From positions 10,956 to 74,955 of the forward strand of contig CAZHRT010000004.1 in the NCBI GenBank assembly GCA_964534665.1: a DNA stretch of 64,000 nt, in the 5' to 3' direction. The notes beneath the pieces were generated by a model that worked only from the letters and a program-made list of their open reading frames with translations, was not told the DNA's origin and ran no database searches. The position numbers and the translations under genes are program-made. This DNA is from an uncultured Methanosarcinales archaeon (lineage in GTDB: Archaea; Nanobdellota; Nanobdellia; Woesearchaeales; JAHJBD01). Numbering within the stretch: position 1 is the first letter of the stretch; every line of letters begins with the position of its first letter. Shown here piece after piece: positions 1 to 64,000 of the stretch.

Positions 1-1
1 C

Positions 2-829
2 CTTTTTGAAATCTTAAAAGAAAATATAGCAAAACCAAAAACACTTGGCCTTGAAGGGAATATATTTAGTATTTCTGCTTTAAAAGAATTAAAAAAGAAC
101 TTCAAAAAAATTAAAATTCAAGATATCACAAATTCTTGTTTAAAAATAAGGGAAATCAAAACAAAAAATGAGATACAAATTATTAAAAAAGGGTGTAATA
201 TCACTGACACAATATTACAAGATTGTATAAACAAAATTACTAGGTTTAAAACAGAAGCACAAGTAAAAGCATACCTTGAATACAAAACAAAATTACAAAG
301 TGCAGAACTTTCCTTTCCAACAATTGTTGCTTCAGGAAAAAATTCTTCCATGGCGCACCATTTAACAGAAGAAGACAAATTAAAGAATGGATTTTGTGTT
401 ATTGATTATGGGATAAGATACAAAGGTTATTGTACAGATATAACAAGAACAATCTACATTGGAAAACCAAATAAAAAAGAAGTTCAAGCTTACAATTTAG
501 TCTTAAATGCTCAAGAAAGTGCAATAAAACAAGTAAAGCCAAAAGCAAAATGTTCAGAAATTTACCAAATTGCACAAAAAGAATTAAAATCATATGCAAA
601 ATACTTTAATCATGGCCTTGGTCATGGAATTGGTGCAAATATACACGAACTGCCAAATTTATTTTTAGAATCTAAAGACATTCTAAAAGAAAATATGGTA
701 TTTACAATTGAACCTGGAACTTATCCAAAAAATTTTGGTATTAGAATCGAAGATGATGTTCTTGTTACAAAAAAAGGCTACGAAGTTTTAACAAAAACTA
801 CAAAAAAGCTCATAATAAAGAGGAGATAA
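2..829 (+). CDS. Xaa-Pro aminopeptidase / M24 family metallopeptidase (5' partial, continues upstream of the window)
   Basis: Frame is open from nt 2 with no stop. The C-terminal half has the M24 pita-bread motifs (HGLGHGIG, EPG, IRIEDD). The ORF-track start at 350 is an internal Met. Confidence 0.75.
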   Translation, partial: LFEILKENIAKPKTLGLEGNIFSISALKELKKNFKKIKIQDITNSCLKIREIKTKNEIQIIKKGCNITDTILQDCINKITRFKTEAQVKAYLEYKTKLQSAELSFPTIVASGKNSSMAHHLTEEDKLKNGFCVIDYGIRYKGYCTDITRTIYIGKPNKKEVQAYNLVLNAQESAIKQVKPKAKCSEIYQIAQKELKSYAKYFNHGLGHGIGANIHELPNLFLESKDILKENMVFTIEPGTYPKNFGIRIEDDVLVTKKGYEVLTKTTKKLIIKRR

Positions 830-830
830 A

Positions 831-2615
831 ATGAAGAAATATAATGATGCAACATTCTACAAAGAAGTAAACTATTATAAAAAAGAACTAGGGAATAAAG
901 TTAAAGACAAAGTAGTTTTTGTTGTTATAAAATTAAAAAACAAAAAAGCATTCTATAGTATTGCCCCCCTTTCAATGGCAATCCATGAACTAGATGGGGA
1001 AATGCAGGTCATTGTTGAAGATTCAGATTCAAAAGGTTATGATTTATTAAAAGAAGTTTGGCACGTTGACAGAGATTATGAAAGAAGGTTAAAAACCAAA
1101 AAAGTAGCTGCTCTTAGGGCTTTTATCAACTCTGTAAACAAAAGAACAAAAACTAAAGTATTCAAAAACATCTTCAAAAAACCTGAAATATTACTTGAAG
1201 CAAATGAAGAATCATTTAGGGGCACTTTTGATTTACATTATCAAAACAAATGGCATAAACAATACAGATGGAAAGAACTGGTCGATACTTGTAATCAAAT
1301 ACTAACACAAGGTTATGATTTAAAGAAAACTGACAAATTAAGCATAGGTTTTGTTTTAGTTCCCAAAAAAGAAAAACTTACTCTTCCACTAGAAGATTAT
1401 TTAGATTCATTTTCAATTGCATATGCAACTGCCATGGCTGCCAAAAAGAAAAAAGCAAGTGCTTCTTTAGGTTCAAGTACAAACAAATGGTCTTTATTAG
1501 CTAGGCCTGTTAGAACAGCAGACCTTGCAGCAACATTAAAAGGTTGTGAACTAGACAAAAATGTTGATGAAGAAGTTTTCAAAAAATTCAAAGAGTTTTC
1601 TAAAATTATGAAGTTAGATAGAATGAAATTTCCAACAGCTGCATTTGGTATTCATGCTAAAGGATATTTTGGAAAACATTTCTTTGGCGATCAAATAGGA
1701 TATCCCACATTAGATAAAAAAACTAGATGGAGTTCTGCTGGTCAAATGATGCTTAAAGATCCTTACTCCCCACAAACAAGACTAGAAAAACGGGACCCAA
1801 TGATGCGTTATGGTATAACAGAAACCCTGCCACTAGACATTTTCATAGAAACATGTAATATTGATTATAATATATTAAGAAAAAGAAGTGAAAAGATTAG
1901 AGATACTTTAAAGACCTGCGAAAAAATAAGGGTCATCGGAAACCACATTGATGGATATAAAACAGACTTTACAGTAAATTTATTATCCAAAAAAGGGGAA
2001 ATTAAAGACTTTATTTCTTCTGATTGTGATGTTAGAACTAAAATTGATCAAGAATTCTTTGAAAAAACTGGAATTAAAGCAGGGGCTTTTGCAAATTTTC
2101 CAAGTGGTGAAGCTTTTGTTACTCCTGGCGGAATGTCTGGCATAATGGTTGGAGACGTAGTAATCAATGTAGATTCTAGCTATAGGCTCCCAAAAGGTCA
2201 ACCAATAGTTGTAGAGTTTCATAAAAAGGGCTATAAGATAATTAAAGCACCAAAAAAAATATTTGATGTTATGAAACGTGAATTAAAAGAAGCTCGTCAA
2301 AAAATAACAGATTATGAAAAATCTAAAAGCCTTCCAAAAGAGATAGTAAATATTTACAAAGAAAATTTTAATCTGGTTGGTGAATTTGCGATCAATACAA
2401 ATCCTAAAGCAAAATTATGTGATTATTTAATTGTAAATGAAAAAATTGCTAGAATGATACATGTTGCTCTTGGATCTGGTTTTGAAGCACATAGAAAAAC
2501 ATTATATCATTGGGATATTGTAGTTGATTCACCAAGACAAAAACTAGACATATATGGAATAGATAAAAATAAAAAAATTCATTGGATAATCAAAAAAGGA
2601 GATTTTGTTATATGA
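831..2615 (+). CDS. M29 (AmpS/aminopeptidase T)-like protein with ~300-aa N-terminal extension of unknown function
   Basis: The C-terminal ~250 aa (GEAFVTPGG..., EFAINTNP, HVALGSG, HWDIV) are paralogous to the downstream M29 aminopeptidase. The N-terminal half has no recognisable family. Confidence 0.5.
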   Translation: MKKYNDATFYKEVNYYKKELGNKVKDKVVFVVIKLKNKKAFYSIAPLSMAIHELDGEMQVIVEDSDSKGYDLLKEVWHVDRDYERRLKTKKVAALRAFINSVNKRTKTKVFKNIFKKPEILLEANEESFRGTFDLHYQNKWHKQYRWKELVDTCNQILTQGYDLKKTDKLSIGFVLVPKKEKLTLPLEDYLDSFSIAYATAMAAKKKKASASLGSSTNKWSLLARPVRTADLAATLKGCELDKNVDEEVFKKFKEFSKIMKLDRMKFPTAAFGIHAKGYFGKHFFGDQIGYPTLDKKTRWSSAGQMMLKDPYSPQTRLEKRDPMMRYGITETLPLDIFIETCNIDYNILRKRSEKIRDTLKTCEKIRVIGNHIDGYKTDFTVNLLSKKGEIKDFISSDCDVRTKIDQEFFEKTGIKAGAFANFPSGEAFVTPGGMSGIMVGDVVINVDSSYRLPKGQPIVVEFHKKGYKIIKAPKKIFDVMKRELKEARQKITDYEKSKSLPKEIVNIYKENFNLVGEFAINTNPKAKLCDYLIVNEKIARMIHVALGSGFEAHRKTLYHWDIVVDSPRQKLDIYGIDKNKKIHWIIKKGDFVI

Positions 2616-3535
2616 AGTTTGCAGCAAACATACTAAAAAATAGTATGGGTCTTAAAAAAAATGAAAGTTTAGTCATAATTTATGATAAAAACAAAAAATA
2701 TATTGCTCAATCATTTCTAGATGCTGGTAAAAATATTGCTAAAGAAACTAATTTCATAAGTATGCCTGTTGCAAAAGCAAATGGGGAAGAACCACCAAAA
2801 AGAATTGCAGAAGCAATTAAACAGGGCGATGTTGCCCTTTTAATAACAACAAAATCATTATCACATACTATTGCTAGAAGAAACGCATCAAAAAGTGGTT
2901 GCAGAATTGCGAGCATGCCAGGTATCACAGAAGGTATGGCATTAAGAACACTTTCTGCTGATTATTCTGATATTAAAAAACAATGTAATAATGCTTCAAA
3001 AAAAATAACTGGAAAAAAAGTAGAATTAATAACAAAAAAAGGAACACTTTTCACAACATATACTAATAGATTATTCCAAGATACTGGAATTTATAAAAAA
3101 AAAGGTGACTTTGGAAATTTACCAGCTGGAGAAGTGGGATTTGCTCCAAAAGAAGGTAAATCAAACGGAGTAATAATCATTGATAAAAGTATGGCTGGAA
3201 TTGGTTTACTTAAAGATCCAATAAAATTAATTGTAAAAAATGGTTTTGTTACAGAGATACAAGGAAAAGAAGAAGCTAAAAAACTAAGGGCATTACTAAA
3301 GAAATTTAACAATAAAAAGGTTTACAATATTGCTGAATTTGCAATCGGATTAAACAAAAAAGCAAAAATAACAGGTAATGTATTAGAAGATGAAAAAGTT
3401 TACAATACAGTACATATTGCTATTGGAGATAACACGAGTTACCCTGGTGGCAAAACACCTGCCCCTACACACTTAGATGGGGTTATTTCAAAACCAAAGA
3501 TATATATAGATAAAAAACTTATCAAAATCAACTAA
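2612..3535 (+). CDS. Aminopeptidase, M29 (AmpS/PepS) family
   Basis: GNLPAGEV, HIAIGDN and HLDGV motifs. The start was moved to the ATG at 2612 (MKFAANILK), which has a GGAG 7 nt upstream; the track start at 2582 is less likely. Confidence 0.7.
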   Translation: MKFAANILKNSMGLKKNESLVIIYDKNKKYIAQSFLDAGKNIAKETNFISMPVAKANGEEPPKRIAEAIKQGDVALLITTKSLSHTIARRNASKSGCRIASMPGITEGMALRTLSADYSDIKKQCNNASKKITGKKVELITKKGTLFTTYTNRLFQDTGIYKKKGDFGNLPAGEVGFAPKEGKSNGVIIIDKSMAGIGLLKDPIKLIVKNGFVTEIQGKEEAKKLRALLKKFNNKKVYNIAEFAIGLNKKAKITGNVLEDEKVYNTVHIAIGDNTSYPGGKTPAPTHLDGVISKPKIYIDKKLIKIN

Positions 3536-3573
3536 AACAAACGTTTTTATATTTTGAGGTATTACCCAAAACA

Positions 3574-4719
3574 ATGCAATCTAAAGACAAAGATATTGTT
3601 GATAGCGTTATATATTCTTACACTGCTAATAACAATAGACTTGAAGAAGAAAACAAGCTTCTAAAAGAAACAATCAACCATTTACAAAATGAGGTCCAAA
3701 AATTTAAGACCCCTCCTTTAATGGTTTGTGAAGTTAGATCAATTACAGGAGAAACCGCAATAATCAAGATTCCAAACGGAAACCAATTCTCAGTTTATAT
3801 TTCAGATCAATGTAAAAATTTAAAGTCTGGGGACGTTGTTCTTGCAGAACAAAAAAACTTAACAATCATCGATAAGATAGAAGTTACTAAAACCTTTGAT
3901 GTTGAAAGTTTTGTAATAATCGAAAAACCTAATGTTTCTTGGGCCGCTGTTGGTGGATTAAAACAACAAATAAATGAAATAAAAGAAGTAATTGAACTTC
4001 CACTTAAGAAACCTAAACTATTCAAAGAATTAGGTATTAAACCGCCAAAAGGAATTTTACTTTATGGTCCGCCAGGAACAGGAAAAACTTTAATGGCAAA
4101 GGCTGTTGCAGCTTCAACAAACTCCACATTTATTGAAATTGTTGGTTCAGAACTTGTTCAAAAATTTATTGGTGAAGGTGCAAAACTTGTTAAAGAAATT
4201 TTTGAATTAGCACGAAAAAAAGCGCCAGCAGTAATATTTATTGATGAAATCGATGCATTAGCAGGAACAAGAATGGAAGTTGGAACTTCTGGCGAAAGAG
4301 AAGTAAACAGAACATTTATGCAATTGCTTGCAGAAGTTGATGGTTTTGCCCCATTAGATAATGTTAAACTTATCGGTGCAACAAATAGAAAAGATGTTCT
4401 TGATCCGGCAATATTAAGACCAGGTAGATTAGATAGATTAATTTACGTTCCAGTACCAAAAAAAGAATCAAGAATAGAGATATTTAAAATACATTCTAAA
4501 AGAATGCCATTAGATAATGATGTTGTTATAGATTCATTAGTTGAAAAAATGGATGGTTTCTCAGGAGCTGAAATCAATGCGGTCTGTACAGAAGCAGGAT
4601 ATTTTGCAATCCGTGAAAACAGAAAAAAAGTACATAAAAAAGATTTTATAAATGCTATACATAAAGTTGCCCAAAGCGAAAAATTAGAAGGTCAAGATTA
4701 CATGAACATGTTTGGCTAA
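3574..4719 (+). CDS. pan: Proteasome-activating nucleotidase (AAA+ ATPase)
   Basis: N-terminal coiled coil, OB domain, Walker A GPPGTGKT, Walker B IIFIDEIDA, second region of homology, C-terminal hydrophobic-Tyr-X-like tail. A TTTATATT box sits ~20 nt upstream of the ATG. Confidence 0.9.
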   Translation: MQSKDKDIVDSVIYSYTANNNRLEEENKLLKETINHLQNEVQKFKTPPLMVCEVRSITGETAIIKIPNGNQFSVYISDQCKNLKSGDVVLAEQKNLTIIDKIEVTKTFDVESFVIIEKPNVSWAAVGGLKQQINEIKEVIELPLKKPKLFKELGIKPPKGILLYGPPGTGKTLMAKAVAASTNSTFIEIVGSELVQKFIGEGAKLVKEIFELARKKAPAVIFIDEIDALAGTRMEVGTSGEREVNRTFMQLLAEVDGFAPLDNVKLIGATNRKDVLDPAILRPGRLDRLIYVPVPKKESRIEIFKIHSKRMPLDNDVVIDSLVEKMDGFSGAEINAVCTEAGYFAIRENRKKVHKKDFINAIHKVAQSEKLEGQDYMNMFG

Positions 4720-4721
4720 GC

Positions 4722-5009
4722 TTAATATAATGTTGCTTGTGCATAAGGAACATCTTTAATCTTTAAAACATTATCTTCAGATATATGTCCTAGTTTTATT
4801 CCTAAAGCAACAGATTCTTCACCAACCAAATTTAAAATATCTCCAGAATTTATAGCAAGAATAGCTTTTTCTCCATTAACCTCAATACCATTATAAAAAT
4901 TAGAAGACAAATCAAGAAAATGGTTTTTCTCCTCAAAAATTTTACCAAGAAGGTTTGAATCAACTAAAGCAATAATTGTTCTATCCCCCTTATGTATTTT
5001 TAAGATCAT
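4722..5009 (-). CDS. Conserved archaeal hypothetical protein (DUF424-like, ~95 aa)
   Basis: ORF only. The 4-nt overlap with the aIF2-beta stop suggests co-transcription. The family name is from memory and not verifiable here. Confidence 0.4.
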   Translation of the reverse strand: MILKIHKGDRTIIALVDSNLLGKIFEEKNHFLDLSSNFYNGIEVNGEKAILAINSGDILNLVGEESVALGIKLGHISEDNVLKIKDVPYAQATLY

Positions 5010-5416
5010 ATTTTTGCTTTAACAGGATATTTTGAACCACAAGCCATACATTTAATATTTGCAAAACCGCCATCTTTTTCAATTTTAGTGTCTGGTTTTC
5101 CACATTCTGCACATAAAACAAACTCATCAGCATATTTTCTTATTTTTTCATTTATTCTAGCTGCAGGTATTTTAGAACCAATAATCACAGAACCATTTTT
5201 TTTAACTTCGCCAGGTGTTGCTAACTCCTTTAAAACAAATTTAAGCATATGTTCAACAGGTCGTCTTAATGTATCTGCGATTTGTATAAAATTACTTAAA
5301 ATAGTTTTATTTCCCTGAACATGTCCTCTTACTTTAGGTACTTCAAAACGCTCTTTTTCAAATACTGAATCAGGAAGTTCTTTTCTTGCTTTTTTTAATA
5401 GTTCTTTATAATCCAT
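5006..5416 (-). CDS. eif2b: Translation initiation factor 2 subunit beta (aIF2-beta)
   Basis: MDYKELLKKA N-terminus typical of aIF2-beta, plus a C-terminal CxxC...CxxC zinc ribbon (CAECGKPDT...CMACGS). The start was moved to Met37 of the track ORF because the upstream 36 aa look non-genic. Confidence 0.85.
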   Translation of the reverse strand: MDYKELLKKARKELPDSVFEKERFEVPKVRGHVQGNKTILSNFIQIADTLRRPVEHMLKFVLKELATPGEVKKNGSVIIGSKIPAARINEKIRKYADEFVLCAECGKPDTKIEKDGGFANIKCMACGSKYPVKAKI

Positions 5417-5492
5417 ATTTAAATGAAAACTTATGAACATATATAAATTTATGCACCAAAAACTATTTAAACCACATAAATAAGTAACATTC

Positions 5493-6311
5493 ATGGTTTT
5501 AGAGTCGTTAATTAATCCATTCAAAGCTGAAAAAAGGCCTTGGGAAATGTTTTTTGTAGGTATATTTTATGCAACAATTGCTTTATTTCTAAGTAGGTGG
5601 ATTTTTCAAGAATATGCGGGTCTTGTAATGGTTTTTTTTACAGTTATTGCTTGTGTCCCATTAATGTATGGCACAATAAAAATGGAAGAGCAAAAAGATC
5701 TTGAAATTAAAAAAGAAAGTAAACTATTAAAAGAACATTGGAGGGCATTATCTTTTTTCACATTTTTATTTTTAGGAATAACTTTAGCATTCTCTTTTTG
5801 GTTTATAGTTTTACCAACACCAATTTCAGAACAAACTTTTGCAATACAATCAGACACTATTGCAAATATCAATAACGGGGTTACTTCAAACGCAACACAA
5901 TTTGGCTATTTTACTAGAATTGTTATGAATAATATAAAAGTCTTAATCTTTGCAATATTATTCTCATTTTTATACGGTGCAGGATCAATATTTATTTTGA
6001 CTTGGAATGGTTCTGTTATAGCGGCAGCAATTGGTAAATTCTTTCAGGTTGGTGCTGCATCTTCTGGTCTAGCTTATATGGCGCCAATGGCTTTAGCAAG
6101 ATATCTTATTCACGGCATACCAGAAATTTTATCTTATTTTGTTGCTGGTTTAGCAGGGGGCATAATTTCGGTTGCAATAATAAATCATGATTTCGCATCC
6201 GAGAAGTTTCAAAGAATTCTTGTAGATTCTACAGATTTATTATTAATTGCTTTTGGATTAATCTTATTTGCCGGTTTCCTTGAAGCATATATAACACCTA
6301 TATTATTCTAA
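5493..6311 (+). CDS. Integral membrane protein (SpoIIM-like / DUF95-type), 6-7 TM helices
   Basis: Hydrophobicity pattern only. Confidence 0.45.
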   Translation: MVLESLINPFKAEKRPWEMFFVGIFYATIALFLSRWIFQEYAGLVMVFFTVIACVPLMYGTIKMEEQKDLEIKKESKLLKEHWRALSFFTFLFLGITLAFSFWFIVLPTPISEQTFAIQSDTIANINNGVTSNATQFGYFTRIVMNNIKVLIFAILFSFLYGAGSIFILTWNGSVIAAAIGKFFQVGAASSGLAYMAPMALARYLIHGIPEILSYFVAGLAGGIISVAIINHDFASEKFQRILVDSTDLLLIAFGLILFAGFLEAYITPILF

Positions 6312-6962
6312 AACTTTAACTTTTCCAGGTTTTACTTCAAAAACTTCTCCTTTTTTTAACAAACTGTTTACTAAAGATTCAGCTTCAGGTATTTCATCTA
6401 CAAGTTCTTGTATTTCTACACCACTTCCTTGATCTTTTTCTTTAATCATGTTATATATATTAAGGGAGGGCGTTTGTTCAATTACTTCTTCGCTTTCTGT
6501 CACTACTTCTGGTTTTACTTCGGCCTTAACTTCAACTTGTTCATCAACTTTTTCCTCTTTTGAAGGCACAATTTCTTTTTGTTGCCGTTGACCAAGTTCT
6601 ACCTTCCTTAACTCAACCCAACCAGAAGATATTTTCTTGATTATTTCTAAAGCAAGGTAAAGTTCATTATCAAATATTCTTGGACGACCAATAATTAAAG
6701 CAAAATCTCCAACTTCAACAGAATTTATCTCTTGATCAAAAGACCTTATTGTTATTCTACCAGAACCATCATCAACAATTGCTTGATTATTATCTTTAGA
6801 TATAATTGTAGCAATAATATTTGCCCTTGCTATTTCTAAATCATTCAATTTAATAAAATTTGAAGACCATTCTCCTTCCTGTTTAACATATTCTCCTTCT
6901 AAAATATCTTTAACCATAACTTTGTATGCTATGTTTCTTTTTATTTCTGCCATTCTTATCAA
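6303..6962 (-). CDS. RPA32-like OB-fold ssDNA-binding protein with C-terminal winged helix (replication protein A middle subunit-like)
   Basis: OB-fold signature DDGSGRITIRSF...VGDFALIIGRP, an acidic linker, and a C-terminal wH-like block. The start overlaps the MCM stop (ATGA), so this is an operon with mcm. Confidence 0.5.
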   Translation of the reverse strand: MIRMAEIKRNIAYKVMVKDILEGEYVKQEGEWSSNFIKLNDLEIARANIIATIISKDNNQAIVDDGSGRITIRSFDQEINSVEVGDFALIIGRPRIFDNELYLALEIIKKISSGWVELRKVELGQRQQKEIVPSKEEKVDEQVEVKAEVKPEVVTESEEVIEQTPSLNIYNMIKEKDQGSGVEIQELVDEIPEAESLVNSLLKKGEVFEVKPGKVKVLE

Positions 6963-8962
6963 ATCTTACTTAAAAAACCCCTTCTAGGTTCAAACAAATC
7001 TCCAGAACGTTTGAGTTTTTGAATAACCTCTTCAACTTTTGCTTCTTCAATGCCTTTTTCTTTTGCTTCAGCAATAACATCCTCAATTGGAACTGTTTTT
7101 CCAACTTTTTTCTCTAATTCGGTTATTATTTGTTTTATTGTTACAATATGGCTTCTTTGAGAAGCAGTTATTCCAGTTGAAATACGATCAATATCAATTT
7201 TTCCTGTTTCAGGATCAAGTCCAACTTGTATCAAACAGAAGTTTACAAGATCTATGGCCCTCTTTGAATCTCTTTTAGTTACTGTTTCAGACAATCTAAC
7301 TCTTGCAGAAGCTTCCGAAAGCCTCACCAATGCTTCAAGCTGTCTTGCAGATATTGGAACAGATTTAATTCCTCCTTCCCCTTGTCCAGTTGTTCTCATT
7401 TGAACATAATATTTTTTTATTTCTAAAAGTGCTTCGTCTGTTAAATCTGGCGTTGTTCGTTTTGCATAAGAAATGTATTTTCTTAAAAGCTCTGTTTCAA
7501 TGGGTGGATTTTCAGATAAAGGATTTTTATGTAAACCTAATATATGCGATGCTAATCTTTCATCTTTAACTTCATCTGGAAGATCCTTTATTGGAAATAT
7601 TAAATCAAATCTATTAATTAAAGTTGGTGGCAAGTCAATTTGTTCACCTACAACGGCATAAGGATCAAATCTCCCAAATTTTGGATTTGCTGCTGCTAAA
7701 ACAGTTGTTCTAGCAATAAGTGTTGCTTGAATATTTGCTTTAGATATGCTTACAGTTTGGTTTTCCATTGCTTCATGCATCGCAGCCCTATCTTCAACAC
7801 CAATTTTATCCATCTCATCTATACAACATAATCCATTAGAAGCAAGAACCATTGCTCCTGCTTCTAAACTCCAACCTTTAAGAAATTCATCTTTAACTAC
7901 TGAAGCAGTTAATCCTGCAGCAGAAACTCCCTTTCCAGATACATATCTGGCTTTAGGCGCAATTCTAGCCATTCTTTTTACAAGGGCTGATTTACCAGCC
8001 CCTGGATCTCCAACTAACATAACATGTATGTCTCCCCTACTTCTAACACCATCTTTTCTCTGTTTATGTGACCCACCCATTAATTGTAAAACTAAAGCAT
8101 CCTTAATTTTTTCATGGCCATAAATAGAGGGTGCAATACTTGCAGACATTTTTTCATATATTTCTGGATCTCTTGAAAGTTCTTTAATTTCTTCTTCTTC
8201 TTCTTCAGAAATTACTAATTGAAGAAAGTTTTCTTCCTTTGGTTCAACATAATTTGCTTCAATAAGTAAATCAAATCTTGTAGATTTAGCACCAGTTCTT
8301 AAGACAATTGGTACTTCTTTGATTGACCCAACAATTCCAATTTTAGAACCTGGGCTTGTTTTTTTCTCGCTAAGTGGACTAACTAAATCATCTTTAAGAA
8401 AAACATTCATACGTTTAGGTTGTTCACCACCATCCAAATCTTCAGCAGCTTCTTCTAAAACAATTCCTTGAGCATCAACAAGTTCTTTACTAATTAACCT
8501 AAATTTACCTTTCCTTCCACACCCACACCTAGAAGGCTCTTTAAAAGCAGTATCTAATTGTAAAACATTTATAACATTACCACAAGAAGGACATTCAAAC
8601 TTTGCAGAAGTTACTTGTGGCCTAACATCTGATTTTTGACGAACAACCCCATCTATAGTAAATAATTTGTTAATATGTGTACTTCTAATATTCCTAACCA
8701 TAATTTTTTGACTTTCAGGTAAATTTTTAAATCTAGCTTTAAAATCAGAAACATCAAAATGTTCAAGTGCAAGTTCAAATGCTTTAATTGTTTCTTCTGG
8801 TTGATCAAGTACAATACCTGCTAAATCAGGATTAAATTTAGAAAGTGTTGCAAAATCCGCTACCAAAAATTTATGGCCTTTTTGATTAGATTTTAAAAGT
8901 TCTTCTAAATAATTAGATTCTACAAAATCAATGAATTTTTTTATTTGTTCATCTGCTTCCAT
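6959..8962 (-). CDS. mcm: Minichromosome maintenance replicative helicase
   Basis: Zinc finger CPSCGN...CGCG, Walker A GDPGAGKS, Walker B CCIDEMDK, arginine finger region, C-terminal wH. Confidence 0.95.
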   Translation of the reverse strand: MEADEQIKKFIDFVESNYLEELLKSNQKGHKFLVADFATLSKFNPDLAGIVLDQPEETIKAFELALEHFDVSDFKARFKNLPESQKIMVRNIRSTHINKLFTIDGVVRQKSDVRPQVTSAKFECPSCGNVINVLQLDTAFKEPSRCGCGRKGKFRLISKELVDAQGIVLEEAAEDLDGGEQPKRMNVFLKDDLVSPLSEKKTSPGSKIGIVGSIKEVPIVLRTGAKSTRFDLLIEANYVEPKEENFLQLVISEEEEEEIKELSRDPEIYEKMSASIAPSIYGHEKIKDALVLQLMGGSHKQRKDGVRSRGDIHVMLVGDPGAGKSALVKRMARIAPKARYVSGKGVSAAGLTASVVKDEFLKGWSLEAGAMVLASNGLCCIDEMDKIGVEDRAAMHEAMENQTVSISKANIQATLIARTTVLAAANPKFGRFDPYAVVGEQIDLPPTLINRFDLIFPIKDLPDEVKDERLASHILGLHKNPLSENPPIETELLRKYISYAKRTTPDLTDEALLEIKKYYVQMRTTGQGEGGIKSVPISARQLEALVRLSEASARVRLSETVTKRDSKRAIDLVNFCLIQVGLDPETGKIDIDRISTGITASQRSHIVTIKQIITELEKKVGKTVPIEDVIAEAKEKGIEEAKVEEVIQKLKRSGDLFEPRRGFLSKI

Positions 8963-9047
8963 TTTAGTAACCTCAAGAATACTTATTTATTTAGTTTAAC
9001 GTGTTCTTGAGCATACTATCACCTTTTTTAAAAGAAAACAAAAAAAA

Positions 9048-9611
9048 TTATTTAACTTTCTTTAAATTAACAACTAGTTTCTCAACAGCAGCGTGAACTT
9101 CTTTTTCACTTTTTGTTCCAGTACAAACAATCTTCCCATTACTAAATAATAAGAATGTTGCTCTTTTAAATCCTTCTGTTCCGCCAAGTTTATACACCAA
9201 ACCAGGAAATTGTTCAGGCTCATATTCAGTATTTTCAAGTTTCATAGCTAAAGTATTTAGATTAAGGTCCATTCCTATTGCACCAGATGCAACTATGTTT
9301 TGTATTTTAATCTCAGGTTCAATAGTAATCTTAATCTTTATTTTTTCAAGACTTTTAATAATCTTATTAATTGATAATCTTACATTCTCCAAAGTTCGTG
9401 CCCCAGTACAGACTACTTTTCCAGAACTAAAAATTAATGCAGAAGTTTTTGGATCTTTAATTCTAATTACAAGGCCCGGAAACTGTTCAGGATTATATTC
9501 TGTATTAGATAAAGTTGCCGCCATTTTTTCAAGCGGAATGTCATGTTCTAATGAAGTAGAAACAACAATATTAACTACTTCTATATTACTTTTGGTTTCT
9601 TTCTTAGCCAT
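9048..9611 (-). CDS. tbp: TATA-box binding protein
   Basis: Two direct TBP repeats (IVNIVVSTSL...FPGLVIRIKDPK... / IQNIVASGAI...FPGLVYKLGG...). Confidence 0.95.
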   Translation of the reverse strand: MAKKETKSNIEVVNIVVSTSLEHDIPLEKMAATLSNTEYNPEQFPGLVIRIKDPKTSALIFSSGKVVCTGARTLENVRLSINKIIKSLEKIKIKITIEPEIKIQNIVASGAIGMDLNLNTLAMKLENTEYEPEQFPGLVYKLGGTEGFKRATFLLFSNGKIVCTGTKSEKEVHAAVEKLVVNLKKVK

Positions 9612-9690
9612 TTTACACCCCCGAAATGTTAAAAAGACTTAATTCCATTTATAAATGGATACTAGTATTTAAAAGCTTTGTTTTTAAACT

Positions 9691-11247
9691 TTATAAAGCA
9701 TTTATAAGTAAATAATATCTTAACCCTTTTTCAATTGCTTCTATACTTGCTTCAAGTATGTTTGTTGAAACCCCTACTGTGCCCCATTCGTCATTACCTT
9801 TTTTAAATTCAATATAAACCCTAACTGAACTTTCAGCACCTTTATCTTCAGCTATCATTACTTTATAATTTATTAATTTTAATTTTTCAATATTTTTGTC
9901 TACTTTAGCAGCTAATTTCTTAATTGTGTGATAAACTGCATCTACTGGTCCGCCTTTAACAGAATCTTTTACTTCAATATCTTTCTCTTTTATCTTACCA
10001 ATAACTGTACATTCAGAAAATTCACCATTTTTTTGTTCAGAATGAATTTCCCAACTATTAATCTTAAAAACCTCCCCTTTTCCAAAAAATTCTTCTTTTA
10101 GCAAAAATTGCTCAGCAGGTAATGACCCAATATCATACCCTTCTTTTTCAAGAACTTCTACTTTACTTAGCATTTTTTTAACATTTGAATCATTTTTATC
10201 AACTTTAATACCAAACTTTTTAAGAGCTTCAACTATATTGGCCTTACCAGATAAATCGCTTAGTACAATTCCCCTTTCATTTCCAACGCTTGTTGCATCA
10301 ACATGCTCATAAGATGCCCCTTTCATTATTGCATCCACATGTATACCACCTTTATGTAAAAATGCATGTTTACCTACAAAGGGTTGTGCTTTGTTTGGTT
10401 TAATATTTGCTAATGTAAAAGTAATGTCACTTAATTCTGTCAGTTTCTTAAGTTTAATTTTATTTGTTTTGACCCCTTTCTTTAAAATAAGATTTGGAAT
10501 TATCTGACACAAATCTGCATTACCTGCCCGTTCTCCAAATCCGTTTATGGTTCCTTGTATCATCTCAATACCATAATCCACACTTACTAATGAATTTGCA
10601 ACCGCAACCCCACTATCATTATGAAAATGTACACCTAATTTAACTTTCAACTTTTCTTGTGTTAAGAAATTATTTACTTCTTGAATAACTTTCTCAACAT
10701 CTTTAACTAATGTTCCACCATTAGTGTCACACATAACTGCATAATCACTCCCAGCTAATACTGCTTGTTTTAAACATTCTAATGCGTATTTCTTATTATC
10801 CATAAATCCATCAAAGAAATGTTCAAGATCATACACCACTTCTAACCCTTTAGACTTTAGAAATTTAATACTATCATTAATCGCTCCCAAATTCTCTTCT
10901 GGCTTAATTTTTAGTTGTTTTTCAACATGTGCTAACCAGGTTTTACCAAAAATACATGCAACCCTTGCTTTACTATCTAATATTGCATTAAGATTAGCAT
11001 CTTCACTAGCTTTAATCCCTTTTCTTCTAGTGGACCCAAATGCAACAACTTTACTGTTATTTAATTTTAATTTTGTAACTTCTAAAAATGTTTCCATGTC
11101 CTTTGGATTAGATCCTGGCCAACCAAGTTCAATATAGTCAATACCAAATTCGTCCAAAGCCCTAACTATCTCAACCTTATCCCTTATTGAAAGGTTTATG
11201 TTTGCGCTTTGGGTTCCATCTCTTAATGTTGTATCAAATATCTCCAT
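9691..11247 (-). CDS. cimA: (R)-citramalate synthase / 2-isopropylmalate synthase family (CimA-like)
   Basis: N-terminal DTTLRDGTQS...GWPGSNPKD HMGL-like TIM barrel, HFHNDSG, and a C-terminal LeuA-type regulatory domain. Confidence 0.8.
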   Translation of the reverse strand: MEIFDTTLRDGTQSANINLSIRDKVEIVRALDEFGIDYIELGWPGSNPKDMETFLEVTKLKLNNSKVVAFGSTRRKGIKASEDANLNAILDSKARVACIFGKTWLAHVEKQLKIKPEENLGAINDSIKFLKSKGLEVVYDLEHFFDGFMDNKKYALECLKQAVLAGSDYAVMCDTNGGTLVKDVEKVIQEVNNFLTQEKLKVKLGVHFHNDSGVAVANSLVSVDYGIEMIQGTINGFGERAGNADLCQIIPNLILKKGVKTNKIKLKKLTELSDITFTLANIKPNKAQPFVGKHAFLHKGGIHVDAIMKGASYEHVDATSVGNERGIVLSDLSGKANIVEALKKFGIKVDKNDSNVKKMLSKVEVLEKEGYDIGSLPAEQFLLKEEFFGKGEVFKINSWEIHSEQKNGEFSECTVIGKIKEKDIEVKDSVKGGPVDAVYHTIKKLAAKVDKNIEKLKLINYKVMIAEDKGAESSVRVYIEFKKGNDEWGTVGVSTNILEASIEAIEKGLRYYLLINAL

Positions 11248-11439
11248 TTTATTTAACCAGAAACGTTGCTACCCACCTATTTGAAAAGAGGGGTAGTTAA
11301 CATATAATTCCAATAATAACTATAAAGAAAAAATTACAAAACTTTTTTTTGATTGCATTTATCATAGTTCTTCGAATGTAATCTAACTATTTAAAGCTTT
11401 GCATGGGTCAGATTTTAACTACTCTGCGATAGTTACTTT

Positions 11440-12237
11440 GTGGAAAGGTTTAAAAAGATTATCCTATTCTTTGAGGGTATGTTAATTCAAAAAGAGTTTT
11501 TACTTAAACTTAAAGATTTTGGTTTAAATAGTTATGAATCAAAAATTTGGACTGCCCTTTTATCGTTGGGTATGTCAACAGCAGGCGAACTTTCAGATAT
11601 TGCTAATGTTCCACGTTCTAGAAGTTATGATGTTCTTGAATCTTTAGTCAAAAAAGGATTCATCATATTAAAACCAGGTAAACCAATAACTTATATTGCT
11701 ATACCTCCAGAAGAAGCAGTTGAAAGAATGAAAAATCGTGTCAAAAAAGAAGCTGAAGTTGACTTAAAAATTATTGAAGACCTTAAATCTCATAAAATTA
11801 TTGAAGATCTTAAAAACTTACATTCAGAGGGAATCAGTACGGTTGATCCAACAGATTTATCTGGTTCAATTTCTGGAAAAGAAAATATAGAAAATCACCT
11901 TTCTTCTATGTTTAGATCTGCAAAAAAATCTATAACAATTTATTCAACAAATTTAAATTCAAATAGGTTCCTACCTTTACTTGAAAAAGCTAAAAAAAAT
12001 GCTGTAAAAATAAATATTGCATTAAATTCTAAAATTGAAAAAAATCTTTCTACTATTGCTCAAACATTTAAAGCTAAAGAAAGGGCAAGATATTTTATTG
12101 TTGATAATCGGGATGTAATGTTTATGTTGCTTGATAATGAAGATATACATCCAAGTTACGATACTGCTATTTGGGTTAATTCCCCGTTCTTTGCTTCTGT
12201 TCTTGAATCTATGTTTAAAAACGCAGTAAAAAAATAA
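11440..12237 (+). CDS. TrmB-family transcriptional regulator
   Basis: N-terminal wHTH (YESKIWTALLSLGMSTAGELSDIANVPRSRSYDVLESLVKKG). Divergent from cimA. The alternative start at 11479 (MLIQ) cannot be excluded. Confidence 0.7.
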   Translation: MERFKKIILFFEGMLIQKEFLLKLKDFGLNSYESKIWTALLSLGMSTAGELSDIANVPRSRSYDVLESLVKKGFIILKPGKPITYIAIPPEEAVERMKNRVKKEAEVDLKIIEDLKSHKIIEDLKNLHSEGISTVDPTDLSGSISGKENIENHLSSMFRSAKKSITIYSTNLNSNRFLPLLEKAKKNAVKINIALNSKIEKNLSTIAQTFKAKERARYFIVDNRDVMFMLLDNEDIHPSYDTAIWVNSPFFASVLESMFKNAVKK

Positions 12238-12320
12238 TAATCAGTTTATTTCTAATATATTAAATAAGCGTAACATTTATATATCACTTTCTTTATTAAC
12301 TTAAAAAAAGAGGTGGTCAA

Positions 12321-12527
12321 ATGACGTTATTAGGAGTTGAGGAAGTAACACTTGCAGTTATTCTTGGTACATTGTTAGCAATAGTTTATGCACTTAGAGT
12401 TTTGGTTCTTATGGAACGAAGAATTGCTCGAATTGAAGGACACATTGAAGGTGTTGTTAGCAAAATTATGAAAGAAGAACTTAAGATTGAAAAATTAGAA
12501 AAAGCACGTACTAGAAGGAGAAATTAA
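12321..12527 (+). CDS. Small single-TM protein followed by a charged coiled-coil tail (68 aa)
   Basis: Strong RBS AGAGGTGG 6 nt upstream, one TM helix, KE-rich tail. Confidence 0.45.
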   Translation: MTLLGVEEVTLAVILGTLLAIVYALRVLVLMERRIARIEGHIEGVVSKIMKEELKIEKLEKARTRRRN

Positions 12528-12909
12528 TCAACTCTTCAAAAAGTAAGCCTTTTGCTTGTGCCTCTTCTAAAGAGATCATAAAACTTTTTTCACTTTCTTT
12601 TAAATCTTCTATATTAATAAATAACCATTCGTTCCTATCAAATCTCACTGCAATCCAAGGTTCTGCACCATAAAGTCCAGAAAATTCTTTAAGTTGATTT
12701 ATTTCTTCTTTAGAAAGATATTTTTTATGTTCTTTACTTGTTTTAGCTTCAATTGCTAAACGCCTTAATTTATTTGCAGCTAAAATATCTGCACAAGGAT
12801 ATCTCATTGAGCCAGATCCAGCAACCCTTATGGCTGCCCATTCTTTTGTAGCCCAAAACAGATGAATTAATTCTCGCTCAGCATTTGATCCTTTACTTTT
12901 TCTATTCAT
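12511..12909 (-). CDS. hjc: Holliday junction resolvase Hjc
   Basis: GSNAERELI...AIRVAGSGS...IEAKTS catalytic motif set of archaeal Hjc; size 132 aa. Confidence 0.85.
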   Translation of the reverse strand: MNRKSKGSNAERELIHLFWATKEWAAIRVAGSGSMRYPCADILAANKLRRLAIEAKTSKEHKKYLSKEEINQLKEFSGLYGAEPWIAVRFDRNEWLFINIEDLKESEKSFMISLEEAQAKGLLFEELINFSF

Positions 12910-13796
12910 AGTTTTATCTTCATCAAATCTCTTGCAACTTCTGAATTATCAAATACTAATCTTGCGTCTTCTTCAATTTCTTGGCCACTAGTATATCTCG
13001 CACTTAAATGATTAAGAACCAACCTCTTTGCATTGGTTTGGCTTGCAATTAATCCAGCATCTTTTGCAGTCATATGTTTATGCTCTTCAGCTTTATCAGA
13101 TAATTTTGAGGTGTAAGTTGCTTCACAAATTAATAAGTCTACATCTTCAGCTATTTGATTACAAGATTTACAAGGGACACTATCTGAGATTATTCCAATT
13201 GTTCTACCCTTGACAATATAAGCTATATCTTCTGGCTTAATCTTTTTCCCTTTGTAAGTGATTGATTTATTTTCTTGAATTTTACCTAATAATGGCCCAT
13301 CAGGTATCCCAAATTTTTTTGCCTTTTTAGTGTCTATTCTTAATTTATCTTTTTCTTCAAACCTAAATCCTAAGCTTTCGATACCATGATCTAATTGATA
13401 AACTATAAGTTCCATATCAGAATTTTCAAAGAATGCACCTTTACCAATTTCCTTAATTTCAAAATTTAGTGGTTTGTCAAAAACAAATGCTTCGAACATA
13501 GCATCAAATCTTTTTTTTGTTCCTTTGGGTCCATATATCATTAACTTTTCAGAATAGCCCAAAGCTGCTAAACTTTGTAATAAACCAGGCAAACCTAAAA
13601 CATGGTCCCCATGCCAATGTGAAATTAATATTTTAGTTATCTTAGTGATTGATTTACCAGCTAATTTAAACTGCCTTTGTGTCCCCTCACCACAATCAAT
13701 TAAAATTCCTTGATCTTTATAACTAATAAAAACAGACGATTGATTCCGTTCTTTGGTTGGCACCATCGATGAAGTGCCTAAAAATAATATTTCCAT
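12906..13796 (-). CDS. rnz: Ribonuclease Z (tRNA 3' endonuclease)
   Basis: Metallo-beta-lactamase HWHGDH motif plus an exosite-containing tRNase Z fold. The 4-nt overlap with hjc suggests an operon. Confidence 0.9.
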   Translation of the reverse strand: MEILFLGTSSMVPTKERNQSSVFISYKDQGILIDCGEGTQRQFKLAGKSITKITKILISHWHGDHVLGLPGLLQSLAALGYSEKLMIYGPKGTKKRFDAMFEAFVFDKPLNFEIKEIGKGAFFENSDMELIVYQLDHGIESLGFRFEEKDKLRIDTKKAKKFGIPDGPLLGKIQENKSITYKGKKIKPEDIAYIVKGRTIGIISDSVPCKSCNQIAEDVDLLICEATYTSKLSDKAEEHKHMTAKDAGLIASQTNAKRLVLNHLSARYTSGQEIEEDARLVFDNSEVARDLMKIKL

Positions 13797-13874
13797 TCTC
13801 CTGAAGAAACTTTATAGATATTTAAAACTATGTTTTTAGAAATCTTTTTAAACCGACTAGTAAATTAAGATATT

Positions 13875-14444
13875 ATGGTTAAGAAGAAAAAAGAAAACGC
13901 CCAAGTTAATGAAAAAAAGATTAAAGTATTGGCAGTCTTATCTGAAGGATCTGTTTTAACTGAAAATTCAGATGCTGCTAGAGATTTATATAATCAAAGT
14001 AGATTTGGAACCATCCTTGATAATGGAAAAGTTCAATTAACTTTGATAGAATCATTATACCTTCTAGATAAAGGCAGATTAGATTTAAGAAATAATAGGA
14101 ATCAGGAAGTAATCTTTGACCTTTTCCTTAAAAAAGCAAAAAAACTTGAAAAAAATTTTTGGGTTAGATATGGTGTGTTTAAAGATATCAGAAATAGGGG
14201 GTATATAATCAAAACAGCACTCAAATTCGGTGCAGACTTTAGAGTTTATGATAGGGGTATTAAACCAGGAGAAGACCATGCAAAATGGATTGTTTATCCT
14301 GTTCAAGAAACATCTAGTTTAACCTGGTATGACTTTGCAGCAAAAAATCGTGTTGCCCATTCAACAAAAAAAAGATTGTTAATAGGGGTCGTTGACGAGG
14401 AAAATTCTGTAACTTATTATGAAATCAAATGGGTTAGGCCATAA
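13875..14444 (+). CDS. endA: tRNA-splicing endonuclease catalytic subunit
   Basis: C-terminal catalytic block YRGY..K..GADFRVY...H..W typical of EndA; 189 aa. Confidence 0.85.
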   Translation: MVKKKKENAQVNEKKIKVLAVLSEGSVLTENSDAARDLYNQSRFGTILDNGKVQLTLIESLYLLDKGRLDLRNNRNQEVIFDLFLKKAKKLEKNFWVRYGVFKDIRNRGYIIKTALKFGADFRVYDRGIKPGEDHAKWIVYPVQETSSLTWYDFAAKNRVAHSTKKRLLIGVVDEENSVTYYEIKWVRP

Positions 14445-14475
14445 ATTATATAAACTTGGTTAGGTTACTTAACCC

Positions 14476-15465
14476 ATGGACATTCACCGGGGTATTTTAG
14501 ATTTTATTCGTATTAAAGGGCCTAGTTTACCTACCCAAATTGCCAAACATATTGGAAAAGATTCATTAATGGCTTCTGTGTATTTATCAGAACTAGCTTC
14601 AACTAAGAAGATATTAATCTCTTGGTTAAAAGTTGGTGCATCCCCACTATATTATTTACCTGGTCAACAAAATAAATTACAAAATTTCTCTTCTAAGCTA
14701 AATGAAAAAGATTTAGAAGCATATAATTTGCTTAAAGAAAAAAAAATTATACAAGAAAAGGAATTAAGTCCCTTGTATAGGGTCGCTATGAAGAATCTAA
14801 AAGATTTTGCAGAACCATTAAACGTTACTTTCAATGGTGGAACAGAGATCTTTTGGAAATGGTCACTTTTGTCTGAACAAGAAACAAAAGAAACAATACA
14901 AAGCATTGTAAATCCTATAAAAGAATTACCAAAAGAAACTAAAAAAGAAGAAACAAAAATAGAAGATAATAATGTTCAAGAAAAGGGTGCAGAAGAAAAG
15001 AAAATAGATAAGCCTATTGAAGAAAAAATAATCCCAAAAAAAGAAATTCTCAACAATAAAACTGAAATCAATAAAGAAACGCCCATTAAATCAAAAGAAA
15101 TAGAAGAAGTTCAACAAAAAATAATTAAAACCGAGAAAAAAGAAAAGAAAAACATAGAATCAGATTTCCTCAATCAAATTGAAGATTATTTCGCATCAAA
15201 TGGTATTAAAATTATTGAAAAAAATATAATCAGAAAAACTGAATTAGATTTCTTGTTGAGTGTACCTAGTTCGGTGGGTAATTTAACTTATTATTGTAAG
15301 GCTAAATCAAAGATAAAAATTAATGATGGCGATCTAAGTTCGGCTTTTATCCAGGCACAATCAAAAAAATTGCCTTGTTTTTTTGTTACAAAAGGGGATT
15401 TGACTAAAAAAGCTCAAGAAATGCTTGAACAAGAATTTCCTGGAATGCATATAAAAAAAATATAA
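14476..15465 (+). CDS. Hypothetical protein: N-terminal winged helix, K/E-rich low-complexity linker, C-terminal restriction-endonuclease-like (PD-(D/E)xK-like) module
   Basis: wH-like N-terminus (ILDFIRIKGPSLPTQIAKHIG), (KE)n linker, C-terminal E..D...YYCKAK block. Confidence 0.4.
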   Translation: MDIHRGILDFIRIKGPSLPTQIAKHIGKDSLMASVYLSELASTKKILISWLKVGASPLYYLPGQQNKLQNFSSKLNEKDLEAYNLLKEKKIIQEKELSPLYRVAMKNLKDFAEPLNVTFNGGTEIFWKWSLLSEQETKETIQSIVNPIKELPKETKKEETKIEDNNVQEKGAEEKKIDKPIEEKIIPKKEILNNKTEINKETPIKSKEIEEVQQKIIKTEKKEKKNIESDFLNQIEDYFASNGIKIIEKNIIRKTELDFLLSVPSSVGNLTYYCKAKSKIKINDGDLSSAFIQAQSKKLPCFFVTKGDLTKKAQEMLEQEFPGMHIKKI

Positions 15466-15466
15466 A

Positions 15467-16477
15467 ATGGGTGTCGCATTTAAAGATTTAATACAGGGAA
15501 AAGATATTAGTTTTGAAGAACTAAAAGACAAAATATTGGTTATAGATTCATTTAATTTATTATACCAATTTCTAACTACTATTAGAAGTAGGGACGGTAG
15601 TGCTTTAACGGATTCTAAAGGCAATATAACTTCTCATTTAGTAGGGATGTTTTCTAGGATAACTAAATTAATGACATATGGTATTAAATTAGCTTTTGTT
15701 TTTGATGGAAAACCTCCTGAACTAAAACAAAGAGAAAGGGCAAGACGAAGAGAGTTAAAAAAAGAAGCAGAATTAAAATATGAAGAAGCAGTTGAAGAAA
15801 AAGATATCGATTCAATGAAAAAATATGGTGGTCGAACTGTCCGTTTAACAAAAGATTTAATTGATGAATCAAAACAACTTTTAGAATATTTAGGATTACC
15901 CGTTATCCAAGCACCTTCTGAAGGAGAAGCGCAAGCTGCCTATATGGTCAAGAAAGGTGATGCTTACGCTACTGTAAGTCAAGATTATGATACACTATTA
16001 CATTGTTCTGAAAAATTAATTAGAAACCTTTCAATAGCGGGCAAAAAAAAGAAGGGTTTAACTTACGAAACCTTCAAACCACAAATAATCAACTTAGCTG
16101 AAACATTAAATAACGTAGGAATTGATCAAAATCAATTAATCGTGCTTGCAATATTAATAGGTACAGACTATAATCCTGGGGGCATAAAAGGCATTGGCCC
16201 AAAAAACGCATTAAAATTAGTTAAAAAATACGGTTCAGATTTTGATGCTTTATTCAAAGAAGTAAAAACAGGTTTTAATTGGACAGAAGTTTATTATCAA
16301 ATTAAAAAAATGCCAGTAACAGATGACTATAAACTTGAATGGAAAGAAATTAATGTAACCCAATTAATAGAATTCTTATTGAAAAGAGAATTTTCTGAAG
16401 AACGAATTGAATCAAGTTTAAAGCGCCTTGTAAAGTCAAAAAAAGCAAAACAGCAAACATCTCTTGCCGACTTCTAG
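15467..16477 (+). CDS. fen: Flap endonuclease 1
   Basis: XPG-N/XPG-I domains, acidic active-site residues (VIDSFNLLYQF, VFDGKPPELK), H3TH and a C-terminal PIP-like tail. Confidence 0.95.
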   Translation: MGVAFKDLIQGKDISFEELKDKILVIDSFNLLYQFLTTIRSRDGSALTDSKGNITSHLVGMFSRITKLMTYGIKLAFVFDGKPPELKQRERARRRELKKEAELKYEEAVEEKDIDSMKKYGGRTVRLTKDLIDESKQLLEYLGLPVIQAPSEGEAQAAYMVKKGDAYATVSQDYDTLLHCSEKLIRNLSIAGKKKKGLTYETFKPQIINLAETLNNVGIDQNQLIVLAILIGTDYNPGGIKGIGPKNALKLVKKYGSDFDALFKEVKTGFNWTEVYYQIKKMPVTDDYKLEWKEINVTQLIEFLLKREFSEERIESSLKRLVKSKKAKQQTSLADF

Positions 16478-16512
16478 TTACTTTTATATACTTTTAATAT
16501 TTTTATTATATT

Positions 16513-17337
16513 ATGAAGCTAAAAGAATTATTATCTAAAAAATTAACAAAAAAACAATTAAAAATGTTACCTACTTCTTTTGATGTGGTGGGAGATATTC
16601 TAATTTTTAACCAGTTCCCAGAAGAACTTGAAAAAAAAGAAAAAATTATTGGAGATATAATATTAAAAGAACATAAAAATGTTAAAATAATATGCAAAAA
16701 GACAAAAAAACATTCGGGGATATATAGATTACCTAAATTAAAAATTATTGCAGGGCAAAGAAGAAAAGAAACAGAACATAAAGAAAATAATGTTAGATTA
16801 AAACTTAATGTAGAAAAAGTATATTTCTCAGCGAGATCTTCAACAGAAAGAAAACGAATTTATGAACAAGTTAAAGATGGTGAAGATGTTTTAGTTATGT
16901 TTTCAGGTTGTGGCCCATTTACAATTGAAATTGCCAGAAATTCTAATCCCAAAAAAGTTTCTGCTGTTGAAATAAATCCTATTGCACACGAATATGCTGT
17001 AGAAAATATTAAATTAAACAAAGTTCAAGATAAAGTTAATTTACTCTTTGGTGATGTTAATGATATCTTACCAAAACTTAAAAAAAAGTTTGACCGAATC
17101 TTAATGCCTTTGCCAATGTGGGGAGAAGCTTTTCTTGAATTAGCAATCAGTAAAGTAAAGAAAAAAGGAATAGTGCATTTCTATGATTTTGGTGAAGATA
17201 CTTTCCAAACTGCAAAAATTAAAGTTAAAGAAGCATGTAAACAAACAAAAAAGAAATGTAAAATATTAAACGCAGTAAAATGTGGGCAATTTTCCCCTAA
17301 AGTGTTTAGAATATGTATCGATTTCAGAGTAGAATAG
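16513..17337 (+). CDS. trm5: tRNA (m1G37) methyltransferase Trm5 / Taw2-type class I SAM-dependent methyltransferase
   Basis: Met-10+ like domain, SAM-binding VMFSGCGPFTIE, NLPK-like catalytic loop. Confidence 0.75.
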   Translation: MKLKELLSKKLTKKQLKMLPTSFDVVGDILIFNQFPEELEKKEKIIGDIILKEHKNVKIICKKTKKHSGIYRLPKLKIIAGQRRKETEHKENNVRLKLNVEKVYFSARSSTERKRIYEQVKDGEDVLVMFSGCGPFTIEIARNSNPKKVSAVEINPIAHEYAVENIKLNKVQDKVNLLFGDVNDILPKLKKKFDRILMPLPMWGEAFLELAISKVKKKGIVHFYDFGEDTFQTAKIKVKEACKQTKKKCKILNAVKCGQFSPKVFRICIDFRVE

Positions 17338-17382
17338 TTCTTAATTTTTATTTATAAATATAATAAACAAATATTTTATTGA

Positions 17383-17498
17383 TACTTACAATGTAAGTAA
17401 TATTGGAAGAGTATACTTACAATGTAAGTAAACAAAAGACAAATATACTTACAATGTAAGTAAAACCACAACCTGAAGGAATACTTACAATGTAAGTA
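17383..17498. repeat. Array of four identical 17-bp perfect palindromes TACTTACA-A-TGTAAGTA (at 17383-17399, 17414-17430, 17446-17462, 17482-17498). Each is embedded in aTACTTACAATGTAAGTAa, and the unique spacers are 14, 15 and 19 bp
   Basis: Read directly in the sequence. Lies between the convergent 3' ends of trm5 (+) and polD large subunit (-). Confidence 0.9.
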
Positions 17499-17543
17499 AA
17501 AACAATACAAACGTTTTTAAGTTAAGAATCAATTATATACTAT

Positions 17544-17610
17544 GCACGCGATGATTAAGTGAACACCAGTGCCCTCTGTGGCAGACGGAAGTAACTGCTG
17601 AGCGTGCACT
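17544..17610 (+). ncRNA. Candidate small structured RNA (C/D-box sRNA-like): terminal stem GCACGC/GCGTGC, near-consensus C box ATGATTA, D box CTGA, followed by a T-run
   Basis: A ~65-nt island of >55% GC in ~25% GC intergenic DNA. The 6-bp terminal helix brackets a RUGAUGA-like box and a CUGA box immediately inside the 3' stem. Internal C'/D' boxes are degenerate. Strand is inferred from box orientation. Confidence 0.3.
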
Positions 17611-17638
17611 TTTCTAAAAAATCAAATAAACTTAAGAA

Positions 17639-20600
17639 TTAAAACCACTTTCCTAAACCTTCTTGTTTTTCTTTTTCCTTACCAAAAACCCCTTCAGCCC
17701 TTCTTTGTGTAAGTTCAAGTGTTTGTTTAAGATATGCTGGGAGGTTGTATTTTTCAGCAAGCGAAACAGCCGGCCCTAAATACTTAACAATAGACCCTTC
17801 AGAAATAGTAAACAATATCTTACCGTCGCACTTAGTACATTTACCAATTAATGGCGGTCTACGGAATTTTTCATTGCATTGTACACACCTAAACTGTTGC
17901 ATAGAAAACTTTCTAAGATTCCCTTTCATATCAGGTAAAAAATGCCGTTCAATAACTAATCTTGCTACATCTGCTTCGTCAACTGCCCGAATTAATTCAG
18001 CTAATTCCATTTGCCCATAAAGTTTTTCTTGCATAGAAGGTAATGTTTTGTATGCTGAACATCTAACCCCTGCATTAATGTCCTCAGTATCATGAGTAAA
18101 ACCGTAGCCATAATATTGTCTAGGTGTATTAAGATAATTTATTGCTTGATCAATCTTAACATCCCAGGGTGGCTTAAACTCTTCACCTGCTTGATATAAT
18201 TCTAAAGGGTATTTTGAAACAATATCTAGATCAAAAAACATGTCATCTACCTCGGAAGGTATCAATTTATATGTTAAAACCAGGGGCGCATCTTGTGTTG
18301 ATCCCCTAGAACTAGGTAAATATTGCCTAGAAAAATTTAACAAACAATCTAACAATAAAGAAACGCTTGCCTCATCCCCATCACAATCTCTCCTTGTAGC
18401 TGCATGAAGCATAGGGTGGGCAAAAAACCCCTGTGTTTTTGAAAAACCCACTATTCTTCCAACAATTCCTGCTGAAGTATGTGGTGCCAAAGCAACAACT
18501 AACTGCCCGGCTAAATCATCGCGTGTTTGAATATTATAATTAGATTGTAAACCATATAATCTTGTCAAAAGCTCATCAACAAATCCTGCAGTCTTCTCTA
18601 AAATAACATCTGCCCCAAGATCAGGAGATTCTATACATGCAGGTAAAATAATATCTTGGGGTTTAAGTTCTAAAATCTGATTTTCTTCTTTGAGTTCCTT
18701 CCCCTTAATATCAACATCATACCCCAATTTAATTAATTTTAATATTGAAGTCCCCACTTCTTTTGGTTTAAAATGGGTGAGGGGTAACTGAGTCATATCA
18801 TACCTTGTAGTCCCGTCTTTATTTACATTAATCTCATATTTTGCCCTAAGTATCCCTTTGCCCAAATGTTCTGTTATGTGATTTCTATTGGCTGTTCCTT
18901 TAACACCTTTTATCAAATCTGGAAATACTCTAAGCTTTAATTTTTTAAGTACATGCCCAAACATTGTGTTAATGTCTAATCCTTTTCTTTCATAACTTCT
19001 AGCTTTTCCGTGTTGGCACTCTTCTTTGTCTATCTTACCACAAGTAGAGCATATAAAAAGCTGTTTTGTTTTTACATCACAAACTTCACAAACACTAAAT
19101 GGTGTTTCATTTCCACATTTCTCACATTTAAATATTGGAAAATCTGAATTGATTCGTTTTTTTAATAGTGCGCTTTGAAAACACTTCATTTTGCCGCCTT
19201 CTTCGCCAACTGGGAAAAGTACATGTGGTGCACCAGTCAATTTCCTCATTTTTGCTTTTTCTGGGCGGCCCATTCTCGCCCCAACAAAAACCCCTACCTT
19301 ATCTTTTATTTTTACATCAGAACATTCATTTATTAAATCTAAAACTTGTTTTTCTTCGTTAGTGGGTTCCATAATCTTTTCCTTAAAAGCTTCGGTAAAT
19401 ATATTATCAAGAATTAAAGCATCTTCTTTTCCAACCACTACAAACTCCTTATTTGCAACTATATGTGGTACGCCTAAAATTTCTAACACCCTTTTTGGTT
19501 CATCATCCAAAGGCAAAATGAGTTTATTTTCTTTGTGTGTTCCTTTTTCAATCCAATCAAAAAGTATACCTAATTGCTTAAGAGATATTGTTTTCCAATA
19601 ATAGGTATATTTGGGGTGTAAAGGGACACCATATTTTTTTGATAAGTTCAATGATTCTAATGCGTTTGGCCTAATTTTATGTGGCTCTTTCAAAAAATCT
19701 ATATTTTCGCCCTTAGATTTTTGTTCCAGTTCTAACGCCCATATATCTTCACAGTACCCTGCAGGAACTAAAGGGTGTGCACGATTAAAAAAGTCCCCAT
19801 AATTAAACAAAATATCGCCCAAAAACAATATTTCTTTGACCTGGCTTGATACTTCCTTGGCTTTAACCACCGAATCAACATAAACAACAGAACCATCATT
19901 TAATTTAACTATTGGTCCATCAATAGTATCACAAGTTGTCATAGATGCAGCTTTTCCTGGGCGTTCTAATTTAAGTTGTGTCCCAACACCAATAAACTTC
20001 TTTAAAATATGTGTTGTTGCTGGGTGTATTGCCGAAGCAGAGTATCCAGTTGTTCTTGCCCTGCCATATCTTAATCTAAACCCACCAACTGCCAAAGGGT
20101 GTGTTAAAACCGGCCTACCTGCGACCATATCTTTAATAAAAGTATAATTTGGGGTTAGCCCTTCACCTTTTTTTTCCTCTACCCCTTTAGATTTTGCAGA
20201 TTTCTGAATTTTCAAAAATTCTTTAATAAAATCCCATTGCCCCATATCAAAATCCTGCCCCCATTCGTCGAGTTGTTTCCACATTTTTGGTGCTTTCTGA
20301 CTTAAACATTCCCCCATAACCAAACAAAAACCATTCCTAATCCTATTAGTTTCTATACGAGGAATGTCTTTATAATTTGATACTTCAATTTTTTCTGATG
20401 GGTCACCATCAATTTGGACAGGAAGATTCTTAGCCATAAAAGCTAATTCTTCTTCACTAGGCAAATATTGTAAATTAGTTATTCTATCATGGTAATCATA
20501 AAGTTCTGCAACCGTTCTTTTAACTTCTTTGTCTGTTGGATCATAAACATCATATCCAAACTTTTTTCTAATATAATCTGCTATTAATACTGAAACAGAT

Positions 20601-21085
20601 GCCCCGGTTCCACCGGCACTCCTAATTGGTCCAGAATAAAGTAAGGCAAAATATTCTTTACCGTCTGCCCGCTTTCTGATGCTTAGCCCGGCAAACCCTT
20701 CCAAAGGAGAAGCAACAGTTCCTAATGTAATATAAGCAAAACCAATTCTAATTCCTATTTCCATTGCTTCTTTTTTATCTTTAAATTTACAATATTTTTC
20801 ATTTGCAATCTCTTCTGCAATAATAAATGCCACCCTCCAATCTAAAGACCCATACTCTTTTTCAAGTTCTTGAATTCTTTCTGGTATTGATGTTCCAACA
20901 ATTTGTGGAGCAATAGTAGAAATCAAACCAACAACTCTTTCTGCCATATTTTTTGCTTTAGGAATTTCAGTATTTGGGGCTGGATCATAACCTTTAGCCC
21001 TTGCCTTTTCAGCCAAAACATATAATTCATTAACTTGTTTTTCAATATCCAAAAAATAATTGTCCATATTACTCATTTCCACCAA
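17639..21085 (-). CDS. polC: DNA polymerase II (PolD) large subunit DP2
   Basis: 1148 aa with a conserved DP2 N-terminus (MDNYF...AKGYDP) and C-terminal zinc-binding Cys clusters. Confidence 0.95.
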   Translation of the reverse strand: MVEMSNMDNYFLDIEKQVNELYVLAEKARAKGYDPAPNTEIPKAKNMAERVVGLISTIAPQIVGTSIPERIQELEKEYGSLDWRVAFIIAEEIANEKYCKFKDKKEAMEIGIRIGFAYITLGTVASPLEGFAGLSIRKRADGKEYFALLYSGPIRSAGGTGASVSVLIADYIRKKFGYDVYDPTDKEVKRTVAELYDYHDRITNLQYLPSEEELAFMAKNLPVQIDGDPSEKIEVSNYKDIPRIETNRIRNGFCLVMGECLSQKAPKMWKQLDEWGQDFDMGQWDFIKEFLKIQKSAKSKGVEEKKGEGLTPNYTFIKDMVAGRPVLTHPLAVGGFRLRYGRARTTGYSASAIHPATTHILKKFIGVGTQLKLERPGKAASMTTCDTIDGPIVKLNDGSVVYVDSVVKAKEVSSQVKEILFLGDILFNYGDFFNRAHPLVPAGYCEDIWALELEQKSKGENIDFLKEPHKIRPNALESLNLSKKYGVPLHPKYTYYWKTISLKQLGILFDWIEKGTHKENKLILPLDDEPKRVLEILGVPHIVANKEFVVVGKEDALILDNIFTEAFKEKIMEPTNEEKQVLDLINECSDVKIKDKVGVFVGARMGRPEKAKMRKLTGAPHVLFPVGEEGGKMKCFQSALLKKRINSDFPIFKCEKCGNETPFSVCEVCDVKTKQLFICSTCGKIDKEECQHGKARSYERKGLDINTMFGHVLKKLKLRVFPDLIKGVKGTANRNHITEHLGKGILRAKYEINVNKDGTTRYDMTQLPLTHFKPKEVGTSILKLIKLGYDVDIKGKELKEENQILELKPQDIILPACIESPDLGADVILEKTAGFVDELLTRLYGLQSNYNIQTRDDLAGQLVVALAPHTSAGIVGRIVGFSKTQGFFAHPMLHAATRRDCDGDEASVSLLLDCLLNFSRQYLPSSRGSTQDAPLVLTYKLIPSEVDDMFFDLDIVSKYPLELYQAGEEFKPPWDVKIDQAINYLNTPRQYYGYGFTHDTEDINAGVRCSAYKTLPSMQEKLYGQMELAELIRAVDEADVARLVIERHFLPDMKGNLRKFSMQQFRCVQCNEKFRRPPLIGKCTKCDGKILFTISEGSIVKYLGPAVSLAEKYNLPAYLKQTLELTQRRAEGVFGKEKEKQEGLGKWF

Positions 21086-22610
21086 ACCTTAATATTTTAA
21101 CCTTCCTTGTTTTTAGATTAACTATCGGCACCCTACTTGGTTCAGGGTTGTGTCCAACTTTTTCTTGAAAATCAGTTTTACTTTGCCAGCAAGAACCAGA
21201 AATCAATGTAACGTTCCTATAATTTGCAGCAATAGATTTGTGAATGTGCCCAGTAACAAAAATGTCTGGAATATCATTAATCACTAATGCGTCTTCATTT
21301 TGGGGCAAGTATAATGTTGAAGTGTGGGTTGGGGCCAAATGCCTTCTTTTTAACAAAAACTTCATTATTAAGTCTCCACGATCATAGCCGCCCTTATTTC
21401 TTATTGAATCAACATTGGCAACAAAATAATCAAACGAATAACCATGATACATCAAAACATCAAAACCTGAAAAATTTTCAGATGCATGAATATTAATCAT
21501 TGCCGGATTAGAAACCATTGTAACATTAGGTAAGTCATATAACTGACCCGCAAAATCTTTATACAATGGTGGTTGTGGTTCTGCAATTCGCATAGCATCG
21601 TGATTGCCTGGACAAACAATTATCTCAACATGTCCGGGTATTTTTTTTAATAACCTGGCACATTCATTATATTGTTCATTAATATCTTTAATAGATAATT
21701 CTTCATCCTGTCCAGGATAAATCCCGCACCCATCAACCAAATCACCAACAATAAATGCGTATTTAATCTTGGATGCCACGGCTTTTTGTGTATCATTCCC
21801 CACTTCCCCGTTCATCCAACTTAAAAATTTATCAAAATCTTTAGGTAAAAAATTAGTAGAACCAATATGTAAATCTGAAAGAAAAACTGCATAAACTTCC
21901 TCATCTATTTTTTTAAGTTCTTTTGTTAAAGGAACTTCTGGCCATAGCACAGTATTAGCAAAAATAATATTATCCCCACTTACACCATTAACAGCAATAA
22001 CCTCATCCAACACAATATCTTTTGCTTCATTAAAAAGTTCAGGTTTGTTCTTATTGACTAATACATTTGTTGTTCCTGTTGGATCTTCAACAACAATCAT
22101 AAGGTTACCATTCTTTGTTGTACGTTTTTCAGAAACCATCGCAATTAAAGATACATTATCCCTGTCTTTTTTATTTTTCAATCTACTTATACTTGTTAAA
22201 TTGGATATTTCCATCCTCTTTGATAAGAGTTTTTCCATTGAAGCATACCTTGCATTAAATAAATCAACAAAATCTTTTAATTTTCTTTTTTTTGGTTCTA
22301 AATTATAAGAAAATTTTACATTAACTTGTGAATTAGATTTAACTTCTTTTTTTTGAACATAAGAAGTATAATCTTTTTCCCCTCCTTCTTTTTCTAAAAT
22401 TGACTTTGATTTATCAATTTCCTTCCATTCTAGGTTTTGTCCAATAAGCTGTTCTGCATCTTTCCCATACACCAATAATTCTTCATCAGATAAATTTTTA
22501 ATTTGGTCCAAAGAAACATTTTCCAATTTTTCAAGTAATTCAGGGCTAACTAAAACATCTTTCTCCATAAGATAAGAAACTATTTCCTTTTTCTCCATTT
22601 TAAAAAGCAA
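21069..22610 (-). CDS. polB: DNA polymerase II (PolD) small subunit DP1 (Mre11-like calcineurin phosphoesterase fold)
   Basis: VFLSDLHIGS, GDLVDG, GNHD and GHIH phosphoesterase motifs, plus an N-terminal OB. Alternative start at 22598 (MEKKE). Overlaps the DP2 start by 17 nt. Confidence 0.9.
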   Translation of the reverse strand: MLFKMEKKEIVSYLMEKDVLVSPELLEKLENVSLDQIKNLSDEELLVYGKDAEQLIGQNLEWKEIDKSKSILEKEGGEKDYTSYVQKKEVKSNSQVNVKFSYNLEPKKRKLKDFVDLFNARYASMEKLLSKRMEISNLTSISRLKNKKDRDNVSLIAMVSEKRTTKNGNLMIVVEDPTGTTNVLVNKNKPELFNEAKDIVLDEVIAVNGVSGDNIIFANTVLWPEVPLTKELKKIDEEVYAVFLSDLHIGSTNFLPKDFDKFLSWMNGEVGNDTQKAVASKIKYAFIVGDLVDGCGIYPGQDEELSIKDINEQYNECARLLKKIPGHVEIIVCPGNHDAMRIAEPQPPLYKDFAGQLYDLPNVTMVSNPAMINIHASENFSGFDVLMYHGYSFDYFVANVDSIRNKGGYDRGDLIMKFLLKRRHLAPTHTSTLYLPQNEDALVINDIPDIFVTGHIHKSIAANYRNVTLISGSCWQSKTDFQEKVGHNPEPSRVPIVNLKTRKVKILRFGGNE

Positions 22611-23811
22611 TCCCTAAACTATCATTCAATATATTAATTACCTTTTCAAGTGTATCTTTAGGGATCATAATTGTAATTTCTCTTGATCTCCCATATCTAC
22701 CTTTAGAAAGCACCCTTGAATTAATTATTCCCAACATATCAAGTTCTGCAATTATATCTGAAACCCTTCTTTGGGTAAGCATACTCAACCCAATTTTTGG
22801 GCATAATTTTTGATATAATTCATAAACTTCCCCAGTAAAAATTCCTTCTTTTTTCTCGTCTTGAATTTTAATAATTGAAAATAATACTACTTGGGACTGT
22901 TTTGGTTGGTTGGTTATTAGGTCCAATATTCTATCATACTCAATTTTTTGTTCTGCATGGTCAATATTTTCTATTTTAACTACTTTTTGACAATTTCTCT
23001 CTGCAACTTCCGCTGCAACACGTAAAAGTTCTATTGCCCTTCTTGCATCCCCGTGCTCCCTTGCAGCATATGCTGCACATTTTTCAATAACTCCTGTAGA
23101 TAATGCACTTGTACTAAAAGCTAAATCAGACCTTTGTTGAAGTATTTCTTTAATTTGTATTGCATTATAGGGTGGAAAAACAACTTCTTCTTCTGATAAT
23201 GAAGACCTTACTCTTGGATCTAATGTGTCTATAAAAAATAAATCATTAGAAATTCCAATAAAAGACACCCTTGCATTATTAAGTTCTTCATTCATTCTAG
23301 TAATATTATATAATAATTCATCACCAATTTTAGATACTAATTGATCTATTTCATCTAAAGCTACAACAATAATTTGTTTTTCTTTATCTATCACATCAAA
23401 AAATTTTTTATATACTTCTTCTGTTGGTAGCCCTGTGTAAGGCACCTCAACACCTAAATTCCTAAGTAATTGTGCAACAAGCCTATATTCTGTATCTGCA
23501 ACCCTTTTAAGTTTACAATTAAGATATATCGTTTTTAGTTTAATTCCTTTTTCTTTAGCATAATTTGCCAATTGATTAATTGTATGCTTAACAACTAATG
23601 TTTTACCTGTTCCAGTTTTACCAAATATAAAAAGATTAGATGGTTTATCAGATCTTAAAGAAGGTGCAAGTACATTAGCAACTTTTTTTAATTCATTTTC
23701 CCTATGATTAATTGTTTCAGGACAATATCCTGATTGTAGTAAGGCCCTATCTTTAAATAAAGGTTCTTTTTTAAGATAATCATCAAAAAAATTATTCAAT
23801 CCTCCATCCAT
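22600..23811 (-). CDS. cdc6: Orc1/Cdc6 replication initiator
   Basis: N-terminus MDGGLNNFFDDYLKKEPLFKDRALLQSGYCPETINHRE matches the canonical Orc1 start, followed by Walker A GKTGTGKT and a C-terminal wH. The track start at 23835 uses TTG with an 8-aa extension; the ATG at 23811 is preferred. Confidence 0.9.
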   Translation of the reverse strand: MDGGLNNFFDDYLKKEPLFKDRALLQSGYCPETINHRENELKKVANVLAPSLRSDKPSNLFIFGKTGTGKTLVVKHTINQLANYAKEKGIKLKTIYLNCKLKRVADTEYRLVAQLLRNLGVEVPYTGLPTEEVYKKFFDVIDKEKQIIVVALDEIDQLVSKIGDELLYNITRMNEELNNARVSFIGISNDLFFIDTLDPRVRSSLSEEEVVFPPYNAIQIKEILQQRSDLAFSTSALSTGVIEKCAAYAAREHGDARRAIELLRVAAEVAERNCQKVVKIENIDHAEQKIEYDRILDLITNQPKQSQVVLFSIIKIQDEKKEGIFTGEVYELYQKLCPKIGLSMLTQRRVSDIIAELDMLGIINSRVLSKGRYGRSREITIMIPKDTLEKVINILNDSLGIAF

Positions 23812-23835
23812 ACTATTTCTTGAACAAGAAAACAA

Positions 23836-24128
23836 TATATAAACTTTGTGTCATCACCCCTTGGTTTCTACTGGAAAAGTTTTTTAAATGTTTTTGCTTC
23901 TTTCTTTCTTTCTTTCTTTTCTATATAGAAAATAATAATAATAATAATAATAATAAACATAAAAACACATAATATAATATATATAATATAATATATATTT
24001 TTAATAAAAAAACAAATATGAACAAAAAATAGATTATAAATCTCCATAGGAAACCAAGGGGTCACACAGAAAATGTTACTTCTTAGTTACTATAAAGTTT
24101 AATATGCTTATTAATTAAAAAGCCATAT
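23836..24128. other. oriC: Chromosomal replication origin (oriC): two inverted ORB elements flanking an AT-rich DUE that contains (TCTT)5, (AAT)8 and ATATAAT repeats. ORB-A is at 23847-23876 on the minus strand (TCCAGTAGAAACCAAGGGGTGATGACACA) and ORB-B at 24043-24069 on the plus strand (TCCATAGGAAACCAAGGGGTCACACAG)
   Basis: Both boxes share TCCAnnnGAAACCAAGGGGT, which matches the archaeal ORB core (dyad plus G-string). They are in inverted orientation ~165 bp apart, enclosing sequence that is almost pure A/T. The origin is immediately upstream of orc1/cdc6. Confidence 0.8.
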
Positions 24129-24893
24129 ATGGTAGATAATAGGCTATTAAATTACATAAAAGAAAAACAAAAAAGTGGATATTCTGATAATGTTATTAAA
24201 CAAGCCCTACTTAAATTTGGATACTCTGAACAAGTTATAAATTCATTTTTTCAAAAGAAACAACATATTCCAACAAAAGAATTAATTGGAGAACAACCAA
24301 ATTTCTTAAATAAAACATTTTATCTTTTTTCTAAACCTAAAAAATTATTTAAAATAACTAAACAAGAAAGCAAAAAACAAACAATAACTTATTTTGTTAC
24401 ATTAATTTCCATTATTTTCACAATTATATTATTAACAGAATTTTATACTTTATTTATTAGGAAAACAGACTATTTAATTTCAATTTTAAGTATAATTTTA
24501 ATGGTTTCACTTTTTATTATACTTTTTGTATTAATCTCTATTGGTTTTGCTTTTTTATATAGGTTTTTACTAAAATCGTTCGGAATAATCACTCATTTTA
24601 AAGATAATTTAAAGGTGGTTGCTTATTCTTTAATTCCCTATTTTTTTATAATTTCATTTATTCAGTCCCCAATCTATAAATGGTTACTTATAATTGATGT
24701 TTCTTTTGGTTTTATATCTTTAAACCCATATCTAATTTTTTCATTTTTTATATTGTCTAAAGGAATAGAAAACAACTATAATATTTCAAGAAAAAAAGCA
24801 CTATTATTTGCTTACACACCTTTAATAATTCTTATTTTAGTATTGTTTGCCATATTTTTTAATGCCCTAACGTTTAAAGGGTGGTTTTTTTAA
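24129..24893 (+). CDS. Hypothetical polytopic membrane protein with an N-terminal soluble domain
   Basis: Hydrophobicity only. Confidence 0.4.
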   Translation: MVDNRLLNYIKEKQKSGYSDNVIKQALLKFGYSEQVINSFFQKKQHIPTKELIGEQPNFLNKTFYLFSKPKKLFKITKQESKKQTITYFVTLISIIFTIILLTEFYTLFIRKTDYLISILSIILMVSLFIILFVLISIGFAFLYRFLLKSFGIITHFKDNLKVVAYSLIPYFFIISFIQSPIYKWLLIIDVSFGFISLNPYLIFSFFILSKGIENNYNISRKKALLFAYTPLIILILVLFAIFFNALTFKGWFF

Positions 24894-24931
24894 CCCAAAG
24901 CTTAAAATAGATTAAATCCTTCTTATGTCTT

Positions 24932-25477
24932 ATGAAAGCAATTGTTTTTCCAAAAGCAAATGAAGAAGAATTCATTAAAATTGCAGAAAAGTTAGGCTAT
25001 TCTAGTTTGATATTTGTATATGATTATAGTTATTATTCAAATTCTCCAGAAATAAAGTCAAAATTAAACATTGAAAAAGGAATTTTATGTTTACCTAAAG
25101 AAATTAAAAAAGCAAAAAACCTTTCAAAATACCTTTTTGTACAATCTTCTAGTAAAGATAGGGAGATTATTGAACAAAACAAGAACATATTTTTATTTGA
25201 TCTAGAAACACAAGGGAAAAAAGATTTTATTCATCACAGGGCATCTGGCCTAAATCAAGTTTTATGTAAATTAATCAAAGAACATAATATTTCAATAGGT
25301 TTTTCATTTTCAACCGTGCTTAAAGCAACATCAAAAGATAAACTTATTGGAAGAATCAAACAAAACATTAAATTTTGTAAAAAGTATAAAATTTATACTA
25401 TTTATTCAACTTTTGCTTTAAAACCATATGAAATGAGGCCTGCAAAAGATATTTTATCTTTTTTTGAGGTAATATGA
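24932..25477 (+). CDS. rnp3: RNase P protein component 3 (Rpp30/Rnp3, TIM-barrel)
   Basis: The C-terminal half aligns by eye with Pyrococcus Rpp30 ([21 protein letters not shown] vs [41 protein letters not shown] vs [23 protein letters not shown]). Confidence 0.6.
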   Translation: [181 protein letters not shown]

Positions 25478-26400
25478 AAATAGTTTGTCCGCTAGATAAT
25501 AAAGAAGAAGTTCTTGATTTAATTAATGCTGGCGCTGATGAATTTTATTGTGGGTTTGTATCAGACGAATGGATAAAAAAATTTTCAGTAATGGCTAGTG
25601 CAAACCGCCGTGAATGGGGGGATTGCAATTTTAGAAGTATTGAAGACCTTAAACAAACATTAAAAATTTGTAAAAAACATGATAAACCAGTATTTTACTG
25701 TTTAAATTCAGCAAATATATCAAAAAATCAATATGATTTACTTTTTAAAGAACATGAAAAGATTAAAATGCTGGGCTTTAGCGATTATATTATTTCTGAT
25801 GTTGCATTAATGTTAAAATTTTCAAAATTTCATGTTAGTTGTGGCGCAGCAGCATTAAATTCAAACGCAATTCAGTTTTTTAAGAAAAATGGGGCCACAA
25901 GAATCATTCTTCCAAGACAAATTACTTTAGAAGAATTTAAAACACTAAGACAAAAAAACAAAAATGTTGAATTGGAAGCATTTATTCTTAATGATGCCTG
26001 TAAAAATTTAGATGGGCTGTGTACCTTCATGCACGGTTTTTCAAAAAGCTATTGTAAAGAAACAGTTGCCTGTTGTATGGATTATGATGTTGAAATAAAA
26101 ACTAACGACAAAATAAAGTCGCGTACAGTAAAAAGAAAACTCAAATCAAAATTAGCTAGTAACAAAACAATATGTGGTGCATGCGCATTACATGACTTTT
26201 ATCATGGGGGGCTAGACGCAGTAAAAATTGTTGGGCGCGGAAAATCAAAAGAACAAAAAATAAAAGACATAAAATTCATAAAATCTTTATTGGTGCACAC
26301 GAATTTATCTAGGGGTGAATTTATAAAAATTGCAAAAAACATAAGACAAAAAACATACCAAACGCCCTGTACTCCGGAGCTATGTTACTATGAAATCTAA
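25474..26400 (+). CDS. Peptidase-U32-family protein (UbiU/RlhA/TrhP-like putative Fe-S hydroxylase), paralog A
   Basis: N-terminus KIVCPLDNKEEVLDLINAGADEFYCGF, mid-block LEAFILNDACKNLDGLCTFMHGF, and a Cys cluster (C..C...CC...CGAC) consistent with the U32 4Fe-4S site. ATGA overlap with rnp3. Confidence 0.65.
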   Translation: MKIVCPLDNKEEVLDLINAGADEFYCGFVSDEWIKKFSVMASANRREWGDCNFRSIEDLKQTLKICKKHDKPVFYCLNSANISKNQYDLLFKEHEKIKMLGFSDYIISDVALMLKFSKFHVSCGAAALNSNAIQFFKKNGATRIILPRQITLEEFKTLRQKNKNVELEAFILNDACKNLDGLCTFMHGFSKSYCKETVACCMDYDVEIKTNDKIKSRTVKRKLKSKLASNKTICGACALHDFYHGGLDAVKIVGRGKSKEQKIKDIKFIKSLLVHTNLSRGEFIKIAKNIRQKTYQTPCTPELCYYEI

Positions 26401-27124
26401 AGCAATATTAATTTCAAGTGTAGAAGGCCTTCATTTAGCTAAAGGTTATGATATACTTTATTTTGGCCACGAATTTTGTGAACACCTTATACCTTCTTTG
26501 GGAGATTTTAAAATCGCACATAATTATGCGAAAAATAACAACCTAGGCTTTACAATAGTCACCCCTTACGTAACGGATAAGGGAATTAAACAAATTTCAA
26601 AAATTGTTTCCAATTTCAAAAATTGTGAAATAGTTATTAATGATTGGGGTGTTTTAGATTTATTACAAAATCACGATTTAAAAATAAATCTTGGTAGATT
26701 ATTAACAAAGCGTAAAAAAGATCCCCGAATTAGTAACCAAGAATTTAATAGAGACATTCTTGATAATTTAACAAACTCTAATCTACAAATACAAGAATTT
26801 CAAAATTTCTTAAAACAACACAAAGTTTCTAGGATTGAAATTGATAACGCAGTTCAAGGCCAACCCACCACTTCATTCCCTCAATCATTATATTATCCGT
26901 ACGTTTATTTAACTACAACAAGAAAATGCCCTTTTATAGGGATAAATACCCTTTCAAATAAAGTAACTTTTCTTTCTGGGTGTACAAAAGAATGCAAGAA
27001 ATATAGTGCAAAAATTTCAAATGATAAATTAGGTAAGATCATTTTAAAAGACAACGCCCAATTTTTTATAAACAACAAATTACCAAAAGGCATAGATAGG
27101 TTAGTTTACATACCATGGACATAA
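26390..27124 (+). CDS. Peptidase-U32-family protein, short paralog B (UbiV-like)
   Basis: AILISSVEGLHLAKGYDILYFGHEFC N-terminus and IVINDWGVLDLL, plus a C-terminal Cys cluster (RKCPF...SGCTKEC). 11-nt overlap with paralog A. Confidence 0.55.
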   Translation: MKSKAILISSVEGLHLAKGYDILYFGHEFCEHLIPSLGDFKIAHNYAKNNNLGFTIVTPYVTDKGIKQISKIVSNFKNCEIVINDWGVLDLLQNHDLKINLGRLLTKRKKDPRISNQEFNRDILDNLTNSNLQIQEFQNFLKQHKVSRIEIDNAVQGQPTTSFPQSLYYPYVYLTTTRKCPFIGINTLSNKVTFLSGCTKECKKYSAKISNDKLGKIILKDNAQFFINNKLPKGIDRLVYIPWT

Positions 27125-28191
27125 TGTTATTCTTGTTATACATACCTGCAATAGTTTTGTTAGGTTTGATAACTTCTCATGAAGACATGAAAAAAGGAAT
27201 AATCCGTAATAAATTAGTTTTATTTGCAATAATTTATTCTTTTTTTGTTTTAATTATTATTAGACCAGATATAGAATATATCTCTTCTTTTTTTATGAAT
27301 TCTTTCTTTGCCACCATAGCAGCAATTTTATTTTGGCTTGTAAATCTGTGGAGCGCAGGAGATGCCAAGTTATTTATCGCATACGTTTTCTTAATACCCC
27401 TAAATAGTTATGTTTATGGTTACGATAATTTGTTCCCGGCAATGGCTGTATTGGTTAATACTTTTTTACCCTTGTTTGTTTTTTATTTTTTAAAAACATT
27501 TTCAAAAATCACTTGGCAACAATTAATTAAAACTTTAAAATTTTCTTTTGATAAGAAAAAGTTATCAAATTTATTTATTAGTTTTTTTGCAATCTCCTGG
27601 CCATTATACTTTTTATCTAGCATGAACAACATATTTTCAAATTTATTTTTAGCAGTTATTGTTATTTTTTTAATACTCTCTTTACTTGAATTTCTTCTTC
27701 CAGGAAAACAAATAAAATGGTTTATAGTTATATCCCTTATTAGATTATTAATTGATAGATCAATATTAAAACAAGAATTTTGGGTGATGTTCTCCATTTT
27801 CTTTATATCCTACCTTATTTTAAGATATTTTGTGCTTTTCTTATCCTTTAGTGCCTTTACTAAGGATATTAATATTGAAGAATTAAAACCCGGGATGATG
27901 TTAGCTCAAAAAGTTGTTAAAAAAGGAAAGGGGTTTGTATTACAAGACGCATTCATAACAAATTTGTTTGAAGGGCTCAAAAAACAAAAAAATTCAATTT
28001 TAGCACCAAAAGTACTCAATAAAGGGGACATAACATTTATTAAAAAGTCACATAGTGACAATAAAATTAAAAAACATCAAATCAAAGTTCAAGAGTTTGT
28101 ATCTTTTGCATTATTTCTTTTTATGGGGGTTATTTTGACTTTATTTTTCAGGGGAAATATTGTTGTGTTTATATTAGAAACCTTTTTATAA
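27115..28191 (+). CDS. Type IV prepilin/preflagellin peptidase-like aspartic protease (A24 family; FlaK/PibD-like) with extra C-terminal TM helices
   Basis: Two catalytic Asp contexts at the spacing seen in FlaK/PibD: D24 in ITSHEDMKKGIIRN and D~82 in SAGDAKL (GxGDxKL-type). At 358 aa it is ~100 aa longer than typical. Confidence 0.6.
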   Translation: MDIMLFLLYIPAIVLLGLITSHEDMKKGIIRNKLVLFAIIYSFFVLIIIRPDIEYISSFFMNSFFATIAAILFWLVNLWSAGDAKLFIAYVFLIPLNSYVYGYDNLFPAMAVLVNTFLPLFVFYFLKTFSKITWQQLIKTLKFSFDKKKLSNLFISFFAISWPLYFLSSMNNIFSNLFLAVIVIFLILSLLEFLLPGKQIKWFIVISLIRLLIDRSILKQEFWVMFSIFFISYLILRYFVLFLSFSAFTKDINIEELKPGMMLAQKVVKKGKGFVLQDAFITNLFEGLKKQKNSILAPKVLNKGDITFIKKSHSDNKIKKHQIKVQEFVSFALFLFMGVILTLFFRGNIVVFILETFL

Positions 28192-28212
28192 ATTTATAAC
28201 TAACTAATTAAC

Positions 28213-28554
28213 ATGGAATCTGTAAGCAACATTGAATTTTATCAGGATGGGAACTATGCACTAATTTCAGTTAATCCAAAAACGTATTCTCTTTCAACAG
28301 TATATTCTGCTGCCTACACGTTCATTGAAAAAGCATATGTTTTAATTGAGGGGGACCCATCAGAAGAGATTATTGTTGAGATACGGCCTAAAGATAAACA
28401 ACACAATGCAAAACAATTTGCATTTGAATTCAACAACGAATTGCTTCACTACGCACTTTATGAAACAAACACAAAAAGAAATACTGCCGCTCGCGACATT
28501 ATACTAAAGCGTGCTTTATCAACTAACGATGGAACAAACAATACAATTAAATAA
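28213..28554 (+). CDS. HxsD-like small protein (His-Xaa-Ser system accessory protein-like), 113 aa; alternatively a RiPP precursor
   Basis: C-terminal ELLHYALYE resembles the LLNDYxLRE signature of the HxsD family (from memory). Lies immediately upstream of a radical-SAM/SPASM gene. Confidence 0.4.
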   Translation: MESVSNIEFYQDGNYALISVNPKTYSLSTVYSAAYTFIEKAYVLIEGDPSEEIIVEIRPKDKQHNAKQFAFEFNNELLHYALYETNTKRNTAARDIILKRALSTNDGTNNTIK

Positions 28555-28738
28555 ATTCTTTTATCCTAAAGAATTAATCAATCAAGCAGTAAAGGACTAC
28601 GAATCAATTTGCGACATTAAAATAATTGATAATGATCAAAGGTTTATTGTTACACTAGAGCTTAAACAGCCAGGTAACTTAAAAGAAGTTACAGGAGAAT
28701 TTTGCAATTATATTCTGGCCCTTATCAAGAACGCATAA
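28529..28738 (+). CDS. Shorter tandem paralog of the upstream HxsD-like protein (69 aa from MEQ)
   Basis: Blocks shared with the upstream gene: ME...F(Y/F)..., IEGDPSEEIIVEIRPKD vs IDNDQRFIVTLELKQPG, FAFEFNNELLHYAL vs VTGEFCNYILALI. Overlaps its 3' end by 26 nt. Confidence 0.4.
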   Translation: MEQTIQLNKFFYPKELINQAVKDYESICDIKIIDNDQRFIVTLELKQPGNLKEVTGEFCNYILALIKNA

Positions 28739-28767
28739 TATTTTAAATAACAAAATCTTTCTATTTA

Positions 28768-30066
28768 ATGGTTAAATTGAAAAAAGAAAATTCCGACAAT
28801 TTTATTTTACCAAGGTTTAGAAAGTTAGGGGACCAATATCTTATTACCTCTGATGGTGGCCACTGGACTTTTTCAAAAACACCAAAAATTAATAATATTA
28901 ACAACAATGATCCTGCGTGTACACAATATCAACGTAAGTATAAACATTTATTTCAGGGCACAGCATTACACATCATTGTGTTAACATTAAGGTGTAATCT
29001 TAAATGTAGTTATTGTCATGCGAGCGTATTGCCTACAGAGAAACAAGGGAAAGATATTGATGAAGTTACATTAAAAAAAACAATTGATTTTATTTTTCAA
29101 AGTCCTGCAGATAAAATTACTATTGAGTTTCAAGGTGGGGAGCCGCTTTTACGTTTTGATTTAATTAAAAAAGCAATAGATTATGCTTTGTCAAAAAAAG
29201 GTAAAGAAGTTAGATTCGCACTAGTTACAAACCTTCTTCTTATGGATGATGAAAAATTAGATTACCTTATTAGCAAAAAAGTTGGAATATGTACATCTCT
29301 TGATGGTCCAAAGGAAGTGCACGATCAAAATCGTGGTTGCTATGATCTACTTACTAAAAAAATTGATTTGGTAAAAAATAAAACACAACTTAATGCATTA
29401 ATGGTAACCACCAAACATTCTTTAGGCAAACACAAAGAGATTATAGATGAATATGTACTGTTCGGTCTTGACAAAATCCAGATTAAGCCATTAAATCAAT
29501 TAGGTTTTGCTAAAGGCAGACAAGATTTAAGCATTACTTCTGAAGAGTTTATAGATTTTTGGCAGAAATCAATTAAGTATATCATGGAACTTAATAGCAA
29601 AGGCGTTAATATTAAAGAAACTATGACCGAAGTTATTTTAAATAAAATAAAAGGGTTTGTGTCAGATGAAATTTATCTTGATTTATTAAGCCCCTGTGGT
29701 GCAGCAATAGGCCAATTAGCATATAATTACAACGGCAATATTTATTCGTGTGATGAAGCAAGGATGCTAAATGACGACTTATTTTTGTTGGGCAACGTGA
29801 ACAAAAACAATTACAAAGAAATTTTAACTAGTGATAAATGCTGTGCATTAATTGCGAGCTCCATTAATGACACCCATTTTTGTGATTTATGTGCATATAA
29901 ACCCTATTGTGGATTATGTCCTGTTTGCAGTTATGCAGATACAAATAATGTTATACCTCATTTACCAGATTTTAGATGTACTGTACATAAAGCAATGTTT
30001 GACTTTATATTTAAGAATTTTAGTAGCTTGAATGATTCCCATGATTCCCATGGTGGGCATGATTAA
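28768..30066 (+). CDS. Radical SAM enzyme with C-terminal SPASM domain (HxsB/HxsC-like peptide maturase; anSME-like)
   Basis: CNLKCSYC (Cx3Cx2C), GGEPLL glycine-rich SAM motif, SPASM Cys cluster (C..GN.YSC...CDLCAYKPYCGLCPVC). The C-terminal tail is NDSHDSHGGHD. Confidence 0.75.
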   Translation: MVKLKKENSDNFILPRFRKLGDQYLITSDGGHWTFSKTPKINNINNNDPACTQYQRKYKHLFQGTALHIIVLTLRCNLKCSYCHASVLPTEKQGKDIDEVTLKKTIDFIFQSPADKITIEFQGGEPLLRFDLIKKAIDYALSKKGKEVRFALVTNLLLMDDEKLDYLISKKVGICTSLDGPKEVHDQNRGCYDLLTKKIDLVKNKTQLNALMVTTKHSLGKHKEIIDEYVLFGLDKIQIKPLNQLGFAKGRQDLSITSEEFIDFWQKSIKYIMELNSKGVNIKETMTEVILNKIKGFVSDEIYLDLLSPCGAAIGQLAYNYNGNIYSCDEARMLNDDLFLLGNVNKNNYKEILTSDKCCALIASSINDTHFCDLCAYKPYCGLCPVCSYADTNNVIPHLPDFRCTVHKAMFDFIFKNFSSLNDSHDSHGGHD

Positions 30067-30289
30067 CTTCAATTGTATGTGTGTTAGTATCAACATTTAG
30101 CAATAAAGGGCTATATTTCCCTTTTGGATGATTAAAAACTGCTTCTACAGATTTTGCAGCAATCCCAATTACTGCTGCAGTACCAACAATAGCACCAACA
30201 GTCATAATAGCATGCTTAGAAATTTTACCTTCTTCATCTTGTAAAAATGATTTAATCTTCTTTTTTATCTTTGGAAGTAACATAATCAT
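30020..30289 (-). CDS. Small membrane-anchored peptide with His-rich C-terminal tail (candidate HxsA-like precursor/substrate), 89 aa
   Basis: Basic N-terminus MIMLLPKIKKKIK, a possible class-III-like cleavage context (KHA|IMTVGAIVGTAAVIGIAA), and the C-terminus NHAHHGNHGNHSSY. Starts 12 nt after the stop of the upstream radical SAM on the same strand. A chance ORF of this length in ~25% GC DNA is improbable. Confidence 0.5.
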   Translation of the reverse strand: MIMLLPKIKKKIKSFLQDEEGKISKHAIMTVGAIVGTAAVIGIAAKSVEAVFNHPKGKYSPLLLNVDTNTHTIEVNHAHHGNHGNHSSY

Positions 30290-30301
30290 AGATATAAATA
30301 A

Positions 30302-31252
30302 TTAATATTTAAACTTTGTTATAAGTGGGTCATTGTTTATGCCTCCAAGACACTTTATTTTATGTTTACACACATTACATTCTTTTGGTAAAAAAGAATT
30401 TAAACTATCAAAAATCTTACCAATTTGGTTGATTGATACATTTCCCAAGATTTTTTGTGAATAATAATCTGTTTTGATATCTCCTTTTGTATCTACCACT
30501 ATACGTGACCTACCACCATCATTAATCCCACCTACACAAACACTATCTGCTTTATTTGATATACAGAACGGAACAGCATTTGCTATAAAAAAATCTTTAT
30601 TATATTGTTTATTTAATCTTGAGATCTCTTGGATAGCCAACCCCATTTCTTTTATACTTGTATTACCTATAGGTCTAAGAAAAAACCAGTCATTATATTC
30701 AATTTCTTGTGCAATTTTATAAAATTCTTCAAGGCATTCAATATTTTTCTTAATTAAAATTGTTGCAAGCATAACAACAACATTATGTGTTTTCAATTTA
30801 TTCAGTATCTCTTTAATCCTTTTTTTTGGATCATGAAAAGAAATTAATATATGGTCAATATATTTTAATGGTCCATTTCTAAGCAAAGTTCCGTTCGTGT
30901 TAACTATTACATATAATCCCTTTTCTTTTGCATAACTCACAATTTTAGTCAAATCTTTACGTAAAAATGGTTCTCCCCCAGTTAATCTAATAGCATTAAC
31001 TCCAGACAAACAAACATTATCTATTATTTTCTTAATTTGACTTAAACTAGGATCACCATTATTTTTATTAAAACAAAATGAACAATTTAAATTACATTTA
31101 TCGGTTATTTCTATTCTAACCTCTTTCAAATTAGATTTATTTTTTCTTTGTTTGATTAAGTGTTTCAGTCTAGATGCAAGTTTCATAAAAATTAGTATAT
31201 CCTCACAATTAATAAGTTTTTGGATAAGTTTTTTATATTCTACAGTGTACAC
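30302..31252 (-). CDS. Radical SAM enzyme with C-terminal SPASM/twitch domain (second HXS-type maturase)
   Basis: CNLNCSFC (Cx3Cx2C), GGEPFL, C-terminal C...C and CNVCKHKIKC (Cx2Cx5C). The start may be the internal Met at 31186, which would leave room for divergent promoters. Confidence 0.7.
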   Translation of the reverse strand: MYTVEYKKLIQKLINCEDILIFMKLASRLKHLIKQRKNKSNLKEVRIEITDKCNLNCSFCFNKNNGDPSLSQIKKIIDNVCLSGVNAIRLTGGEPFLRKDLTKIVSYAKEKGLYVIVNTNGTLLRNGPLKYIDHILISFHDPKKRIKEILNKLKTHNVVVMLATILIKKNIECLEEFYKIAQEIEYNDWFFLRPIGNTSIKEMGLAIQEISRLNKQYNKDFFIANAVPFCISNKADSVCVGGINDGGRSRIVVDTKGDIKTDYYSQKILGNVSINQIGKIFDSLNSFLPKECNVCKHKIKCLGGINNDPLITKFKY

Positions 31253-31258
31253 TAAGTT

Positions 31259-31927
31259 ATGAGATGGGTAATGTTATTTTTAGTGATAGTTGCTTTTTTG
31301 TTATATGAACCAATATCTTTTGAATTATATCTTAACAATGAGTTCTCAGGTAATGCTAAAAAATTTTCAAATAAAGTTATGGAAGGAAAAGTAACATATT
31401 ATGTTAATAATTATTTTACAGAACAAGATTTAGCACCACTATGGAATTTATTATTTTCTAAACACTATTTTTATCCTACAAATTACTTGTCTTTTAATCA
31501 AAGAAGAATACTGGTAAATAAGGTATTTTCATTAAAGCCATCAACTTTGGAACAAGCTTCTGACCAAGTGAATATTCTTAAATATGGTTTGGGTTTAAAC
31601 AACGCTTCATCGACCATACCTTTTAGCCAAACAGGCAACATAATGCTCAAAAAAAATGTTTGTTCAAGTAAATTTAAGATTAATGTAACAGATTCATGTG
31701 AAGTTAGCAATTATATGGACTTATTCTTCTTTTGTGAAAACTCTCTTAGCAGTACAGAAACCGAAATGGTAGAGGGGGCAACAGAAGGAAATTGTGTAAC
31801 ACATTGTAAAGAACATTGTTATAATCCAGCACAAGTTTATGTTAACCAAGACTGTAAAAGCATGTTTGAAAAAAAGTTAATTGACCCAAATGTTAATTTC
31901 CACTGTATATTTTTAAAATGGACCTAG
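31259..31927 (+). CDS. Hypothetical secreted/membrane-anchored Cys-containing protein (222 aa)
   Basis: N-terminal hydrophobic segment MLFLVIVAFLL and ~10 Cys in the C-terminal half. Embedded between two radical SAM genes. Confidence 0.35.
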   Translation: MRWVMLFLVIVAFLLYEPISFELYLNNEFSGNAKKFSNKVMEGKVTYYVNNYFTEQDLAPLWNLLFSKHYFYPTNYLSFNQRRILVNKVFSLKPSTLEQASDQVNILKYGLGLNNASSTIPFSQTGNIMLKKNVCSSKFKINVTDSCEVSNYMDLFFFCENSLSSTETEMVEGATEGNCVTHCKEHCYNPAQVYVNQDCKSMFEKKLIDPNVNFHCIFLKWT

Positions 31928-33177
31928 ATTTACTAAATTTGTCAAAACACGGCATAAGAAAGAAAAAGTATGATCACGAATTTATTTATAGGTATCCTTC
32001 TTCTAGCAATATGCCCAAATTTAATCATGATGGATTTTCTATTACTACAAAAAAAGCTGCATTATACCTCCACTTACCTTTTTGTTCTAGTCCATGTAAA
32101 TTTTGCCATTATTATAAAATACCTAAACCTAATCCAAAACAAATAACAAAATATTTAGAATATGTAAAAAAAGAAATAAAGTTCTATAATGGTATTAAAG
32201 CAACATCTCTTTTTTTGGGTGGCGGAACACCAACATTTCTTGAGTCAGAACAATTAATTGACATATACTCTTACCTAAATGATGCATTCTCTATTGGAGA
32301 CATTGAAAAAACCATAGAATCCAGCCCAGAAACATTAAACAATAAGAAAATTAATACTTTAGCTGATTTGGGATTTAATAGACTAAGTATTGGTGTTCAA
32401 TCATTCAATGATTCGATAAATAAAAATGTTGGCCGAGCACATAATACTAATCAATCAATTCAAGCTATTAATCAAGCAAAAGATGCAGGGTTTAAAGTTA
32501 ATGTTGACTTAATTTATGGTCTACCCTCACAAGACACCAATTCATGGAAAGAATCTTTAGAAAAAGCATACAGATTAAATGTTGATTCTATAACAGCATC
32601 AGAACTTAGGGTGTTACCAGGATCATATTATTACTACACTAACGAAAAGTTCGCATCCGAAAAAAAAATGTTGGGGATGCACGAAACATTTATTGATTTT
32701 TTTCATGATAAAGGTTACAATTTAATATTCCCTTACCAATATTCAAAACAGAAATTTGATTTTTTAGAAACTCAATGGGGCAATAAACAGTTTTTGGGTT
32801 TAGGCGCATCTTCCTGTTCTTATATTGACAAGTGGGATTATAATAATGCTTTTCCTTTGGGCCTTTATTACAAATATATTGACAAATATGGTTATGCCGC
32901 AATTAAAGGGAAAAAACTGAACTTACAAGAACAAATGTTAAGAGAAATCTTACTTGGATTAAAGATCATTAATAAAGGAATATCTAAAAAAGAGTTAAGT
33001 GATAAATATGGTCTTAATAATTTTAAAGTTTTTGATCAATTAGCAGACCTTAAACTAATAGATAACAATCAAAACATAACTCTCACAACAAAAGGAACCC
33101 TATTTTCAGATGAAGTGGCAAATTTTATACTCCGAAAGTTTCAAGCATCCCATCTTCTCCAGAACCAAACTCCATAA
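31918..33177 (+). CDS. HemN/HemW-like radical SAM protein (oxygen-independent coproporphyrinogen-III oxidase family)
   Basis: CSSPCKFC (Cx3Cx2C), GGGTPT and IGVQSFNDSINKNVGRAHN motifs typical of the HemN/HemW family, plus the HemN C-terminal domain. Confidence 0.75.
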   Translation: MDLDLLNLSKHGIRKKKYDHEFIYRYPSSSNMPKFNHDGFSITTKKAALYLHLPFCSSPCKFCHYYKIPKPNPKQITKYLEYVKKEIKFYNGIKATSLFLGGGTPTFLESEQLIDIYSYLNDAFSIGDIEKTIESSPETLNNKKINTLADLGFNRLSIGVQSFNDSINKNVGRAHNTNQSIQAINQAKDAGFKVNVDLIYGLPSQDTNSWKESLEKAYRLNVDSITASELRVLPGSYYYYTNEKFASEKKMLGMHETFIDFFHDKGYNLIFPYQYSKQKFDFLETQWGNKQFLGLGASSCSYIDKWDYNNAFPLGLYYKYIDKYGYAAIKGKKLNLQEQMLREILLGLKIINKGISKKELSDKYGLNNFKVFDQLADLKLIDNNQNITLTTKGTLFSDEVANFILRKFQASHLLQNQTP

Positions 33178-34978
33178 CTTCATTTAGTTGTAAATCAAAC
33201 ACTTTTACTCTCGACCTTTTCATATCAGTAATATATATCTTATTTCCTTCAATTGCAACTTCAAGTATTGTAAGTTCGTCTTGATCTTCACCAAAATCAC
33301 CAAAGGATTCAAACAATTTAGTATCAAAATCATATATCACGCCTTTTCTGTTTGTATTATCTGCAAATACTAATCTATTATCTTGGGTTAAGGCTAAACT
33401 TTCATCAAGTTCACCTATGCTGTCAGGTATGTTTATTTTTTCTATCAAATTAAATTCTTTGTCAAATACATTAATTGTTCTACCAAAATCATTTGTGACA
33501 ATTAGCTTTTCATTATTGGCTAATACTCCTAAAGGTAATTTAATATCATCAATAGTTTTTATTAACTTCAATTCTTCATAAACTTTAATTGTTTTTGTAT
33601 CGTCTTCTACAGCATATAATTTACCATTACCAAAAGAAAGGGCCATTGGAGAATATATATCTTTGATTGTATTTTTGTGGTTTAGTTCATTATCAAAAAT
33701 TTGTATTCTATTGTTATTCTTATCTGCAACATAAATATTACCTTCTATATCACTGGCTATCCCAGAAGGATTATTAAAATGCTCATTACTAAACCCTTTT
33801 CCAAGACCAATTTTTCCAAGGTAAACTCCTGTTTTATCAAAAAAGATTACTTTATTGTTTAATGGATCTGAAACAAAAACCTCATCAGAAACAGTTATAA
33901 AAAAAGGCGCAAATAAAGCACCCATTATTTGTGTTTGCAAACTAGCTAATTCTTTAACATAATTTAATTCTTTATCAAGTACAACAACTCTTTGGTTTCC
34001 ACTATCTGCAACATAAATTTGCCCTTTATCATAAACTAACCTGCTAGGTAAATAGAATTGGTTTATTCCGTTACCAAGGCCACCATTTTTTTTGATTAAT
34101 TTGCCTTTTTTATCTAGTTTGATGATTTGATGGTTCTTATGGTCAGCGATATAGATATTATTCCCAGCTATAGCAATTCCACTTGGTCTTGAATCTGGGA
34201 CATCTATGTTTTTAATAAATTCTAAATTTTTATCTAAAACTTTTATCCTTTGATTATTTCTCTCAATTACATAAATTTCTTTATCAACAACAATATCTGT
34301 TGGATTATCAACATTTACACTAGTTACTTTTCCATCAATTAATTTTGCAACAGTCCCAGTTCTATCATCTGTAAAGTAAAACCCTGTTCCAACATCAAAA
34401 CCTAAAATACCTGCATCAACACTTGGCGTATCCAATAAAGTAGGTATCAAATTAATTAATTCTTTAGGTAAACTAATTGTTTCAATGAAATCTAGTTCGT
34501 TTGAATAAACTTTAATTTTTTGATTAAATCTATCTAAGATATAGATTTTCCCATTTTTATAAACTACATTTGATGGGAACCTAAATAAGTCATCATCTGT
34601 TCCACCATTAATAAATTTAATATTTCCTTCTGCATCATTAGTTGTTCTTTCTCCAATTGTATCTACATGCAAAAGAGATTTTTTGTTATAAGCCATAATT
34701 CTATGTCTCATTTCATCAACAACCAAAACAAAATCTTTTGCAATTGCTACATCTGTAACAGAAATTGGGTCAACTTGGAAAGGAATAATCTCTTGGCCAC
34801 AGATAGCTTCACAACTTCCACCACAATCAACTCCTAGTTCACCACGATTAAGAATGCCATCATAACAATGCATTGTATACTTAGGTTTAGGTATAATCCA
34901 TAACGCGATTATTATAATTATTGCAATTAGAATTATTATACTAACTATTTTTCCTTTATGTTTTTTTGAAACCAACAA
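33125..34978 (-). CDS. NHL-repeat beta-propeller protein, N-terminal TM anchor, extracellular
   Basis: Signal-anchor IVSIIILIAIIIIIALWII and at least six NHL repeats (GKIYILDRFNQKIKVY, NIYIADHKNHQIIKLD, QIYVADSGNQRVVVLD, NIYVADKNNNRIQIFD ...). Confidence 0.7.
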   Translation of the reverse strand: MLVSKKHKGKIVSIIILIAIIIIIALWIIPKPKYTMHCYDGILNRGELGVDCGGSCEAICGQEIIPFQVDPISVTDVAIAKDFVLVVDEMRHRIMAYNKKSLLHVDTIGERTTNDAEGNIKFINGGTDDDLFRFPSNVVYKNGKIYILDRFNQKIKVYSNELDFIETISLPKELINLIPTLLDTPSVDAGILGFDVGTGFYFTDDRTGTVAKLIDGKVTSVNVDNPTDIVVDKEIYVIERNNQRIKVLDKNLEFIKNIDVPDSRPSGIAIAGNNIYIADHKNHQIIKLDKKGKLIKKNGGLGNGINQFYLPSRLVYDKGQIYVADSGNQRVVVLDKELNYVKELASLQTQIMGALFAPFFITVSDEVFVSDPLNNKVIFFDKTGVYLGKIGLGKGFSNEHFNNPSGIASDIEGNIYVADKNNNRIQIFDNELNHKNTIKDIYSPMALSFGNGKLYAVEDDTKTIKVYEELKLIKTIDDIKLPLGVLANNEKLIVTNDFGRTINVFDKEFNLIEKINIPDSIGELDESLALTQDNRLVFADNTNRKGVIYDFDTKLFESFGDFGEDQDELTILEVAIEGNKIYITDMKRSRVKVFDLQLNEVMEFGSGEDGMLETFGV

Positions 34979-35071
34979 TACACCTCTTATTCAGCCATAC
35001 TAATAACTCTTATTTATTTATTTCGGTTTTAGTAAGTTTTATATACTATTTACACAAGAAAATGTTATAGG

Positions 35072-38000
35072 GTGGATGATTTAAATATGTTTAAGAGTAA
35101 AATACTACTCATTTTAATATTGGCTCTTGCCGCATATAGTGTATCTGCTGCAGAATGTAGCGAATGTGGCGCACACACCACAGCATGTGATTGCCCTTCT
35201 TTTTGTGAAAATTCTGGAGATACTAGCGGTACTTGTGGAGATATTATACGTTGTCAACCAGTTGCAGGAAGAACAATATCTGAATGTAGTTCTTTTACAG
35301 ATGGTGCAGTATGTACATCATCACCTGGCTGTTCATTTTGTTCAGGGAGCGGTACTTGTTCATCTTTAACTAGTGCAGGCAAAAATACTTGTAAAAAACA
35401 GCCAGATTGTAGTTGGGACGAAACAGATGTTGACCCAGTCAACCATTTTTGTACTGGTAGTGCAAAATCTTGCTTTGATATAGGTTTGGATCCAAGTTGT
35501 ATAGCTGGCGATTTTTGTGAATCAGATTGTAATTCAGCAGCATTATGTAGTTGGGACACATGTGACGGTGCAGTTGAATCTTGTCAAAGTAGAACATCTG
35601 AAATCGAATGTCAAATTACGGGTAGCAATTGTTTTTGGATTGGCGATAATATTGATCAGGACCAAGATATTTACACCAAAAACGATATTTGTCGAACAGG
35701 AGAAACGCTTCAAATGGATTTTTGGTTATTAGATGTTGCCGATAGGGATGGCATTTGTCCACCAACAGATTGTATTGATGAACCAGGTGATTGTGCAGGT
35801 GCAGGTTACACTGGCGAGGCACTTACATGGTGTCAAAATAATCCTTATTTGATACATCCTGGCGTTTTTGATTTTCCAAACGATGGCATTGACCAGGACT
35901 GTAATGGTGCAGATTCAACAAAAGCAATAGATTGCGATTCATCCCTTTCAGCATGTGTTTATATTCACAAATTTGATAATGATGTTTTATCAGAACACCC
36001 AGTAGATTTTTATCCTTGTTATTTACAAGATCCAACTTGTAAAAAATGTGATCGTGATTATGGTTTAACAGACCCTTGTGTCAGAACATGTTCTGGGACA
36101 GATTGTTGGAAACTAGGAAAATATAAAACTATTATAAAAAGACATTCCAAAGAAGAATTCGAGTATTCTTTTGATTTTGATAATTTAGGTGAAACTAAAT
36201 GTAATAATGCAGACTGGTATGGCTCAGATGGTGTTTGGCGTGATGCTGGTTGGTTAGGTGCTGGCGGAGATTTAAATTGTTGTGGAGATGATAGGCCCTG
36301 GGTTTATGAAGGAATAGCCTTTAGACTTTATGAAACTGCAGCAGCATCCAGAGAATCTGTTTTTAGAGTTTTTAATGACGATCTACAAGATTCTTTTTTC
36401 TTAGGCCAAAGCTCACAAGCAAATTTGGTTAATTTGGAAGCTAAGGGGTATTCATGGGAAACTTTTTTGTATGCTCCACCTTCAACAGGAACTACTGGAG
36501 ATGAAGTGTGGGCACTATATAATCCATTAAACGGCGATAGGATCTTTACTACAGATACTAATGAAAAAAATACCCTTGTAGGTGCTGGCATAGCTGCTGA
36601 CTGGCACCCAACTCAAACATTTAGGGCACTTGGTCCAACAGAATCTCCCTCTACAACTATTGCAGTACACCGTTTTTATAATCCTGATAAAGGTATTCAT
36701 TACTTTACAAAAGACGAAAGTGAAATTGTTACATTAACAGATGGTCCAGAAATTTTTACTTGCGGCTCTGACATATTTACAGCATGTGTTGATTCAAATA
36801 TTGTCAAAGATGCAGATGAAGACGAAAATGTTTGTATAGGCTGTGGCCATTATCCATTAGATGGAAATTTAGGGGGTTTAGCTTGGAATGAGGAATTAGA
36901 TTCAAATAATTGTTGCGGTAACGAAGAAACTGATTGCGGCATATCTGATGGGCCAAACCTTTGCTATATGGATGATACCTCTTCAAGATGGATTGCAGGT
37001 ACACAAGGCGAAGAAAATAGTGTGGGTACCGTAATTAATATGCCTTGTGATGATTCTGATTATACATTATTACCTAACCTAGAATGGGTTCCATGCAAAG
37101 AAAATAGTTTTATGGCCCCTTTTTCACCAACAAAATTAAGGTTCCTGATTGGAGACGTTCTACACGAATATCTTTGTAAAGATAGTGAAATTCTTGCTTG
37201 TTGTGGTCCAGATAACACAAATGAAGATTGTCTTGTTCCATTAAGCAATGCTCGAACTACAACAGATGGCCCTGTAACAATTGGCACAGATACTTTTTAT
37301 TGTACTTCTTCATTTACATGGACAACTCAACCAGATGTAGATGAAGCCTCTTGTATTGCTTCAACAAATCCTGTTACTAGCACAAATAATGTTTGGACAG
37401 GCACAAAATGTTGTGGTGATGATGGTCTTGATGATGATTACTCAGACCATTTAGGGATTGGTGCTTGTTTAAATGGTGCAGTAATACCTAATGGTGATAA
37501 AGCAGCTAATGATCTGATTGTTGAAAATGGATTATTATATGGTTGTGTTGTAGATACTTCAGATTTTCCAGATATGTCAGAAGATATCATAACTCCTTCT
37601 GATCGTTGTGAGATAATTTCCAATAATTTCTGTTCATATTCTGGGGATTGGAGCACAGAAATTTCAACCAGGGATAATCCTACTTATCGTAATAGGACAG
37701 CAACTAAGCATGAATCAATTTCTGGTGGCACAACGAGTGCTTGTTGTGAAGTTAGCGAATGTTGGGATAGTAGAACTTGCGTTTCACATGGCACAATTAT
37801 CAACCAAAATTATGCCTGTATTAATGGTGATTGGGAAGACAGAGAACTTCGTTGGAAATGGGACTTCAGTGAAAACGGTTATTGTTTAAGTAATGATCAG
37901 TGCCTTGTAGAAGATCTTGCAAGTGCAACCGACAAATGCATTGATTCAGGAGAATACATATTTGACCATTATTGTGAAGAAGGGAACTGGACATCTAGAA

Positions 38001-40987
38001 CAAAACTTTTAGCAACAACTTTATTAGACATCGCGGCCGACAAGGTTTTTGCAAATTATACTTTGTTTTGTGACACTTACGATACTGTATTAAATTATCT
38101 TGATTACGAATCATTCAATTTTCCTGTAGGAAGCCGTTTTACTAAAGATCTTGCAGTATGCTCAGACCCTAATGTGGTTGAAACTAAGTCTTGCGTTAAC
38201 AAAGTCTGTGTTATGGAATTTCCTTTAATTGAATTTGGTGAAGAAGTTGTTGTTTTTGCAACGTCCTTAAACAATATATATGAAGAAGAGGATGTCCCAC
38301 TTAGTTATTTAAACACATTCTTAAGAGCTTACCATGAAACTTATGGAGATATTGATTGTAGTTCAGCAATGGATAACGATGGATTATTCCATTCTTGTGA
38401 TGGTGCAGATGCAAGAATTTGGTGGAATAACAAACTACAAATGATCATTACTTCATCAACAGCAATAACAACTACAGATATTCCTGGTGAATTTGGGCTC
38501 GCAGGCCTTAGTTTTACACAAAAAATAGCTTTCTTTTTCTCAAACCCTTTTGAAAACATATTTAATTTTATCAAAGGCGTTTTAAACGATCCTGATCGTG
38601 ATCCTAGTTTTAATCAAAAACTTGATCTTGATCAAACAGTACAATCTGAAATTTATGGGTTTATACGAAATACTACTGAGTTTAGTAGAATTTATCTTGC
38701 AAGGGATGGCCCAAGATCCATAAGGGGGATTTCTGAAGAAATCTATGTTGATCAAGAAGACTCTGGTAAAAATAAAAATTATACTTCAATTACTTATACT
38801 TGTATTAATGAAGACGTGTGTGGCAGTGTTTCAACTTTTGATGCAAAGGCTGCTGGCGACGGGGAAAGAATCTCTTGTACAACTGACGTAACAGGAATTA
38901 ATAGTTATGTTATTTCTAGGTTCCCTTCAGGTAGAGACACTTGGCTTGATTTAACAGCAAAAACAAGGTTATCTGGCACAAGCAATACTAATACAGCAGC
39001 CCCAAACATAATTACAATAGTTTCTAATCCAGCTTTAGCCACACTTAATCCAGATCAAACAGAAGCAGAGTTTGATTTACAATTACTTGGAGAAGGGTGT
39101 GTTTGGCCATTCACATATTTGTGGGATTTAGATGACAATAGCAATTTTGAGACAACTACTGAAGATCCAGAAACCTCAACAACAATATCTGTTCCTCAAA
39201 CGCAAGAATATGACCCAATTGAAACAATCGCAAACATAAAAGCAAAAGTTTCAGATGGCACACAAGAATCAACAGTTTATAATTTAGCCTTACCAATTAA
39301 AAAACTCCCACAAAAAACTAATGCACAATGTCCAAAAATATTACCTCGGCGCGCACATTGGAGCGATACTGTTAAAGACGGAACATTTGAACAAACATGG
39401 ACCAATGGTGCATATTCACCAGAAACAAAAGAATCAATATATAATGTTGCACCTAATGAATGCCATTGGACATGTGATGACCTTTATTATCTTTCAGAAT
39501 ATGATGATCCACCAATTGAAGAAGCAGTTGAACCACCGCCAGAAGAACTTAATCCAAGACCTAAATGGGACGCTGGATGTGGGGACTCTTGTGGTGAAGG
39601 CTTATTTTGTTTAGATGGTACATGTATTCCATCTCTTAATCATATAGGCGCATGTGTTTCAGCTTCTTATCAAGGTAGCCCAGTAACTTGTAGGGACCAC
39701 AATTATGATCTTACATCAGAAATGTGTACTTTACAAGGTGAAAACTTTGATAGTGATGGAACTACTTGTGACAATTCAAATTTAGACTCAACAAATCCAG
39801 ATTTATGTTATATCCATATTGAAAACTCTGTTGATAATGAGGGTAGAATATTCTGTCCAAATGGTTGCGTCTTTAGTGACGATCCCGCAAACTTGTATGT
39901 TTCATCTTGCATACCTGATAGGGACACCATAACACCCGATGATGAACCAGAAACTTCTGCTGTTGACCCAGAAGAACCAGAGGCATGTTGCTTAGAAACA
40001 CAACATAATGAATATGGTAGGTGTGTTTCAAACAAATGTTCAAAAGAAAATATCCCTTTATATAGTGTTCCATGTGAAGGGTATAATACAGGGGTACTTA
40101 ACCATAAATTTTCTAACCAAATAGTTTATTCTTGTTTTGGTGCTGAGAAATGTTCATATAAATGTGATATTGATACTTTACTTGACCCAGCTAGCGGGGA
40201 GTGTAAACCTTTAGGTACAATTTACGAAGTTGGCGATGACGTACCAGATATAGTTTGCGATTATTTAATTAACAACCAAGTCCAATGTACTATTACTCGT
40301 CCTAATTCTTATACTTCAGAAGATGGAATAGAACTCTTTTGGAGATATTATGATTCACAAGGTAATGTTCTTGCTGATTTTTGTGGTGAATGGTCTAAAA
40401 AAGCAAGTAATGGTTGTGTTGGAAATTCAGATTCATCTTATTATGATTCCATTTATTATGATGCAACTACTTCATCTAAGACAATAACTTTTACTGCAGA
40501 TTATTCAGACCTGGCACACATTGGTTTATGGACTCGCGGCTGGGAATTTATTAGTGTAGATAATTATGAACCTTCAGGGTGGTCTAATGGGTTAGATATT
40601 AATATTATTCCCTTAATTGATTGTAGTTATTCAAGTAGTGATAATAAAGCCACTTGCCAAATAACATCTTATTCTTATGATCCAACGGATGGCATAGAAC
40701 TCTTTTGGAGGTATTATGATGCTAATGGTAATATTTTAAAAGATTTTTGTGGAAATTGGGAACCAAATATTATTGACCACCCAGATTCTAATTGTGCTGA
40801 ATTAGGCACAAATCAAAATATATTTTATAATCCTACTACCTCAGTTCGTACAATAACTTTTGAGCCATCTTTTGCCACTTATCCTAATCTTGCAAGTTTT
40901 GGTATCTGGTCAAAGGGCTGGAAAAAAGATGGTGCAGATTGGGATACAACACCTTGGTCAAAAGAAGAGCTCACAACCCTATCTTAA
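35072..40987 (+). CDS. Giant secreted Cys-rich surface protein 1 (1971 aa)
   Basis: Signal peptide MFKSKILLILILALAAYSVSA|AE, an N-terminal region with >60 Cys, repeated R(F/I)(Y/F)(N/T)...G.H(Y/F)FT..D..E modules, and duplicated DGIELFWRYYD...DFCG modules near the C-terminus. Confidence 0.8.
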   Translation: MDDLNMFKSKILLILILALAAYSVSAAECSECGAHTTACDCPSFCENSGDTSGTCGDIIRCQPVAGRTISECSSFTDGAVCTSSPGCSFCSGSGTCSSLTSAGKNTCKKQPDCSWDETDVDPVNHFCTGSAKSCFDIGLDPSCIAGDFCESDCNSAALCSWDTCDGAVESCQSRTSEIECQITGSNCFWIGDNIDQDQDIYTKNDICRTGETLQMDFWLLDVADRDGICPPTDCIDEPGDCAGAGYTGEALTWCQNNPYLIHPGVFDFPNDGIDQDCNGADSTKAIDCDSSLSACVYIHKFDNDVLSEHPVDFYPCYLQDPTCKKCDRDYGLTDPCVRTCSGTDCWKLGKYKTIIKRHSKEEFEYSFDFDNLGETKCNNADWYGSDGVWRDAGWLGAGGDLNCCGDDRPWVYEGIAFRLYETAAASRESVFRVFNDDLQDSFFLGQSSQANLVNLEAKGYSWETFLYAPPSTGTTGDEVWALYNPLNGDRIFTTDTNEKNTLVGAGIAADWHPTQTFRALGPTESPSTTIAVHRFYNPDKGIHYFTKDESEIVTLTDGPEIFTCGSDIFTACVDSNIVKDADEDENVCIGCGHYPLDGNLGGLAWNEELDSNNCCGNEETDCGISDGPNLCYMDDTSSRWIAGTQGEENSVGTVINMPCDDSDYTLLPNLEWVPCKENSFMAPFSPTKLRFLIGDVLHEYLCKDSEILACCGPDNTNEDCLVPLSNARTTTDGPVTIGTDTFYCTSSFTWTTQPDVDEASCIASTNPVTSTNNVWTGTKCCGDDGLDDDYSDHLGIGACLNGAVIPNGDKAANDLIVENGLLYGCVVDTSDFPDMSEDIITPSDRCEIISNNFCSYSGDWSTEISTRDNPTYRNRTATKHESISGGTTSACCEVSECWDSRTCVSHGTIINQNYACINGDWEDRELRWKWDFSENGYCLSNDQCLVEDLASATDKCIDSGEYIFDHYCEEGNWTSRTKLLATTLLDIAADKVFANYTLFCDTYDTVLNYLDYESFNFPVGSRFTKDLAVCSDPNVVETKSCVNKVCVMEFPLIEFGEEVVVFATSLNNIYEEEDVPLSYLNTFLRAYHETYGDIDCSSAMDNDGLFHSCDGADARIWWNNKLQMIITSSTAITTTDIPGEFGLAGLSFTQKIAFFFSNPFENIFNFIKGVLNDPDRDPSFNQKLDLDQTVQSEIYGFIRNTTEFSRIYLARDGPRSIRGISEEIYVDQEDSGKNKNYTSITYTCINEDVCGSVSTFDAKAAGDGERISCTTDVTGINSYVISRFPSGRDTWLDLTAKTRLSGTSNTNTAAPNIITIVSNPALATLNPDQTEAEFDLQLLGEGCVWPFTYLWDLDDNSNFETTTEDPETSTTISVPQTQEYDPIETIANIKAKVSDGTQESTVYNLALPIKKLPQKTNAQCPKILPRRAHWSDTVKDGTFEQTWTNGAYSPETKESIYNVAPNECHWTCDDLYYLSEYDDPPIEEAVEPPPEELNPRPKWDAGCGDSCGEGLFCLDGTCIPSLNHIGACVSASYQGSPVTCRDHNYDLTSEMCTLQGENFDSDGTTCDNSNLDSTNPDLCYIHIENSVDNEGRIFCPNGCVFSDDPANLYVSSCIPDRDTITPDDEPETSAVDPEEPEACCLETQHNEYGRCVSNKCSKENIPLYSVPCEGYNTGVLNHKFSNQIVYSCFGAEKCSYKCDIDTLLDPASGECKPLGTIYEVGDDVPDIVCDYLINNQVQCTITRPNSYTSEDGIELFWRYYDSQGNVLADFCGEWSKKASNGCVGNSDSSYYDSIYYDATTSSKTITFTADYSDLAHIGLWTRGWEFISVDNYEPSGWSNGLDINIIPLIDCSYSSSDNKATCQITSYSYDPTDGIELFWRYYDANGNILKDFCGNWEPNIIDHPDSNCAELGTNQNIFYNPTTSVRTITFEPSFATYPNLASFGIWSKGWKKDGADWDTTPWSKEELTTLS

Positions 40988-41088
40988 AAAATTTAATTTT
41001 TCACATTTTCTAGTTATGTATATACATTAACAATTAATCAAAACTTTTATATTCATATTAATTCTAAATTATTAAAAAAAGAGGTAAA

Positions 41089-42711
41089 ATGGGTAGAAAA
41101 TCACAAATCACAATATTCTTAATTTTATTTATGGTATTATTAATCCTCTTTGGCTTTTTGTTTTTTGTACGTTCTCAAGTTACTGAAGCAGGAATCGAAG
41201 AAAAAGTTGAAAAAGCATTCAAAGATTTCCTACAAAGAACTTCCTTGTCTGTTTATGTACAAGAATGTCTTGAACTAACTGCTAAGGACGCGATTGTTTT
41301 GGCAGGAATTCAGGGAGGGATATTGTATGACTTACCAGGTTTACCCACATTTACAGATTATAATGGCCCTTACATTATTGGTGGTGAAAGGAATATCCCT
41401 TTTGATTACCAAGGAACAATTTATCCGTTAAGATTAGCTTTGTTACGTCCAAGAAATATTGGCCCACTTAATCATAATAATTATGTTTCAATTCCAGACT
41501 ATCCTTATTCTGGCGCATTACTAAACAAATCAATAATCCCTGATGTTGAAATGCTATTTAATTCTGATTCTGGAACAACTATCCAATTTCCAGCCCTTTG
41601 CGACAATAGAAACCAATCATCAAATTTTTATGGTGTTGTGGGTGCAGGATTTTCATGTGAAGATTCAGATTATAAATTAATTGAAAATACTCAAAACTAT
41701 CTTGAAAAAGAGATCTCTAATAAAATTCAAACATGTACCGATTTTCAGATATTTAAATCAGAACTAGGGTACAATATTACCGAAGGCAATCCCAAAGTTG
41801 ATGTTTTGTTTGGCGAAGAGGACGTTATAGTTCTACTCGGTTACCCTTTAATCATCACATTCAAAGGTAATCCTCCGTTAACCAAAGTTACAAATTTTAG
41901 TATAGACTTACCAGTTAGGTTTAAGAAAATGTATCATCTTGCAAAACATACTGTAAGGCGGGATTCCAGAGATATTTTTTATAATATCACCAATGTAATA
42001 GAACTTAATGATTGCTGTGTTTTAAATACAACAAGTCAAAACAATGAAAGAAACAACTGCACAGTTTCATGCTCACACCCAGGAATGGTAATAAACAAAA
42101 TACCTGACTATTGCCAAAACCGTGCTTCACAACCTTTTTGTAATATAACTGGAAATTTTACAGACATATTAAACATAACTGACAATCATTCTCTGATTAA
42201 AAATAAACCCCTTAGTTTATTTATAGCAATTGAAAATCGTCGACCTGCACTAGATTATATAAGTGCTACAGTAAATCAAAGCTTCCCTTATTATACATAT
42301 CTTGAAGAAAACTATGGTCCCAGTTTTGTTCCTGTTAATTTATATAATAAAACAACTGATCCTTTAAATACTGGGGATCAGATTCAAGTTTATGCTGGCG
42401 ATGAAATTCTGATTTTACCAATTGGCATAGATCCGGATGAAGACAATTTAAGTTACAAATACCATGGTTGGAAATCTAATAGGAATGTTCCCACAGGTTT
42501 TTGCTCAGGATATGGTCCTCAAGCTGGTGCAACGAACTTTTGGGAAACATCAAGAAATTATACTCTTGGTTTTAATACAACATCCCAATTAAGAAAAGAT
42601 GCAAAGATTATCACTATTCCAGCAGATGTTGATCCACATTGTATAATGATTAATGTATCTGATAATGAAGGATTAATTGATTATCAAGTAATTCATATTC
42701 TTGTTAAGTAA
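41089..42711 (+). CDS. Type-II-anchored extracellular protein rich in N-glycosylation sequons (540 aa)
   Basis: N-terminal TM IFLILFMVLLILFGFLFFV and ~17 N-x-S/T sequons (NKS, NQS, NIT x4, NFS, NTT x2, NCT, NFT, NHS, NKT, NLS, NYT, NVS ...). Confidence 0.55.
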   Translation: MGRKSQITIFLILFMVLLILFGFLFFVRSQVTEAGIEEKVEKAFKDFLQRTSLSVYVQECLELTAKDAIVLAGIQGGILYDLPGLPTFTDYNGPYIIGGERNIPFDYQGTIYPLRLALLRPRNIGPLNHNNYVSIPDYPYSGALLNKSIIPDVEMLFNSDSGTTIQFPALCDNRNQSSNFYGVVGAGFSCEDSDYKLIENTQNYLEKEISNKIQTCTDFQIFKSELGYNITEGNPKVDVLFGEEDVIVLLGYPLIITFKGNPPLTKVTNFSIDLPVRFKKMYHLAKHTVRRDSRDIFYNITNVIELNDCCVLNTTSQNNERNNCTVSCSHPGMVINKIPDYCQNRASQPFCNITGNFTDILNITDNHSLIKNKPLSLFIAIENRRPALDYISATVNQSFPYYTYLEENYGPSFVPVNLYNKTTDPLNTGDQIQVYAGDEILILPIGIDPDEDNLSYKYHGWKSNRNVPTGFCSGYGPQAGATNFWETSRNYTLGFNTTSQLRKDAKIITIPADVDPHCIMINVSDNEGLIDYQVIHILVK

Positions 42712-42936
42712 TACTTAACTTTTCTTCCATTTATTACTGAGTATGTAGTTATCTTATCTCTACTTATTAATTAATACCTCTGCTTATTAACTATTACTAA
42801 ATAATGTATCTACATACTAAGTAATTTTACTGTTTTAACTCTTAAAAATCAAAACATTTATATAAAATACATATGAAAGAATACTTTATATTACTTTTTC
42901 AATAAAAGTATGTAATCGTATGAAAAAGGGGCTTTA

Positions 42937-43080
42937 ATGAAAGAACGTATCACAATTACCTTAGATAAAGAACTTCTAGACTGGTTAGATAAAAAAATCG
43001 ACGATAAAGTATTTGCAAATCGTTCTCATGGCTTTGAGTTCTTATTAAAAAGGAAAATGGAGGACGAAAATGAAAGTTAA
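42937..43080 (+). CDS. Ribbon-helix-helix (CopG/Arc/MetJ-type) DNA-binding protein, 47 aa; below the ORF-track cutoff
   Basis: MKERITITLDKELLDWLDKKIDDKVFANRSHGFEFLLKRK is a beta-strand/helix/helix pattern typical of RHH. Purine-rich stretch AAAAAGGGG 6 nt upstream. The 3' end overlaps the ATG of the 2567-aa gene by 11 nt. Confidence 0.6.
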   Translation: MKERITITLDKELLDWLDKKIDDKVFANRSHGFEFLLKRKMEDENES

Positions 43081-46000
43081 ATTGTTCATATTCCTTGGTT
43101 TATTATTAGTACTATCTAGTTTCGTAGTTGCACAAGTACCCACCTTAGGTTATTGTCTAAATCCTGCAATTAATGGACAAAATCCTGAAGGCAGATACTT
43201 AAATTTAGAAGAACACTTTTGTAAAATTGATGCAGTTACAGTTGAAGAATGTTGTTCACCCACATTTATCTTATATGGGCAACCCGGTTTTCCTACTGAT
43301 GTAACTGATTGTGAGGATAATTATTTTGATACAGTTTTAGCTGATTTACCAGATGATATTGAAGCTAATTGTGATCTTGGCTGTTGTTTTGAACCAGGAA
43401 ATCAAGACCCACCTTTTTGCACTGAAAGAAAACAAGGTATATGTCAAGCTTTAGATCCAGGTAATGAATTTATGACTGGTTTTGGACCAGCAGAAGTCGG
43501 TATCGGTGACGCGTGCTATAAAAAAGATCCAACAACAAACATTGTAACTGCCTTTGATAATAAATGTAGTTATGCAGGTGCTGAATCATGTTCAGATTAT
43601 ACTAATGATGGTAAAACAGTATGTAGACAATCAAGATGTAATTGGTGTGATGTAACAAATAGTTGCGGTTCAACTTGTTCAGACTGTCTTGACAAACCAC
43701 TTAGTGACGATTTTCTTTGCACTGAATCACAAATCACATGTAGGGAATCAGAACTAAATAATCAACCAGCATGTACAGCTGCAGATTGTAAATGGTCTGT
43801 AAATAATTGCGATAAATCTTGTCGTCCAGGCTATACTGATCCAGATAATAACGGGGAATGTGACTTGTCTATTGATTGTAGAACTTTTGATGATGACGAA
43901 CAAACTTGTTTAGATGCAACCACTATTTCAGGTACTAACGCAGGTTGTTTATGGACCATAACTGGAACAGACTCAGGAAGCTGCAGTTTTGAATGTTTAT
44001 CAACCCAATATGTAGACGATGGGAATAGGGTATGTGAAGAATCAAACCTTTGTACTGATGGGGGATTTGTTTGTGCTGATGCTTGCCTTACTGTATCTGG
44101 ACATCAAGCGACTTTAGACTCTCAATGTACAACTACAGGATATGAATGTTGCGAAGAAGCTTCACCTCTCCCGCAAGGCTGTTGTGAATTTAGTTGGCAA
44201 TGTAGCGCAGATATTAATGGAGGCACAAGAATATTAAAAGATTTTAATAGTTGTCATTACGATTCAACAGACGAAGACACAGTATGGCCATGCACCCAAG
44301 AATGTTTCCAAGAATCATGTGCAAATGATTTTCCAATAAATAGCCCAAACAATGAACGTGCATTATCTGCTGGACAAACACATTGTTGGTGCGGTACTCA
44401 AGCAGTACCATTATCATCTACAGATTATTGTTGTGATGGATCAACACAATCTGAACAATGTGGCGAACGAGGTTCTGTTCGAGGAACAGTAATCAATGCA
44501 ACAGGCGATTTAGAAGAAAATGTTAATATTCTTATATTAAATACAAATAATCAAAAAGTTGGCGAAACAATAACTGATGCATCTGGAAATTTCTTTGTTG
44601 AAGGCCTACCTTATAGTTCTAATGTTGAATACATTATTTTAGCAACAAAAGGTCAATACCAAGATCTTAGACACCCGGTAATATTTACAGTAATAGATAT
44701 GACTAACATTGAACTTACCCTTATTTTAAAAGATGTTGGTGATTGTTATTCACAAAACCCACCAGCACCAAACAATTTTGATAGTTCCCCTATAAAGGGT
44801 GAGAAAAAAGTTAAACTCACATGGGATTATAATTATAATCCAGAATTTGCTGATTGTGCTGGACTGATTAATGCAATCTTTTTATACAAACAAGTTGGTG
44901 ACGGATTTGAATATATTATTCTTCCTCCTGAAACAACAGAATATATTGATGATGGGCGACACTTTGGTGAACTAAATTGGGGCAGTCTTAATGAGGAAGG
45001 CGAACCAGAATATTTTCATCAAACTTATGATTATCAGATTAAAGCACATTACATCACAGGGGTTATGAGTTCAGAAGAAACATCTCATTTTGAAATGGGT
45101 GATGAAATCTGTGAAAACATTTATGCAGATGAAGAGTTTTGTTGTTATGGTAGTGACCAATATTGTATACCAGATGGTCAAGAAACACGAATGAGGCGTA
45201 ATTGTGATGAAAACAATAAAATCTCAGCAGATGTTAATGCATTAACCCATATACAGAACATTGATGGGACAGATGTAACTTCTTCTTGTCCTCCAACCTA
45301 TCAATGTAATGGCCCAAATACTCTTGGTGAAACAAATTGTTTTAAAGATGTTAACTGTGAAGCTTTAGGCAACCCATTTGGTGTGTATTATGATCAATTA
45401 TCTTGTTATGGTATAGCTAACATATTTGAAAAACCATTTAACTATTGTTATTACGATGAAAGCTTAACAACAATAGATTCATGTCAATCTTGTACTTCAA
45501 CAACTTCTTGTTTTGATTATAAATCTGAATCAGCATGTGTTGCAGATTCGTGTGATGCAAGCGGATCTTATTTAGGCCCAGGAAATTGCCAATGGCAATC
45601 AACTTTTGATTCATTAGGCGAAGGATTTTGTTATGATGAAGATTATCAAGGAACAGATTATTGTAGTTTATGTACTGATACAGGCACAATTTTCAATAAT
45701 AATGATTGCAGCCAAAATGTTTGTTCAAAGTTAGGTAGTTGTCATGCAACTGAATTTAATTCTTGTAGTGCATGTCCAGAACAACCAGACTGTGAAATCT
45801 TTGAAACATCAACAGCATGTGAAAATGCAAATGGTCTGGATCAATCATTTGAAACAGATAATGGAGATTATTCAACATGTTATATTGATGTTGATCAAAC
45901 CAAACCAATACCTACTAATCTCATAGCGAGCGACGATGCATGCAATGTTGGCAAGTGTCAGTGGGATACGAATAACGGAGAATGTATAAAAGATTCTGAT

Positions 46001-49000
46001 GTCAGCGGTTTTGATGATTGTTCTAATCTTCAAGATGAATCAAGAATTAATTGTTTAGCAGACAACAAACCAGCATTCACTAGACTAGCTTTAAGTCAAC
46101 CAATAATAAATTCTGAAGGTGGTGTGGTTACATTTAATGCAGACGGTCCAGATGCAAGCACATTACAAGTTTGCATAGGCGATGATCTTTGTTGTCCTAG
46201 TGAGAACTTAAACTTCGAATCAGAAGAAACAACTGCATTAACTACTGTAACAATCAATTCAGAATCTGAAACAAATACTGGTGGAACCATTAAAACAAGG
46301 GAAGATACAGTTATACACCCAGTTGTTTTCTATTCAAAAGATACACGTAAAAATCTTGAACAAGTAAGAGAATCTTACACTTATATTGATGTAGTAGCAC
46401 CAATACCAAATTATAGATTTATACACTCTAATGATTTAACCCACAATTATTTAGAAATGATTGTAACTTCTGATGAATATTTGGATTGTTCTTATGAATT
46501 AGAAAATCAAGAACCACCTCAAATTTCTGAAGATTGGTTAACAGGCCTAAGTAGAGAATTTAAGATAATTTTCCAAGATCCAGGAGATGGAATATATGTG
46601 TTTAATATTACTTGCTATGATGATGTAGAAAATCTTGGCTGGGTATCAGCTCAAACAGAAGTTGATTGGACACAAAATCTTGAAGGCATTAGTGTTACTG
46701 GTCAATCAGTTGGAGGGGAACAAACATATACAACTGATAATGAAATTACTGATAGAATCTTTAATGATAATTCAGTTACTTTCTCATTTACAACAACAGA
46801 CCCAGCAATATGCAATATCCAGAATGGGGTTAATGCACCTAATTGTGAATCATCTGCAGGATGTAATGACTTACAATCAGAAGTTGAAGCGATACCAATA
46901 ACTTCCCAAGATGCAGGACTTGGGACTTATAGTTATGAAACAACAATTAACAATTTAATAAGCGGGACATATGTTATTGGCATAATCTGCGATATGCAAA
47001 ACAGTGCAGAAGAGGATACTGGTGGCATAAGTTTTGCTATAGATACTGTTGGCCCAATAACAACTGCACTTGATGAAAATGGAGAACCTTTTGACTTCTC
47101 ACCAACAAAATGGTATCCAAATGGTGTTAAATTATCTTTAAGTTGTCAAGATGTTTCTTCAGATCCAGCAGCAACAGACCCAAGAGAATATGGTTGCAAA
47201 AATATCTATTACTTTAGAGACACACCTGATGAAAACACTTGTCCAAATAGCTTTTACGAAGACCCTGATTGTGATTGGTTACCTTATAATGGCCAATTTA
47301 CTCTTTTAGATAATTCACAACTTACACAAACACATTATTTGACTTATTATTCAGACGATAACGGGAACAACAAAGAATCAAGAGCAGCTTACGGTTCAGC
47401 TAACGCTAATATTTTGATGCCTATCCAGATAGATTACAGTATGCCTAGTGTCGAGATATTTGAGACAAATGTTTTGGACCCTACCAATGCAGGCATTAAA
47501 AAAGACGGCATATATTATACTAGATTTGACACAACAGCTTTCATAGATGGTAGAGCAATTGATTTATCTGGTAGTGAAACAATATCTGAAGTAAAAATTA
47601 TTGTAACTAATGGTGAAGACACAACAGCATACGATTCAACAGTAAGTCCACAAACAGAAGGCCAAACAACATATTCATTTACACAAACAATTAATATTGA
47701 ACCTGGATTAAACACTGTTTTAGCAATTGCTAAAGATGGGGCAGGTAACCCTGTATCTTTAGAAGAAAATACTGATCTTGATTATGTTGATGGTATTACT
47801 ATAAACAAAGACAAATCTCCACCTGTTTCAGAACAAATAGATATCAAAGAGGTTACAACTGCTGGAGACATAAAAATAGATGATTTATGTTCAACAGCAG
47901 ATTGTGGAAATGCAGAATATGGAAATAATCTTAAATTTGAATGGACAATCTCTGATGCAGGTGTTGGACTTAAGGAAGATAGTCTTTGGGTAACATCAAC
48001 ATGTTATGAAGGGGATTGTATGAATTGTGTTGATACAATATGTAATCCAACGCAAATTACTTTGCCGCTCGAAGATGAATCTAATACTGGCACATTTAAG
48101 GCTATTTATGACACATCAATTAACCCACCTTTAGAAATTGGAAACTATTCATCATATTTTAAAGCAGATGACTTATTGTTAAATCAGATTACACAATTGG
48201 TACATTTTGGAATTGAAGACAATCTGGCCCCAGATATCTTTATAAAATCAAAAACCGAGTCAAGCGAATTTACCTATCCAATAGAAGTAGACGCAAATCC
48301 TAAAACTGTTTACATACCTGAAATTAATATTACAGGTTATACTGATCCTGAAACAGAAGTTGTAATTAGAGTTTGGGATAATCAAAACGAACTTGGCACA
48401 TTGGACGCTAGGGGGACAAGCAATAGTGTAGTTAACCCAGTTTCAGGCTTAGTAGATTTATCAATTAGTAATTTTTATGGGCAAGCACCAACATCTTTGA
48501 TACAAGGCGAATTACCTATTGAAGGAGAATTTACTCTTTATTTTGATGGTGTTGATTATGTAGATACTATTGGTCCAAAAATACAAGTTGGTCAACATAT
48601 TGAATTTAAAGATGCATCTACAGAGGGCGGAATAGTAAGATTTGAAGTTCCAAGATATGAAGTTACAAGTGTTTCTCGAGTAGGAACTTTGTGTGATATT
48701 AATTTTCCTAATTGTGCTACTAGAGTTCAATTTAATCCACCATTAAGAAGTTTTGAGATGTCAAATGGTTGGACAGCAACATTTTATCCAGAAGATGGCG
48801 AAACACCAACTGGTTGGTTTGATATCCAAGTTGATTTACACCCAGACCCTGGACAATATCAACCAAACAAACTTGAAATTGCAGCAATCGACAGTCACGG
48901 CAATCCAGATTATGCATATGGTGGTACAGGGCCTAATGATAAACTAGAAATAGAATATGTATCAGACTCAATAGCAGGTATCACATTAAATTTACCAAAT

Positions 49001-50773
49001 GAAAAATATAATGGTGGTTTAGACAACGAAGTTATATTAGAAAGACAAGCTAATTTTACAATTAAAGTAACAACCGATTGGGCATCTAGTTGTACTATAA
49101 GCCATACAGATGATTCTGTAGCGGACACAATTGTCAGTGCACCAATGACTAATACTTCACCAGAAAAAACAACCCATACATTCCAACCAGATTGTTCATT
49201 AGGTTTCTGCAATTTAGGGGGATTCAACATACATCACAATTATCAAATTACTTGTGCTGCAGACGAACCAGGAATTTTAGACGATAATCTTGATTTATGT
49301 TTTGTTATGGTTAATAATACTAGAACATTAAGTGGAACAGAATATAATCCAATACCACAAGCCATTTGTTTAGGCAATTCATGTAGCGCAACAATAACCA
49401 AATGTACAGACACTGCTGGTGCAGATATTGAAGTAACTACTTGTTCAACATGTAGTCCTGAAGATTCAGATCCTGATTGCATATGTGCATCAAACTGTCA
49501 AAATGCAGGCGACATCAAGGGCTGTGGTGACTTAATAACTGAAAAACCACCATTAAATCTAATTGCTAGAACTGATAATTTACAATATCTTGGAAGTTCT
49601 TTGATTTATCCTCCTGCAAATGTATATGGTTCTGTATTAGAAATAAGTGGTATTACAGAAGCAAATTCAGTTGTAAATATTGTTGTTAGAGATTCAGCAG
49701 GAGTTTTACAATCTGGTTCAGGTGGTTATAATACTAATGCTGCAGGAATATCAAGTAAATTTGCAACTGTTGGAATAATAACTGATTATACCGATTTAAA
49801 TTATCCTGTTAAAGGTGAACAAGAAGTTTATTTAGCTGGTCAAGGAATATTTGATTTATTACCTTCAAATCCAGACCTTGCTTCCAACGAAATATATATA
49901 GAATTTACCAACAATAATGATAGGACAGTATACGAAGTTGAAAGGTATAGAGTTACTTTTAAAGATAGATATGAAGACCTAGCAACAATAATAACTCTTG
50001 ATAAAGAATTAGTTAACGATCAACTCTCAGATGGCGGATCTGCAGAGTTCTATAATGAAAAACATCCTGAAGGCTGGTTTAATAAAACAATTCCTTTAGT
50101 GTCTGGATTAAACAATCTAGAGATTAGAACAACGGCACCAAATGGCATATTCTATGATCATTATTATAGTACTGCTAAAGGTTATACTTCAGATAATTAT
50201 CTGCCAATTAATTCTCTACCTGGGGAAAGTGTTAAGATTTATATCTCTTCACCAGGAATATTCAATAACAACTATGTTTCATACGATCCAGGGTTTACAA
50301 TAACTGCAACAACAACCTACCCTTCAGTTTGTAAGATAAACCATACTAAAGATACAGTTGCTGACGATTTTGAAGTTGTTATGTCTCCAGATGAAAGTTC
50401 AGAAACCCACACATTTACAATTTCTGATTCCTTGTGTAATAATAACACAGATTCTCCTGGGAAATATTGTACTGTTGGTGGATATCAAATCTTCAATAAT
50501 TATAACATAACTTGTGATCCAATTTATGAAGGTATTGAATCCAATTATACAGATATTTGTGTAACTGTTGATAGTATTGCATTAGGTAATGATGATGAAG
50601 GTGGTTTAGGCAATTCATGTGATGCATTTACCCCATTATGTGCAGAAATTACTAATGGTCCAAATTCTTGTTTTACTGGACAAACACCAGGCCCAACCAC
50701 CCCAACTACTCCAACCACCCCAACTACTCCAACCACCCCACCTACTGGGTCACAAGGTACAGGAGGAATTTAA
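43070..50773 (+). CDS. Giant secreted Cys-rich surface protein 2 (2567 aa) with C-terminal Thr-Pro linker
   Basis: Signal peptide MKVKLFIFLGLLLVLSSFVVA|QV, a Cys-dense N-terminal ~450 aa, many Ig-like modules (...SC.I.HT.D.VAD...THTF...), PEGWF module, and a (TTP)n tail (TPGPTTPTTPTTPTTPTTPPTG). Confidence 0.8.
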   Translation: MKVKLFIFLGLLLVLSSFVVAQVPTLGYCLNPAINGQNPEGRYLNLEEHFCKIDAVTVEECCSPTFILYGQPGFPTDVTDCEDNYFDTVLADLPDDIEANCDLGCCFEPGNQDPPFCTERKQGICQALDPGNEFMTGFGPAEVGIGDACYKKDPTTNIVTAFDNKCSYAGAESCSDYTNDGKTVCRQSRCNWCDVTNSCGSTCSDCLDKPLSDDFLCTESQITCRESELNNQPACTAADCKWSVNNCDKSCRPGYTDPDNNGECDLSIDCRTFDDDEQTCLDATTISGTNAGCLWTITGTDSGSCSFECLSTQYVDDGNRVCEESNLCTDGGFVCADACLTVSGHQATLDSQCTTTGYECCEEASPLPQGCCEFSWQCSADINGGTRILKDFNSCHYDSTDEDTVWPCTQECFQESCANDFPINSPNNERALSAGQTHCWCGTQAVPLSSTDYCCDGSTQSEQCGERGSVRGTVINATGDLEENVNILILNTNNQKVGETITDASGNFFVEGLPYSSNVEYIILATKGQYQDLRHPVIFTVIDMTNIELTLILKDVGDCYSQNPPAPNNFDSSPIKGEKKVKLTWDYNYNPEFADCAGLINAIFLYKQVGDGFEYIILPPETTEYIDDGRHFGELNWGSLNEEGEPEYFHQTYDYQIKAHYITGVMSSEETSHFEMGDEICENIYADEEFCCYGSDQYCIPDGQETRMRRNCDENNKISADVNALTHIQNIDGTDVTSSCPPTYQCNGPNTLGETNCFKDVNCEALGNPFGVYYDQLSCYGIANIFEKPFNYCYYDESLTTIDSCQSCTSTTSCFDYKSESACVADSCDASGSYLGPGNCQWQSTFDSLGEGFCYDEDYQGTDYCSLCTDTGTIFNNNDCSQNVCSKLGSCHATEFNSCSACPEQPDCEIFETSTACENANGLDQSFETDNGDYSTCYIDVDQTKPIPTNLIASDDACNVGKCQWDTNNGECIKDSDVSGFDDCSNLQDESRINCLADNKPAFTRLALSQPIINSEGGVVTFNADGPDASTLQVCIGDDLCCPSENLNFESEETTALTTVTINSESETNTGGTIKTREDTVIHPVVFYSKDTRKNLEQVRESYTYIDVVAPIPNYRFIHSNDLTHNYLEMIVTSDEYLDCSYELENQEPPQISEDWLTGLSREFKIIFQDPGDGIYVFNITCYDDVENLGWVSAQTEVDWTQNLEGISVTGQSVGGEQTYTTDNEITDRIFNDNSVTFSFTTTDPAICNIQNGVNAPNCESSAGCNDLQSEVEAIPITSQDAGLGTYSYETTINNLISGTYVIGIICDMQNSAEEDTGGISFAIDTVGPITTALDENGEPFDFSPTKWYPNGVKLSLSCQDVSSDPAATDPREYGCKNIYYFRDTPDENTCPNSFYEDPDCDWLPYNGQFTLLDNSQLTQTHYLTYYSDDNGNNKESRAAYGSANANILMPIQIDYSMPSVEIFETNVLDPTNAGIKKDGIYYTRFDTTAFIDGRAIDLSGSETISEVKIIVTNGEDTTAYDSTVSPQTEGQTTYSFTQTINIEPGLNTVLAIAKDGAGNPVSLEENTDLDYVDGITINKDKSPPVSEQIDIKEVTTAGDIKIDDLCSTADCGNAEYGNNLKFEWTISDAGVGLKEDSLWVTSTCYEGDCMNCVDTICNPTQITLPLEDESNTGTFKAIYDTSINPPLEIGNYSSYFKADDLLLNQITQLVHFGIEDNLAPDIFIKSKTESSEFTYPIEVDANPKTVYIPEINITGYTDPETEVVIRVWDNQNELGTLDARGTSNSVVNPVSGLVDLSISNFYGQAPTSLIQGELPIEGEFTLYFDGVDYVDTIGPKIQVGQHIEFKDASTEGGIVRFEVPRYEVTSVSRVGTLCDINFPNCATRVQFNPPLRSFEMSNGWTATFYPEDGETPTGWFDIQVDLHPDPGQYQPNKLEIAAIDSHGNPDYAYGGTGPNDKLEIEYVSDSIAGITLNLPNEKYNGGLDNEVILERQANFTIKVTTDWASSCTISHTDDSVADTIVSAPMTNTSPEKTTHTFQPDCSLGFCNLGGFNIHHNYQITCAADEPGILDDNLDLCFVMVNNTRTLSGTEYNPIPQAICLGNSCSATITKCTDTAGADIEVTTCSTCSPEDSDPDCICASNCQNAGDIKGCGDLITEKPPLNLIARTDNLQYLGSSLIYPPANVYGSVLEISGITEANSVVNIVVRDSAGVLQSGSGGYNTNAAGISSKFATVGIITDYTDLNYPVKGEQEVYLAGQGIFDLLPSNPDLASNEIYIEFTNNNDRTVYEVERYRVTFKDRYEDLATIITLDKELVNDQLSDGGSAEFYNEKHPEGWFNKTIPLVSGLNNLEIRTTAPNGIFYDHYYSTAKGYTSDNYLPINSLPGESVKIYISSPGIFNNNYVSYDPGFTITATTTYPSVCKINHTKDTVADDFEVVMSPDESSETHTFTISDSLCNNNTDSPGKYCTVGGYQIFNNYNITCDPIYEGIESNYTDICVTVDSIALGNDDEGGLGNSCDAFTPLCAEITNGPNSCFTGQTPGPTTPTTPTTPTTPTTPPTGSQGTGGI

Positions 50774-53700
50774 TGAATAATCTGAACAAAATTTGGATCA
50801 GCATTTTAGTTTTGATTAGTTTGGTAACTACTGTAAATGCTGGTAGGGCTTATTGTTCAGATACAGAATGTCAACAAGTTTGGTTTGATGGATCATATGC
50901 AACTTTAAATGATTCAACACCATCACCCTGGACAAGATTTTATAATGGTGCAACGCCTGTTACTAACCTTGTACAAAACGCCGAACTAACAGTTATCAAT
51001 TACAGGGGGAGTGAAACCATTGCATTACCTTTTGGGGGATTTAATTACCACCACTATTCAGGTTCTTTAAATGCAGATGACCTTTCTTTACATAACTATA
51101 CAATAAAAAATGAAAATCCCTTAGATACTGGAAAATATTTGTTTCATGCAGAACTACAAAGCCCCACAGGCAGGGTACAAACATACGAACTTGGATTTAA
51201 TATTGACGTAACAAAACCAGCAATAACTTCTATTAAAATCAACGATGATTCTTATACTAGCGGCAACAAAGAAGTCGCAATTGACCAACCAATTACAATT
51301 GAGATAACTGCTAATGATAATGATGGCGAAGTTGATATCGCAACAGGCGTACAAGGAATAAATATAACAGAAGGCGCAACAACAATTAATCTTACTAATA
51401 CCACTCCTGCAAAAACAACCTTCACATACACTTTTCCTGCAAACTATTATTCTTCATTAGGTACACACACTTTTACTATCTTAGTTTATGACGAAGTTCT
51501 TAATGTTAATGATGGTCAAACATTTACTTTAGAACTTACTGCAGCAGCACCTATACCCGCAGATATCATTAATATTCCTAGCCCAAGTTATACTAATTTA
51601 AATTCCTTACCTATAAAAGGCACTGCACAACTTGAAGTTGATGTAAATATCAGATCATTATATCTTGAAGGTGGGCAATTACTTTCTACTACTGTTAATC
51701 CTGTAACAGTCCCAATTACACATATTTCAGAGTCGCTTGGAACAGAATTAGTTGTTGACCAACTTGATACAACAACTATTAGAGTTAGTAAAGATACAGC
51801 AGATCAAGTTTTAACATGGTTAACTGAGTTATCTGGTAATGAAAATTTATACATGGAAATTCCTAATCATGATTTAGGTAATAAAGATAGATATCTTGTA
51901 CTTTTTTCAAGACCTGTGACTTCAGAAATTGAAGGGCATTACAACCAAATTACAATACAACAAGATCTAGTTGCTCAACTATCTCCTGGAACCGGAATGG
52001 CTTTCTATAACGAACCAAAACCAGAGGGCTGGTTTGAAACATCAATTCCTTTAGCAATAAATAAATTAAATACTTTAAAGATATCTACATCTAAATTTGG
52101 TGCAGAAACATTCCTTGATGATATCCAAATTATACACGATAGCATTTTACCAAAACAATCACACGAACCATCAAAAACAGACAGCATCACTCCAACAATA
52201 ATTGTTAAGCTTGATGGAACCGGAACCCCAATAAATCAAGACGAAGTTACTTTATCAATAGAAACATTAGGTGTAAACCAACCTATATCTGCTTTTAATT
52301 TGAATTGTAATATTGAAAGCCAACCAAATAATTGTACACTAACTTATCAATTAACAACAACCAGAGGGGCATTCCATAATATAACTGTTAATGCAAATGA
52401 TAGCGCAGGTAATAGGATGGACACATTAACTTGGGAGATAGAAGTAATAGACGAACAAGATGTTACTGCTAAATTTGATATTACTGGTGCAACAACAATA
52501 CCTGGAATACTAAACACCAACTTTACAACAGATAACGCTCCAGAATTTAACTTTGTTTTTTCACAAGAAGTTGAGATTGTATCTGCTGTTGCAACATTTA
52601 ATGAAGATGCACCAGTCATACCACCAATACCAACCCTACCAAATCCAGGTACACTTATTGAATCTAACTTTGTATTCACACCAGATACCACATTTACACA
52701 AGGCAGTTATCAAATTACTGTAACATACAAAATTAGACACGAAGGAACTTCCTTATCAGCAGAATCAAAAACATTTGATTTTGTAGTTGACTTAAATCCT
52801 CCAGTGTTTGACTTAACAAAAACAACAGAACTTTCTGGGACCATAGAAAAGAACGCAGACATTAATATTAGCGCTATTGTAAATGATATCTCTCGAGTTA
52901 ATAGTGTAATAGCAACAATAAACAGTAAAGATTACGATTTACACCCATCAAAAGAATCTAATAATCATACATTAACCATCAAAGAATTTGCAGAAGACCT
53001 AACTTTAGGTACACCTTACACATTAACACTAACTGCAACTGATTATTTTGGTAAAACTAAATCTGAAACAATGACTTTTACTTTAGAAGATCAACAACCC
53101 CCAATTATTAACAAATTAAGTCCCATAAATGTAAATACTGATAATCCAACTATTGTTATAACAACAAACGAAGAAGCTAGTTGTGTGATGACATTTGGGG
53201 CAGCACCACTTCAAACTAGCGACCCAGGAACTTCAACAAGCTATGGTTATGAACATACATTTACACTGTCTGGCCTCATTTTAGGTGAACCAAATACTCC
53301 TTCATTCACATGTACAGACGATTCTTTTAATCCAACAACTGAAGGAGATTTTTCTTATACTTATTCAACAGAAAACACCGAATTAACTATTACTTCGAGT
53401 AATGGTGAAGGTACAGCCCCTGTTTCAATAACCACTTTACAAGATGTAGGGGAAGAAGAAAACATAGTTTCAACCTTAACTGTATCTACAAGCCAAGTAG
53501 AAACTCAATGTTATTATCTTGTTCAAGCTAATCAACCTCTTGAAGCAGATTTTACGTCAGAAAACATAATCAATTCAGGTTTTGCAACAACTCATTCATT
53601 AACAATTAATTATGATGATTTAACTAGTGGCATTGAAGGCACACAATACAATTATTGGTTTTTATGTAAAGACAGATCAGAAACATATGTTGAAGATACT

Positions 53701-56700
53701 TCAATTGGATTACTTATAGATCTTAAACTATCTTTAATTAAATATACACCTATAATAACTAACAGTGAAGATATCGATTTAGAAATAGATGTTGTAAGAA
53801 ATTCCATTTGCAGCTTTAAAACAGGCTCAGATGCATACCAAACATTTAGTCCAAACAGATTAACTCACCATACAACCACCCTTACTGGCTTATCAGAAGG
53901 AACAAATAATTATGGCATTCAATGTTTTGAAGGTGGCACACTAGGATCTTCAGAAGAAAGACAGCAATTTGAATCTGCAATTACTATAACAGTTGACACA
54001 ATAAAACCAAAATTAGAAATCAATTCTTATAATAAAATTACTAGTAGTTCAGCTGTCCAACTATCAGGTACAGCAACAGATACTAACTTAGAAAATGTTA
54101 GTATTACTGTTGGTGAAGGTGATGGCAGCGTATCAACAATTGCAAGATTTACTGGAAGTACTTGGAACGCAAACATTAACTTAGCAGATGGTGATAACCT
54201 AATCACAATCATAGCAAACGACAGTGCTAAGAACATAAATGATACAATTATTACAATAACAAAAGTAACCTCTGGTCCAACACTTCAAAATATGGTTACT
54301 ATTTCTGATTATGTAGGCTCCTCAGAACTTACAGTAATAGGTTATTATAATGTTCCAGATGCAGTAGTTAGTATGTATTTCTTAGAAGATGGTACCGATA
54401 TAAACGGATTGCCTTTGGGCCAGGGTCAAAACCCAAGTGATTTAGGCACAGCCGAATTAGAAGATTTTAACTATCAAAAAACAACTCATACTATAGGCCC
54501 TCAACCAGTTATGGGTTCAACAATCAATATTGCTGGATCTAATATAGACAATAATGAAATACTTGTTTCAGAAACTGACCGTTTAGTTATTAATGATTTT
54601 AAAACTGCAAATGGTGCAGCTTACGCATCTTTTGGAGATGAAAATAACTTACCTGACTTAACTTATTATGAGGTTGATGTAACTCGTCAAGCAGGCTCAG
54701 GAAATAGTGCTCAATACTGGGTTAAATTTATAGACAACATTCCAACTAATATAGATACATTAACTACATTTACCATTCATTCATCTGAAAAACCAACTGG
54801 CTGGTTCAAAACAATTGTAAACTTAAACTCTGATGTTAAAACCTATGTATATCTTACAGCTGAATATTTAACTTTAACAGGCCCAATAACATATTATGAA
54901 ACAGTTTATGATTCTCAAAATCCAACAATCACTAATGCATTACCCCAAGTTATCACAACAAAACTAAATATTCCAATCTCAGCTAAACTTGATGGCACAT
55001 TAAGTCCTGTCGATGTAAATTCAATAGTTCTTACATTAAATGATCAAATTTTCAATAACTGGGAAATTACTGGATTAGAAACAGCGGCAAGTTGCAGTGA
55101 AAATGCAGGGTGTTTATTAGATTGTAACGAAAACATATGTGATCTTGGATTTGCACTAGACTTTACCCCACAAGATACAGAAAATGGTTTTTGGATAGAT
55201 GGGCAAACCTACAAAGTTAATATAAGTTTTAACGACACTGCTAAAAGATTTATTTGGAAAGATTGGGAATTTATGGTTGACACCTCCCAAGTTTCACAAC
55301 CAAACTTTGGCCTTAACAATTCAAAAGTAATTGAAGACAAATACTATACTTCATTAAGCAGACCATCAATAAATGTATCTTATTTAGAAACCGTTGAAGT
55401 AACAAGCCAATCATTAAAACTTGGAGAAGGCATTATCTCTGCAAATATCATAGAAACATATACAGAAGCAGATACTAAATTCAATTACACAATAGATACA
55501 GGCCTTTCTTCTGGAACTTATACTTTCTTGATTGAATCTAAACGCATCTTTGAAGGTGAAGTAAGAAGTGATCCATTAACTCACCCATTTCCATTTATTG
55601 TAGATAAATCTGTCCCAATATTAACCAGCCCTAGCACATTTGAAGGGAACGAAGTTGAGTTTAATTACCAAGGAAATTTAGAAGTTACTGTAACAGATGA
55701 TAGTTTAGTTGATAGTGTTTTTATTATACTTAATGAAGGTACAATCGATGAAATAAAACACAAATTAACATTTACAGAAGGCAATTACAAAATAGCATTC
55801 CAAGACTTGGGTTTACAATTAGACGATAACCCAACAATCAAGTATTGGGCAAACGATACATTTAACCAACAAAATGAAATCACTAGTAATCAAATAACCA
55901 TTGTTGACAAACAACCTCCAAGACTTAGTTTGTTAAGCTCTGAATATGTTGCTACTCATCTACCAACTATTGTTGTAAACACTTCAGAACAAGCAAGTTG
56001 TGAAATGAACATAACTGGAACAACAACTAGGTTAGGAACAACTAGCCAAGGAACACCTCATGCAGACCATGGATTTATCCATGAATTAACTGGTTTAACA
56101 TTTAATGAACTATTTCCAGATGTTTCACAAGAAATAACCCTTGCTTGTAAAGATCCACAAGGAAATTCAGCTTCAAAACCATACACAATTACTTATTCAT
56201 TAACACAAACACAAATAACTTTAACTTCAAACAACGGAGAAGGACCAACATCACCAAATACCTACTCTATTACTGATATATTGGATAGTGGTGATGTAAC
56301 AAATCTTATTATTAATACTGGTATGGTTAACACAGAATGTTTTTACAAAGAAAACGAACTTTTACCTGCTATTGGAGATATAACCCAAAAAATTGAAGGT
56401 GGGTACTCAACTTCACATTCTCAATCAATTACCTTACCTTTAGCAAGAGGAACAAATCAACAAACCTATTCATACCATGTTTATTGTAAAGATATATCTG
56501 GTCAATATGAATCAGAGATTGTTTCAGTTAACCTATTTGTTGATCTAGACTTAAACTTAGTAAGTTATTCACCAGCTTTCACAAATACAGTAGATCCAAC
56601 CTTCTCAATTGATATTGTACGTCCAGCATACTGTGAATTTAAAACAGGAGGTAATGCACCATCAACCTTCCAACGGTCAGCTGACATACACCATTCAACC

Positions 56701-59700
56701 GAATTAAGAAGTTTAAGTGAGGGTTCTAATTTATACAATATTAGATGTTATGATACAATTGCTGGTTACGATTCCTCAGACGAAAGAAATCGTTTTGATA
56801 CTGATATTGACATAGTTGTCGATACAATTAATCCACAATTAACAGTAAATACTTTTAATCAACGAACCGGAGATACACAAGTTTCTTTATCAGGCACATC
56901 AACAGATACTAACTTAGAAAATGTTAGTATTACTGTTGGCGAAAGTGACGGCAGCGTATCAACACTTGCAAAATTCACAGGAAATGATTGGAACGCAAAC
57001 ATTAACTTAGCTGATGGTATAAACATAATCACAATCACAGCAAACGACAGTGCTAAGAATGCAAACACAACAACCATCGCAATCACAAAAGTAGTTTCTG
57101 GTCCAACATTGGTTAATTATGTTCAAATTCCATCTTATACCAATAGTCAAGAACTAGAATTTATAGGTTATATCAGTAGTCCAGATTCAACAGTTAATAT
57201 GTACTTTTTAGAACATGGTGCAAATATTAATCAAGCATTATTAGGTACCGGTATCGAACCAAACACTTTAAATTCTGGCCATCTTGCAACCTACAATTAC
57301 GATCATGCAACTACACCTTCTAGTGAACAATCAATACAAGGCCAAACATTTGATATTGAAAGCAGAAATCTTCCTGATAATGAACTTGAAATATCTGAAG
57401 ATGCACGTAATTATATTGAGCAATTTATTACTGAGAACAGTGCAGCATATTTATCTTTTGGTGATGGAAATAATCTAGCCAATCTTACCAGATATAAAGT
57501 TGATAATACTTTTGATAGGGGTGTTGGTGAAGGCAAAACTTATTGGGTAACTCCAACTGAAATTTTATCTGGCGAATTTAGCGCAACCAGTTTAACTGTT
57601 TATTCAACTGCAAAACCAACTGGCTGGTTTAAGTTAAGCAAAAATCTTAACCCTGAAGTTAAAACTTATGTATATCTCTTTGGAGAAGAGTTTGAAAAAC
57701 AAGGCCAGATAACTTTATTAGATACCTTTTATGATATTACACCACCAACAGGTGCCCACAACCCAACATTAACTGAAATTGTAACACCGACAGTTGAAGT
57801 TGAACTTGACGGCACTAATATTCCAATAAATACAAACTCTGTTGTCTTAAAAGTTGAAGGGTCAGATATTCCTCTTTGTGGAGAGGGGGACTGTTTTAAT
57901 CTAAATTGTGAAAGTGATGACGAAGATCCAAACACCTGTAAACTTTCTTACACATTACCTGAGTCAGAAGCAACCCGTTTAATACATGTTGAAGCAAGCG
58001 ACCGTGCAGGCAACAGTTTATCCCCAGTTTTAGAATGGGATCTAGATTTTGTTGAATTTGTTTCCATAACTCCAGATTTTAAAATGTTTAGTGGTGAAAC
58101 AAGGGTTGATGTTAATATAGAAGGCATTACAAACAAAGTATTCACTGGTACAGACACACCTAATCTTGTTTTTGATTTTAGTTCAGCACCTATTCCTGCA
58201 GAAGATAACTTCAAAGTGATTTCAGCTGTGATTACAGGACCTGATGGTGTTACAGTTCCAACTTTAACTTTTTCTGGCGAAGATACTGGCAAAATTTTTA
58301 CTTATACTTCAACAGCATTTAATTCTGGTGAATATCAAGTAACTTTAACTTATCATCGTGTAAAATCTGGTCAAGAATTAAGTGAACAAACATCCGATTT
58401 TACATTTGTAATCGATCTTGCCGGCCCAAACATAGATTTAGTAACAACATTTGAAAATAATCAAATCGAACAAGATTATGCAGGTAATCTCGAAGTTTCA
58501 GTTACAGATACTAGTAATATTAATAATGTTTATCTTATTGTTGATGACAATGAAGATCCACATTATCCATTAACTTTTAACCCAGAAACTTCAAATTACG
58601 AACTTAATTTCCAAAGTCTTGATTTAAGTTTAAACAGCCATGATATAGATTTTAAAGCATTTGATCAATTTACTAATGGCGATAATGAACCAACTACTTT
58701 TACAATTGTTGACACTCAACCCCCAAAACTTAGTTTATTAAGTTCTGAATATGTACGAGATCCAAGCCCAACAATTGTTGTAAACACTTCTGAACAAGCT
58801 AGTTGTGAAATGAATTATACTGGAACAACAACCCAGATTGATACAACTACTGAAGGGGTTCTTAATCCAATTCATGGCTACCTTCATACTTTTACAGGAT
58901 TAACTTTTGACCCACAAATTACAGATGTTTCACAATCAGTAACCTTTGCTTGTAAAGATTCAGAAGGCAATTCCGCTTCAAAATCTTACTCAATCACCTA
59001 TTCATTAACACAAACAGAAACAACCCTTACATCAAGCAATGGCGAAGAACCAACTTCACCTAATACATATTCTATCACTAATCTAGAAGATGGTGGCGAT
59101 GTAACAAATATCTTAATTGATACTGGTATGGTTAACACAGAATGTTTTTACAAAGAAAACGAACTTTTACCTGCTATTGGAGATATAACCCAAAAAATTG
59201 AAGGTGGGTACTCAACTTCACATTCTCAATCAATTACCTTACCTTTAGCAAGAGGAACAAACCAACAAACATACACTTATTGGGCCTATTGTAAAGATTT
59301 GTCTGGCCAACATGTTTCAGATATTCAACAAATTAACCTTTTCATTGATTTACAACTTTCTTTAGTAAGGTATTTACCAGTATACACAAATAATCCAACA
59401 CCTACACTTTCAATTGATATTGTACGCTCAGCTTATTGTAAATATAAAACTGGTAGTGATGATTATGTTACTTTTAAACCTACTCCAGATAATCATCATG
59501 AAATACAACTCACCACCTTATCAGAAACAACTCACAATTATGATATTCAATGTTTTAAAGAATCATCAGGTTATGATAGTTCATCAGAAAGGGATAAGTT
59601 TGTAACTCCAATACCAATAACTGTTGATACTACCAACCCTGAACTTACAGTTAATAATTATAATGTACGTACTAATCTTAATCAGATTTCTTTATCAGGT

Positions 59701-62700
59701 ACTGCAACAGACACGTATTTAGAAAACGTTAGTATAACTGTTGGCGAAGGCGATGGCAGCGTATCAACAATTGCAACATTCACAGGAAATGATTGGAACA
59801 CAAATATCAACTTAGCTGCCGGTGTAAACACTATCACAATCACAGCAAACGATAGTGCTAAAAACATAAACCAAACAACCATCACAATTACAAAAGTAAC
59901 ACAGCGTCCAACAGCACCTACATTAATCTCTCCGCCAAAATATATTGGAGATGACAAATATATAATAAAAGGATTTGTTGACATTCCTAACATGGACATC
60001 CATGTTTACTTACTTCATCAAGGAACAAATATCCCTGAGTTAACAGGTCAGTTAGGAATAGATATTTCATCAGAAGATCTAGATTATTCTCAAATAGAAA
60101 CTTACGACTATAATTACTATTCAGATACGTCAGGACCAACTTCTGAAATATTTTTACAAGGCACATATGATAAAAAACTCGGATTAAAATCAATTGGCAT
60201 ATCTGGAGAAATAGATGATATAATAAAGGCAGGATTACAACAACAAGAATTATATATTTTATTTGACAACGAACAATATAATCTGCCAGATTATCAAAGA
60301 TATAATATTGATGATACACACACAACTATCTTTGGTACAAACCATTGGTTAGACTTTGTAGATGATTTACCTTCTAGTTTACCTGATAGTGGAGCTTTTA
60401 CAATATACACTTTAGATAAGCCAACAGGATGGTTTGAAACAGAGATAACATTAAAACCAGAAAATAACACTTACATTTATGTTTATGGTGAAGAATTTAC
60501 TTTAACTCCAATAATACCTTCTATTAAAGAAATATTATATGATGCAGAATTACCTATCATTAGTCAAGTAAGACCGCCAGCAGTAACCGCCCAGTCAGAT
60601 TCATCAATTCAAGCTAGGTTAAATGGCACTGGAACTCCAGTAGATGTTTCTTCAATAATAATTACCTTAAAAGGTTCAGACAGAGACATATTTGAAAGAC
60701 TAACCGATGTAGAGGGTTATGGTTGTTCAGGAACTTGTACTTTGACTTGTGAGAACCATTTCTGTGATTTAGTTTATCAACCAATTGATGCTTTTACCGC
60801 TGGTTTTTATAAAGTTAACATTACTTTAAATGACTCAGTTAATAACTTAAAATGGCGGGACTGGGATTTTGAGTATAATCCATTAGCCATAACTCGGCCA
60901 GATTTTACATTAAACAATTCCCTACTCTTTGGTGTAGATGAGGGGGCAAAATGGCATACTTCAAATCAACTGCCCGACTTTAATTTCTCATTTAATAAAG
61001 CTGTAAATATATTAAGTGTAACTCTTGGCGATGACACATTACAACCACTTTCACAATCTGTTGATAATCGAAATTATAGTTATCGTGCAATAAATGCATT
61101 AACTGAAGGCGACCATACTATTACTATTTCAGCTCAAAGAATATTAGGTGATGGGACACCTGGTGGGCAACAAGATTATCCTTTCAACATATACATAGAT
61201 ATTTCAGGGCCGTCTGTTTCATTTGTTAACTTACCTGAATCATTTGAATATAACGACGCAATTTCAGCAACAGCTTCCGATACAACTGGAATAAAGAAAG
61301 TAGATCTTATTGTTAATACAGCCCCATATGAATTAACGTCTGGTGAACCAGGAACATATTCTTTTACATTTGCAGAACTAGGGGTTACAATACAACCAGA
61401 TACACCGTATACACTCCAATTACAAGGAACAGATGTATTTGATAATCCTTCATCATCAGAAAGTTCACAAATCACATTAACAGATTCAACTAATCCAGTA
61501 ATCTCTTTAGTTTACCCAGAAGATCTGGGTGAATATACCGGATATGTTAATTCACCAACACCAACAATTACTGTACGTACAGATGATCCTGGAACATGCC
61601 AAATATCAACTTTTGAACCAGCAGTGTGGGGTGCAGTATCTGAGTTTGTTTATGATAGTGATGATGATTCAAGTGGTCAACTACACGATTTTAATTTGAA
61701 TCTACAACAACAAGGTGAAAACTATTTCCTAAGATGTACTAACCAATTTACTGGTCAAACAGACGAATCACTTAACATAGTTTTAGATAATACACACCCA
61801 ATAATTACTAGTGTACAATCTTCTGGTGGGTTAGTATTAATAGATACAACATCCAACACAATAACTGTAGAAACAAACGAACCAACATTATGTAATATTA
61901 GCGATTATAAATTAGATCAAACACCTTGGTTTGAAAATGTCCAAATTAGTGATGGACATACACAAGACCATTCTTATACAAGCAACCTATTTGGTCAAGG
62001 TATACATAGGATCAATATTGATTGTATTGATCAAGCAGGAAACAAAGCAGCACAATTCAATACACCATATGATATAACTTTTGAAATACAACTGTTCGTT
62101 GATGTTATTATTAATGAAACCCAAGTTTCTGGTACACCTAATGGTGGAACAACTAATATTGATACTCCAGAATTAATGGTAAAAGTTAATCAACAGGTAA
62201 CATGTACTTTTGATGGTCAAACAGGGACACCATCTGAACCAGAGGCAGACGCTACAGGTCAAATGTTTTATTATTATTACTTAGCTATTGACTCTGCTTT
62301 GGGAAACACCCAACATGAATATGATGTCTCCTGCATTAACACTAAAAATTCACAAGACACAGAAACAATAATCTTTACAGTAGACACTCAACCACCTTCT
62401 ACCCCAACTATAACTTCACCAACAGACAGTCAAACAGTTGGAAGAACAATTACTGTTGATGGAACAACCGATACAGATGCAACCCAAGCAATAATTAAAA
62501 TTGGCGATTCTGAAACAACAACTGCTGTAACTAGCCAATCATTCTCACAAGAAATTGATATTTCAGAAGAATCAGAAGAAGAACTTGGAATTACTGTTCA
62601 ACTAGTAGATCAATTTGGTGATCTTGATAGCGGAAATGGAAGAAGTTCTACAGCTTCAGTAACAGCAATTCTTGATAAAACATCACAACCACCAATATGG

Positions 62701-64000
62701 GGTGAAGAATTAATACAATATACTAACAGTGTTAGTGATGCACAAATATATGGGACAGCAGAACCAGATTCAAAAATTTCTTGTTATAATGCTTCAGAAA
62801 ATGGGGGTAATGGAGATTTTATTGAACCAATTGCAACAGGGGACCACGATGCAGATGAAAACGGAATTTTTAGTTGTGTTGTATCTTTAACACAAGGCAC
62901 AAATTATATCTACGCAACAGCAATTGACAATTTAACTAATCCAGTTAGCGAAAGATCAGAATACATTAATGTTATATTTGACGATAAATCACCACAATTC
63001 TTAGTAGGTAGCAATAAACCAAGAGATAATGGATTAAACTATCAACATCGAACACTCGAAATTAAATTTAGAGATCTTGGTGGTGTTATTGACAGAACTC
63101 AAATTGAAATGAAACTTGATAATGAACTGGTTTCCAATCTTATTACAATTTCTCCACAAGAACAAGATGGGTCAACCATTTACTGGATAGCAAGAGCTGA
63201 AGTTACTCCAAATGATAAAGAAGACCATAATGTGACAATCTTAATAAAAGACAAAGCAGGAAACTCAAATTATACTAATTGGACATTTAATGTTCTCATT
63301 CCCCCACCATGTAATGATGGTCTTGATAATGATGGTGATGGCTTCTGTGATTTCTTTGGTTCAGAGTGTATCGAAGAAGGTGTTCAGCCTGGAGACTTAG
63401 GTTGTGATAGTCAAACAGACGACGATGAAACAAATTATGTTTGTGGAACAGATACTGGTACTGATGAACAATGTTGTGATGGTCTTGATAATGATGGTGA
63501 TGGTACCCTAGATTATGGTGGTGAAAATGGGGACACAGATTGTGACAGTATTAAAGATAATCTAGAAGAAGAAATTATTATTCCTATCTGTGGAGACAAT
63601 ATCTTAAATCAAATAACTGAAGATTGTGATGGTGATGAGTTAAAAGATTTAACTTGCCAAGAATTTGGTTATGGTGGTGGCGAACTTGTATGTACTGATT
63701 GTGCATTTATAACTGATAGCTGCGATACTCAGGCAACTACTTATTGTGGAGATAACATTCAGAACAGAGATGCCGAAGAATGCGATGGTGCAGATTTAAC
63801 AGGTATAACCTGCACAACTTTAAGTGATATTTATACTGGTCCAGGATTAGCTTGTACCTCTGACTGTCAATTTGATTTATCAGCCTGTGAATTAGTAACT
63901 GGAGAAACACCTCACTGCAACGATGGAACAATCAATCAAGTTTCAGAATTATGCGATACAGTCGATGTAAACAGTGTAACTTGTCAAGATCTTGGTTTCT
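50773..64000 (+). CDS. Giant secreted surface protein 3 (>4400 aa, 3' partial, runs off the window) with tandem ~940-aa repeats and C-terminal Myxococcus-type Cys-rich repeats
   Basis: The start overlaps the previous stop (TAATG). Signal peptide MNNLNKIWISILVLISLVTTVNA|GR. No + strand stop in this frame through nt 64000 (spot-checked at 57001, 63901 and 63961). Only short antisense ORFs are present across 13 kb. Confidence 0.75.
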   Translation, partial: MNNLNKIWISILVLISLVTTVNAGRAYCSDTECQQVWFDGSYATLNDSTPSPWTRFYNGATPVTNLVQNAELTVINYRGSETIALPFGGFNYHHYSGSLNADDLSLHNYTIKNENPLDTGKYLFHAELQSPTGRVQTYELGFNIDVTKPAITSIKINDDSYTSGNKEVAIDQPITIEITANDNDGEVDIATGVQGINITEGATTINLTNTTPAKTTFTYTFPANYYSSLGTHTFTILVYDEVLNVNDGQTFTLELTAAAPIPADIINIPSPSYTNLNSLPIKGTAQLEVDVNIRSLYLEGGQLLSTTVNPVTVPITHISESLGTELVVDQLDTTTIRVSKDTADQVLTWLTELSGNENLYMEIPNHDLGNKDRYLVLFSRPVTSEIEGHYNQITIQQDLVAQLSPGTGMAFYNEPKPEGWFETSIPLAINKLNTLKISTSKFGAETFLDDIQIIHDSILPKQSHEPSKTDSITPTIIVKLDGTGTPINQDEVTLSIETLGVNQPISAFNLNCNIESQPNNCTLTYQLTTTRGAFHNITVNANDSAGNRMDTLTWEIEVIDEQDVTAKFDITGATTIPGILNTNFTTDNAPEFNFVFSQEVEIVSAVATFNEDAPVIPPIPTLPNPGTLIESNFVFTPDTTFTQGSYQITVTYKIRHEGTSLSAESKTFDFVVDLNPPVFDLTKTTELSGTIEKNADINISAIVNDISRVNSVIATINSKDYDLHPSKESNNHTLTIKEFAEDLTLGTPYTLTLTATDYFGKTKSETMTFTLEDQQPPIINKLSPINVNTDNPTIVITTNEEASCVMTFGAAPLQTSDPGTSTSYGYEHTFTLSGLILGEPNTPSFTCTDDSFNPTTEGDFSYTYSTENTELTITSSNGEGTAPVSITTLQDVGEEENIVSTLTVSTSQVETQCYYLVQANQPLEADFTSENIINSGFATTHSLTINYDDLTSGIEGTQYNYWFLCKDRSETYVEDTSIGLLIDLKLSLIKYTPIITNSEDIDLEIDVVRNSICSFKTGSDAYQTFSPNRLTHHTTTLTGLSEGTNNYGIQCFEGGTLGSSEERQQFESAITITVDTIKPKLEINSYNKITSSSAVQLSGTATDTNLENVSITVGEGDGSVSTIARFTGSTWNANINLADGDNLITIIANDSAKNINDTIITITKVTSGPTLQNMVTISDYVGSSELTVIGYYNVPDAVVSMYFLEDGTDINGLPLGQGQNPSDLGTAELEDFNYQKTTHTIGPQPVMGSTINIAGSNIDNNEILVSETDRLVINDFKTANGAAYASFGDENNLPDLTYYEVDVTRQAGSGNSAQYWVKFIDNIPTNIDTLTTFTIHSSEKPTGWFKTIVNLNSDVKTYVYLTAEYLTLTGPITYYETVYDSQNPTITNALPQVITTKLNIPISAKLDGTLSPVDVNSIVLTLNDQIFNNWEITGLETAASCSENAGCLLDCNENICDLGFALDFTPQDTENGFWIDGQTYKVNISFNDTAKRFIWKDWEFMVDTSQVSQPNFGLNNSKVIEDKYYTSLSRPSINVSYLETVEVTSQSLKLGEGIISANIIETYTEADTKFNYTIDTGLSSGTYTFLIESKRIFEGEVRSDPLTHPFPFIVDKSVPILTSPSTFEGNEVEFNYQGNLEVTVTDDSLVDSVFIILNEGTIDEIKHKLTFTEGNYKIAFQDLGLQLDDNPTIKYWANDTFNQQNEITSNQITIVDKQPPRLSLLSSEYVATHLPTIVVNTSEQASCEMNITGTTTRLGTTSQGTPHADHGFIHELTGLTFNELFPDVSQEITLACKDPQGNSASKPYTITYSLTQTQITLTSNNGEGPTSPNTYSITDILDSGDVTNLIINTGMVNTECFYKENELLPAIGDITQKIEGGYSTSHSQSITLPLARGTNQQTYSYHVYCKDISGQYESEIVSVNLFVDLDLNLVSYSPAFTNTVDPTFSIDIVRPAYCEFKTGGNAPSTFQRSADIHHSTELRSLSEGSNLYNIRCYDTIAGYDSSDERNRFDTDIDIVVDTINPQLTVNTFNQRTGDTQVSLSGTSTDTNLENVSITVGESDGSVSTLAKFTGNDWNANINLADGINIITITANDSAKNANTTTIAITKVVSGPTLVNYVQIPSYTNSQELEFIGYISSPDSTVNMYFLEHGANINQALLGTGIEPNTLNSGHLATYNYDHATTPSSEQSIQGQTFDIESRNLPDNELEISEDARNYIEQFITENSAAYLSFGDGNNLANLTRYKVDNTFDRGVGEGKTYWVTPTEILSGEFSATSLTVYSTAKPTGWFKLSKNLNPEVKTYVYLFGEEFEKQGQITLLDTFYDITPPTGAHNPTLTEIVTPTVEVELDGTNIPINTNSVVLKVEGSDIPLCGEGDCFNLNCESDDEDPNTCKLSYTLPESEATRLIHVEASDRAGNSLSPVLEWDLDFVEFVSITPDFKMFSGETRVDVNIEGITNKVFTGTDTPNLVFDFSSAPIPAEDNFKVISAVITGPDGVTVPTLTFSGEDTGKIFTYTSTAFNSGEYQVTLTYHRVKSGQELSEQTSDFTFVIDLAGPNIDLVTTFENNQIEQDYAGNLEVSVTDTSNINNVYLIVDDNEDPHYPLTFNPETSNYELNFQSLDLSLNSHDIDFKAFDQFTNGDNEPTTFTIVDTQPPKLSLLSSEYVRDPSPTIVVNTSEQASCEMNYTGTTTQIDTTTEGVLNPIHGYLHTFTGLTFDPQITDVSQSVTFACKDSEGNSASKSYSITYSLTQTETTLTSSNGEEPTSPNTYSITNLEDGGDVTNILIDTGMVNTECFYKENELLPAIGDITQKIEGGYSTSHSQSITLPLARGTNQQTYTYWAYCKDLSGQHVSDIQQINLFIDLQLSLVRYLPVYTNNPTPTLSIDIVRSAYCKYKTGSDDYVTFKPTPDNHHEIQLTTLSETTHNYDIQCFKESSGYDSSSERDKFVTPIPITVDTTNPELTVNNYNVRTNLNQISLSGTATDTYLENVSITVGEGDGSVSTIATFTGNDWNTNINLAAGVNTITITANDSAKNINQTTITITKVTQRPTAPTLISPPKYIGDDKYIIKGFVDIPNMDIHVYLLHQGTNIPELTGQLGIDISSEDLDYSQIETYDYNYYSDTSGPTSEIFLQGTYDKKLGLKSIGISGEIDDIIKAGLQQQELYILFDNEQYNLPDYQRYNIDDTHTTIFGTNHWLDFVDDLPSSLPDSGAFTIYTLDKPTGWFETEITLKPENNTYIYVYGEEFTLTPIIPSIKEILYDAELPIISQVRPPAVTAQSDSSIQARLNGTGTPVDVSSIIITLKGSDRDIFERLTDVEGYGCSGTCTLTCENHFCDLVYQPIDAFTAGFYKVNITLNDSVNNLKWRDWDFEYNPLAITRPDFTLNNSLLFGVDEGAKWHTSNQLPDFNFSFNKAVNILSVTLGDDTLQPLSQSVDNRNYSYRAINALTEGDHTITISAQRILGDGTPGGQQDYPFNIYIDISGPSVSFVNLPESFEYNDAISATASDTTGIKKVDLIVNTAPYELTSGEPGTYSFTFAELGVTIQPDTPYTLQLQGTDVFDNPSSSESSQITLTDSTNPVISLVYPEDLGEYTGYVNSPTPTITVRTDDPGTCQISTFEPAVWGAVSEFVYDSDDDSSGQLHDFNLNLQQQGENYFLRCTNQFTGQTDESLNIVLDNTHPIITSVQSSGGLVLIDTTSNTITVETNEPTLCNISDYKLDQTPWFENVQISDGHTQDHSYTSNLFGQGIHRINIDCIDQAGNKAAQFNTPYDITFEIQLFVDVIINETQVSGTPNGGTTNIDTPELMVKVNQQVTCTFDGQTGTPSEPEADATGQMFYYYYLAIDSALGNTQHEYDVSCINTKNSQDTETIIFTVDTQPPSTPTITSPTDSQTVGRTITVDGTTDTDATQAIIKIGDSETTTAVTSQSFSQEIDISEESEEELGITVQLVDQFGDLDSGNGRSSTASVTAILDKTSQPPIWGEELIQYTNSVSDAQIYGTAEPDSKISCYNASENGGNGDFIEPIATGDHDADENGIFSCVVSLTQGTNYIYATAIDNLTNPVSERSEYINVIFDDKSPQFLVGSNKPRDNGLNYQHRTLEIKFRDLGGVIDRTQIEMKLDNELVSNLITISPQEQDGSTIYWIARAEVTPNDKEDHNVTILIKDKAGNSNYTNWTFNVLIPPPCNDGLDNDGDGFCDFFGSECIEEGVQPGDLGCDSQTDDDETNYVCGTDTGTDEQCCDGLDNDGDGTLDYGGENGDTDCDSIKDNLEEEIIIPICGDNILNQITEDCDGDELKDLTCQEFGYGGGELVCTDCAFITDSCDTQATTYCGDNIQNRDAEECDGADLTGITCTTLSDIYTGPGLACTSDCQFDLSACELVTGETPHCNDGTINQVSELCDTVDVNSVTCQDLGF
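54094..59724 (+). repeat. Intragenic tandem repeats of ~2.8 kb (periods 2826 and 2805 nt) inside giant gene 3; at least three copies, with diverged partial copies on both sides
   Basis: Anchor string NVSITVGE(G/S)DGSVST(I/L)A.FTG.DWN.NINLA.G.N.ITI.ANDSAKN occurs at 54094, 56920 and 59725. Co-periodic anchors SC(V/E)M.(F/I/Y)..., KPTGWF...YVY and others have the same spacing. Confidence 0.85.

Follow-up and report, generated by a model that had tools for sequence, protein, structure and literature searches.

Palindromic sites upstream of a new box C/D-type small RNA gene in a DPANN archaeon: probable operators of a lineage-specific transcription factor

The stretch of DNA analyzed in this study (hereafter the window; 64 kb) contains four exact copies of the 17-bp palindrome TACTTACAATGTAAGTA at 17383-17399, 17414-17430, 17446-17462 and 17482-17498 (sites 1 to 4, assigned to neither strand). 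The identity of the copies reaches out to the 19-mer ATACTTACAATGTAAGTAA, the first copy of which is located at 17382-17400, and the array spans 17382-17499. The palindrome consists of two perfect 8-bp arms (TACTTACA and TGTAAGTA) around one unpaired central A. Since it is odd-centred, the reverse strand matches with one mismatch. The start-to-start spacing in the array is 31, 32 and 36 bp, and the spacers of 12, 13 and 17 nt are unrelated in sequence to each other. Upstream of the array lies the trm5 gene (16513..17337, + strand), a context gene outside the element, which was assigned by a match to TRM5/TYW2 methyltransferases (E=9e-50). On its other side lies the gene of the PolD large subunit DP2 (17639..21085, - strand), which is the last gene of a cdc6-DP1-DP2 operon. 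These observations bear out an earlier note on this DNA, which had described four identical 17-bp palindromes, phased at 31-36 bp and surrounded by unique DNA, between trm5 and polD.

At up to three mismatches the window holds nine matches to the palindrome, as against 0.6 expected by chance, and none of 100 shuffles reached nine. No further copy was found at up to two mismatches elsewhere in the 64 kb, nor in the adjacent 9 kb on the left. Over the spacer, six contigs of this organism have the identical sequence and are hence uninformative. The four sites differ in their surroundings. Site 1 alone is directly preceded on the + strand by a TATA-like A/T stretch, aaacaaATATTTTATtga; the stretch is weak and lies 3 nt upstream of the site. 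Sites 2 and 3 are without a TATA-like hexamer on both sides. From the end of site 4 it is 15 nt to the TATA box and 45 nt to the 5' end of the small RNA gene described below, with which the DP2 gene is convergent. The array starts 46 nt past the stop codon of trm5, and a T5 run is found at 17345-17349 in between. An A6 run at 17616-21, that is, T6 on the - strand, is likely to be the terminator of polD.

The earlier note had also pointed to a GC-rich element 45 nt downstream of the array. This element is real, and it corresponds to a previously unannotated box C/D-type small RNA (sRNA) gene at 17544..17608 on the + strand, as indicated by covariation of its stem, its boxes and its homologues. 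A terminal stem of 6 bp is formed by 17544-17549 and 17602-17607. The stem is followed by the C box AUGAUUA (17551-17557; bulge GAU and GA), which departs from the consensus RUGAUGA at position 6, and by a conserved guide-like stretch, AGUGAACACCAG (17558-17569). A weak C' box, GGCAGA (17580-17585), a second conserved guide-like stretch, CGGAAGUAACUG (17586-17597), and the D box CUGA (17598-17601) complete the gene. The complement of CGGAAGUAACUG is 5'-CAGUUACUUCCG, and that of the guide-like stretch AGUGAACACC is 5'-GGUGUUCACU. The gene appears to have its own transcription signals. A putative BRE/TATA, aacgTTTTTAAG, is located at 17510..17521 (TATA 17514-17521), 22 nt before the first base of the stem; the TATA box of archaeal promoters is centred about -26. 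Archaeal transcription terminates at oligo-T, and the TTTT run directly after the stem (17610..17613) is likely to be the terminator of the sRNA.

A search of the fetched DNA with the sRNA element returned, besides self-matches, one match in L117 (loci compared in this study are labeled Lnnn, e.g., L039, L117 and L205). A covariance model built from the window and L117 then identified a third copy in L039 (E = 6e-7) and a fourth in L205/L206, and these four sequences form the comparison set. The terminal stem is 100% paired in all four, with double changes in five of the six pairs, which none of 500 shuffles reached; no slid register of the stem matches the observed pairing and covariation. 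Across the homologues the stem abuts a 3-nt bulge (GAU/AAU) and GA on the 5' side and CUGA/CCGA/UUGA on the 3' side. Stem, bulge and boxes thus make up what is, by its sequence, a C/D k-turn, with the C and D boxes joined by the terminal stem. An alternative register of the C box, GCGAUGA without a bulge, was excluded because the register stem-GAU-GA is set by the covarying stem. The homologues retain the distance of 12 nt before D and after C, and GUGAACACC and (G)AGUAACUG are conserved at this guide distance. An 8-bp A/T box precedes the first base of the stem by 22 nt in the window, L039 and L205, and by 21 nt in L117.

Archaeal box C/D sRNAs guide 2'-O-methylation together with L7Ae, Nop5 and fibrillarin. 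The element resembles them in its length (about 65 nt), in the stem followed by the GAU bulge and GA, in CUGA, in the 12-nt guide spacing and in having its own TATA box and T-run. The C' box is also recognizable in two homologues (UGAUGA in L039 and UGAUUA in L117). It differs from them in that C' and D' are degenerate in the window copy, D' (CUGA) being found among the homologues in L205 only, and in that no meaningful Rfam family matched it, either at the gathering score over the whole window or at E<=10 over 17300-17700. The 64 kb as a whole gave no tRNA gene with ARAGORN and no Rfam family at the gathering score. Judged by the shared stem and boxes, the element is a real gene and represents a new box C/D sRNA family in these genomes.

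The relation between the array and the sRNA gene was analyzed on the basis of the related loci. The closest relatives found are L205 and L206, which have the same endA-X-fen1 ... trm5 order and in which protein X is 58% identical. Three exact sites are located there 32 nt after trm5, with spacers that differ from those of the window and a spacing of 44 and 37 bp. A LAGLIDADG-like gene of 338 aa (9453-10469 in L205; 4977-5993 in L206) lies between this array and the sRNA homologue. Since no other locus contains it, a mobile insertion is probable. As it intervenes, the array of L205/L206 is nearest the promoter of the LAGLIDADG-like gene; the sRNA promoter sits within the 3' end of the same gene. 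In L039 the sRNA gene is found in a different neighbourhood, upstream of PAN, and the motif again precedes it, at 50 nt (45 nt in the window). The gap from site to TATA is 20 nt in L039 and the distance from TATA to sRNA is 22 nt as in the window, and a second site serves a divergent TATA. No motif was found upstream of the sRNA homologue in L117. The array thus stands directly before the sRNA gene in two lineages, and a third has the orthologous array with the LAGLIDADG-like gene in between. The repeated order of motif and sRNA in L039 lends comparative support to the earlier suggestion that the array serves the element downstream.

Several other features of the window were noticed. A likely oriC is located at 23836-24128, in the part of the window with the lowest GC content, directly upstream of cdc6 (22600-23835, - strand) and its operon. 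An ORB-like inverted pair, CCCCTTGGTTTC with a G-string (23857-23868 on the + strand and 24050-24061 on the - strand), flanks about 180 bp of (TTTC)n/(AAT)n/(AT)n. Protein X is a hypothetical protein encoded at 14476-15465 (+) in the endA-X-fen1 operon. It has 520 homologues, the named ones of which are almost all from Woese-/Nanoarchaeota, and no Pfam match. In its AF2 model (pLDDT 84), tandem winged helices and a disordered linker are combined with a C-terminal domain that is similar to the endonuclease domain of MspJI. A 17-mer pair occurs upstream of X in four other genomes. The identity of X was considered as a clue to the regulon, and its tandem winged helix and MspJI-like nuclease domain clarified nothing. 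Three giant ORFs on the + strand (35036-40984, 43049-50770 and 50656-end) encode 1983, 2574 and at least 4448 aa, and the first two have hydrophobic N-termini that look like signal peptides. Giant ORFs (1946-3774 aa) directly follow the HTH gene described below in other genomes, and the motif is found there before large surface proteins.

The distribution of the palindrome was analyzed by a scan with TACTTACANTGTAAGTA of one genome per prokaryotic species, which gave at least 118 loci. Among the 118 loci listed, 59 are archaeal, and nearly all of these are labeled as Woese-/Nanoarchaeota or carry genes found only in DPANN. The labels are Woesearchaeota, Nanoarchaeota or 'archaeon' in 41 cases and 'uncultured Methanosarcinales' in 17; one further locus is a probable chance match. 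The 'Methanosarcinales' label is doubtful, because several of the 17 carry the HTH gene and protein X as in the DPANN-labeled loci. Since genomes of Woesearchaeota and Nanoarchaeota make up a tiny share of the collection, their enrichment is large. The GC content of the archaeal loci listed lies between 27 and 69%. Clusters are the usual arrangement of the motif in them, with two to eight sites (at up to two mismatches) 30-80 bp apart, and about 60 archaeal loci listed hold 88 exact sites and 33 variant sites within arrays. The 17-mer is invariant across a phylum-level group, and this dyad site is kept across species while its flanks diverge, as is found in operators or UAS arrays of transcription factors. 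The DP2 genes of related organisms served as a control. In 80 control loci from metagenomes (about 560 kb; DP2 66-76% identical), neither a site within 4 kb nor an sRNA homologue after DP2 was found. The order trm5/array/sRNA/polD is accordingly lineage-specific. The earlier note had further proposed that a spacing close to three helical turns places the bound dimers on one face of the DNA. This does not hold in general, since the common spacings across arrays are 36-37 and 42-46 bp and the phasing to 10.5 bp is weak (R=0.245).

Other occurrences of the 17-mer are worth describing. In bacterial loci its centre is mostly C/G, and it is apparently the operator of two unrelated systems. In one, which occurs in Actinomycetota, Leptospira, Sericytochromatia and others, a TetR-like gene (e.g., L004, L026, L100, L113 and L025) and an NAD(P)-binding/oxidoreductase gene are divergent; the other involves an AbrB/MazE-type antitoxin gene in Chloroflexota (e.g., L037, L042, L094 and L106). 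The truD gene holds an exact 17-mer at the same place (about aa 208-230) in L041, L050, L063, L068, L073, L086 and L105. It is read as YLQCKY in six of these seven genomes, and in L050 it is read in another frame, with two copies 36 bp apart. The constraint within truD seems to act on DNA rather than on protein. L032 has a five-copy array with a 73-bp period and, beside it (4060-4575), a second family of repeats of about 100 bp (..agctgttctaggcaaac..ccccttctttttatttt..). A single site is located 700-900 nt upstream of dnaG in L033, L047 and L059, and no ORF of at least 70 aa lies between site and gene.

A small gene of one family, encoding a sigma-70-region-4-like HTH protein, adjoins the sites in 28 of the 59 archaeal loci listed. 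Neither the 80 control DP2 loci nor the bacterial loci listed contained a member of this family. Members were likewise absent from the 64-kb window and from the 9 kb to its left. The proteins are either single-domain (60-70 aa) or carry the domain duplicated in tandem (about 125-158 aa), and they share the signature IPxxIFxDRxLSVLEAIVEYLKExxxLSYHEIAxLLNRDDRTIWTVYxRxKKKR. A profile search gave at least 1832 homologues, for which Pfam matches to Sigma70_r4_2 have been precomputed; the best name among them is 'sigma-70 region 4 domain-containing protein [Nanoarchaeota archaeon]'. Our own Pfam and NCBIfam scans of the HTH protein gave sub-threshold HTH/sigma matches only, and sequence searches against the PDB and NCBIfam gave weak sigma-factor matches only. 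In the AF2 model of a tandem member (pLDDT 88, pTM 0.79), each half superposes on region 4 of ECF sigma factors with an rmsd of 1.8-2.4 Å over about 53 columns. The value for 3vfz is 1.8 Å over 53 columns, and 2h27, in which region 4 is bound to -35 DNA, was also matched. In a reverse test, four HTH loci were picked by protein similarity alone. Two of the four have TATA-and-site arrays upstream, and one of these, L210, has four exact sites with a 47-bp period and a TATA box before each. In the other two the gene lies within an operon, with no site within 2 kb. As only half of these loci have arrays, the link between the HTH gene and the motif, as read from gene neighbourhoods, is strong but not universal. 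We found no publication on the motif or the HTH family in literature searches by sequence and by topic.

Most sites occupy a fixed position relative to core promoter elements. When oriented to the HTH gene, they are mostly preceded by a BRE/TATA-like element, gaaaAcaTTTATATA, ending a few bases upstream. A TATA-like hexamer is located within 22 nt upstream in 42 of the 60 HTH-adjacent sites, most often at 3-7 nt, as compared with 22 of 60 on the other side. At the sRNA gene the site lies before the TATA box, at a distance of 15 nt in the window (site 4) and 20 nt in L039. Two to four complete units of promoter and operator are stacked before the HTH gene in L097, L116, L040 and L210. The site thereby fills the gap between TATA and start at the HTH gene, and its occupancy should therefore block the polymerase (autorepression). 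The archaeal repressors MDR1, LrpA and Phr act from this position between TATA and start. Arrays of a second class have no TATA themselves and are located before another promoter. In L046, L084, L103 and L117, two sites precede the TATA of the X-fen1 operon by 50-90 nt. Sites of the second class also precede RFC-L, a tRNA-Cys/GCD14 pair and large secreted proteins. It should be noted that ARAGORN (bacterial mode) and the Rfam tRNA model missed the intron-containing tRNA beside the array of L040, which was read by eye.

The earlier note had considered both a site for a dimeric DNA-binding protein and an RNA hairpin formed by the inner arms. The variant sites distinguish between them. Twenty-four of the 33 break a would-be pair, eight leave only a G-T and one is compensated, and half-site positions 6 and 7 never vary in the variant sites of the arrays listed. 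Since the variants break the palindrome instead of compensating it, the selected unit would be a site in duplex DNA for a protein and not an RNA hairpin. Recognition of duplex DNA by a protein is accordingly the favored reading of these sequences, and the idea of selection on a dimeric protein site gains from the invariance of the 17-mer, from the adjacent HTH gene and from the retention of the array after trm5. It is very unlikely that the palindromes act as RNA, forming hairpins or long duplexes of sites 1+2 and 3+4 for processing or protein binding, possibly in a leader of the sRNA. The TATA-like stretch before site 1 could mark the start of a transcript within the array, and the single-strand fold of the region is strong (-36.6 kcal/mol, z = -7.9). 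Such a fold, however, follows trivially from repeated palindromes, which fold automatically, and what is kept is the sequence and not the pairing. Moreover, the site lies upstream of the predicted start at most promoters and would therefore not be transcribed, and in each of the four homologues the sRNA is preceded, at the canonical distance, by a TATA of its own. An intrinsic terminator was rejected together with the hairpin, as no T-run follows the copies in the window. The suggestion of a bidirectional termination signal is not supported either, because separate oligo-T runs are present for trm5, polD and the sRNA.

A related possibility is that the array, bound by the same kind of protein, is a roadblock or insulator that stops read-through from trm5 into the sRNA and antisense to polD, and the reverse. 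The location of the array between convergent units, 46 nt after the trm5 stop in the window and 32 nt in L205, would fit, and the copies within truD suggest that some sites act on elongating polymerase. However, such a role is not needed, because the oligo-T runs of the three units are sufficient for archaeal termination, and the arrays of L039 and of X-fen1 sit in ordinary upstream regions and not between convergent genes. We therefore regard a roadblock as unlikely. It is quite unlikely that the array is a chromosome landmark near the origin, namely a loading site or a centromere-like (parS-like) site to which the HTH protein binds. The array is 6.4 kb from the likely oriC within a dense cluster of replication genes, arrays elsewhere adjoin X-fen1, RFC-L and MCM/TBP and lie near dnaG, and arrays upstream of the gene of their own binder resemble the centromere/operator repeats of plasmids. 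Against this, the majority of sites are part of individual promoters, at a constant distance from TATA, sites also precede genes of surface proteins and tRNAs, and no partition ATPase gene was seen beside the arrays. Neighbours of the replication type are expected by chance, because DPANN genomes are rich in information-processing genes. Finally, identical short palindromes with unique spacers look like a miniature CRISPR, and an AT-rich stretch is located before site 1; we nevertheless consider another class of repeat (a CRISPR-like array, MITE remnants or the origin itself) extremely unlikely. The repeats of 17-19 bp and spacers of 12-17 bp are far below CRISPR sizes (about 24-47 bp and 26-72 bp, with cas genes or a leader), and no cas genes are found among the annotated neighbours. 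The copy number of one cluster in about 73 kb, and none in the 80 related loci (about 560 kb), disposes of a MITE or a generic dispersed repeat, which the earlier note had allowed for. As for the origin, the 17-mer is unlike ORB, and directly upstream of cdc6, at 23.85-24.07 kb, there is another element, an ORB-like inverted pair that flanks an AT-rich unwinding region.

The reading that we consider reasonably probable, on the sequence evidence, is that the palindromes are duplex-DNA sites for a DPANN-specific transcription factor, likely the sigma-70-region-4-like HTH protein, acting at the sRNA promoter. The single-domain form of the protein would bind the 17-mer as a dimer, and the tandem form would bind it as a built-in pseudo-dimer with one HTH per 8-bp arm. 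Repression at the protein's own gene would result from occupation of the site between TATA and start. The sites in the window are without a promoter of their own and lie 15-130 nt upstream of the putative BRE/TATA of the sRNA. A factor bound just upstream of BRE/TATA would modulate the recruitment of TBP/TFB/RNAP at this promoter and thereby set its output, by either activation or repression. The sRNA would then be the regulated target at this locus, and the HTH gene would be located in the genome beyond the region covered here. A TrmB-family regulator may be an alternative binder of the sites. A TrmB-family regulator gene with an ORF of 66-68 aa is found in the window at about 11.5-12.5 kb (L211 20649-21697) and in L205 at 2117-3128, and the pair is syntenic, about 5 kb from the array, in the window and L205.

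The proposed factor can be compared with known regulators. TrmBL1/Tgr, which recognizes the TGM palindrome in Thermococcales, and SurR are archaeal regulators whose effect depends on the position of the site relative to BRE/TATA. As in these systems, a palindromic site is found here in several promoters, either downstream of TATA (the HTH gene, where repression is expected) or upstream of BRE/TATA (the sRNA and X-fen1). TrmBL1, however, has a TrmB winged helix and another motif, whereas the HTH here is sigma-region-4-like, and the TGM regulon is not known to have the arrays of two to eight sites and the tandem units of promoter and operator that are seen in the present sequences. MDR1, LrpA and Phr are similar in that the site overlaps about -20 to the start of the regulator's own promoter; they belong to other protein families, and here up to four units of promoter and operator are stacked (L097 and L210). 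Ptr2 of Methanocaldococcus jannaschii binds palindromic pairs just upstream of BRE/TATA, a position like that of sites 1-4. It is of the Lrp family, and activation has been shown for Ptr2, while the array here is known from its sequence.

The candidate HTH domains superpose on region 4 of bacterial ECF sigma factors (2h27, 3vfz and 5fgm) and share the Pfam family Sigma70_r4_2. In contrast to ECF sigma factors, they are without sigma region 2 and are free-standing or duplicated, and archaea are without the bacterial RNA polymerase. The target also differs, being a palindrome for the HTH candidate and the -35 hexamer for region 4 of ECF sigma. ParB-parS and the centromere repeats of plasmids are likewise short palindrome arrays by the gene of an HTH binder, and the array here is close to oriC; in the present case, however, no ParA-like partner was seen, and most sites are embedded in promoters and spread over unrelated ones. 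We know of no dedicated transcription-factor array described upstream of a box C/D sRNA gene.

A wider interpretation, in which the 17-mer and the HTH protein form a DPANN-wide global system, is improbable on present sequences. In one variant, the sites may be ParB/parS-like and organize the chromosome near oriC and the replication genes. In the other, the system may be a master switch that couples RNA modification to the giant surface proteins thought to mediate attachment to the host. The RNA-modification set might then comprise the box C/D sRNA, the sites within truD, trm5, the GCD14-type methyltransferase and tRNA genes. The recurrent links of the motif to these gene classes may fit such a programme, and they may equally fit chance neighbourhoods in small genomes.

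Almost nothing is known about gene regulation in the mostly uncultured DPANN archaea. The transcription-factor reading of the palindromes offers a testable pair, namely a 17-bp operator without variation across Woese-/Nanoarchaeota and, as the candidate regulator, a free-standing sigma-region-4-like HTH protein that has over 1800 homologues. This pair could be tested with recombinant protein and synthetic DNA, without culturing. The system is unusual in its invariance at the phylum level, in the stacked units of promoter and operator, in the frame-independent copies within truD and in its guide-RNA target. The outline of a regulon that emerges would include the HTH gene itself with its stacked promoter-operator units, the box C/D guide RNA, the X-fen1 operon, large surface proteins and the truD sites. 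If this reading is true, a guide-RNA gene would be under the control of a dedicated transcription factor in these archaea.

Follow-up and report, generated by a model that had tools for sequence, protein, structure and literature searches.

The intergenic region at positions 23812-24128 of the archaeal DNA analyzed in this work (a stretch of 64,000 nucleotides, further referred to as the window) separates an orc1/cdc6 gene from a divergently transcribed gene of a membrane protein. The question raised by this locus is whether replication of the chromosome starts there, or whether the two inverted boxes that it contains have another meaning. Judging from its sequence, we consider the region, with a probability of about 0.85, to be a chromosomal replication origin of the oriC1 type in an archaeon of the order Woesearchaeales, which would presumably fire in vivo. 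This order belongs to the DPANN archaea, which are uncultured. The preliminary description of this DNA had already read the region as oriC, and this reading is supported by the match of the boxes to the consensus of origin recognition boxes (ORBs), by an Orc1-1-type initiator with its DNA-contact residues, by an inverted box pair that recurs in related loci, and by the gene order orc1-DP1-DP2. For a specialist, an ORB-flanked origin beside orc1 would come as no surprise, and its canonical design is of a known kind. For one element of the origin, i.e., a palindrome in the center of the spacer between the boxes, no earlier description was found, and it had also been missed in the preliminary description. 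In the literature searched, there was no paper describing origin recognition boxes for Woesearchaeota; a preprint of 2026 (10.64898/2026.05.13.725050) presented 208 closed Nanobdellota genomes rotated to orc1, with no ORB or skew analysis reported.

Gene Neighborhood and Type of the Initiator

The orc1/cdc6 gene (22600-23811, minus strand) encodes a 403-aa initiator protein with the Pfam domains Cdc6_C, Cdc6_lid, and AAA. Its start codon is the ATG at 23811, not the TTG at 23835, as set by the 403-aa homolog P0001. It is followed on the same strand by the gene of the small subunit of DNA polymerase D (DP1; 21069-22610; Pfam DNA_pol_E_B and Metallophos) and by the gene of the large subunit (DP2; 17639-21085; Pfam PolC_DP2_N, central and catalytic domains, E-values from 1e-81 to 1e-122), which is the last of the orc1-DP1-DP2 block. 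The order of origin, orc1/cdc6, and the small and large subunits of PolD, pointed out in the preliminary description, was thus upheld by the Pfam identities of these genes. To the left of DP2, there are genes of Trm5/Tyw2, FEN1, a tRNA-splicing endonuclease, and Hjc. On the other side, the origin is bordered by a divergent gene of a Yip1-domain membrane protein (24129-24893, plus strand; Pfam Yip1, E-value 1e-11), which is its right border and not a part of it, and then by genes of an RNase P p30-like protein, a U32 peptidase, and three radical-SAM proteins. The nearest homologs of the Orc1 protein carry the labels Woesearchaeota, Nanoarchaeota, or Nanoarchaeia, and the GC content of the window is about 30%.

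The best matches of Orc1 in PDB are Orc1-1 of Sulfolobus solfataricus (2QBY_A, 3e-108) and ORC1 of Aeropyrum pernix (2V1U_A, 4e-100). Matches to the other types are far weaker than those to Orc1-1 (1e-43 for Orc1-3 and about 1e-21 for the Orc1-2 type), and by this sequence comparison the initiator encoded beside the boxes is of the Orc1-1 type. In S. solfataricus Orc1-1, mutation of G120 and L121 in the initiator-specific motif (ISM), R341 in the helix-turn-helix (HTH), or R365 in the wing weakens origin binding. All of these DNA-contact residues are kept in the aligned protein of the window, as G127, L128, R348, and R372, respectively.

A scan of the genome collection provided 80 loci, each from a different species, whose Orc1 proteins are 56-63% identical to that of the window. 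DP1 is located directly downstream of orc1 in 79 of these 80 loci, and DP2 is found downstream, on the same strand, in 72; the genes on the side away from orc1 are not conserved among the relatives. This variable gene content, taken together with the frequent occurrence in archaeal chromosomes of replicator-initiator pairs with an extrachromosomal ancestry (PMC4010727), could suggest that an integrated plasmid or virus contributed this origin together with its own orc1 gene, and that it is not the origin of the chromosome. We regard this as very improbable, since orc1 stands in a block with the PolD genes that is conserved among nearly all of the species compared, and its further neighbors (FEN1, Hjc, the tRNA-splicing endonuclease, Trm5, and the RNase P subunit) are of a housekeeping character. 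Moreover, the Orc1-1 type is the one tied to the broadly conserved oriC1 (PMC4010727), and a second orc1 gene is absent from the 64-kb window, and ORC1 is reported to belong to the single-copy core genes of the phylum (preprint 10.64898/2026.05.13.725050).

Origin Recognition Boxes

Two 22-nt boxes were distinguished in the intergenic region. Box 1 (TCCAGTAGAAACCAAGGGGTGA; 23854-23875, minus strand) is proximal to orc1, 43 nt from the start of that gene, and box 2 (TCCATAGGAAACCAAGGGGTCA; 24043-24064, plus strand) is distal. They constitute an inverted pair, with the TCCA ends directed inward and 167 bp between them (23876-24042). In both boxes the dyad half (TTCCA..GAAA) is turned toward this AT-rich spacer, i.e., the predicted duplex unwinding element (DUE), and the G-string is turned outward, in the case of box 1 to the side of the orc1 promoter. 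A 13-mer, GAAACCAAGGGGT, is common to both boxes without any mismatch. The pair was absent from the output of the repeat finder run with default settings, and it was recovered by a pattern search: TCCANNNGAAACCAAGGGGTNA, with no more than three mismatches, matches the two boxes only within the 64-kb window, with 0.04 matches expected by chance and none of 100 dinucleotide shuffles containing at least two. The sequences of the boxes are as quoted in the preliminary description, although the coordinates given there (23847-23876 and 24043-24069) were a few bases too wide. The same description had them facing each other across about 165 bp of repeat-rich DNA, and the spacer of 167 bp does contain (TTCT)5.5, (AAT)8, and ATATAAT-type repeats.

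The earlier recognition of the boxes as archaeal ORBs, composed of a dyad and a G-string, is in line with the published consensus. The archaeal ORB consensus of Pelve et al., CTTCCAGTGGAAACGAAAGGGGT, is matched in 19 of 23 positions by box 1 and in 17 of 23 by box 2, when the 5' flanking base is counted (T for box 1) and with one 1-nt gap in each alignment. The consensus of Methanomassiliicoccales, GTTCCAGTGGAAATGG-AGGGGTA, has the same 22-nt register as the boxes of the window, one base shorter than CTTCCAGTGGAAACGAAAGGGGT, and the Methanomassiliicoccales boxes also form inverted pairs near orc1/cdc6, those sites being predictions too. For Euryarchaeota, the consensus GTTCCAGTGGAAAC-AAA----GGGGG was given. 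In comparison with the Methanomassiliicoccales and general archaeal sequences, the Woesearchaeal consensus relaxes the second arm of the dyad (TTCCAtanGAAA) and prefers AAGGGGT.

Conservation of the Box Pair among Relatives

In the related loci, the 13-mer core, with up to two mismatches, occurs almost exclusively upstream of orc1. The consensus of the family reads tTTCCAtanGAAAynAAGGGGT, in which TTCCA is conserved even though it lies outside the search seed. A 25-nt position weight matrix (PWM), which gives 32.2 bits for box 1 and 36.1 bits for box 2, has 167 matches in the 49.5 kb made up by the 800-bp regions upstream of orc1 versus 12 in the other 758 kb, which is an enrichment of about 210-fold. 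As the matrix was trained on a subset of the loci, the density outside of the region and the untrained loci served as controls.

The arrangement of the boxes was compared for the 53 loci whose sequence extends 700 bp or more upstream of orc1, i.e., 52 related species and the window. An inverted pair in the arrangement of the window was found in 51 of them: the distal box lies on the strand opposite to orc1, the proximal one on the orc1 strand, and the dyad halves are on the spacer side. Within these 51 loci, the length of the spacer ranges from 93 to 511 bp (median 229), and in every one of them the spacer is AT-richer than its flanks (83% vs 67%).

Considered in isolation, a pair of 22-nt inverted arms, complementary in 18 of 22 positions and placed around a short AT-rich core, could also be the terminal inverted repeats of a miniature transposable element, or an inverted repeat arisen by chance in AT-rich DNA. 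A mobile element is hard to reconcile with the single copy of the pair in 64 kb and with its occurrence in the same place relative to orc1 in 51 species, in which both the length and the sequence of the enclosed DNA vary, and chance alone with the low number of matches expected. As the arms additionally fit a known protein-binding consensus, such an explanation is extremely unlikely.

The 20-mer of box 1 was found, in an identical form, in 40 metagenome contigs, and 22 of these encode Orc1 within about 650 bp of it. They represent a second lineage, with Orc1 proteins 45-51% identical to that of the window and a GC content of about 42%. The origins of this lineage have three boxes, and the spacer with inward-directed dyads is the AT-richer one in 20 of 20 loci. 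The search of the metagenome contigs with the 20-mer of box 1 revealed no additional close strains, and the exact search with box 2 gave no match there.

AT-Rich Spacer and Its Repeats

The putative DUE (23876-24042) comprises 167 bp with 88.6% A+T, as compared with 68% for the window, and it is the AT-richest and the least stable DNA of the 64 kb at the scales of 50, 100, and 167 bp. Within it, an uninterrupted A/T tract of 44 nt, with ATATAAT-type repeats, extends from 23969 to 24012, and the least stable 50-bp stretch starts at 23969. Similar tracts, (TATTATA)n, are found in the related spacers, and tracts of this kind are frequent at the ends of truncated contigs. The single strands of the DUE fold worse than 187 of 200 shuffled sequences (z = +1.4). 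An open reading frame of 65 aa that crosses the spacer (23868-24065, minus strand) was rejected as a low-complexity artefact, containing the run IIIIIIII. No tRNA or Rfam family was found in the region, where the only snoRNA match was below the threshold (23 bits vs the cutoff of 50).

Two microsatellites lie on the two sides of the central palindrome and abut it: (TTCT)5.5 at 23898-23919 (plus strand; 100% matches in TRF) and a perfect (AAT)8 at 23931-23954 (plus strand), whose length appears to vary among strains. In the preliminary description, the region was called a microsatellite DUE. Microsatellites are not the conserved property, since a perfect microsatellite is present in only 5 of the 51 spacers, and two of them occur in the window alone. 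The relatives have TTATTTAT and ATAAATAA arms in the places taken by the microsatellites beside the palindrome. We interpret (AAT)8 and (TTCT)5 as lineage-specific expansions or homogenizations of the AT-rich arms of the palindrome, which would not be functional parts themselves.

Variation of the copy number of both repeats had also been predicted. The contigs L081 and L082, from two JGI metagenomes, encode Orc1 proteins 99% identical to that of the window and allow a comparison of near-identical strains. Of the (ATT)n repeat, the window has 8 copies, L081 has 9, and L082 has 12 or more; as both metagenome contigs end inside this repeat, and repeat lengths at contig ends are unreliable, the length polymorphism of (AAT)n is suggestive rather than proven. 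The prediction did not hold for (TCTT)5: where the window has (GAAA)5 on the orc1 strand, L081 and L082 both read GAAATAAATGAAGAAAGAAG, which differs by substitutions and not in length.

Central Palindrome

When the k-mers of the 51 spacers were compared in an unbiased way with those of dinucleotide-preserving shuffles, one motif stood out. In the window it takes the form of a perfect palindrome, TTTTCTATATAGAAAA (23917-23932), which is present there in a single copy and recurs in the origin spacers of Woesearchaeales. Its half-site, TTTTCTAT/ATAGAAAA, was found in 36 of the 51 spacers (about 5.5-5.7 expected), and CTATATAG in 12 of 51 (0.2 expected). The 14-mer core, TTTCTATATAGAAA, with no more than two mismatches, is present in 28 of the 51 spacers versus 1.4 in the shuffles, of which seven are perfect, 16 have one mismatch, and five have two. 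With up to one mismatch, there are 27 copies of it in 49.5 kb of origin regions and only six in 758 kb elsewhere. The density of the 8-mer TTTCTATA in the spacers is 10 times that in other AT-rich stretches. More than one copy of the motif is rarely present, and the extended consensus, TTATTTATTTTCTATATAGAAAATAAATAA, is itself a palindrome of 30 nt. Moreover, the AT skew changes from T-rich to A-rich across the palindrome in 26 of the 28 loci (Wilcoxon p about 1e-4). The loci lacking it form one block on the Orc1 tree, corresponding to one subclade of Woesearchaeales, and have tandem proximal boxes; they carry TTTTTCTAT with a (TATTATA)n tract after it.

A role of the palindrome as a hairpin or cruciform was rejected, because the DUE folds worse than its shuffles and the common variants of the motif, TTTCAATATAGAAA and TTTCTATATTGAAA, affect one arm only and are not compensated in the other. 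The uncompensated variants and the poor folding point to recognition by a protein instead. An ordinary promoter is also unlikely, as on either strand the A-rich arm lies downstream of the TATATA core, and a BRE would be located upstream of it. In our interpretation, the palindrome may be a site for a dimeric accessory factor or a symmetry center for the loading of the helicase. A more specific proposal, which we put forward tentatively and do not favor strongly, is that it binds a dimeric origin factor of Woesearchaeales and is an independently arisen functional analog of the ucm element and its binding protein, UBP, of Sulfolobus. If so, the palindrome would mark the point between two MCM hexamers, and the slippage-prone (AAT)n and (TTCT)n arms would alter the spacing between the ORBs and the palindrome and modulate the efficiency of the origin within populations. 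The motif bears on the question, asked by the authors of the work on ucm and UBP, of whether analogous origin factors exist in other archaeal lineages.

Putative Promoter Elements and Nucleotide Skew

A TATA-box-like element of orc1, TTTATATA (23836-23843, minus strand), was read from the sequence about 25 nt upstream of the ATG. As a promoter element of orc1, it would predict a leaderless mRNA. In most of the related loci, a TATA-like element is likewise found between the proximal box and the start of orc1. Between the TATA box and the ATG, the window has a perfect 16-nt palindrome, TTTCTTGAACAAGAAA (23816-23831), which is a possible operator. At its position, an inverted mini-ORB, TTCCAnnnGAAA, is present in 33 of 81 related loci, including that of L083 (Orc1 81% identical); it is not found at this position in the window. 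Occupancy of the origin by Orc1 would probably feed back on the transcription of orc1, because box 1 borders with its G-string end on the TATA box of this gene.

Such regulation could be the main role of the boxes, which would then be Orc1 operators for two divergent promoters, i.e., those of orc1 and of the Yip1-family gene, and the locus would be a dormant or dispensable origin in a genome replicated from elsewhere or by recombination. The G-string end of each box is indeed located just upstream of the TATA-like element of the flanking gene, and the additional mini-ORB of the relatives, being between the TATA box and the ATG of orc1, occupies a position typical for a repressor. There is a precedent in some archaea, such as Thermococcus kodakarensis, which keep an ORB/cdc6 locus reported to be dispensable (PMC5663688), and origin-independent replication is reported in Thermococcus (PMC5663688 and PMC11005403).

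Nucleotide skew also gives this explanation some room, as no skew signal was detected within the 64-kb window. The cumulative GC skew changes its slope near 24 kb with no turn and is still falling at 62 kb, the window being too short for this to be decisive. In a per-gene regression, the plus-strand GC skew is explained by the gene strand (0.173 +/- 0.013), and the term for the side of the origin (-0.023 +/- 0.013) shows no signal and has an unexpected sign in this short window. The orientation of genes fits mildly with predicted forks that start at 23.9 kb, relative to which 23 genes (35.8 kb) are co-oriented and 14 genes (12.5 kb) are head-on.

An operator function alone leaves unexplained why the boxes flank an AT-rich spacer in inverted orientation in all 51 loci, why duplex stability has its minimum there, and why the palindrome is conserved. 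It should be stressed that the distal box is conserved although the gene on its side is not, and that at known origins regulation and origin function are compatible. We consequently judge it unlikely that the boxes are mainly operators, and further treat the locus as a probable replication origin.

Comparison with Known Origins

Comparison with the oriC of Pyrococcus and other Thermococcales revealed the same order of the origin, cdc6/orc1, and the PolD small and large subunit genes, and the same arrangement of two long ORBs as an inverted repeat. The dyad halves are nearly identical, i.e., TTCCAGTGGAAA in Pyrococcus and TTCCAGTAGAAA in the window. However, the Pyrococcus ORBs (e.g., ORB1 of P. 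furiosus, TTCCAGTGGAAATGAAACTCTGGGGGG) are 34 bp long, with the G-string placed 9 nt past the dyad, whereas the gap in the boxes of the window is 4 nt, and thus the G-string is 5 nt closer. Pyrococcus also has many mini-ORBs of 13 bp and a second cluster of ORBs in dp1, neither of which is present in the window: beyond the dyad halves of the boxes themselves, no mini-ORB-like matches were found in the intergenic region or in dp1. The statement that the arrangement is the same as that in Pyrococcus therefore applies to the gene order, and it does not extend to the mini-ORB arrays, the dp1 cluster, or the spacing of the G-string. Because there are only two boxes and no array of mini-ORBs, cooperative binding of Orc1 like that in Pyrococcus or Methanothermobacter cannot be assumed.

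The oriC1 of Sulfolobus (Saccharolobus) is likewise located directly upstream of an Orc1-1-type gene, has two inverted ORBs around an AT-rich DUE, and contains one conserved motif inside the DUE; a single Orc1 monomer recognizes each of its ORBs in a fixed polarity, which would, by homology, also be the case in the window. The differences are that oriC1 has three boxes in comparison with two in the window, and that its DUE motif is the 11-bp ucm, ATTATACAAAC, bound by UBP, in the place of the 14-16-nt palindrome TTTCTATATAGAAA. In Sulfolobus, ucm lies in the middle of the DUE and is essential, and UBP was reported in Sulfolobales and Desulfurococcales only. With up to one mismatch, ucm was not found in 23812-24128, and its five matches in the rest of the window do not exceed the level of chance. 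The Sulfolobus origin is organized as ORB2-DUE-ORB3, in which ORB2 and ORB3 are inverted and each is essential. The winged-helix domain of Orc1 protects the mini-ORB, and the ORBs on the two sides of the DUE are said to bring the winged-helix and lid domains into opposition across it. The inward direction of the dyads in the window is consistent with this placement of the winged-helix domains, as far as polarity can be compared through the statements of the published texts.

Ori1 of Aeropyrum pernix, compared by its description, has 22-bp ORBs of the Orc1-1 type around an AT-rich region in which the binding of Orc1 induces nuclease sensitivity; it differs from the window in having four ORBs in two pairs, in place of two boxes, and in belonging to a GC-rich genome.

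By homology with these systems, one Orc1 monomer would bind to each ORB, with its winged-helix domain on the TTCCA..GAAA half and the initiator-specific motif of its AAA+ domain toward the GGGG string. The inverted boxes would then set two winged-helix/lid faces opposite each other across the AT-rich spacer, and ATP-bound Orc1 may recruit two MCM hexamers onto it. Melting would be expected to begin in the 44-nt tract of pure A/T, being the least stable part, and to give two forks moving in opposite directions. For the order Woesearchaeales, the model of the origin may be summarized as ORB(-), AT-rich spacer, ORB(+), TATA box, and orc1, which is testable on closed genomes.

Contig Breaks within the Predicted Origins

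Among the 80 species loci, 49 contig ends fall within 6 kb upstream of orc1, and 22 of these 49 are located in the first 300 bp, versus a single contig end at up to 300 bp from the orc1 stop codon on the downstream side. The broken contigs terminate in TA- or ATT-rich low-complexity DNA within the spacer. Because contigs break in such DNA, the sample of loci that span the origin is probably biased against long repeats. This is also a practical warning that short-read assemblies of such archaea break preferentially within the origin. Two contigs of the relative with 81% identity (L083 and L084) both end 19 bp upstream of orc1.

Additional ORB-like elements

The comparison of related loci revealed that in 33 of 81 (L001, L002, L004, L083 and 29 further ones) an inverted third mini-ORB, i.e., the dyad half of the origin recognition box, TTCCAnnnGAAA, is localized just upstream of orc1, between the TATA box and the ATG codon of this gene, and such a placement suggests orc1 autorepression. 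In the window, this element was lost, and a perfect palindrome, TTTCTTGAACAAGAAA, is found in its place (23816-23831).

An identical 20-mer of box 1, TCCAGTAGAAACCAAGGGGT, is shared by the metagenome contigs L085-L124, which represent a different archaeal lineage (GC content of about 42%, Orc1 about 46% identical). In those contigs it is part of a three-box origin upstream of orc1, with the boxes oriented (+)(-)(+) and separated by spacers of about 190 bp, a layout resembling that of ORB1/2/3 of Sulfolobus.

Moreover, a strong ORB-like box (20-31 bits) was identified in six loci (L048:37-61, L057:98-122, L067:65-89, L076:122-146, L032:906-930 and L055:19-43), 5-6 kb from orc1, across the origin from that gene. 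Except in L055, short tandem repeats directly adjoin the G-string end of the box (five loci), and these differ between the loci, i.e., (GAAT)n, (GAGT)n, (TTTG)n or 11-mers. In L032, both the box and the repeat lie within an ORF of 217 aa, which contains a coiled coil and ends in an HTH-like C-terminus, and in which the box codes for SIGNDGV. The distant box may be a gene-embedded ORB, of the kind located inside dp1 of Pyrococcus, or else it may reflect a conserved peptide. No counterpart of this distant box was found in the window.

The dyad half alone was matched 16 times in the whole window, versus about five times in block shuffles. Four of these mini-ORB-like matches fall in one 750-bp stretch (7170-7914) located inside a minus-strand gene (6959-8962). 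As none of the four is accompanied by a G-string, they are probably codon-composition noise.

Contig ends at the origin spacer

It is worth mentioning that the origin spacer (window equivalent 23876-24042) is a preferred end point of short-read Woesearchaeales contigs, as observed for 22 loci among L005-L080 and, additionally, for L081-L084. Of 49 upstream contig ends, 22 were placed within 300 bp of orc1, whereas the 300 bp that follow its stop codon hold a single contig end, and the sequence at the ends is of low complexity, TA- or ATT-rich. For the closest relatives (L081-L084), all four contigs terminate at this spacer.

Gene neighbourhood, large ORFs and tandem repeats

The orc1 side of the origin carries a cluster of DNA/RNA housekeeping genes (12511-17337), encoding Hjc resolvase, a metallo-beta-lactamase-fold nuclease, tRNA-splicing endonuclease, FEN1 and Trm5/Tyw2, and three radical-SAM genes (28768-33177) are localized on the opposite side. 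Past the Trm5-like gene, in the gap that separates its end from the 3' end of DP2 (PolD large subunit), there is an intergenic 32-nt tandem repeat (17382-17464; 2.6 copies, 84% matches), whose unit, ATACTTACAATGTAAGTAAACAAAAGAAAAAT, includes the inverted repeat ACTTACA-A-TGTAAGT.

Three very large consecutive ORFs were also distinguished on the plus strand, i.e., a 1966-aa ORF with DUF5648 (35087-40987), a 2567-aa ORF with a CarboxypepD_reg domain (43070-50773) and an open frame exceeding 4433 aa (about 50700-64000), which continues past the window end. An 18-nt repeat, CCAACCACCCCAACTACT, is present in three near-perfect copies at 50693-50746.

Follow-up and report, generated by a model that had tools for sequence, protein, structure and literature searches.

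What do two adjacent genes that recall the U32 hydroxylases UbiU and UbiV do in an archaeon, placed between an RNase P-like gene and a peptide-maturation operon? No enzymes other than U32 oxidases are known to use an organic oxygen donor, prephenate, for hydroxylation. The activities assigned to date number only three, on ubiquinone, tRNA U34, and rRNA C2501, and most subfamilies are uncharacterized (PMC10990095). An earlier note on this DNA had described the two open reading frames, and both are present in the window, the whole stretch of 64,000 nucleotides that was analyzed: ORF1, the long subunit (25474..26400, plus strand, 308 residues), and ORF2, the short subunit (26390..27124, plus strand, 244 residues).

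Direct reading of the sequence places an ATGA at 25474-25477, linking ORF1 to the upstream Rpp30-like reading frame, an overlap of 11 nt between ORF1 and ORF2 (26390-26400), and an overlap of 10 nt between ORF2 and the downstream gene for an A24-like membrane protein (27115-27124). Of the overlaps said to tie the pair to both flanks, the ATGA is as described, while the 11-nt overlap lies within the pair and the junction with the peptide-maturation genes measures 10 nt. Since short overlaps are the norm in the window (about 10 of 23 same-strand junctions, counted by hand from the ORF list), overlap alone says little about function.

The long and the short subunit

ORF1 matches the U32 family (Pfam ID PF01136) with 94.7 bits (E value of 6.6e-27; gathering score of 22.4), which is the sole domain in its Pfam scan, with no Peptidase_U32_C domain. 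The best PDB match of its AF2 model (pLDDT of 85.7) is a U32 structure (PDB ID 5d88; E value of 9e-8), and we predict ORF1 to be a canonical long U32 TIM-barrel oxidase. The HMM scores of the ORF1 family are 134.7 bits for TrhP, 116.8 for UbiU, 108.6 for RlhA, and 4.0 for UbiV, and ORF1 itself stays below the NCBIfam equivalogs of UbiU (NF047963; 69.2 bits versus a cut-off of 440) and TrhP (NF011996; 52.5 bits versus a cut-off of 534). Judged by sequence, ORF1 clearly belongs to the U32 family; it lies at about the same distance from TrhP, UbiU, and RlhA and is not orthologous to any of the three.

With the [4Fe-4S] cysteine ligands of UbiU and UbiV and the U32 cysteine motifs taken as defined previously (PMC6747719), the hhalign comparison of the ORF1 family with Escherichia coli UbiU (probability of 99.7%) puts C176, C183, and C200 on UbiU C169, C176, and C193. 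These residues form a CX6CX16C motif (C176-X6-C183-X16-C200), which is accompanied by an invariant CxxC...CX4C set and His187; C176, C183, C200, C234, C237, C299, C304, and H187 are invariant in 117 of 117 relatives. The fourth cluster ligand is ambiguous (C234 or others), none aligning with UbiU C232. Further invariant residues are polar or charged and of the pocket type (E23, R46, N78, D109, N129, R148, E154, K251, and R255).

ORF2 yields no Pfam match, PF01136 included, and no NCBIfam match, with none to the UbiV equivalog (NF047965; cut-off of 275 bits). When 46 members of its family are scanned, none matches the NCBIfam UbiV model at an E value of 1 or below, and only 5 graze PF01136 (best E value of 0.0034). 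Because the standard HMMs recognize only ORF1, calling ORF2 a U32 paralogue rests on remote homology. A profile-profile comparison by hhalign relates the ORF2 family to the ORF1 family with a probability of 82 to 88% (E values of 1e-5 to 3e-6; best run over 186 columns). The cysteine layout of ORF2, C30...C180-X17-C198-X3-C202, is conserved in 98 to 100% of 232 relatives, and in a near-global profile alignment the four cysteines fall on the UbiV ligands C39, C180, C193, and C197, with a spacing of X17 where UbiV has X12 (CX12CX3C). The E value of this alignment is weak (2e-3) and is the same as that of the positive control, the ORF1 family against UbiV; the UbiV profile is thin (Neff of about 1.5), as the homologue search for UbiV gave only Enterobacterales sequences with more than 85% identity. 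UbiV is also the best match of ORF2, a weak one, among the four U32 proteins of E. coli.

The AF2 model of ORF2 (pLDDT of 93.9) has a TIM-barrel-like fold, for which Foldseek against the PDB found only generic TIM barrels and did not confirm the U32 fold. Sequence searches of PDB chains with ORF1, ORF2, and the ORF2 profile gave nothing useful. In ORF2, the invariant polar or charged residues of the pocket type are E28, N84, D85, R103, S166, and R237. Taken at the level of the superfamily, and not as family membership by a curated model, the homology supports ORF2 being a cryptic, highly diverged UbiV-type partner.

The earlier proposal of a UbiU-UbiV-like pair thus needs dividing. The architecture of a long and a short subunit, each bearing cysteines, stands, with ORF1 aligning to UbiU at 99.7% and the four ORF2 cysteines falling on UbiV ligands, and orthology falls (69 bits against 440 for ORF1 and no UbiV match for ORF2). 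The U32 assignment holds under HMM search for ORF1 and fails for ORF2, and the ligands are kept in four of four positions in ORF2 and in three positions in ORF1, whose fourth is off UbiU C232.

The pair across genomes

An adjacent U32-long gene on the same strand accompanies 73 of 90 ORF2-family genes, and both of the distant ORF1 homologues have an ORF2-family neighbor, so the pairing is near-obligate. The ORF2 family is unannotated and comprises at least 2,255 representatives (clusters at 50% identity). By these sequence comparisons the pair is part of a large unannotated clade in anaerobic archaea and bacteria, separate from the UbiUV and TrhP/RlhA enzymes; we found no paper that links U32 proteins to radical SAM clusters or describes the pair family. 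An argument that pairing excludes a role on RNA was dropped, given that Bacillus subtilis YrrN and YrrO are also paired (PMC6599085).

Clade members are typically recruited into radical SAM-rich maturation clusters. Radical SAM-like genes make up 21% of the neighbors of the pair within 5 kb and 7% at 5 to 10 kb, and in 19 loci of the radical SAM type, 54 of 124 neighbors carry Radical_SAM, 18 of these 54 with B12-binding domains; 25 of 58 well-flanked loci have no radical SAM-like gene within 5 kb. The pair sometimes occurs in two or three tandem copies within clusters of radical SAM, glycosyltransferase, and methyltransferase genes. Of seven fusion proteins that contain the short subunit, five join it to a SAM methyltransferase, which would fit hydroxylation followed by O-methylation. 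Glycosyltransferase fusions are seen as well, and neighbors elsewhere include DegT aminotransferases and GDSL lipases in bacteria. In several phyla, a GlcD/F/E-like FAD/Fe-S trio (FAD_binding_4/CCG/Fer4_8) lies directly upstream of the pair, which fits the electron acceptor that U32 oxidases are postulated to need (PMC10990095).

The same trio, together with the extreme abundance of radical SAM genes, could be read in another way, with the pair acting as a dedicated Fe-S electron-transfer or reductase module that gives electrons to, or takes them from, the adjacent radical SAM enzymes or GlcDEF-like flavoenzymes and is no hydroxylase at all. The predicted heterodimer has up to three Cys4-type sites, and the clusters of known U32 oxidases are thought to transfer electrons (PMC10990095). 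The invariant pocket-type residues kept in both barrels are nevertheless typical of a substrate-binding enzyme, and the methyltransferase fusions suggest an installed chemical group. We know of no U32 protein that is a mere redox carrier, and we consider this reading unlikely.

The neighboring genes in the window

Upstream of ORF1 lies the gene of an Rpp30-like protein (24932..25477, plus strand, 181 residues), annotated in the source as "RNase P/RNase MRP subunit p30." Its matches to PF01876 (30.6 bits; E value of 2.8e-7; gathering score of 35) and to the NCBIfam RNase P component 3 (58.6 bits; E value of 7.6e-16; cut-off of 200) both miss the cut-offs, although the E values point to genuine homology. 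No Rpp30 gene stands beside the pair in the closest relative (L001), and in just one other lineage (L010/L077) is Rpp30 near the pair, the L010 homologue having 36% identity (E value of 4e-27). In L140 and L133, Rpp30-like homologues are directly upstream of A24-like genes with no U32 pair. The pair therefore looks inserted between two genes that abut in pair-less loci, and the Rpp30-like gene is probably the original upstream neighbor of the A24-like gene and not a U32 partner. These loci speak against the functional tie between the pair and Rpp30 that had been proposed.

They also bear on the possibility that the pair serves as a housekeeping hydroxylase for RNA, of the tRNA ho5U or rRNA ho5C type, like the tandem TrhP1/TrhP2, all neighbors except Rpp30 being irrelevant. 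ORF1 is at least as near to TrhP as to UbiU, the ATGA overlap joins it to the Rpp30-like gene, and a quinone pathway is not expected in such an archaeon; in B. subtilis, moreover, ho5U formation depends on two U32 paralogues in tandem, whose operon also contains the mo5U gene yrrM (PMC6599085), which echoes the methyltransferase fusions. This must be set against the absence of Rpp30 from the closest relative and its position near the pair in just one further lineage, the presence of Rpp30-like genes beside A24-like genes in loci without the pair, the routine occurrence of gene overlaps in the window, the missed TrhP cut-off, and the lack of Peptidase_U32_C. Clusters of radical SAM, glycosyltransferase, and methyltransferase genes, sometimes with two or three copies of the pair, are also unlike the setting of a housekeeping RNA enzyme, and we give an RNA hydroxylase only a small probability.

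Downstream of the pair is a core archaeal Hxs-like operon, whose first gene encodes a putative A24-like polytopic membrane aspartyl peptidase (27115..28191, plus strand, 358 residues). It matches Arc_PepC weakly (21 bits versus a cut-off of 23.4) and has no PF01478 match, the L010 homologue having a weak one. Both A24-type aspartate motifs, with D24 in TSxxDxxxGxIxN and D83 in AGDAKL, are present and invariant in seven homologues, which agrees with the A24 protease reported earlier for this position. The gene is followed by HxsD (28213..28554, plus strand; TIGR03976, 53.7 bits, cut-off of 50), a small HxsD-like protein (28511..28738, plus strand; NF038315 HxsD_rel, 65.8 bits, cut-off of 41), and the radical SAM/SPASM maturase HxsB (28768..30066, plus strand; TIGR03978, 391.8 bits, cut-off of 370), which has Radical_SAM and SPASM domains. 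A metagenome search with an alignment of four A24-like sequences gave 35 anchored loci, and in about 20 of them HxsD, HxsD-like, and HxsB genes come after the A24-like gene.

An HxsA-like precursor of 89 residues (30020..30289, minus strand) has a conserved leader, a transmembrane segment, and a C-terminal His-rich repeat (...HGNHGNHSSY). It scores 30.9 bits against HxsA3 (NF038309), under the cut-off of 65, and its C-terminus shows an invariant H-x-H-H-x-x-H-x-x-H-S...Y in an alignment of five homologues. The second radical SAM enzyme (30302..31252, minus strand; Radical_SAM, 61.6 bits) is in the HxsC position, which is also that of the radical SAM gene after HxsA in L029, L082, and L130. Generic radical SAM cores head the 25 NCBIfam matches listed for it, which do not include the HxsC equivalog.

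With a peptide precursor encoded nearby, ORF1 and ORF2 might be taken for true "collagenase-like U32" peptidases that cut the HxsA-like precursor, as the historical family name and the source annotations ("U32 family peptidase" and "collagenase-like PrtC family protease") would have it. Their invariant cysteine sets correspond to those that bind Fe-S in the oxidase branch, characterized members with such motifs are all hydroxylation factors (PMC6747719, PMC10990095, PMC6599085), and the operon already has a putative A24-type peptidase with both catalytic aspartates, which makes a peptidase role highly improbable.

Three more genes follow the second radical SAM gene. A protein of 222 residues (31259..31927, plus strand), which begins with a signal or anchor and has a C-terminus rich in cysteine, has no Pfam match and no homologue in any fetched locus. 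The next gene encodes a HemN-like radical SAM enzyme of 419 residues (31918..33177, plus strand; Radical_SAM, 101 bits, with a weak HemN_C), whose close homologues (286 to 459 bits) are found only in pair-bearing loci (L096/L001, L082, L130, and L029). The third encodes a membrane-anchored NHL-repeat beta-propeller protein of 617 residues (33125..34978, minus strand; NHL, 120 bits) with an N-terminal hydrophobic anchor, and its homologues (192 to 582 bits) are likewise confined to pair-bearing loci (L023, L096, L082, L130, and L029). Because the HemN-like enzyme and the NHL protein co-vary with the pair, the four genes point to an accessory module.

In DPANN archaea, the pair is within 10 kb of A24-like, HxsD, HxsB, and HxsA genes, in some cases with HxsC, in about seven independent lineages, with order and orientation shuffled, and about 7 of 12 DPANN pair loci have Hxs genes within 10 kb. 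In the reverse direction, the pair occurs in only two or three of 35 archaeal A24-like-Hxs loci of at least 9 kb, which rules out the U32 pair as a core Hxs component. Its adjacency to the Hxs genes could be an island effect.

Such an effect is the basis of a further alternative, in which the pair hydroxylates some small molecule foreign to the Hxs pathway (a lipid, a cofactor, or a quinone-like compound) and its place beside the operon reflects nothing more than a common variable island. Most Hxs operons are without the pair, the contexts of the pair are very different across phyla, and the glycosyltransferase and methyltransferase fusions and the DegT aminotransferase and GDSL lipase neighbors suggest that the bacterial pairs act on small molecules or glycolipids. 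Yet about 7 of 12 loci is far above chance for an operon of about 6 kb in a genome of about 1 Mb, the co-variation with the HemN-like enzyme and the NHL protein, which flank the same operon, is strict, and the UbiU and UbiV cut-offs are missed. Scans of the window neighbors and inspection of the gene context in 81 related loci found no UbiT/SCP2, prenyltransferase, or ubi gene, and we regard a small-molecule substrate of this kind as doubtful.

A PADLOC search gave no match for the U32 subunits, the A24-like protein, both HxsD proteins, and the NHL protein. HxsB, the second radical SAM enzyme, and the HemN-like enzyme had only generic viperin-like radical SAM matches, the last also one weak match to a candidate system (PDC-M51A), and the Rpp30-like protein a single marginal Cas11e match (E value of 0.004). 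Elsewhere in the window, the AT-rich intergenic region near cdc6 (23836-24128) contains low-complexity repeats only.

Proposed function and known systems

The reading we prefer, to which we give an even chance of being right, is that the pair is an O2-independent, UbiU-UbiV-like U32 oxidase or hydroxylase that forms, with the HemN-like enzyme and the NHL protein, an accessory tailoring module on the archaeal Hxs operon. ORF1 and ORF2 would each supply one subunit of an iron-sulfur enzyme that works without oxygen, the ORF1 cluster being bound at a CX6CX16C-type site next to an extra invariant Cys4/His set and the ORF2 cluster held by one N-terminal cysteine and the C-terminal CX17CX3C. The four-gene module would be attached to the operon of A24-like, HxsD, HxsD-like, HxsB, HxsA-like, and second radical SAM genes. 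By inference from the family, the enzyme would most likely oxidize or hydroxylate an aromatic ring without O2, and the target may be the HxsA-like peptide, with its conserved His-rich ...HSSY end, or another product of the neighboring radical SAM enzymes. Against this reading, no U32 enzyme is known to act on a peptide, and the shikimate pathway is usually missing in DPANN archaea. What the sequences show is that ORF1 belongs to the U32 family, that ORF2 is a remote homologue with its own cysteine pattern, that the two genes are paired almost without exception, and which genes accompany them; that the two proteins form a heterodimer, bind Fe-S clusters, and hydroxylate a substrate of the proposed kind is inferred.

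A peptide or radical SAM product is a more likely target than RNA or a quinone, because the pair, across hundreds of anaerobes, is usually found among radical SAM genes and here flanks a His-Xaa-Ser peptide-maturation operon. The choice between RNA and peptide, which the earlier note had left ambiguous, tilts clearly to the side of radical SAM and peptide maturation, while RNA keeps a small probability, given that B. subtilis also has a tandem U32 pair, for tRNA ho5U (PMC6599085).

A bolder and rather unlikely version would make the pair the first U32 oxidase on a ribosomal peptide or protein, hydroxylating the conserved C-terminal Tyr phenol or a His imidazole of the HxsA-like precursor together with the HemN-like enzyme, as the tailoring module of an undescribed, possibly antiviral, archaeal HXS-type envelope system. 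Hydroxylation of the tyrosine would parallel the phenol-to-catechol step of UbiU/V. If this version is true, the cryptic UbiV-like family of 2,255 clusters would signal that radical SAM natural-product and RiPP pathways share a general set of tools for anaerobic hydroxylation.

More broadly, the UbiU/UbiV-style two-subunit architecture is widespread in strictly anaerobic archaea and bacteria, with a short subunit that is invisible to Pfam and NCBIfam, and its preference for radical SAM biosynthetic clusters makes it a concrete candidate for hydroxylating peptides or natural products anaerobically as they mature.

Among known systems, the E. coli heterodimer UbiU-UbiV (YhbU/YhbV), which hydroxylates ubiquinone independently of O2, shares with the pair a long and a short U32-type gene side by side, the CX6CX16C of ORF1 on the UbiU ligands, and, in ORF2, a first cysteine far upstream of a C-terminal CXnCX3C. 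The pair differs in not being orthologous, in an ORF2 too diverged for detection by PF01136, in the additional CxxC...CX4C and His187 of ORF1 and its displaced fourth ligand, in the lack of a UbiT/SCP2 partner and nearby ubi genes, and in its occurrence within radical SAM clusters of an archaeon and anaerobic lineages, not in Proteobacteria.

TrhP1/TrhP2 of B. subtilis (YrrO/YrrN), which hydroxylate tRNA U34, are likewise tandem U32 paralogues, both of which are required there, and their mo5U operon has yrrM as its third gene (PMC6599085), a parallel to the short subunits that are fused to methyltransferases. E. coli TrhP gives the best score of the ORF1 family HMM, whereas ORF1 is under the TrhP equivalog cut-off and has no Peptidase_U32_C-type C-terminal motif. 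YrrN and YrrO both have the standard U32 motif (PMC6599085), unlike ORF2, and the context of the pair is radical SAM and Hxs genes instead of translation genes. RlhA, the 23S rRNA ho5C2501 synthase, has a U32 barrel and a CX6CX15C motif and scores 108.6 bits with the ORF1 family HMM, but it is one protein of 653 residues with two U32-type regions, whereas ORF1 is a single domain of 308 residues with a separate short partner.

The operon itself is closest to the HXS antiphage system. HxsA is matured by HxsB, HxsC, and HxsD in E. coli, where one modification falls in the last HxS repeat. As published, the system consists of four genes, ordered D-B-C-A, and is found in Pseudomonadota in 99.7% of cases. 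The archaeal operon resembles it in HxsB and HxsD, which exceed the NCBIfam cut-offs, in an HxsD-like protein, in a second radical SAM enzyme, and in a small precursor whose C-terminus carries repeats of the His-x-Ser type. The archaeal version differs in starting with an A24-like membrane peptidase and in its precursor of 70 to 100 residues, which is anchored by a transmembrane segment, and a minority of archaeal lineages gain the U32 pair with the HemN-like enzyme and the NHL protein. The locus thereby flags an archaeal variant of this recently described system, one that includes a putative A24-type peptidase and, optionally, genes for tailoring.

Proposed long and short U32 subunits

The two genes claimed by the earlier note are present in the window as ORF1, the U32-long subunit (25474-26400, 308 aa), and ORF2, the U32-short subunit (26390-27124, 244 aa). 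ORF1 matches PF01136 with 94.7 bits (E 6.6e-27) and stays below every NCBIfam equivalog cut-off (UbiU, 69 versus 440; TrhP, 52.5 versus 534; UbiV, 16 versus 275). Run against the E. coli proteins, an HMM of the ORF1 family (117 relatives) scored TrhP at 134.7, UbiU at 116.8, RlhA at 108.6, and UbiV at 4.0 bits, which places ORF1 in its own clade of canonical long U32 proteins, at roughly equal distance from each of the three catalytic types characterised so far. The AF2 model of ORF1 (pLDDT 85.7) has its top PDB match in 5d88 (E 9e-8), which is, to our knowledge, the sole solved U32 structure.

The hhalign comparison of the ORF1 family with UbiU (99.7%, E 4e-26) places C176, C183, and C200 of ORF1 on C169, C176, and C193 of UbiU, three of its four cluster ligands according to Pelosi et al. 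(PMC6747719). A CX3/4C motif after the third Cys is absent from the 117 sequences of the ORF1 family, and C234, C237, C299, C304, and H187 are invariant in all 117. These residues form an additional CxxC...CX4C set with a His, beyond the three Cys that ORF1 shares with UbiU, TrhP, and RlhA, which have no Cys4/His set at these positions. Judged by residue conservation, the set would be enough for a putative second metal site in the long subunit, which could be a third site per putative heterodimer.

ORF2 yields no match in Pfam or NCBIfam and is annotated at source as “hypothetical protein.” Its family comprises 2,255 representatives at 50% identity with an E value of ≤1e-3 (825 at ≤1e-30), and relatives occur in 290 species-level genomes, including Omnitrophota, Thermodesulfobacteriota, Chloroflexota, Planctomycetota, Bathyarchaeia, Hadarchaeota, and DPANN groups. 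Just 5 of 46 family members graze PF01136 (best E 0.0034). The profile-profile comparison with the ORF1 family gave 82% (E 1e-5, 75 columns), and 88% (E 3e-6, 186 columns) with larger alignments. ORF2 matches UbiV better than it does the other three E. coli U32 proteins. When ORF2 is aligned near-globally to a profile of enterobacterial UbiV, its near-invariant C30, C180, C198, and C202 fall on the UbiV ligands C39, C180, C193, and C197, which reproduces the unusual arrangement of UbiV, whose first Cys lies far upstream (PMC6747719). The E value of this alignment is weak (2e-3) and uninformative, since the UbiV profile is thin and the ORF1 family, which is certain U32, scores the same against it. 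The confident AF2 model of ORF2 (pLDDT 93.9) has its beta/alpha strands in the order seen in ORF1, after which come a Cys loop and a beta-hairpin domain; Foldseek returned generic TIM barrels only. We conclude from these profile and ligand alignments that ORF2 probably belongs to the U32 superfamily as a cryptic member of UbiV type.

The UbiU/UbiV-like architecture proposed by the earlier note thus stands as an analogy with remote homology, and not as orthology, with ORF1 far below the UbiU cut-off and ORF2 having no NCBIfam match to UbiV. In HMM searches the U32 assignment holds for ORF1 through PF01136 and, taken literally, fails for ORF2, whereas the expected ligand conservation was found in both subunits, at three UbiU positions and all four UbiV positions.

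Gene junctions and the Rpp30-like neighbour

The window is archaeal sequence of low GC content (about 25-35%), with the PolD large and small subunits and Cdc6/Orc1 just upstream of the pair, as seen by synteny with the related locus L001, where these genes are named by Pfam. The junctions, read directly, confirm that a start/stop ATGA joins an upstream 181-aa ORF (24932-25477) to ORF1. The 11-nt overlap of the earlier note exists and was slightly misassigned, lying between ORF1 and ORF2; a further 10 nt are shared by ORF2 and the ORF that follows it (27115-28191). By a hand count from the ORF list, about 10 of the 23 same-strand junctions in the window overlap, so that overlapping genes are ordinary in this genome and support a functional tie only weakly.

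Although below threshold, the ORF upstream of the pair is a genuine Rpp30 homologue (PF01876, 30.6 versus 35; NCBIfam E 7.6e-16), a TIM-barrel protein. A functional tie between this gene and the pair was not upheld. The closest relative, L001, has no Rpp30 beside the pair, which is preceded there by Cdc6; Rpp30 lies near the pair in just one other pair lineage (L010/L077); and in two A24-like-anchored metagenome loci (L140 and L133) the A24-like gene is immediately preceded by an Rpp30-like gene with no U32 pair present, making the window look like an Rpp30-like/A24-like junction with the pair inserted. The Rpp30 link is incidental, and the coupling to rnp3 is no pointer to an RNA substrate. 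The idea that the pair acts on RNA is weakened, and we retain it as a less favoured reading because Bacillus subtilis likewise employs a tandem U32 pair, for tRNA ho5U (PMC6599085).

In no fewer than four independent archaeal loci, of which two have no U32 pair, the Rpp30-like gene is the immediate neighbour of the A24-like/Hxs operon (window, 24932-25477; L140, 8516-9148; L133, 1556-2245; L010, 12391-13053, minus strand). This recurrence reflects either an old conserved synteny or a role in the Hxs-like system instead of, or besides, RNase P.

Pairing, genomic contexts, and predicted chemistry

For 90 ORF2-family genes in non-redundant loci, a U32-long gene was directly adjacent on the same strand upstream in 61 and downstream in 12, and lay within 3 kb without direct adjacency in 5; none was found for 9, and in another 3 ORF2 lay at the contig edge. 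Conversely, two distant long-subunit homologues used as anchors, from Acidobacteria and Aenigmarchaeota, both have an unannotated neighbour scoring 247 to 261 bits on the ORF2 HMM. This near-obligate linkage across both domains supports reading the pair as a putative two-subunit enzyme.

Variant arrangements also occur. In some Omnitrophota loci the long-short pair is present in two or three tandem copies (L017, with three, and L025, L040, L062, L073, and L076), within clusters holding up to eight radical SAM (rSAM) genes. A Thermodesulfobacteriota subclade (L031, L033, L037, L045, L046, L064, L066, and L090) has the reversed order, short then long, with no rSAM neighbours, and part of its loci have a peroxiredoxin-like Redoxin gene upstream; in a related subclade (L036, L055, L063, and L084) no long subunit is detectable within 10 kb of the short one. 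In the Blastocatellia (Acidobacteria) locus L176 (2454-8514), a short-long pair is flanked by an rSAM/Fer4_12 gene on one side and by an ABC exporter with an S8 peptidase on the other, a RiPP-like arrangement adjoining an NRPS/PKS gene.

The rSAM-like share of pair neighbours is 21% within 5 kb versus 7% at 5-10 kb, and 33 of 58 well-flanked pair loci have at least one rSAM-like gene within 5 kb (25 have none). In 19 rSAM-type loci, Radical_SAM accounts for 54 of 124 neighbours, 18 of these with B12-binding domains, alongside glycosyltransferases, SAM methyltransferases, and DegT aminotransferases. The ORF2 domain is also found fused to other domains (P0281, P0282, P0319, P0346, P0361, P0299, and P0364; L080, 9281-10747; L030, 3132-6842); in 5 of 7 fusion proteins, across several lineages, the partner is a class I SAM methyltransferase. 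The other two are giant proteins with glycosyltransferase domains, combining B12-rSAM, GT1, ORF2 domain, and methyltransferase in one and GT2, GT1, and ORF2 domain in the other.

A GlcD/GlcF/GlcE-like FAD/Fe-S trio (FAD_binding_4, CCG plus Fer4_8, FAD_binding_4) directly precedes the pair in Bathyarchaeia, Hadarchaeota, and Actinomycetota, as confirmed by Pfam, and apparently in Chloroflexota, judged by gene sizes alone; in Helarchaeota similar genes are convergent to the pair. The loci concerned are L054 (2724-7009), L088 (2987-7367), and L052 (247-4748), with L050 and L006 in addition.

Every U32 oxidase characterised so far serves as a factor in the O2-independent hydroxylation of a ring (PMC6747719, PMC10990095, PMC6599085), using Fe-S clusters, prephenate as the oxygen donor where tested, and a postulated electron acceptor (PMC10990095). 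The analogy makes oxidation or hydroxylation of an aromatic ring the most likely activity of the pair. Hydroxylation might be followed by O-methylation, fitting the methyltransferase fusions, and the GlcDEF-like trio, a candidate for the electron acceptor of U32 oxidases, could serve as the electron sink. DPANN archaea may lack prephenate, which counts against such chemistry in the pair.

The Hxs operon and its accessory genes

The A24 protease gene of the earlier note encodes an A24-like polytopic membrane protein (27115-28191) with both A24-type Asp motifs invariant (D24, and D83 in AGDAKL). It is followed by HxsD, HxsD-like, and HxsB genes (NCBIfam 53.7 versus 50, 65.8 versus 41, and 391.8 versus 370), and the opposite strand carries the HxsA-like precursor, of 89 aa, together with a second rSAM. 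Members of the precursor family share a conserved leader and TM segment, and their C-termini take forms such as HSHLSHSSHSSY. HxsD shares 44 nt (28511-28554) with the HxsD-like gene, and the convergent genes HxsB (+) and HxsA-like (-) run into each other over 47 nt at their 3' ends (30020-30066). Beyond the cluster, just downstream, there are two giant ORFs (35072-40987, 1,971 aa; 43070-50773, 2,567 aa).

The pair occurs within 10 kb of Hxs genes in about seven DPANN lineages that are independent of each other, and also in one MAG from a bacterium (window, L001, L010/L077, L029, L030, L080, L082, and L026), with gene order and orientation shuffled among them. The reverse test found it in just 2-3 of 35 A24-like-anchored loci, which rules it out as a core Hxs component and marks it as accessory. 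Close homologues of both a HemN-like rSAM (31918-33177) and a membrane-anchored NHL propeller protein (33125-34978) are limited to pair-bearing loci. In L029 and L082 the pair, HemN-like rSAM, and NHL gene are contiguous right behind the Hxs operon, and L130 follows the same arrangement up to the locus end, where the final detected gene is U32-long; in L001 and the window the four genes stand on either side of the operon, and in L023 ORF2 is followed by the NHL gene. Together, these distributions and arrangements define a four-gene accessory module. The proposed link to peptide maturation survives as an association of this module with peptide and rSAM genes, but not as a core function, most Hxs operons lacking the pair.

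The most economical substrate in the window would be either the HxsA-like peptide, at a Tyr phenol or His imidazole of its conserved C-terminus, or a product of the co-varying HemN-like rSAM. Against such peptide or rSAM tailoring, most Hxs operons manage without the pair, and many pair loci have no nearby rSAM gene. We also know of no peptide-acting U32 enzyme, which counts against a peptide substrate. What is distinctive here is the unannotated short-subunit family, the extra conserved Cys4/His set of the long subunit, and the new genomic niche.

HXS protects E. coli against phages, and the maturation of HxsA by HxsB, HxsC, and HxsD includes a modification of +8 Da in its last HxS repeat; 99.7% of HXS systems are reported from Pseudomonadota, and the layout has four genes, D-B-C-A (PMC13128918). 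The archaeal layout, not described in that 2026 paper, shows strong conservation across metagenomes, occurring as A24like-HxsD-HxsD'-HxsB-HxsA(-rSAM) in about 20 of 35 anchored metagenome loci of at least 9 kb (L097, L099, L103, L107, L124, and others) and in the window (27115-31252). It differs in combining an A24-like membrane aspartyl peptidase with HxsD, HxsD-like, HxsB, and often a second rSAM, and in having a small, TM-anchored HxsA-like precursor that ends in His-x-Ser-type repeats.

What the first reader, a model, noticed from the sequence alone, without database searches (positions are those of the whole stretch)
30020..30289. Candidate precursor peptide with pilin-like leader and His-rich tail, overlapping antisense with the His-rich tail of the convergent radical SAM through CATG palindromes
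The 89-aa minus-strand ORF has a K-rich N-terminus and a KHA|IMTVGAIVG context resembling a class III (prepilin) signal peptide. It also has one TM helix and ends in NHAHHGNHGNHSSY.

Its last 47 nt are the reverse complement of the last 15 codons of the plus-strand radical SAM, which ends NDSHDSHGGHD. The sequence CCATGATTCCCATGGTGGGCATG is built from CATG units, so His (CAT) is encoded on both strands with a 1-nt frame offset.

Either one of the two tails is an ORF-caller artefact, or the locus encodes His-repeat tails on both convergent genes. An A24 prepilin peptidase gene lies 1.8 kb away in the same island.
Basis: seen in the sequence. Interest (0 to 1): 0.7.

Follow-up and report, generated by a model that had tools for sequence, protein, structure and literature searches.

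The report
Archaeal HxsA-like His-repeat precursor gene
The small minus-strand ORF is a real, conserved gene for the His-repeat substrate protein of a radical-SAM "HXS" maturation cluster in a small DPANN-type archaeon; the mirror-image His-rich end of the neighbouring enzyme is a by-product of a short deletion, not a second designed tail.

Summary
ORF 30020..30289(-), 89 aa, overlaps the last 47 nt of the convergent rSAM/SPASM gene 28768..30066(+), and three CATG palindromes lie in the overlap.

The enzyme is HxsB (TIGR03978, 391.8 bits, cutoff 370). HxsD and an HxsD-like gene lie just upstream. The ORF belongs to a large HxsA3/HxsA4-like family: 517 cluster representatives at E<=1e-3. Members share a K-rich leader, a hydrophobic helix and a C-terminal HxHH(x[SN]H)n tail, often ending HSSY.

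Two syntenic archaeal orthologues keep the tail (H.HHG[SN]HGNHSSY) through 4-8 synonymous codon changes. Their HxsB genes end in an unrelated conserved helix (KEIFxxW) and overlap the small gene by only 4 or 11 nt. The window lost about 40-47 nt there, so HxsB now reads into the antisense of the His tail. Sense (HGN)n automatically mirrors as (HDS)n.

Verdict: a sub-threshold member of a known system, in an archaeal variant without HxsC and with a linked A24 peptidase. Moderate interest.

The parts
30020..30289 (-). HxsA3/HxsA4-like His-repeat precursor/effector gene (89 aa; alternative start at 30283 gives 87 aa)
   Evidence: NCBIfam HxsA3 full-length match, E 1.8e-7, 30.9 bits (cutoff 65). 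A profile of it plus two relatives finds 517 cluster representatives at E<=1e-3. Orthologues in syntenic loci L001 and L045. dN/dS 0.118 against L001 with dS saturated.
30215..30289 (-). K-rich leader, residues 1-25 (MIMLLPKIKKKIKSFLQDEEGKISK); the most conserved part of the family; inferred recognition sequence for the maturation proteins
   Evidence: Invariant or near-invariant P6, K9, K10, F15, E19, G21, I23, K25 in 40 relatives. The same leader occurs in archaeal, CPR and Omnitrophota loci next to HxsB.
30155..30211 (-). Single hydrophobic helix, residues 27-45 (AIMTVGAIVGTAAVIGIAA); membrane anchor or targeting segment
   Evidence: Maximum Kyte-Doolittle hydropathy 2.14 over 19 aa. G32 is near-invariant in the family.
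30023..30064 (-). His-repeat core, residues 76-89 (NHAHHGNHGNHSSY); inferred site of radical-SAM modification
   Evidence: The pattern H.HHG[SN]HGNHSSY is kept in L001 and L045 through 4-8 synonymous codon differences. HSSY is the commonest family ending, 15 of 99. By analogy, E. coli HxsA is modified in its last HxS repeat (PMC13128918).
28768..30066 (+). HxsB, radical SAM/SPASM maturase (432 aa)
   Evidence: TIGR03978 391.8 bits, cutoff 370. Pfam Radical_SAM, Fer4_12 and SPASM. Homologues are named HxsB in Nanoarchaeota and Woesearchaeota MAGs.
30020..30066 (.). 47-nt convergent overlap. The last 15 HxsB codons (SSLNDSHDSHGGHD + stop) are the antisense of the HxsA-like tail. Three CATG palindromes at 30040, 30049, 30058.
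   Evidence: The overlap is only 4 nt in L001 and 11 nt in L045, where HxsB ends ...KEIFVNWLEN / ...KEIFLYWANS. The distance from the small gene's stop to the FDxIF-coding anchor is 7 nt here, against 54 and 47 nt.
28213..28554 (+). HxsD
   Evidence: TIGR03976 53.7 bits, cutoff 50.
28511..28738 (+). HxsD-like small protein
   Evidence: NF038315 65.8 bits, cutoff 41. Present between HxsD and HxsB in most related loci.
27115..28191 (+). A24-family (FlaK/PibD-like) membrane aspartyl peptidase with Arc_PepC domain; candidate leader peptidase (inferred)
30302..31252 (-). Second radical SAM enzyme (316 aa), 12 nt upstream of and co-oriented with the small gene; not HxsC
   Evidence: Pfam Radical_SAM and Fer4_12. 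No HxsC among the best 25 NCBIfam hits. Orthologues precede the small gene in L001 and L045; a homologue follows it in L063.
31918..33177 (+). HemN-like radical SAM protein; recurrent neighbour, possibly part of the system
   Evidence: Pfam Radical_SAM and HemN_C. Homologues in L001, L045, L071 and CPR loci L032, L038, L041 near the precursor gene.

Best explanation
The 89-aa ORF is a real gene. It encodes the substrate/effector protein of an archaeal variant of the His-Xaa-Ser (HXS) radical-SAM maturation system. It is an HxsA3/HxsA4-like protein with three parts: a conserved K-rich 25-residue leader, one hydrophobic helix, and a short C-terminal His-every-third-residue core (HHG NHG NHS SY).

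Shown here:
- It lies in a cassette A24-like peptidase / HxsD / HxsD-like / HxsB, convergent with [second rSAM / HxsA-like].
- The protein, and especially its His tail, is conserved under purifying selection.
- HxsB's His-containing tail is a lineage-specific replacement. About 40-47 nt encoding HxsB's usual C-terminal helix (...KEIFxxW) and its stop were lost. Translation now runs 15 codons into the antisense of the small gene's tail.
- Because that tail uses CAT followed by G-starting codons, CATG palindromes make (HGN)n on one strand read as (HDS)n on the other.

Inferred, by analogy with E. coli HXS and from gene order:
- The leader is bound by the HxsD proteins and/or HxsB.
- The cytoplasmic rSAM enzymes modify the terminal H-x-S-type repeat.
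- The leader is then removed at the cytoplasmic face of the membrane, just before the hydrophobic helix. The co-conserved FlaK-like A24 peptidase is the best candidate (my estimate about 35-40%).
- The mature protein is displayed outside the membrane with its modified His array. There it may block entry of viral DNA, as in E. coli, or bind metal.
For: System identity:
- HxsB, HxsD and HxsD-like all score above their curated NCBIfam cutoffs.
- The ORF aligns full-length to the HxsA3 model, E 1.8e-7.
- A three-sequence profile retrieves 517 representatives with the same leader / helix / His-tail layout.
- Relatives lie directly beside HxsB in about 30 fetched loci. Some of them pass the HxsA4 cutoff.

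Coding:
- Orthologues exist in syntenic L001 and L045/L046.
- dN/dS is 0.118 with dS saturated. In the last 15 codons there are 4-8 synonymous against 1-3 non-synonymous codon differences.

HxsB tail as a by-product:
- The overlap is 4 nt in L001 and 11 nt in L045. Their HxsB tails share KEIFxxW.
- 84 of 120 HxsB homologues carry [IVLM][FLMI]xxW near the end. None but the window has more than 2 His in its last 15 residues.
- The spacer is 7 nt here against 54 and 47 nt in the orthologues.
- Only one antisense frame is open.

A24 link:
- Family and fold are confirmed.
- The cassette occurs in 10 archaeal lineages with differing flanks.
- Ala or Ser occupies position -1 of the proposed site in all 10, against 68 of 99 family-wide.

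Analogy: E. coli HxsA is N-terminally processed and gains +8 Da in its last HxS repeat. Both depend on HxsB, HxsC and HxsD (PMC13128918).
Against: - The score lies below the HxsA3 and HxsA4 cutoffs (30.9 against 65; 17.5 against 55).
- Only the last repeat is literally His-Xaa-Ser.
- No HxsC is present. The second rSAMs of this and related loci are not HxsC. The chemistry may therefore differ from E. coli.
- No expression, modification or cleavage data exist.
- The junction lacks the K/R at -2 that is typical of class III signal peptides.
- Ten related loci have no A24 gene within about 5 kb: CPR loci, L064, L070 and L072.
- Two A24-like homologues (L066, L067) are not next to Hxs genes.
- In the window and in L068 the A24 gene lies close to (in L068 directly next to) the housekeeping gene for RNase P p30. 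It could therefore be the cell's general prepilin peptidase.
- The defence function is extrapolated from a proteobacterial HxsA that has a peptidoglycan-binding domain. That domain is absent here.
Confidence: 0.8

Rival explanations
1. The linked A24 gene is simply the organism's housekeeping prepilin/pre-archaellin peptidase. It stays beside the Hxs genes by inherited synteny. The precursor's leader is removed, if at all, by another route, as in E. coli, where processing depends on HxsB, HxsC and HxsD.
For: - The junction is not a canonical class III motif: -2 is Q/E in 77 of 99 and K/R in 6 of 99.
- The same leader exists in 10 loci (7 CPR, 3 of unassigned domain) without a linked A24 gene.
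- The A24 gene lies close to (in L068 directly next to) the RNase P p30 gene in the window and in L068.
- Homologues L066 and L067 are not beside Hxs genes.
- E. coli HxsA cleavage needs only HxsB, HxsC and HxsD.
Against: - The block A24 / HxsD / HxsD-like / HxsB / HxsA-like is contiguous and co-oriented in most linked loci, with gaps of about 8-50 nt.
- It recurs in lineages only 30-60% identical whose flanks differ (L050, L053, L054, L057, L071 against the window).
- Position -1 is Ala or Ser in all 10 linked loci, but Asp in the CPR loci.
Confidence: 0.4
2. The small protein is a true type IV pilin-like protein. Its class III signal peptide is cut at KHA|IMTVG by the A24 peptidase, and the mature protein assembles into a filament that carries a His-rich tip.
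For: - The layout is a positively charged N-region followed by a hydrophobic helix.
- A FlaK-fold peptidase lies in the cassette.
- A small residue occupies -1 in the linked loci.
Against: - There is no K/R at -2.
- The leader is long (27 aa) and is the most conserved segment. That is the opposite of pilin signal peptides and typical of maturase-recognised leaders.
- Pfam searches of 20 of the window's larger ORFs found no pilus-assembly ATPase or platform gene; the ORFs from 41 to 64 kb mostly gave no match or were not searched.
- The family is always tied to HxsB and HxsD, not to pilus genes.
Confidence: 0.08
3. Both His tails are functional and dual-coding is under selection. For example, HxsB's HDSHDSHGGHD tail could act as an in-cis substrate mimic, an autoinhibitor or a metal-binding tag.
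For: - The HxsB tail contains two literal His-Xaa-Ser units.
- It has the same length as the lost native tail: 17 against 18 residues after FDxIF.
- HxsB is otherwise intact and constrained, with dN/dS 0.112.
Against: - The tail is absent from every other HxsB examined (119 homologues, including the two closest orthologues).
- The HDS units are the deterministic mirror image of sense HGN codons.
- Other HxsB clades also lack the native C-terminal helix, so losing it is tolerated.
- No close sister sequences exist with which to test selection.
Confidence: 0.05
4. The minus-strand ORF is a spurious antisense ORF, and only HxsB is real.
For: - It is short.
- It has no Pfam hit.
- It scores below the NCBIfam cutoffs.
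Against: - 517 homologous representatives exist.
- Orthologues occur in syntenic loci where the overlap is only 4-11 nt.
- Synonymous drift with a conserved protein.
- 223 of its 270 nt lie outside HxsB.
Confidence: 0.01

Closest known systems
E. coli HXS antiphage system (HxsA/B/C/D; Li et al., Nat Commun 2026, PMC13128918)
   Same: - An HxsB rSAM/SPASM maturase and HxsD are present above curated cutoffs.
- The substrate protein carries His-x-x repeats near a region that is modified in E. coli (+8 Da in the last HxS repeat).
- The substrate has an N-terminal segment that is removed in E. coli.
- The effector is predicted to act outside the cytoplasmic membrane.
   Different: - No HxsC. A different 316-aa rSAM and a HemN-like rSAM lie nearby.
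- An extra HxsD-like gene and a linked A24 peptidase are present.
- The substrate is 89 aa with a membrane helix and only about 3-4 repeats. It has no Sec-type signal peptide and no peptidoglycan-binding domain.
- Gene order is convergent rather than D-B-C-A.
- The host is an archaeon. The paper places 99.7% of HXS systems in Pseudomonadota.
- The defence function is untested here.
NCBIfam HxsA3 (NF038309) and HxsA4 (NF038313) His-Xaa-Ser repeat proteins
   Same: - Full-length alignment to the HxsA3 model (residues 5-88 against positions 2-81 of 81).
- Same leader, helix and His-tail layout.
- Adjacency to HxsB.
- Relatives retrieved with the window's profile pass the HxsA4 cutoff (L064 protein 98.3 bits, P0038 71.6 bits).
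   Different: - Scores 30.9 and 17.5 bits, well under the cutoffs of 65 and 55.
- The repeat array is short (HHG NHG NHS SY) and uses Asn where the models expect Ser.
- It ends in HSSY rather than the long (HGS)n-W/C arrays of the CPR members.
Archaeal class III (prepilin-like) signal peptides processed by A24 peptidases FlaK/PibD/EppA
   Same: - A charged N-region is followed directly by a hydrophobic helix.
- The candidate cut lies at the cytoplasmic membrane face.
- A FlaK-fold GxGD-type peptidase is encoded in the same cassette.
- A small residue occupies the proposed -1 position.
   Different: - No K/R at -2.
- The leader is 27 residues long and highly conserved.
- No pilus or archaellum assembly genes were found nearby.
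- The peptidase motif is SAGD rather than GxGD.
- Cleavage is untested.
Leader-dependent rSAM/SPASM RiPP maturation (e.g. SCIFF, PapB ranthipeptides, CcpM)
   Same: - A small precursor with a conserved N-terminal leader and a repetitive C-terminal core lies beside an rSAM/SPASM enzyme.
- HxsB's next-best NCBIfam hits are PapB, CcpM and SCIFF maturases.
   Different: - The precursor has a transmembrane helix between leader and core.
- The core is His-rich, not Cys-rich.
- The product is probably a membrane-anchored protein rather than a released peptide.

Membership tests
HXS (His-Xaa-Ser) radical SAM system | HxsB rSAM/SPASM maturase (TIGR03978) at or above the curated cutoff | tested here: met
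   391.8 bits against cutoff 370, residues 51-422.
HXS (His-Xaa-Ser) radical SAM system | HxsD (TIGR03976) present | tested here: met
   28213..28554: 53.7 bits against cutoff 50. Also an HxsD-like protein (NF038315), 65.8 against 41.
HXS (His-Xaa-Ser) radical SAM system | Second paired rSAM HxsC (TIGR03977) | tested here: not met
   The 316-aa rSAM at 30302..31252 has no HxsC among its best 25 NCBIfam hits; the top hits are the MoaA-like N-terminal region only. The second rSAMs of four related loci are also not HxsC.
HXS (His-Xaa-Ser) radical SAM system | Substrate protein with tandem His-Xaa-Ser repeats | tested here: inconclusive
   The tail HHG-NHG-NHS-SY keeps the His-every-third spacing, but only the last unit is H-x-S. 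The closest orthologues have HHGSHGNHSSY.
HXS (His-Xaa-Ser) radical SAM system | Gene order HxsD-HxsB-HxsC-HxsA on one strand (99.6% of described systems) | tested here: not met
   Here the order is D, D-like, B on the plus strand, convergent with [rSAM, A-like] on the minus strand. Related archaeal and CPR loci are D, D-like, B, A on one strand without C.
HXS (His-Xaa-Ser) radical SAM system | Antiphage activity; rSAM-dependent modification and N-terminal processing of HxsA | not testable with these tools
   Known only for E. coli (PMC13128918). PADLOC 2023 has no HXS models; only generic rSAM hits were found.
NCBIfam HxsA3 (NF038309) / HxsA4 (NF038313) | Score at or above the curated cutoff | tested here: not met
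   HxsA3 30.9 against 65; HxsA4 17.5 against 55. The closest relatives P0002, P0004 and P0016 are also below cutoff.
NCBIfam HxsA3 (NF038309) / HxsA4 (NF038313) | Homology over the full length, and a location next to HxsB | tested here: met
   Residues 5-88 align to model positions 2-81 of 81, E 1.8e-7. The profile links it to proteins that pass the HxsA4 cutoff. Adjacent to HxsB here and in about 30 loci.
Class III (prepilin-type) signal peptide | Short charged N-region directly followed by a hydrophobic helix | tested here: met
   Net charge +4 in residues 1-25; hydrophobic residues 27-45. However, the N-region is long and conserved.
Class III (prepilin-type) signal peptide | K/R at -2 and G/A/S at -1 of the cleavage site (motif recalled from the FlaFind/PibD literature, own knowledge) | tested here: not met
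   The window has H-A|I. Family-wide, -2 is Q/E in 77 of 99 and K/R in 6 of 99, and -1 is S/A/G in 68 of 99. Only 5 of 99 have [KR][GAS][hydrophobic] anywhere at the junction.
Class III (prepilin-type) signal peptide | Cleavage by an A24 peptidase | not testable with these tools
   Only gene linkage is available: 10 archaeal lineages.
Peptidase A24 (FlaK/PibD) for 27115..28191 | Match to the Peptidase_A24 (PF01478) and Arc_PepC (PF06819) models | tested here: inconclusive
   The window protein itself has only Arc_PepC at 21 bits, below the 23.4 cutoff, and no PF01478 hit at E<=0.01. 24 of 27 homologues match each model.
Peptidase A24 (FlaK/PibD) for 27115..28191 | Two catalytic aspartates, the second in a GxGD motif | tested here: met
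   D24 is near-invariant. D83 is invariant within W-x-AGDAKLF, which reads SAGD here: the Gly-Asp is kept and the first Gly is replaced.
Peptidase A24 (FlaK/PibD) for 27115..28191 | FlaK-type membrane protease fold | tested here: met

The most novel reading that the evidence does not exclude
In DPANN-type archaea, a dedicated FlaK-like A24 aspartyl peptidase may have been recruited into a radical-SAM maturation pathway as its leader peptidase. It would cut a non-canonical K-x-[AS]|[LIV] site at the membrane face, after HxsB and HxsD have modified the His-repeat core. This would release a membrane-anchored, rSAM-modified His array on the cell surface. That would be a hybrid of class III signal-peptide processing and RiPP-style maturation, and possibly an archaeal counterpart of the bacterial DNA-entry-blocking HXS defence. 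It would also name a candidate for the unidentified N-terminal processing step of HXS systems.
Probability: 0.3. Interest if true: 0.7.

Novelty: new variant of a known kind. Interest (0 to 1): 0.45.

Why it matters
HXS was shown to be an antiphage system only in 2026, and it was described as almost exclusively proteobacterial.

This locus belongs to a large, essentially undescribed branch in DPANN archaea and candidate-phyla bacteria:
- 517 precursor cluster representatives.
- More than 3,000 HxsB relatives at E<=1e-60.
- Its substrate is a small membrane-anchored protein.
- It lacks HxsC.

In archaea the cassette carries its own FlaK-like peptidase. If that enzyme removes the leader, it gives a concrete, testable handle on the unexplained N-terminal processing step of HXS maturation. 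It would also be a new job for prepilin peptidases.

The overlap itself is a clean worked example of two things. A small deletion can replace an enzyme's C-terminus with the antisense of its own substrate gene. And His-Gly/Ala repeats automatically create His-rich antisense ORFs, which is a trap for annotation.

Tried and rejected
- Pfam on the small ORF: no hit.
- PDB sequence searches with the A24-like protein alone and as a 27-sequence profile: nothing meaningful.
- tRNA and Rfam scans of the window: empty.
- PADLOC: only generic viperin-like rSAM similarity, no HXS models.
- The 40-sequence family alignment was too divergent for the locus scan. A 10-sequence subset worked.
- P0005 (2131 aa, 12 weak stretches) is a repeat-protein false positive of the profile search.
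- L036, labelled Klebsiella, did not show a canonical HxsC downstream, so it was not used as an HxsC reference.
- Looked for close sister strains of the window's HxsB to test selection on its tail: none exist. The next relative is 58% identical.
- Considered that U32 'peptidase' 25474..26400 might be the leader protease. Rejected as unsupported: its best NCBIfam hits, all below cutoff, are to UbiU and TrhP, which are named as hydroxylase / quinone-biosynthesis proteins rather than proteases. It does recur near Hxs genes in L001 and L071.
- Literature search for prepilin peptidase + radical SAM + leader peptide + archaea: no paper in the library.
Full report
**1. Observation**

The region was read directly and ORFs were listed.
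- An 89-aa ATG ORF occupies 30020..30289 on the minus strand: MIMLLPKIKKKIKSFLQDEEGKISKHAIMTVGAIVGTAAVIGIAAKSVEAVFNHPKGKYSPLLLNVDTNTHTIEVNHAHHGNHGNHSSY.
- A 432-aa plus-strand ORF, 28768..30066, ends ...FDFIFKNFSSLNDSHDSHGGHD.
- The two share 30020..30066 (47 nt).
- Three CATG palindromes lie at 30040, 30049 and 30058. The window average predicts 0.096 in 47 nt. Each is a His CAT followed by a G-starting codon (Ala, Gly, Gly) in the minus-strand frame.
- The N-terminus has 7 Lys in 25 residues. There is one hydrophobic stretch, residues 27-45.
- The sequence 29800..30320 is identical in independent ENA and Logan assemblies. The gene is also identical in a JGI contig. Gene callers there call both overlapping genes. 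The overlap is therefore not an assembly artefact.
- An open antisense frame of 15 codons is not remarkable in itself: 42% of random 15-codon stretches in this window lack a stop.

**2. What the locus is**

NCBIfam identifies most of the neighbours.

| Coordinates | Strand | Assignment | Score vs cutoff |
|---|---|---|---|
| 28768..30066 | + | HxsB, rSAM/SPASM maturase of the His-Xaa-Ser system (TIGR03978) | 391.8 vs 370 |
| 28213..28554 | + | HxsD (TIGR03976) | 53.7 vs 50 |
| 28511..28738 | + | HxsD-like (NF038315) | 65.8 vs 41 |
| 30020..30289 | - | HxsA3-like, aligned end to end (E 1.8e-7) | 30.9 vs 65 |
| 30302..31252 | - | radical SAM, 316 aa, 12 nt upstream of the small gene, same strand; not HxsC | no curated hit |

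The second radical SAM genes of four related loci are not HxsC either.

The window is archaeal. It carries MCM with the archaeal winged helix, PolD DP1 and DP2, Cdc6, TBP, FEN1, tRNA-intron endonuclease and RNase P p30, at 32% G+C. Relatives come from MAGs labelled Nanoarchaeota, Woesearchaeota or Nanobdellota. The region is housekeeping chromosome, not an island.

**3. The small ORF is a conserved gene**

- A word-indexed search found only three relatives.
- An exhaustive HMMER search with a profile of them found 517 cluster representatives at E<=1e-3.
- Nearly all sampled members are 70-140 aa and share one layout:
  - a leader [FIL]PKIKKKIxxFLxxE[ED]GKISK, with P6, E19 and K25 invariant and K9, K10, F15, G21, I23 and G32 near-invariant;
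  - a hydrophobic helix;
  - a variable spacer;
  - a tail (T)HxHH(x[SN]H)n that ends in an aromatic residue or Cys.
- HSSY, the window's ending, is the commonest last tetrapeptide, 15 of 99.
- Some members pass the HxsA4 cutoff. The family therefore spans NCBIfam's HxsA3 and HxsA4.
- In about 30 fetched loci a family member lies directly beside HxsB. These loci are archaeal, Gracilibacteria/Peribacteria (read with code 25) and Omnitrophota.
- Two fully syntenic archaeal loci carry orthologues of 77 and 83 aa: L001 (GCA_004196275.1) and L045/L046 (GCA_018823065.1 and GCA_018813725.1).
- Whole-gene dN/dS against L001 is 0.118 with saturated dS. In the last 15 codons the three genes encode V-x-H-x-H-H-G-[SN]-H-G-N-H-S-S-Y, with 4-8 synonymous and 1-3 non-synonymous codon differences per pair.

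**4. The two tails**

In L001 and L045 the convergent genes overlap by only 4 and 11 nt. HxsB there ends ...FDYIFTKVNDQKTKEIFVNWLEN and ...FDYIFEKIKHPKYKEIFLYWANS.

A C-terminal helix with [IVLM][FLMI]xxW is present in 84 of 120 HxsB homologues. It is also seen in proteobacterial and CPR HxsBs.

In the window the distance from the small gene's stop to the DNA encoding FDxIF is 7 nt. It is 54 nt in L001 and 47 nt in L045. About 40-47 nt, carrying the native tail and stop, are missing. HxsB therefore continues in the only open antisense frame until TAA at 30064..30066.

The new tail happens to have nearly the old length: 17 against 18 residues after FDxIF. No other HxsB among the 120 listed has more than two His in its last 15 residues.

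Sense AAT-CAT-GGG (N-H-G) read on the other strand, one base out of register, gives CAT-GAT-TCC (H-D-S). The HxsB tail's 'His-Xaa-Ser' units are thus a deterministic mirror image. The same effect produces His-rich antisense ORFs across the repeat arrays of L009, L033, L035 and L040.

HxsB is otherwise intact: the SPASM cysteines are present, and dN/dS against L001 is 0.112. Other clades also lack the terminal helix, for example ...FDWVVKEKFINK. Its loss is evidently tolerated.

Conclusion: the small gene's tail is the selected feature. The HxsB tail is real as an ORF but is a young by-product. There are no close sister strains with which to test selection on it directly; the next HxsB is 58% identical.

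**5. The 'pilin-like leader' and the A24 gene**

The 358-aa protein at 27115..28191 has only a sub-threshold Arc_PepC hit by itself. Other evidence places it in the A24 family:
- 24 of 27 homologues match Peptidase_A24 and Arc_PepC.
- D24 and D83 (in AGDAKLF) are conserved.

The cassette A24-like / HxsD / HxsD-like / HxsB / HxsA-like occurs in 10 archaeal lineages: the window, L001, L045, L010, L050, L053, L054, L057, L068 and L071. In most of them the genes are contiguous and co-oriented; L010 and L068 have one or two other genes between the peptidase and HxsD. Gaps are about 8-50 nt, and the flanks differ between loci.

Family-wide the figure is 68 of 99. The unlinked CPR loci have Asp there.

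Against a class III signal peptide:
- Position -2 is Q/E in 77 of 99 and K/R in 6 of 99.
- The leader is long and is the best-conserved segment.
- Ten loci (7 CPR, 3 of unassigned domain) with the same leader have no A24 gene within about 5 kb.
- Two A24-like homologues lie away from Hxs genes.
- In the window and in L068 the A24 gene lies close to (in L068 directly next to) the RNase P p30 gene.

My reading is that the N-terminus is primarily a maturase-recognition leader. The linked FlaK-like enzyme is a plausible but unproven leader peptidase, at about 35-40%.

**6. Mechanism proposed**

Shown:
- The gene set and its conservation.
- Coding constraint on the small gene.
- The origin of the overlap.

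[quoted passage not shown] By analogy:
- The leader recruits the HxsD proteins and/or HxsB.
- The cytoplasmic rSAM enzymes modify the terminal GNHSSY-type unit.
- The leader is cut at the membrane face.
- The helix anchors the mature product with its His array outside the cell.

Whether it blocks viral DNA entry, binds metal or does something else is unknown. The archaeal protein lacks the peptidoglycan-binding domain of E. coli HxsA, and these systems lack HxsC.

**7. Comparison and novelty**

HxsB in Nanoarchaeota and Woesearchaeota MAGs is already named by NCBI's pipeline. HxsA3 and HxsA4 are curated families. The kind is therefore known.

The window's precursor is unnamed or 'hypothetical' in its sources and falls below the curated cutoffs.

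Several features are not covered by the 2026 description, which places 99.7% of HXS in Pseudomonadota with order D-B-C-A:
- The archaeal cassette has no HxsC.
- It has an extra HxsD-like gene and a linked FlaK-like peptidase.
- Its partner rSAMs vary.
- U32/p244, NHL and HemN-like neighbours recur (L071).

No paper in the searchable library links prepilin peptidases with rSAM leader processing in archaea.

I rate it a new variant of a known kind, of moderate interest (0.45). The A24 linkage is the part worth pursuing.

Noticed in passing
window 25474..27124, 31918..34978; L071 1..11401: L071 (HxsB 44% identical) carries the same neighbour set as the window in a different arrangement. The set is A24-like, HxsD, HxsD-like, HxsB, HxsA-like, an NHL-repeat protein, a p244-like protein with U32, and a HemN-like rSAM. 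The U32/p244 pair, the NHL protein and the HemN-like rSAM may belong to a larger conserved cluster. HemN-like genes also lie near the precursor in CPR loci L032, L038 and L041.
   Followed up: partly
L062 1867..2700; proteins P0036, P0080, P0099: Some family members (249-277 aa) carry what looks, by eye, like a Hint/intein-type domain after the His repeats (CFPAGT...HN; not tested with a profile). This suggests self-cleaving C-terminal processing in those variants.
   Followed up: no
L048 147..629; proteins P0055, P0076, P0091: Other members replace or extend the His tail with long Cys-rich C-terminal regions built from CGxxC-type repeats. The same leader therefore serves different cores.
   Followed up: no
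L070 4040..7110; L060 574..1943: Some loci have several precursor copies: three in L070, one of them upstream of HxsD, and two in L060. L070 and L072 use a leader variant, EEGRMPKQS, and have no A24-like gene within about 5 kb.
   Followed up: partly
L032, L033, L035, L038-L041 (Gracilibacteria/Peribacteria): With table 11 the precursor ORFs stop at a TGA inside the hydrophobic helix (…ALGLAV*). With code 25 (TGA = Gly) they read through to long (HGS)n arrays. Standard-code annotation would truncate or miss them.
   Followed up: yes
L066 5012..7098; L067 6001..8079: A24-like homologues in an Aenigmatarchaeota genome and an Undinarchaeales genome are not next to HxsB or HxsD. Each does sit beside a radical SAM gene of about 305-311 aa. 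The A24-rSAM association may thus be wider than the Hxs cassette.
   Followed up: partly
window 28511..28554: The HxsD ORF and the GTG-started HxsD-like ORF overlap by 44 nt. The NF038315 match begins at residue 11, so the true start is probably the internal ATG a few codons downstream.
   Followed up: no
window 35072..40987 and 43070..50773: Two giant ORFs lie just downstream of the cluster, of 1971 and 2567 aa. The first is visibly Cys-rich with an apparent signal sequence; the second was not inspected. The L003 copy of the first has a DUF5648 hit, and L001 has a Cu-binding MopE-like protein at the corresponding place.
   Followed up: no
window 31259..31927: A 222-aa ORF with an N-terminal hydrophobic segment and a Cys-rich C-terminal part lies between the 316-aa rSAM and the HemN-like rSAM. 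It is present only in the window's own lineage and absent from L001 and L045.
   Followed up: partly
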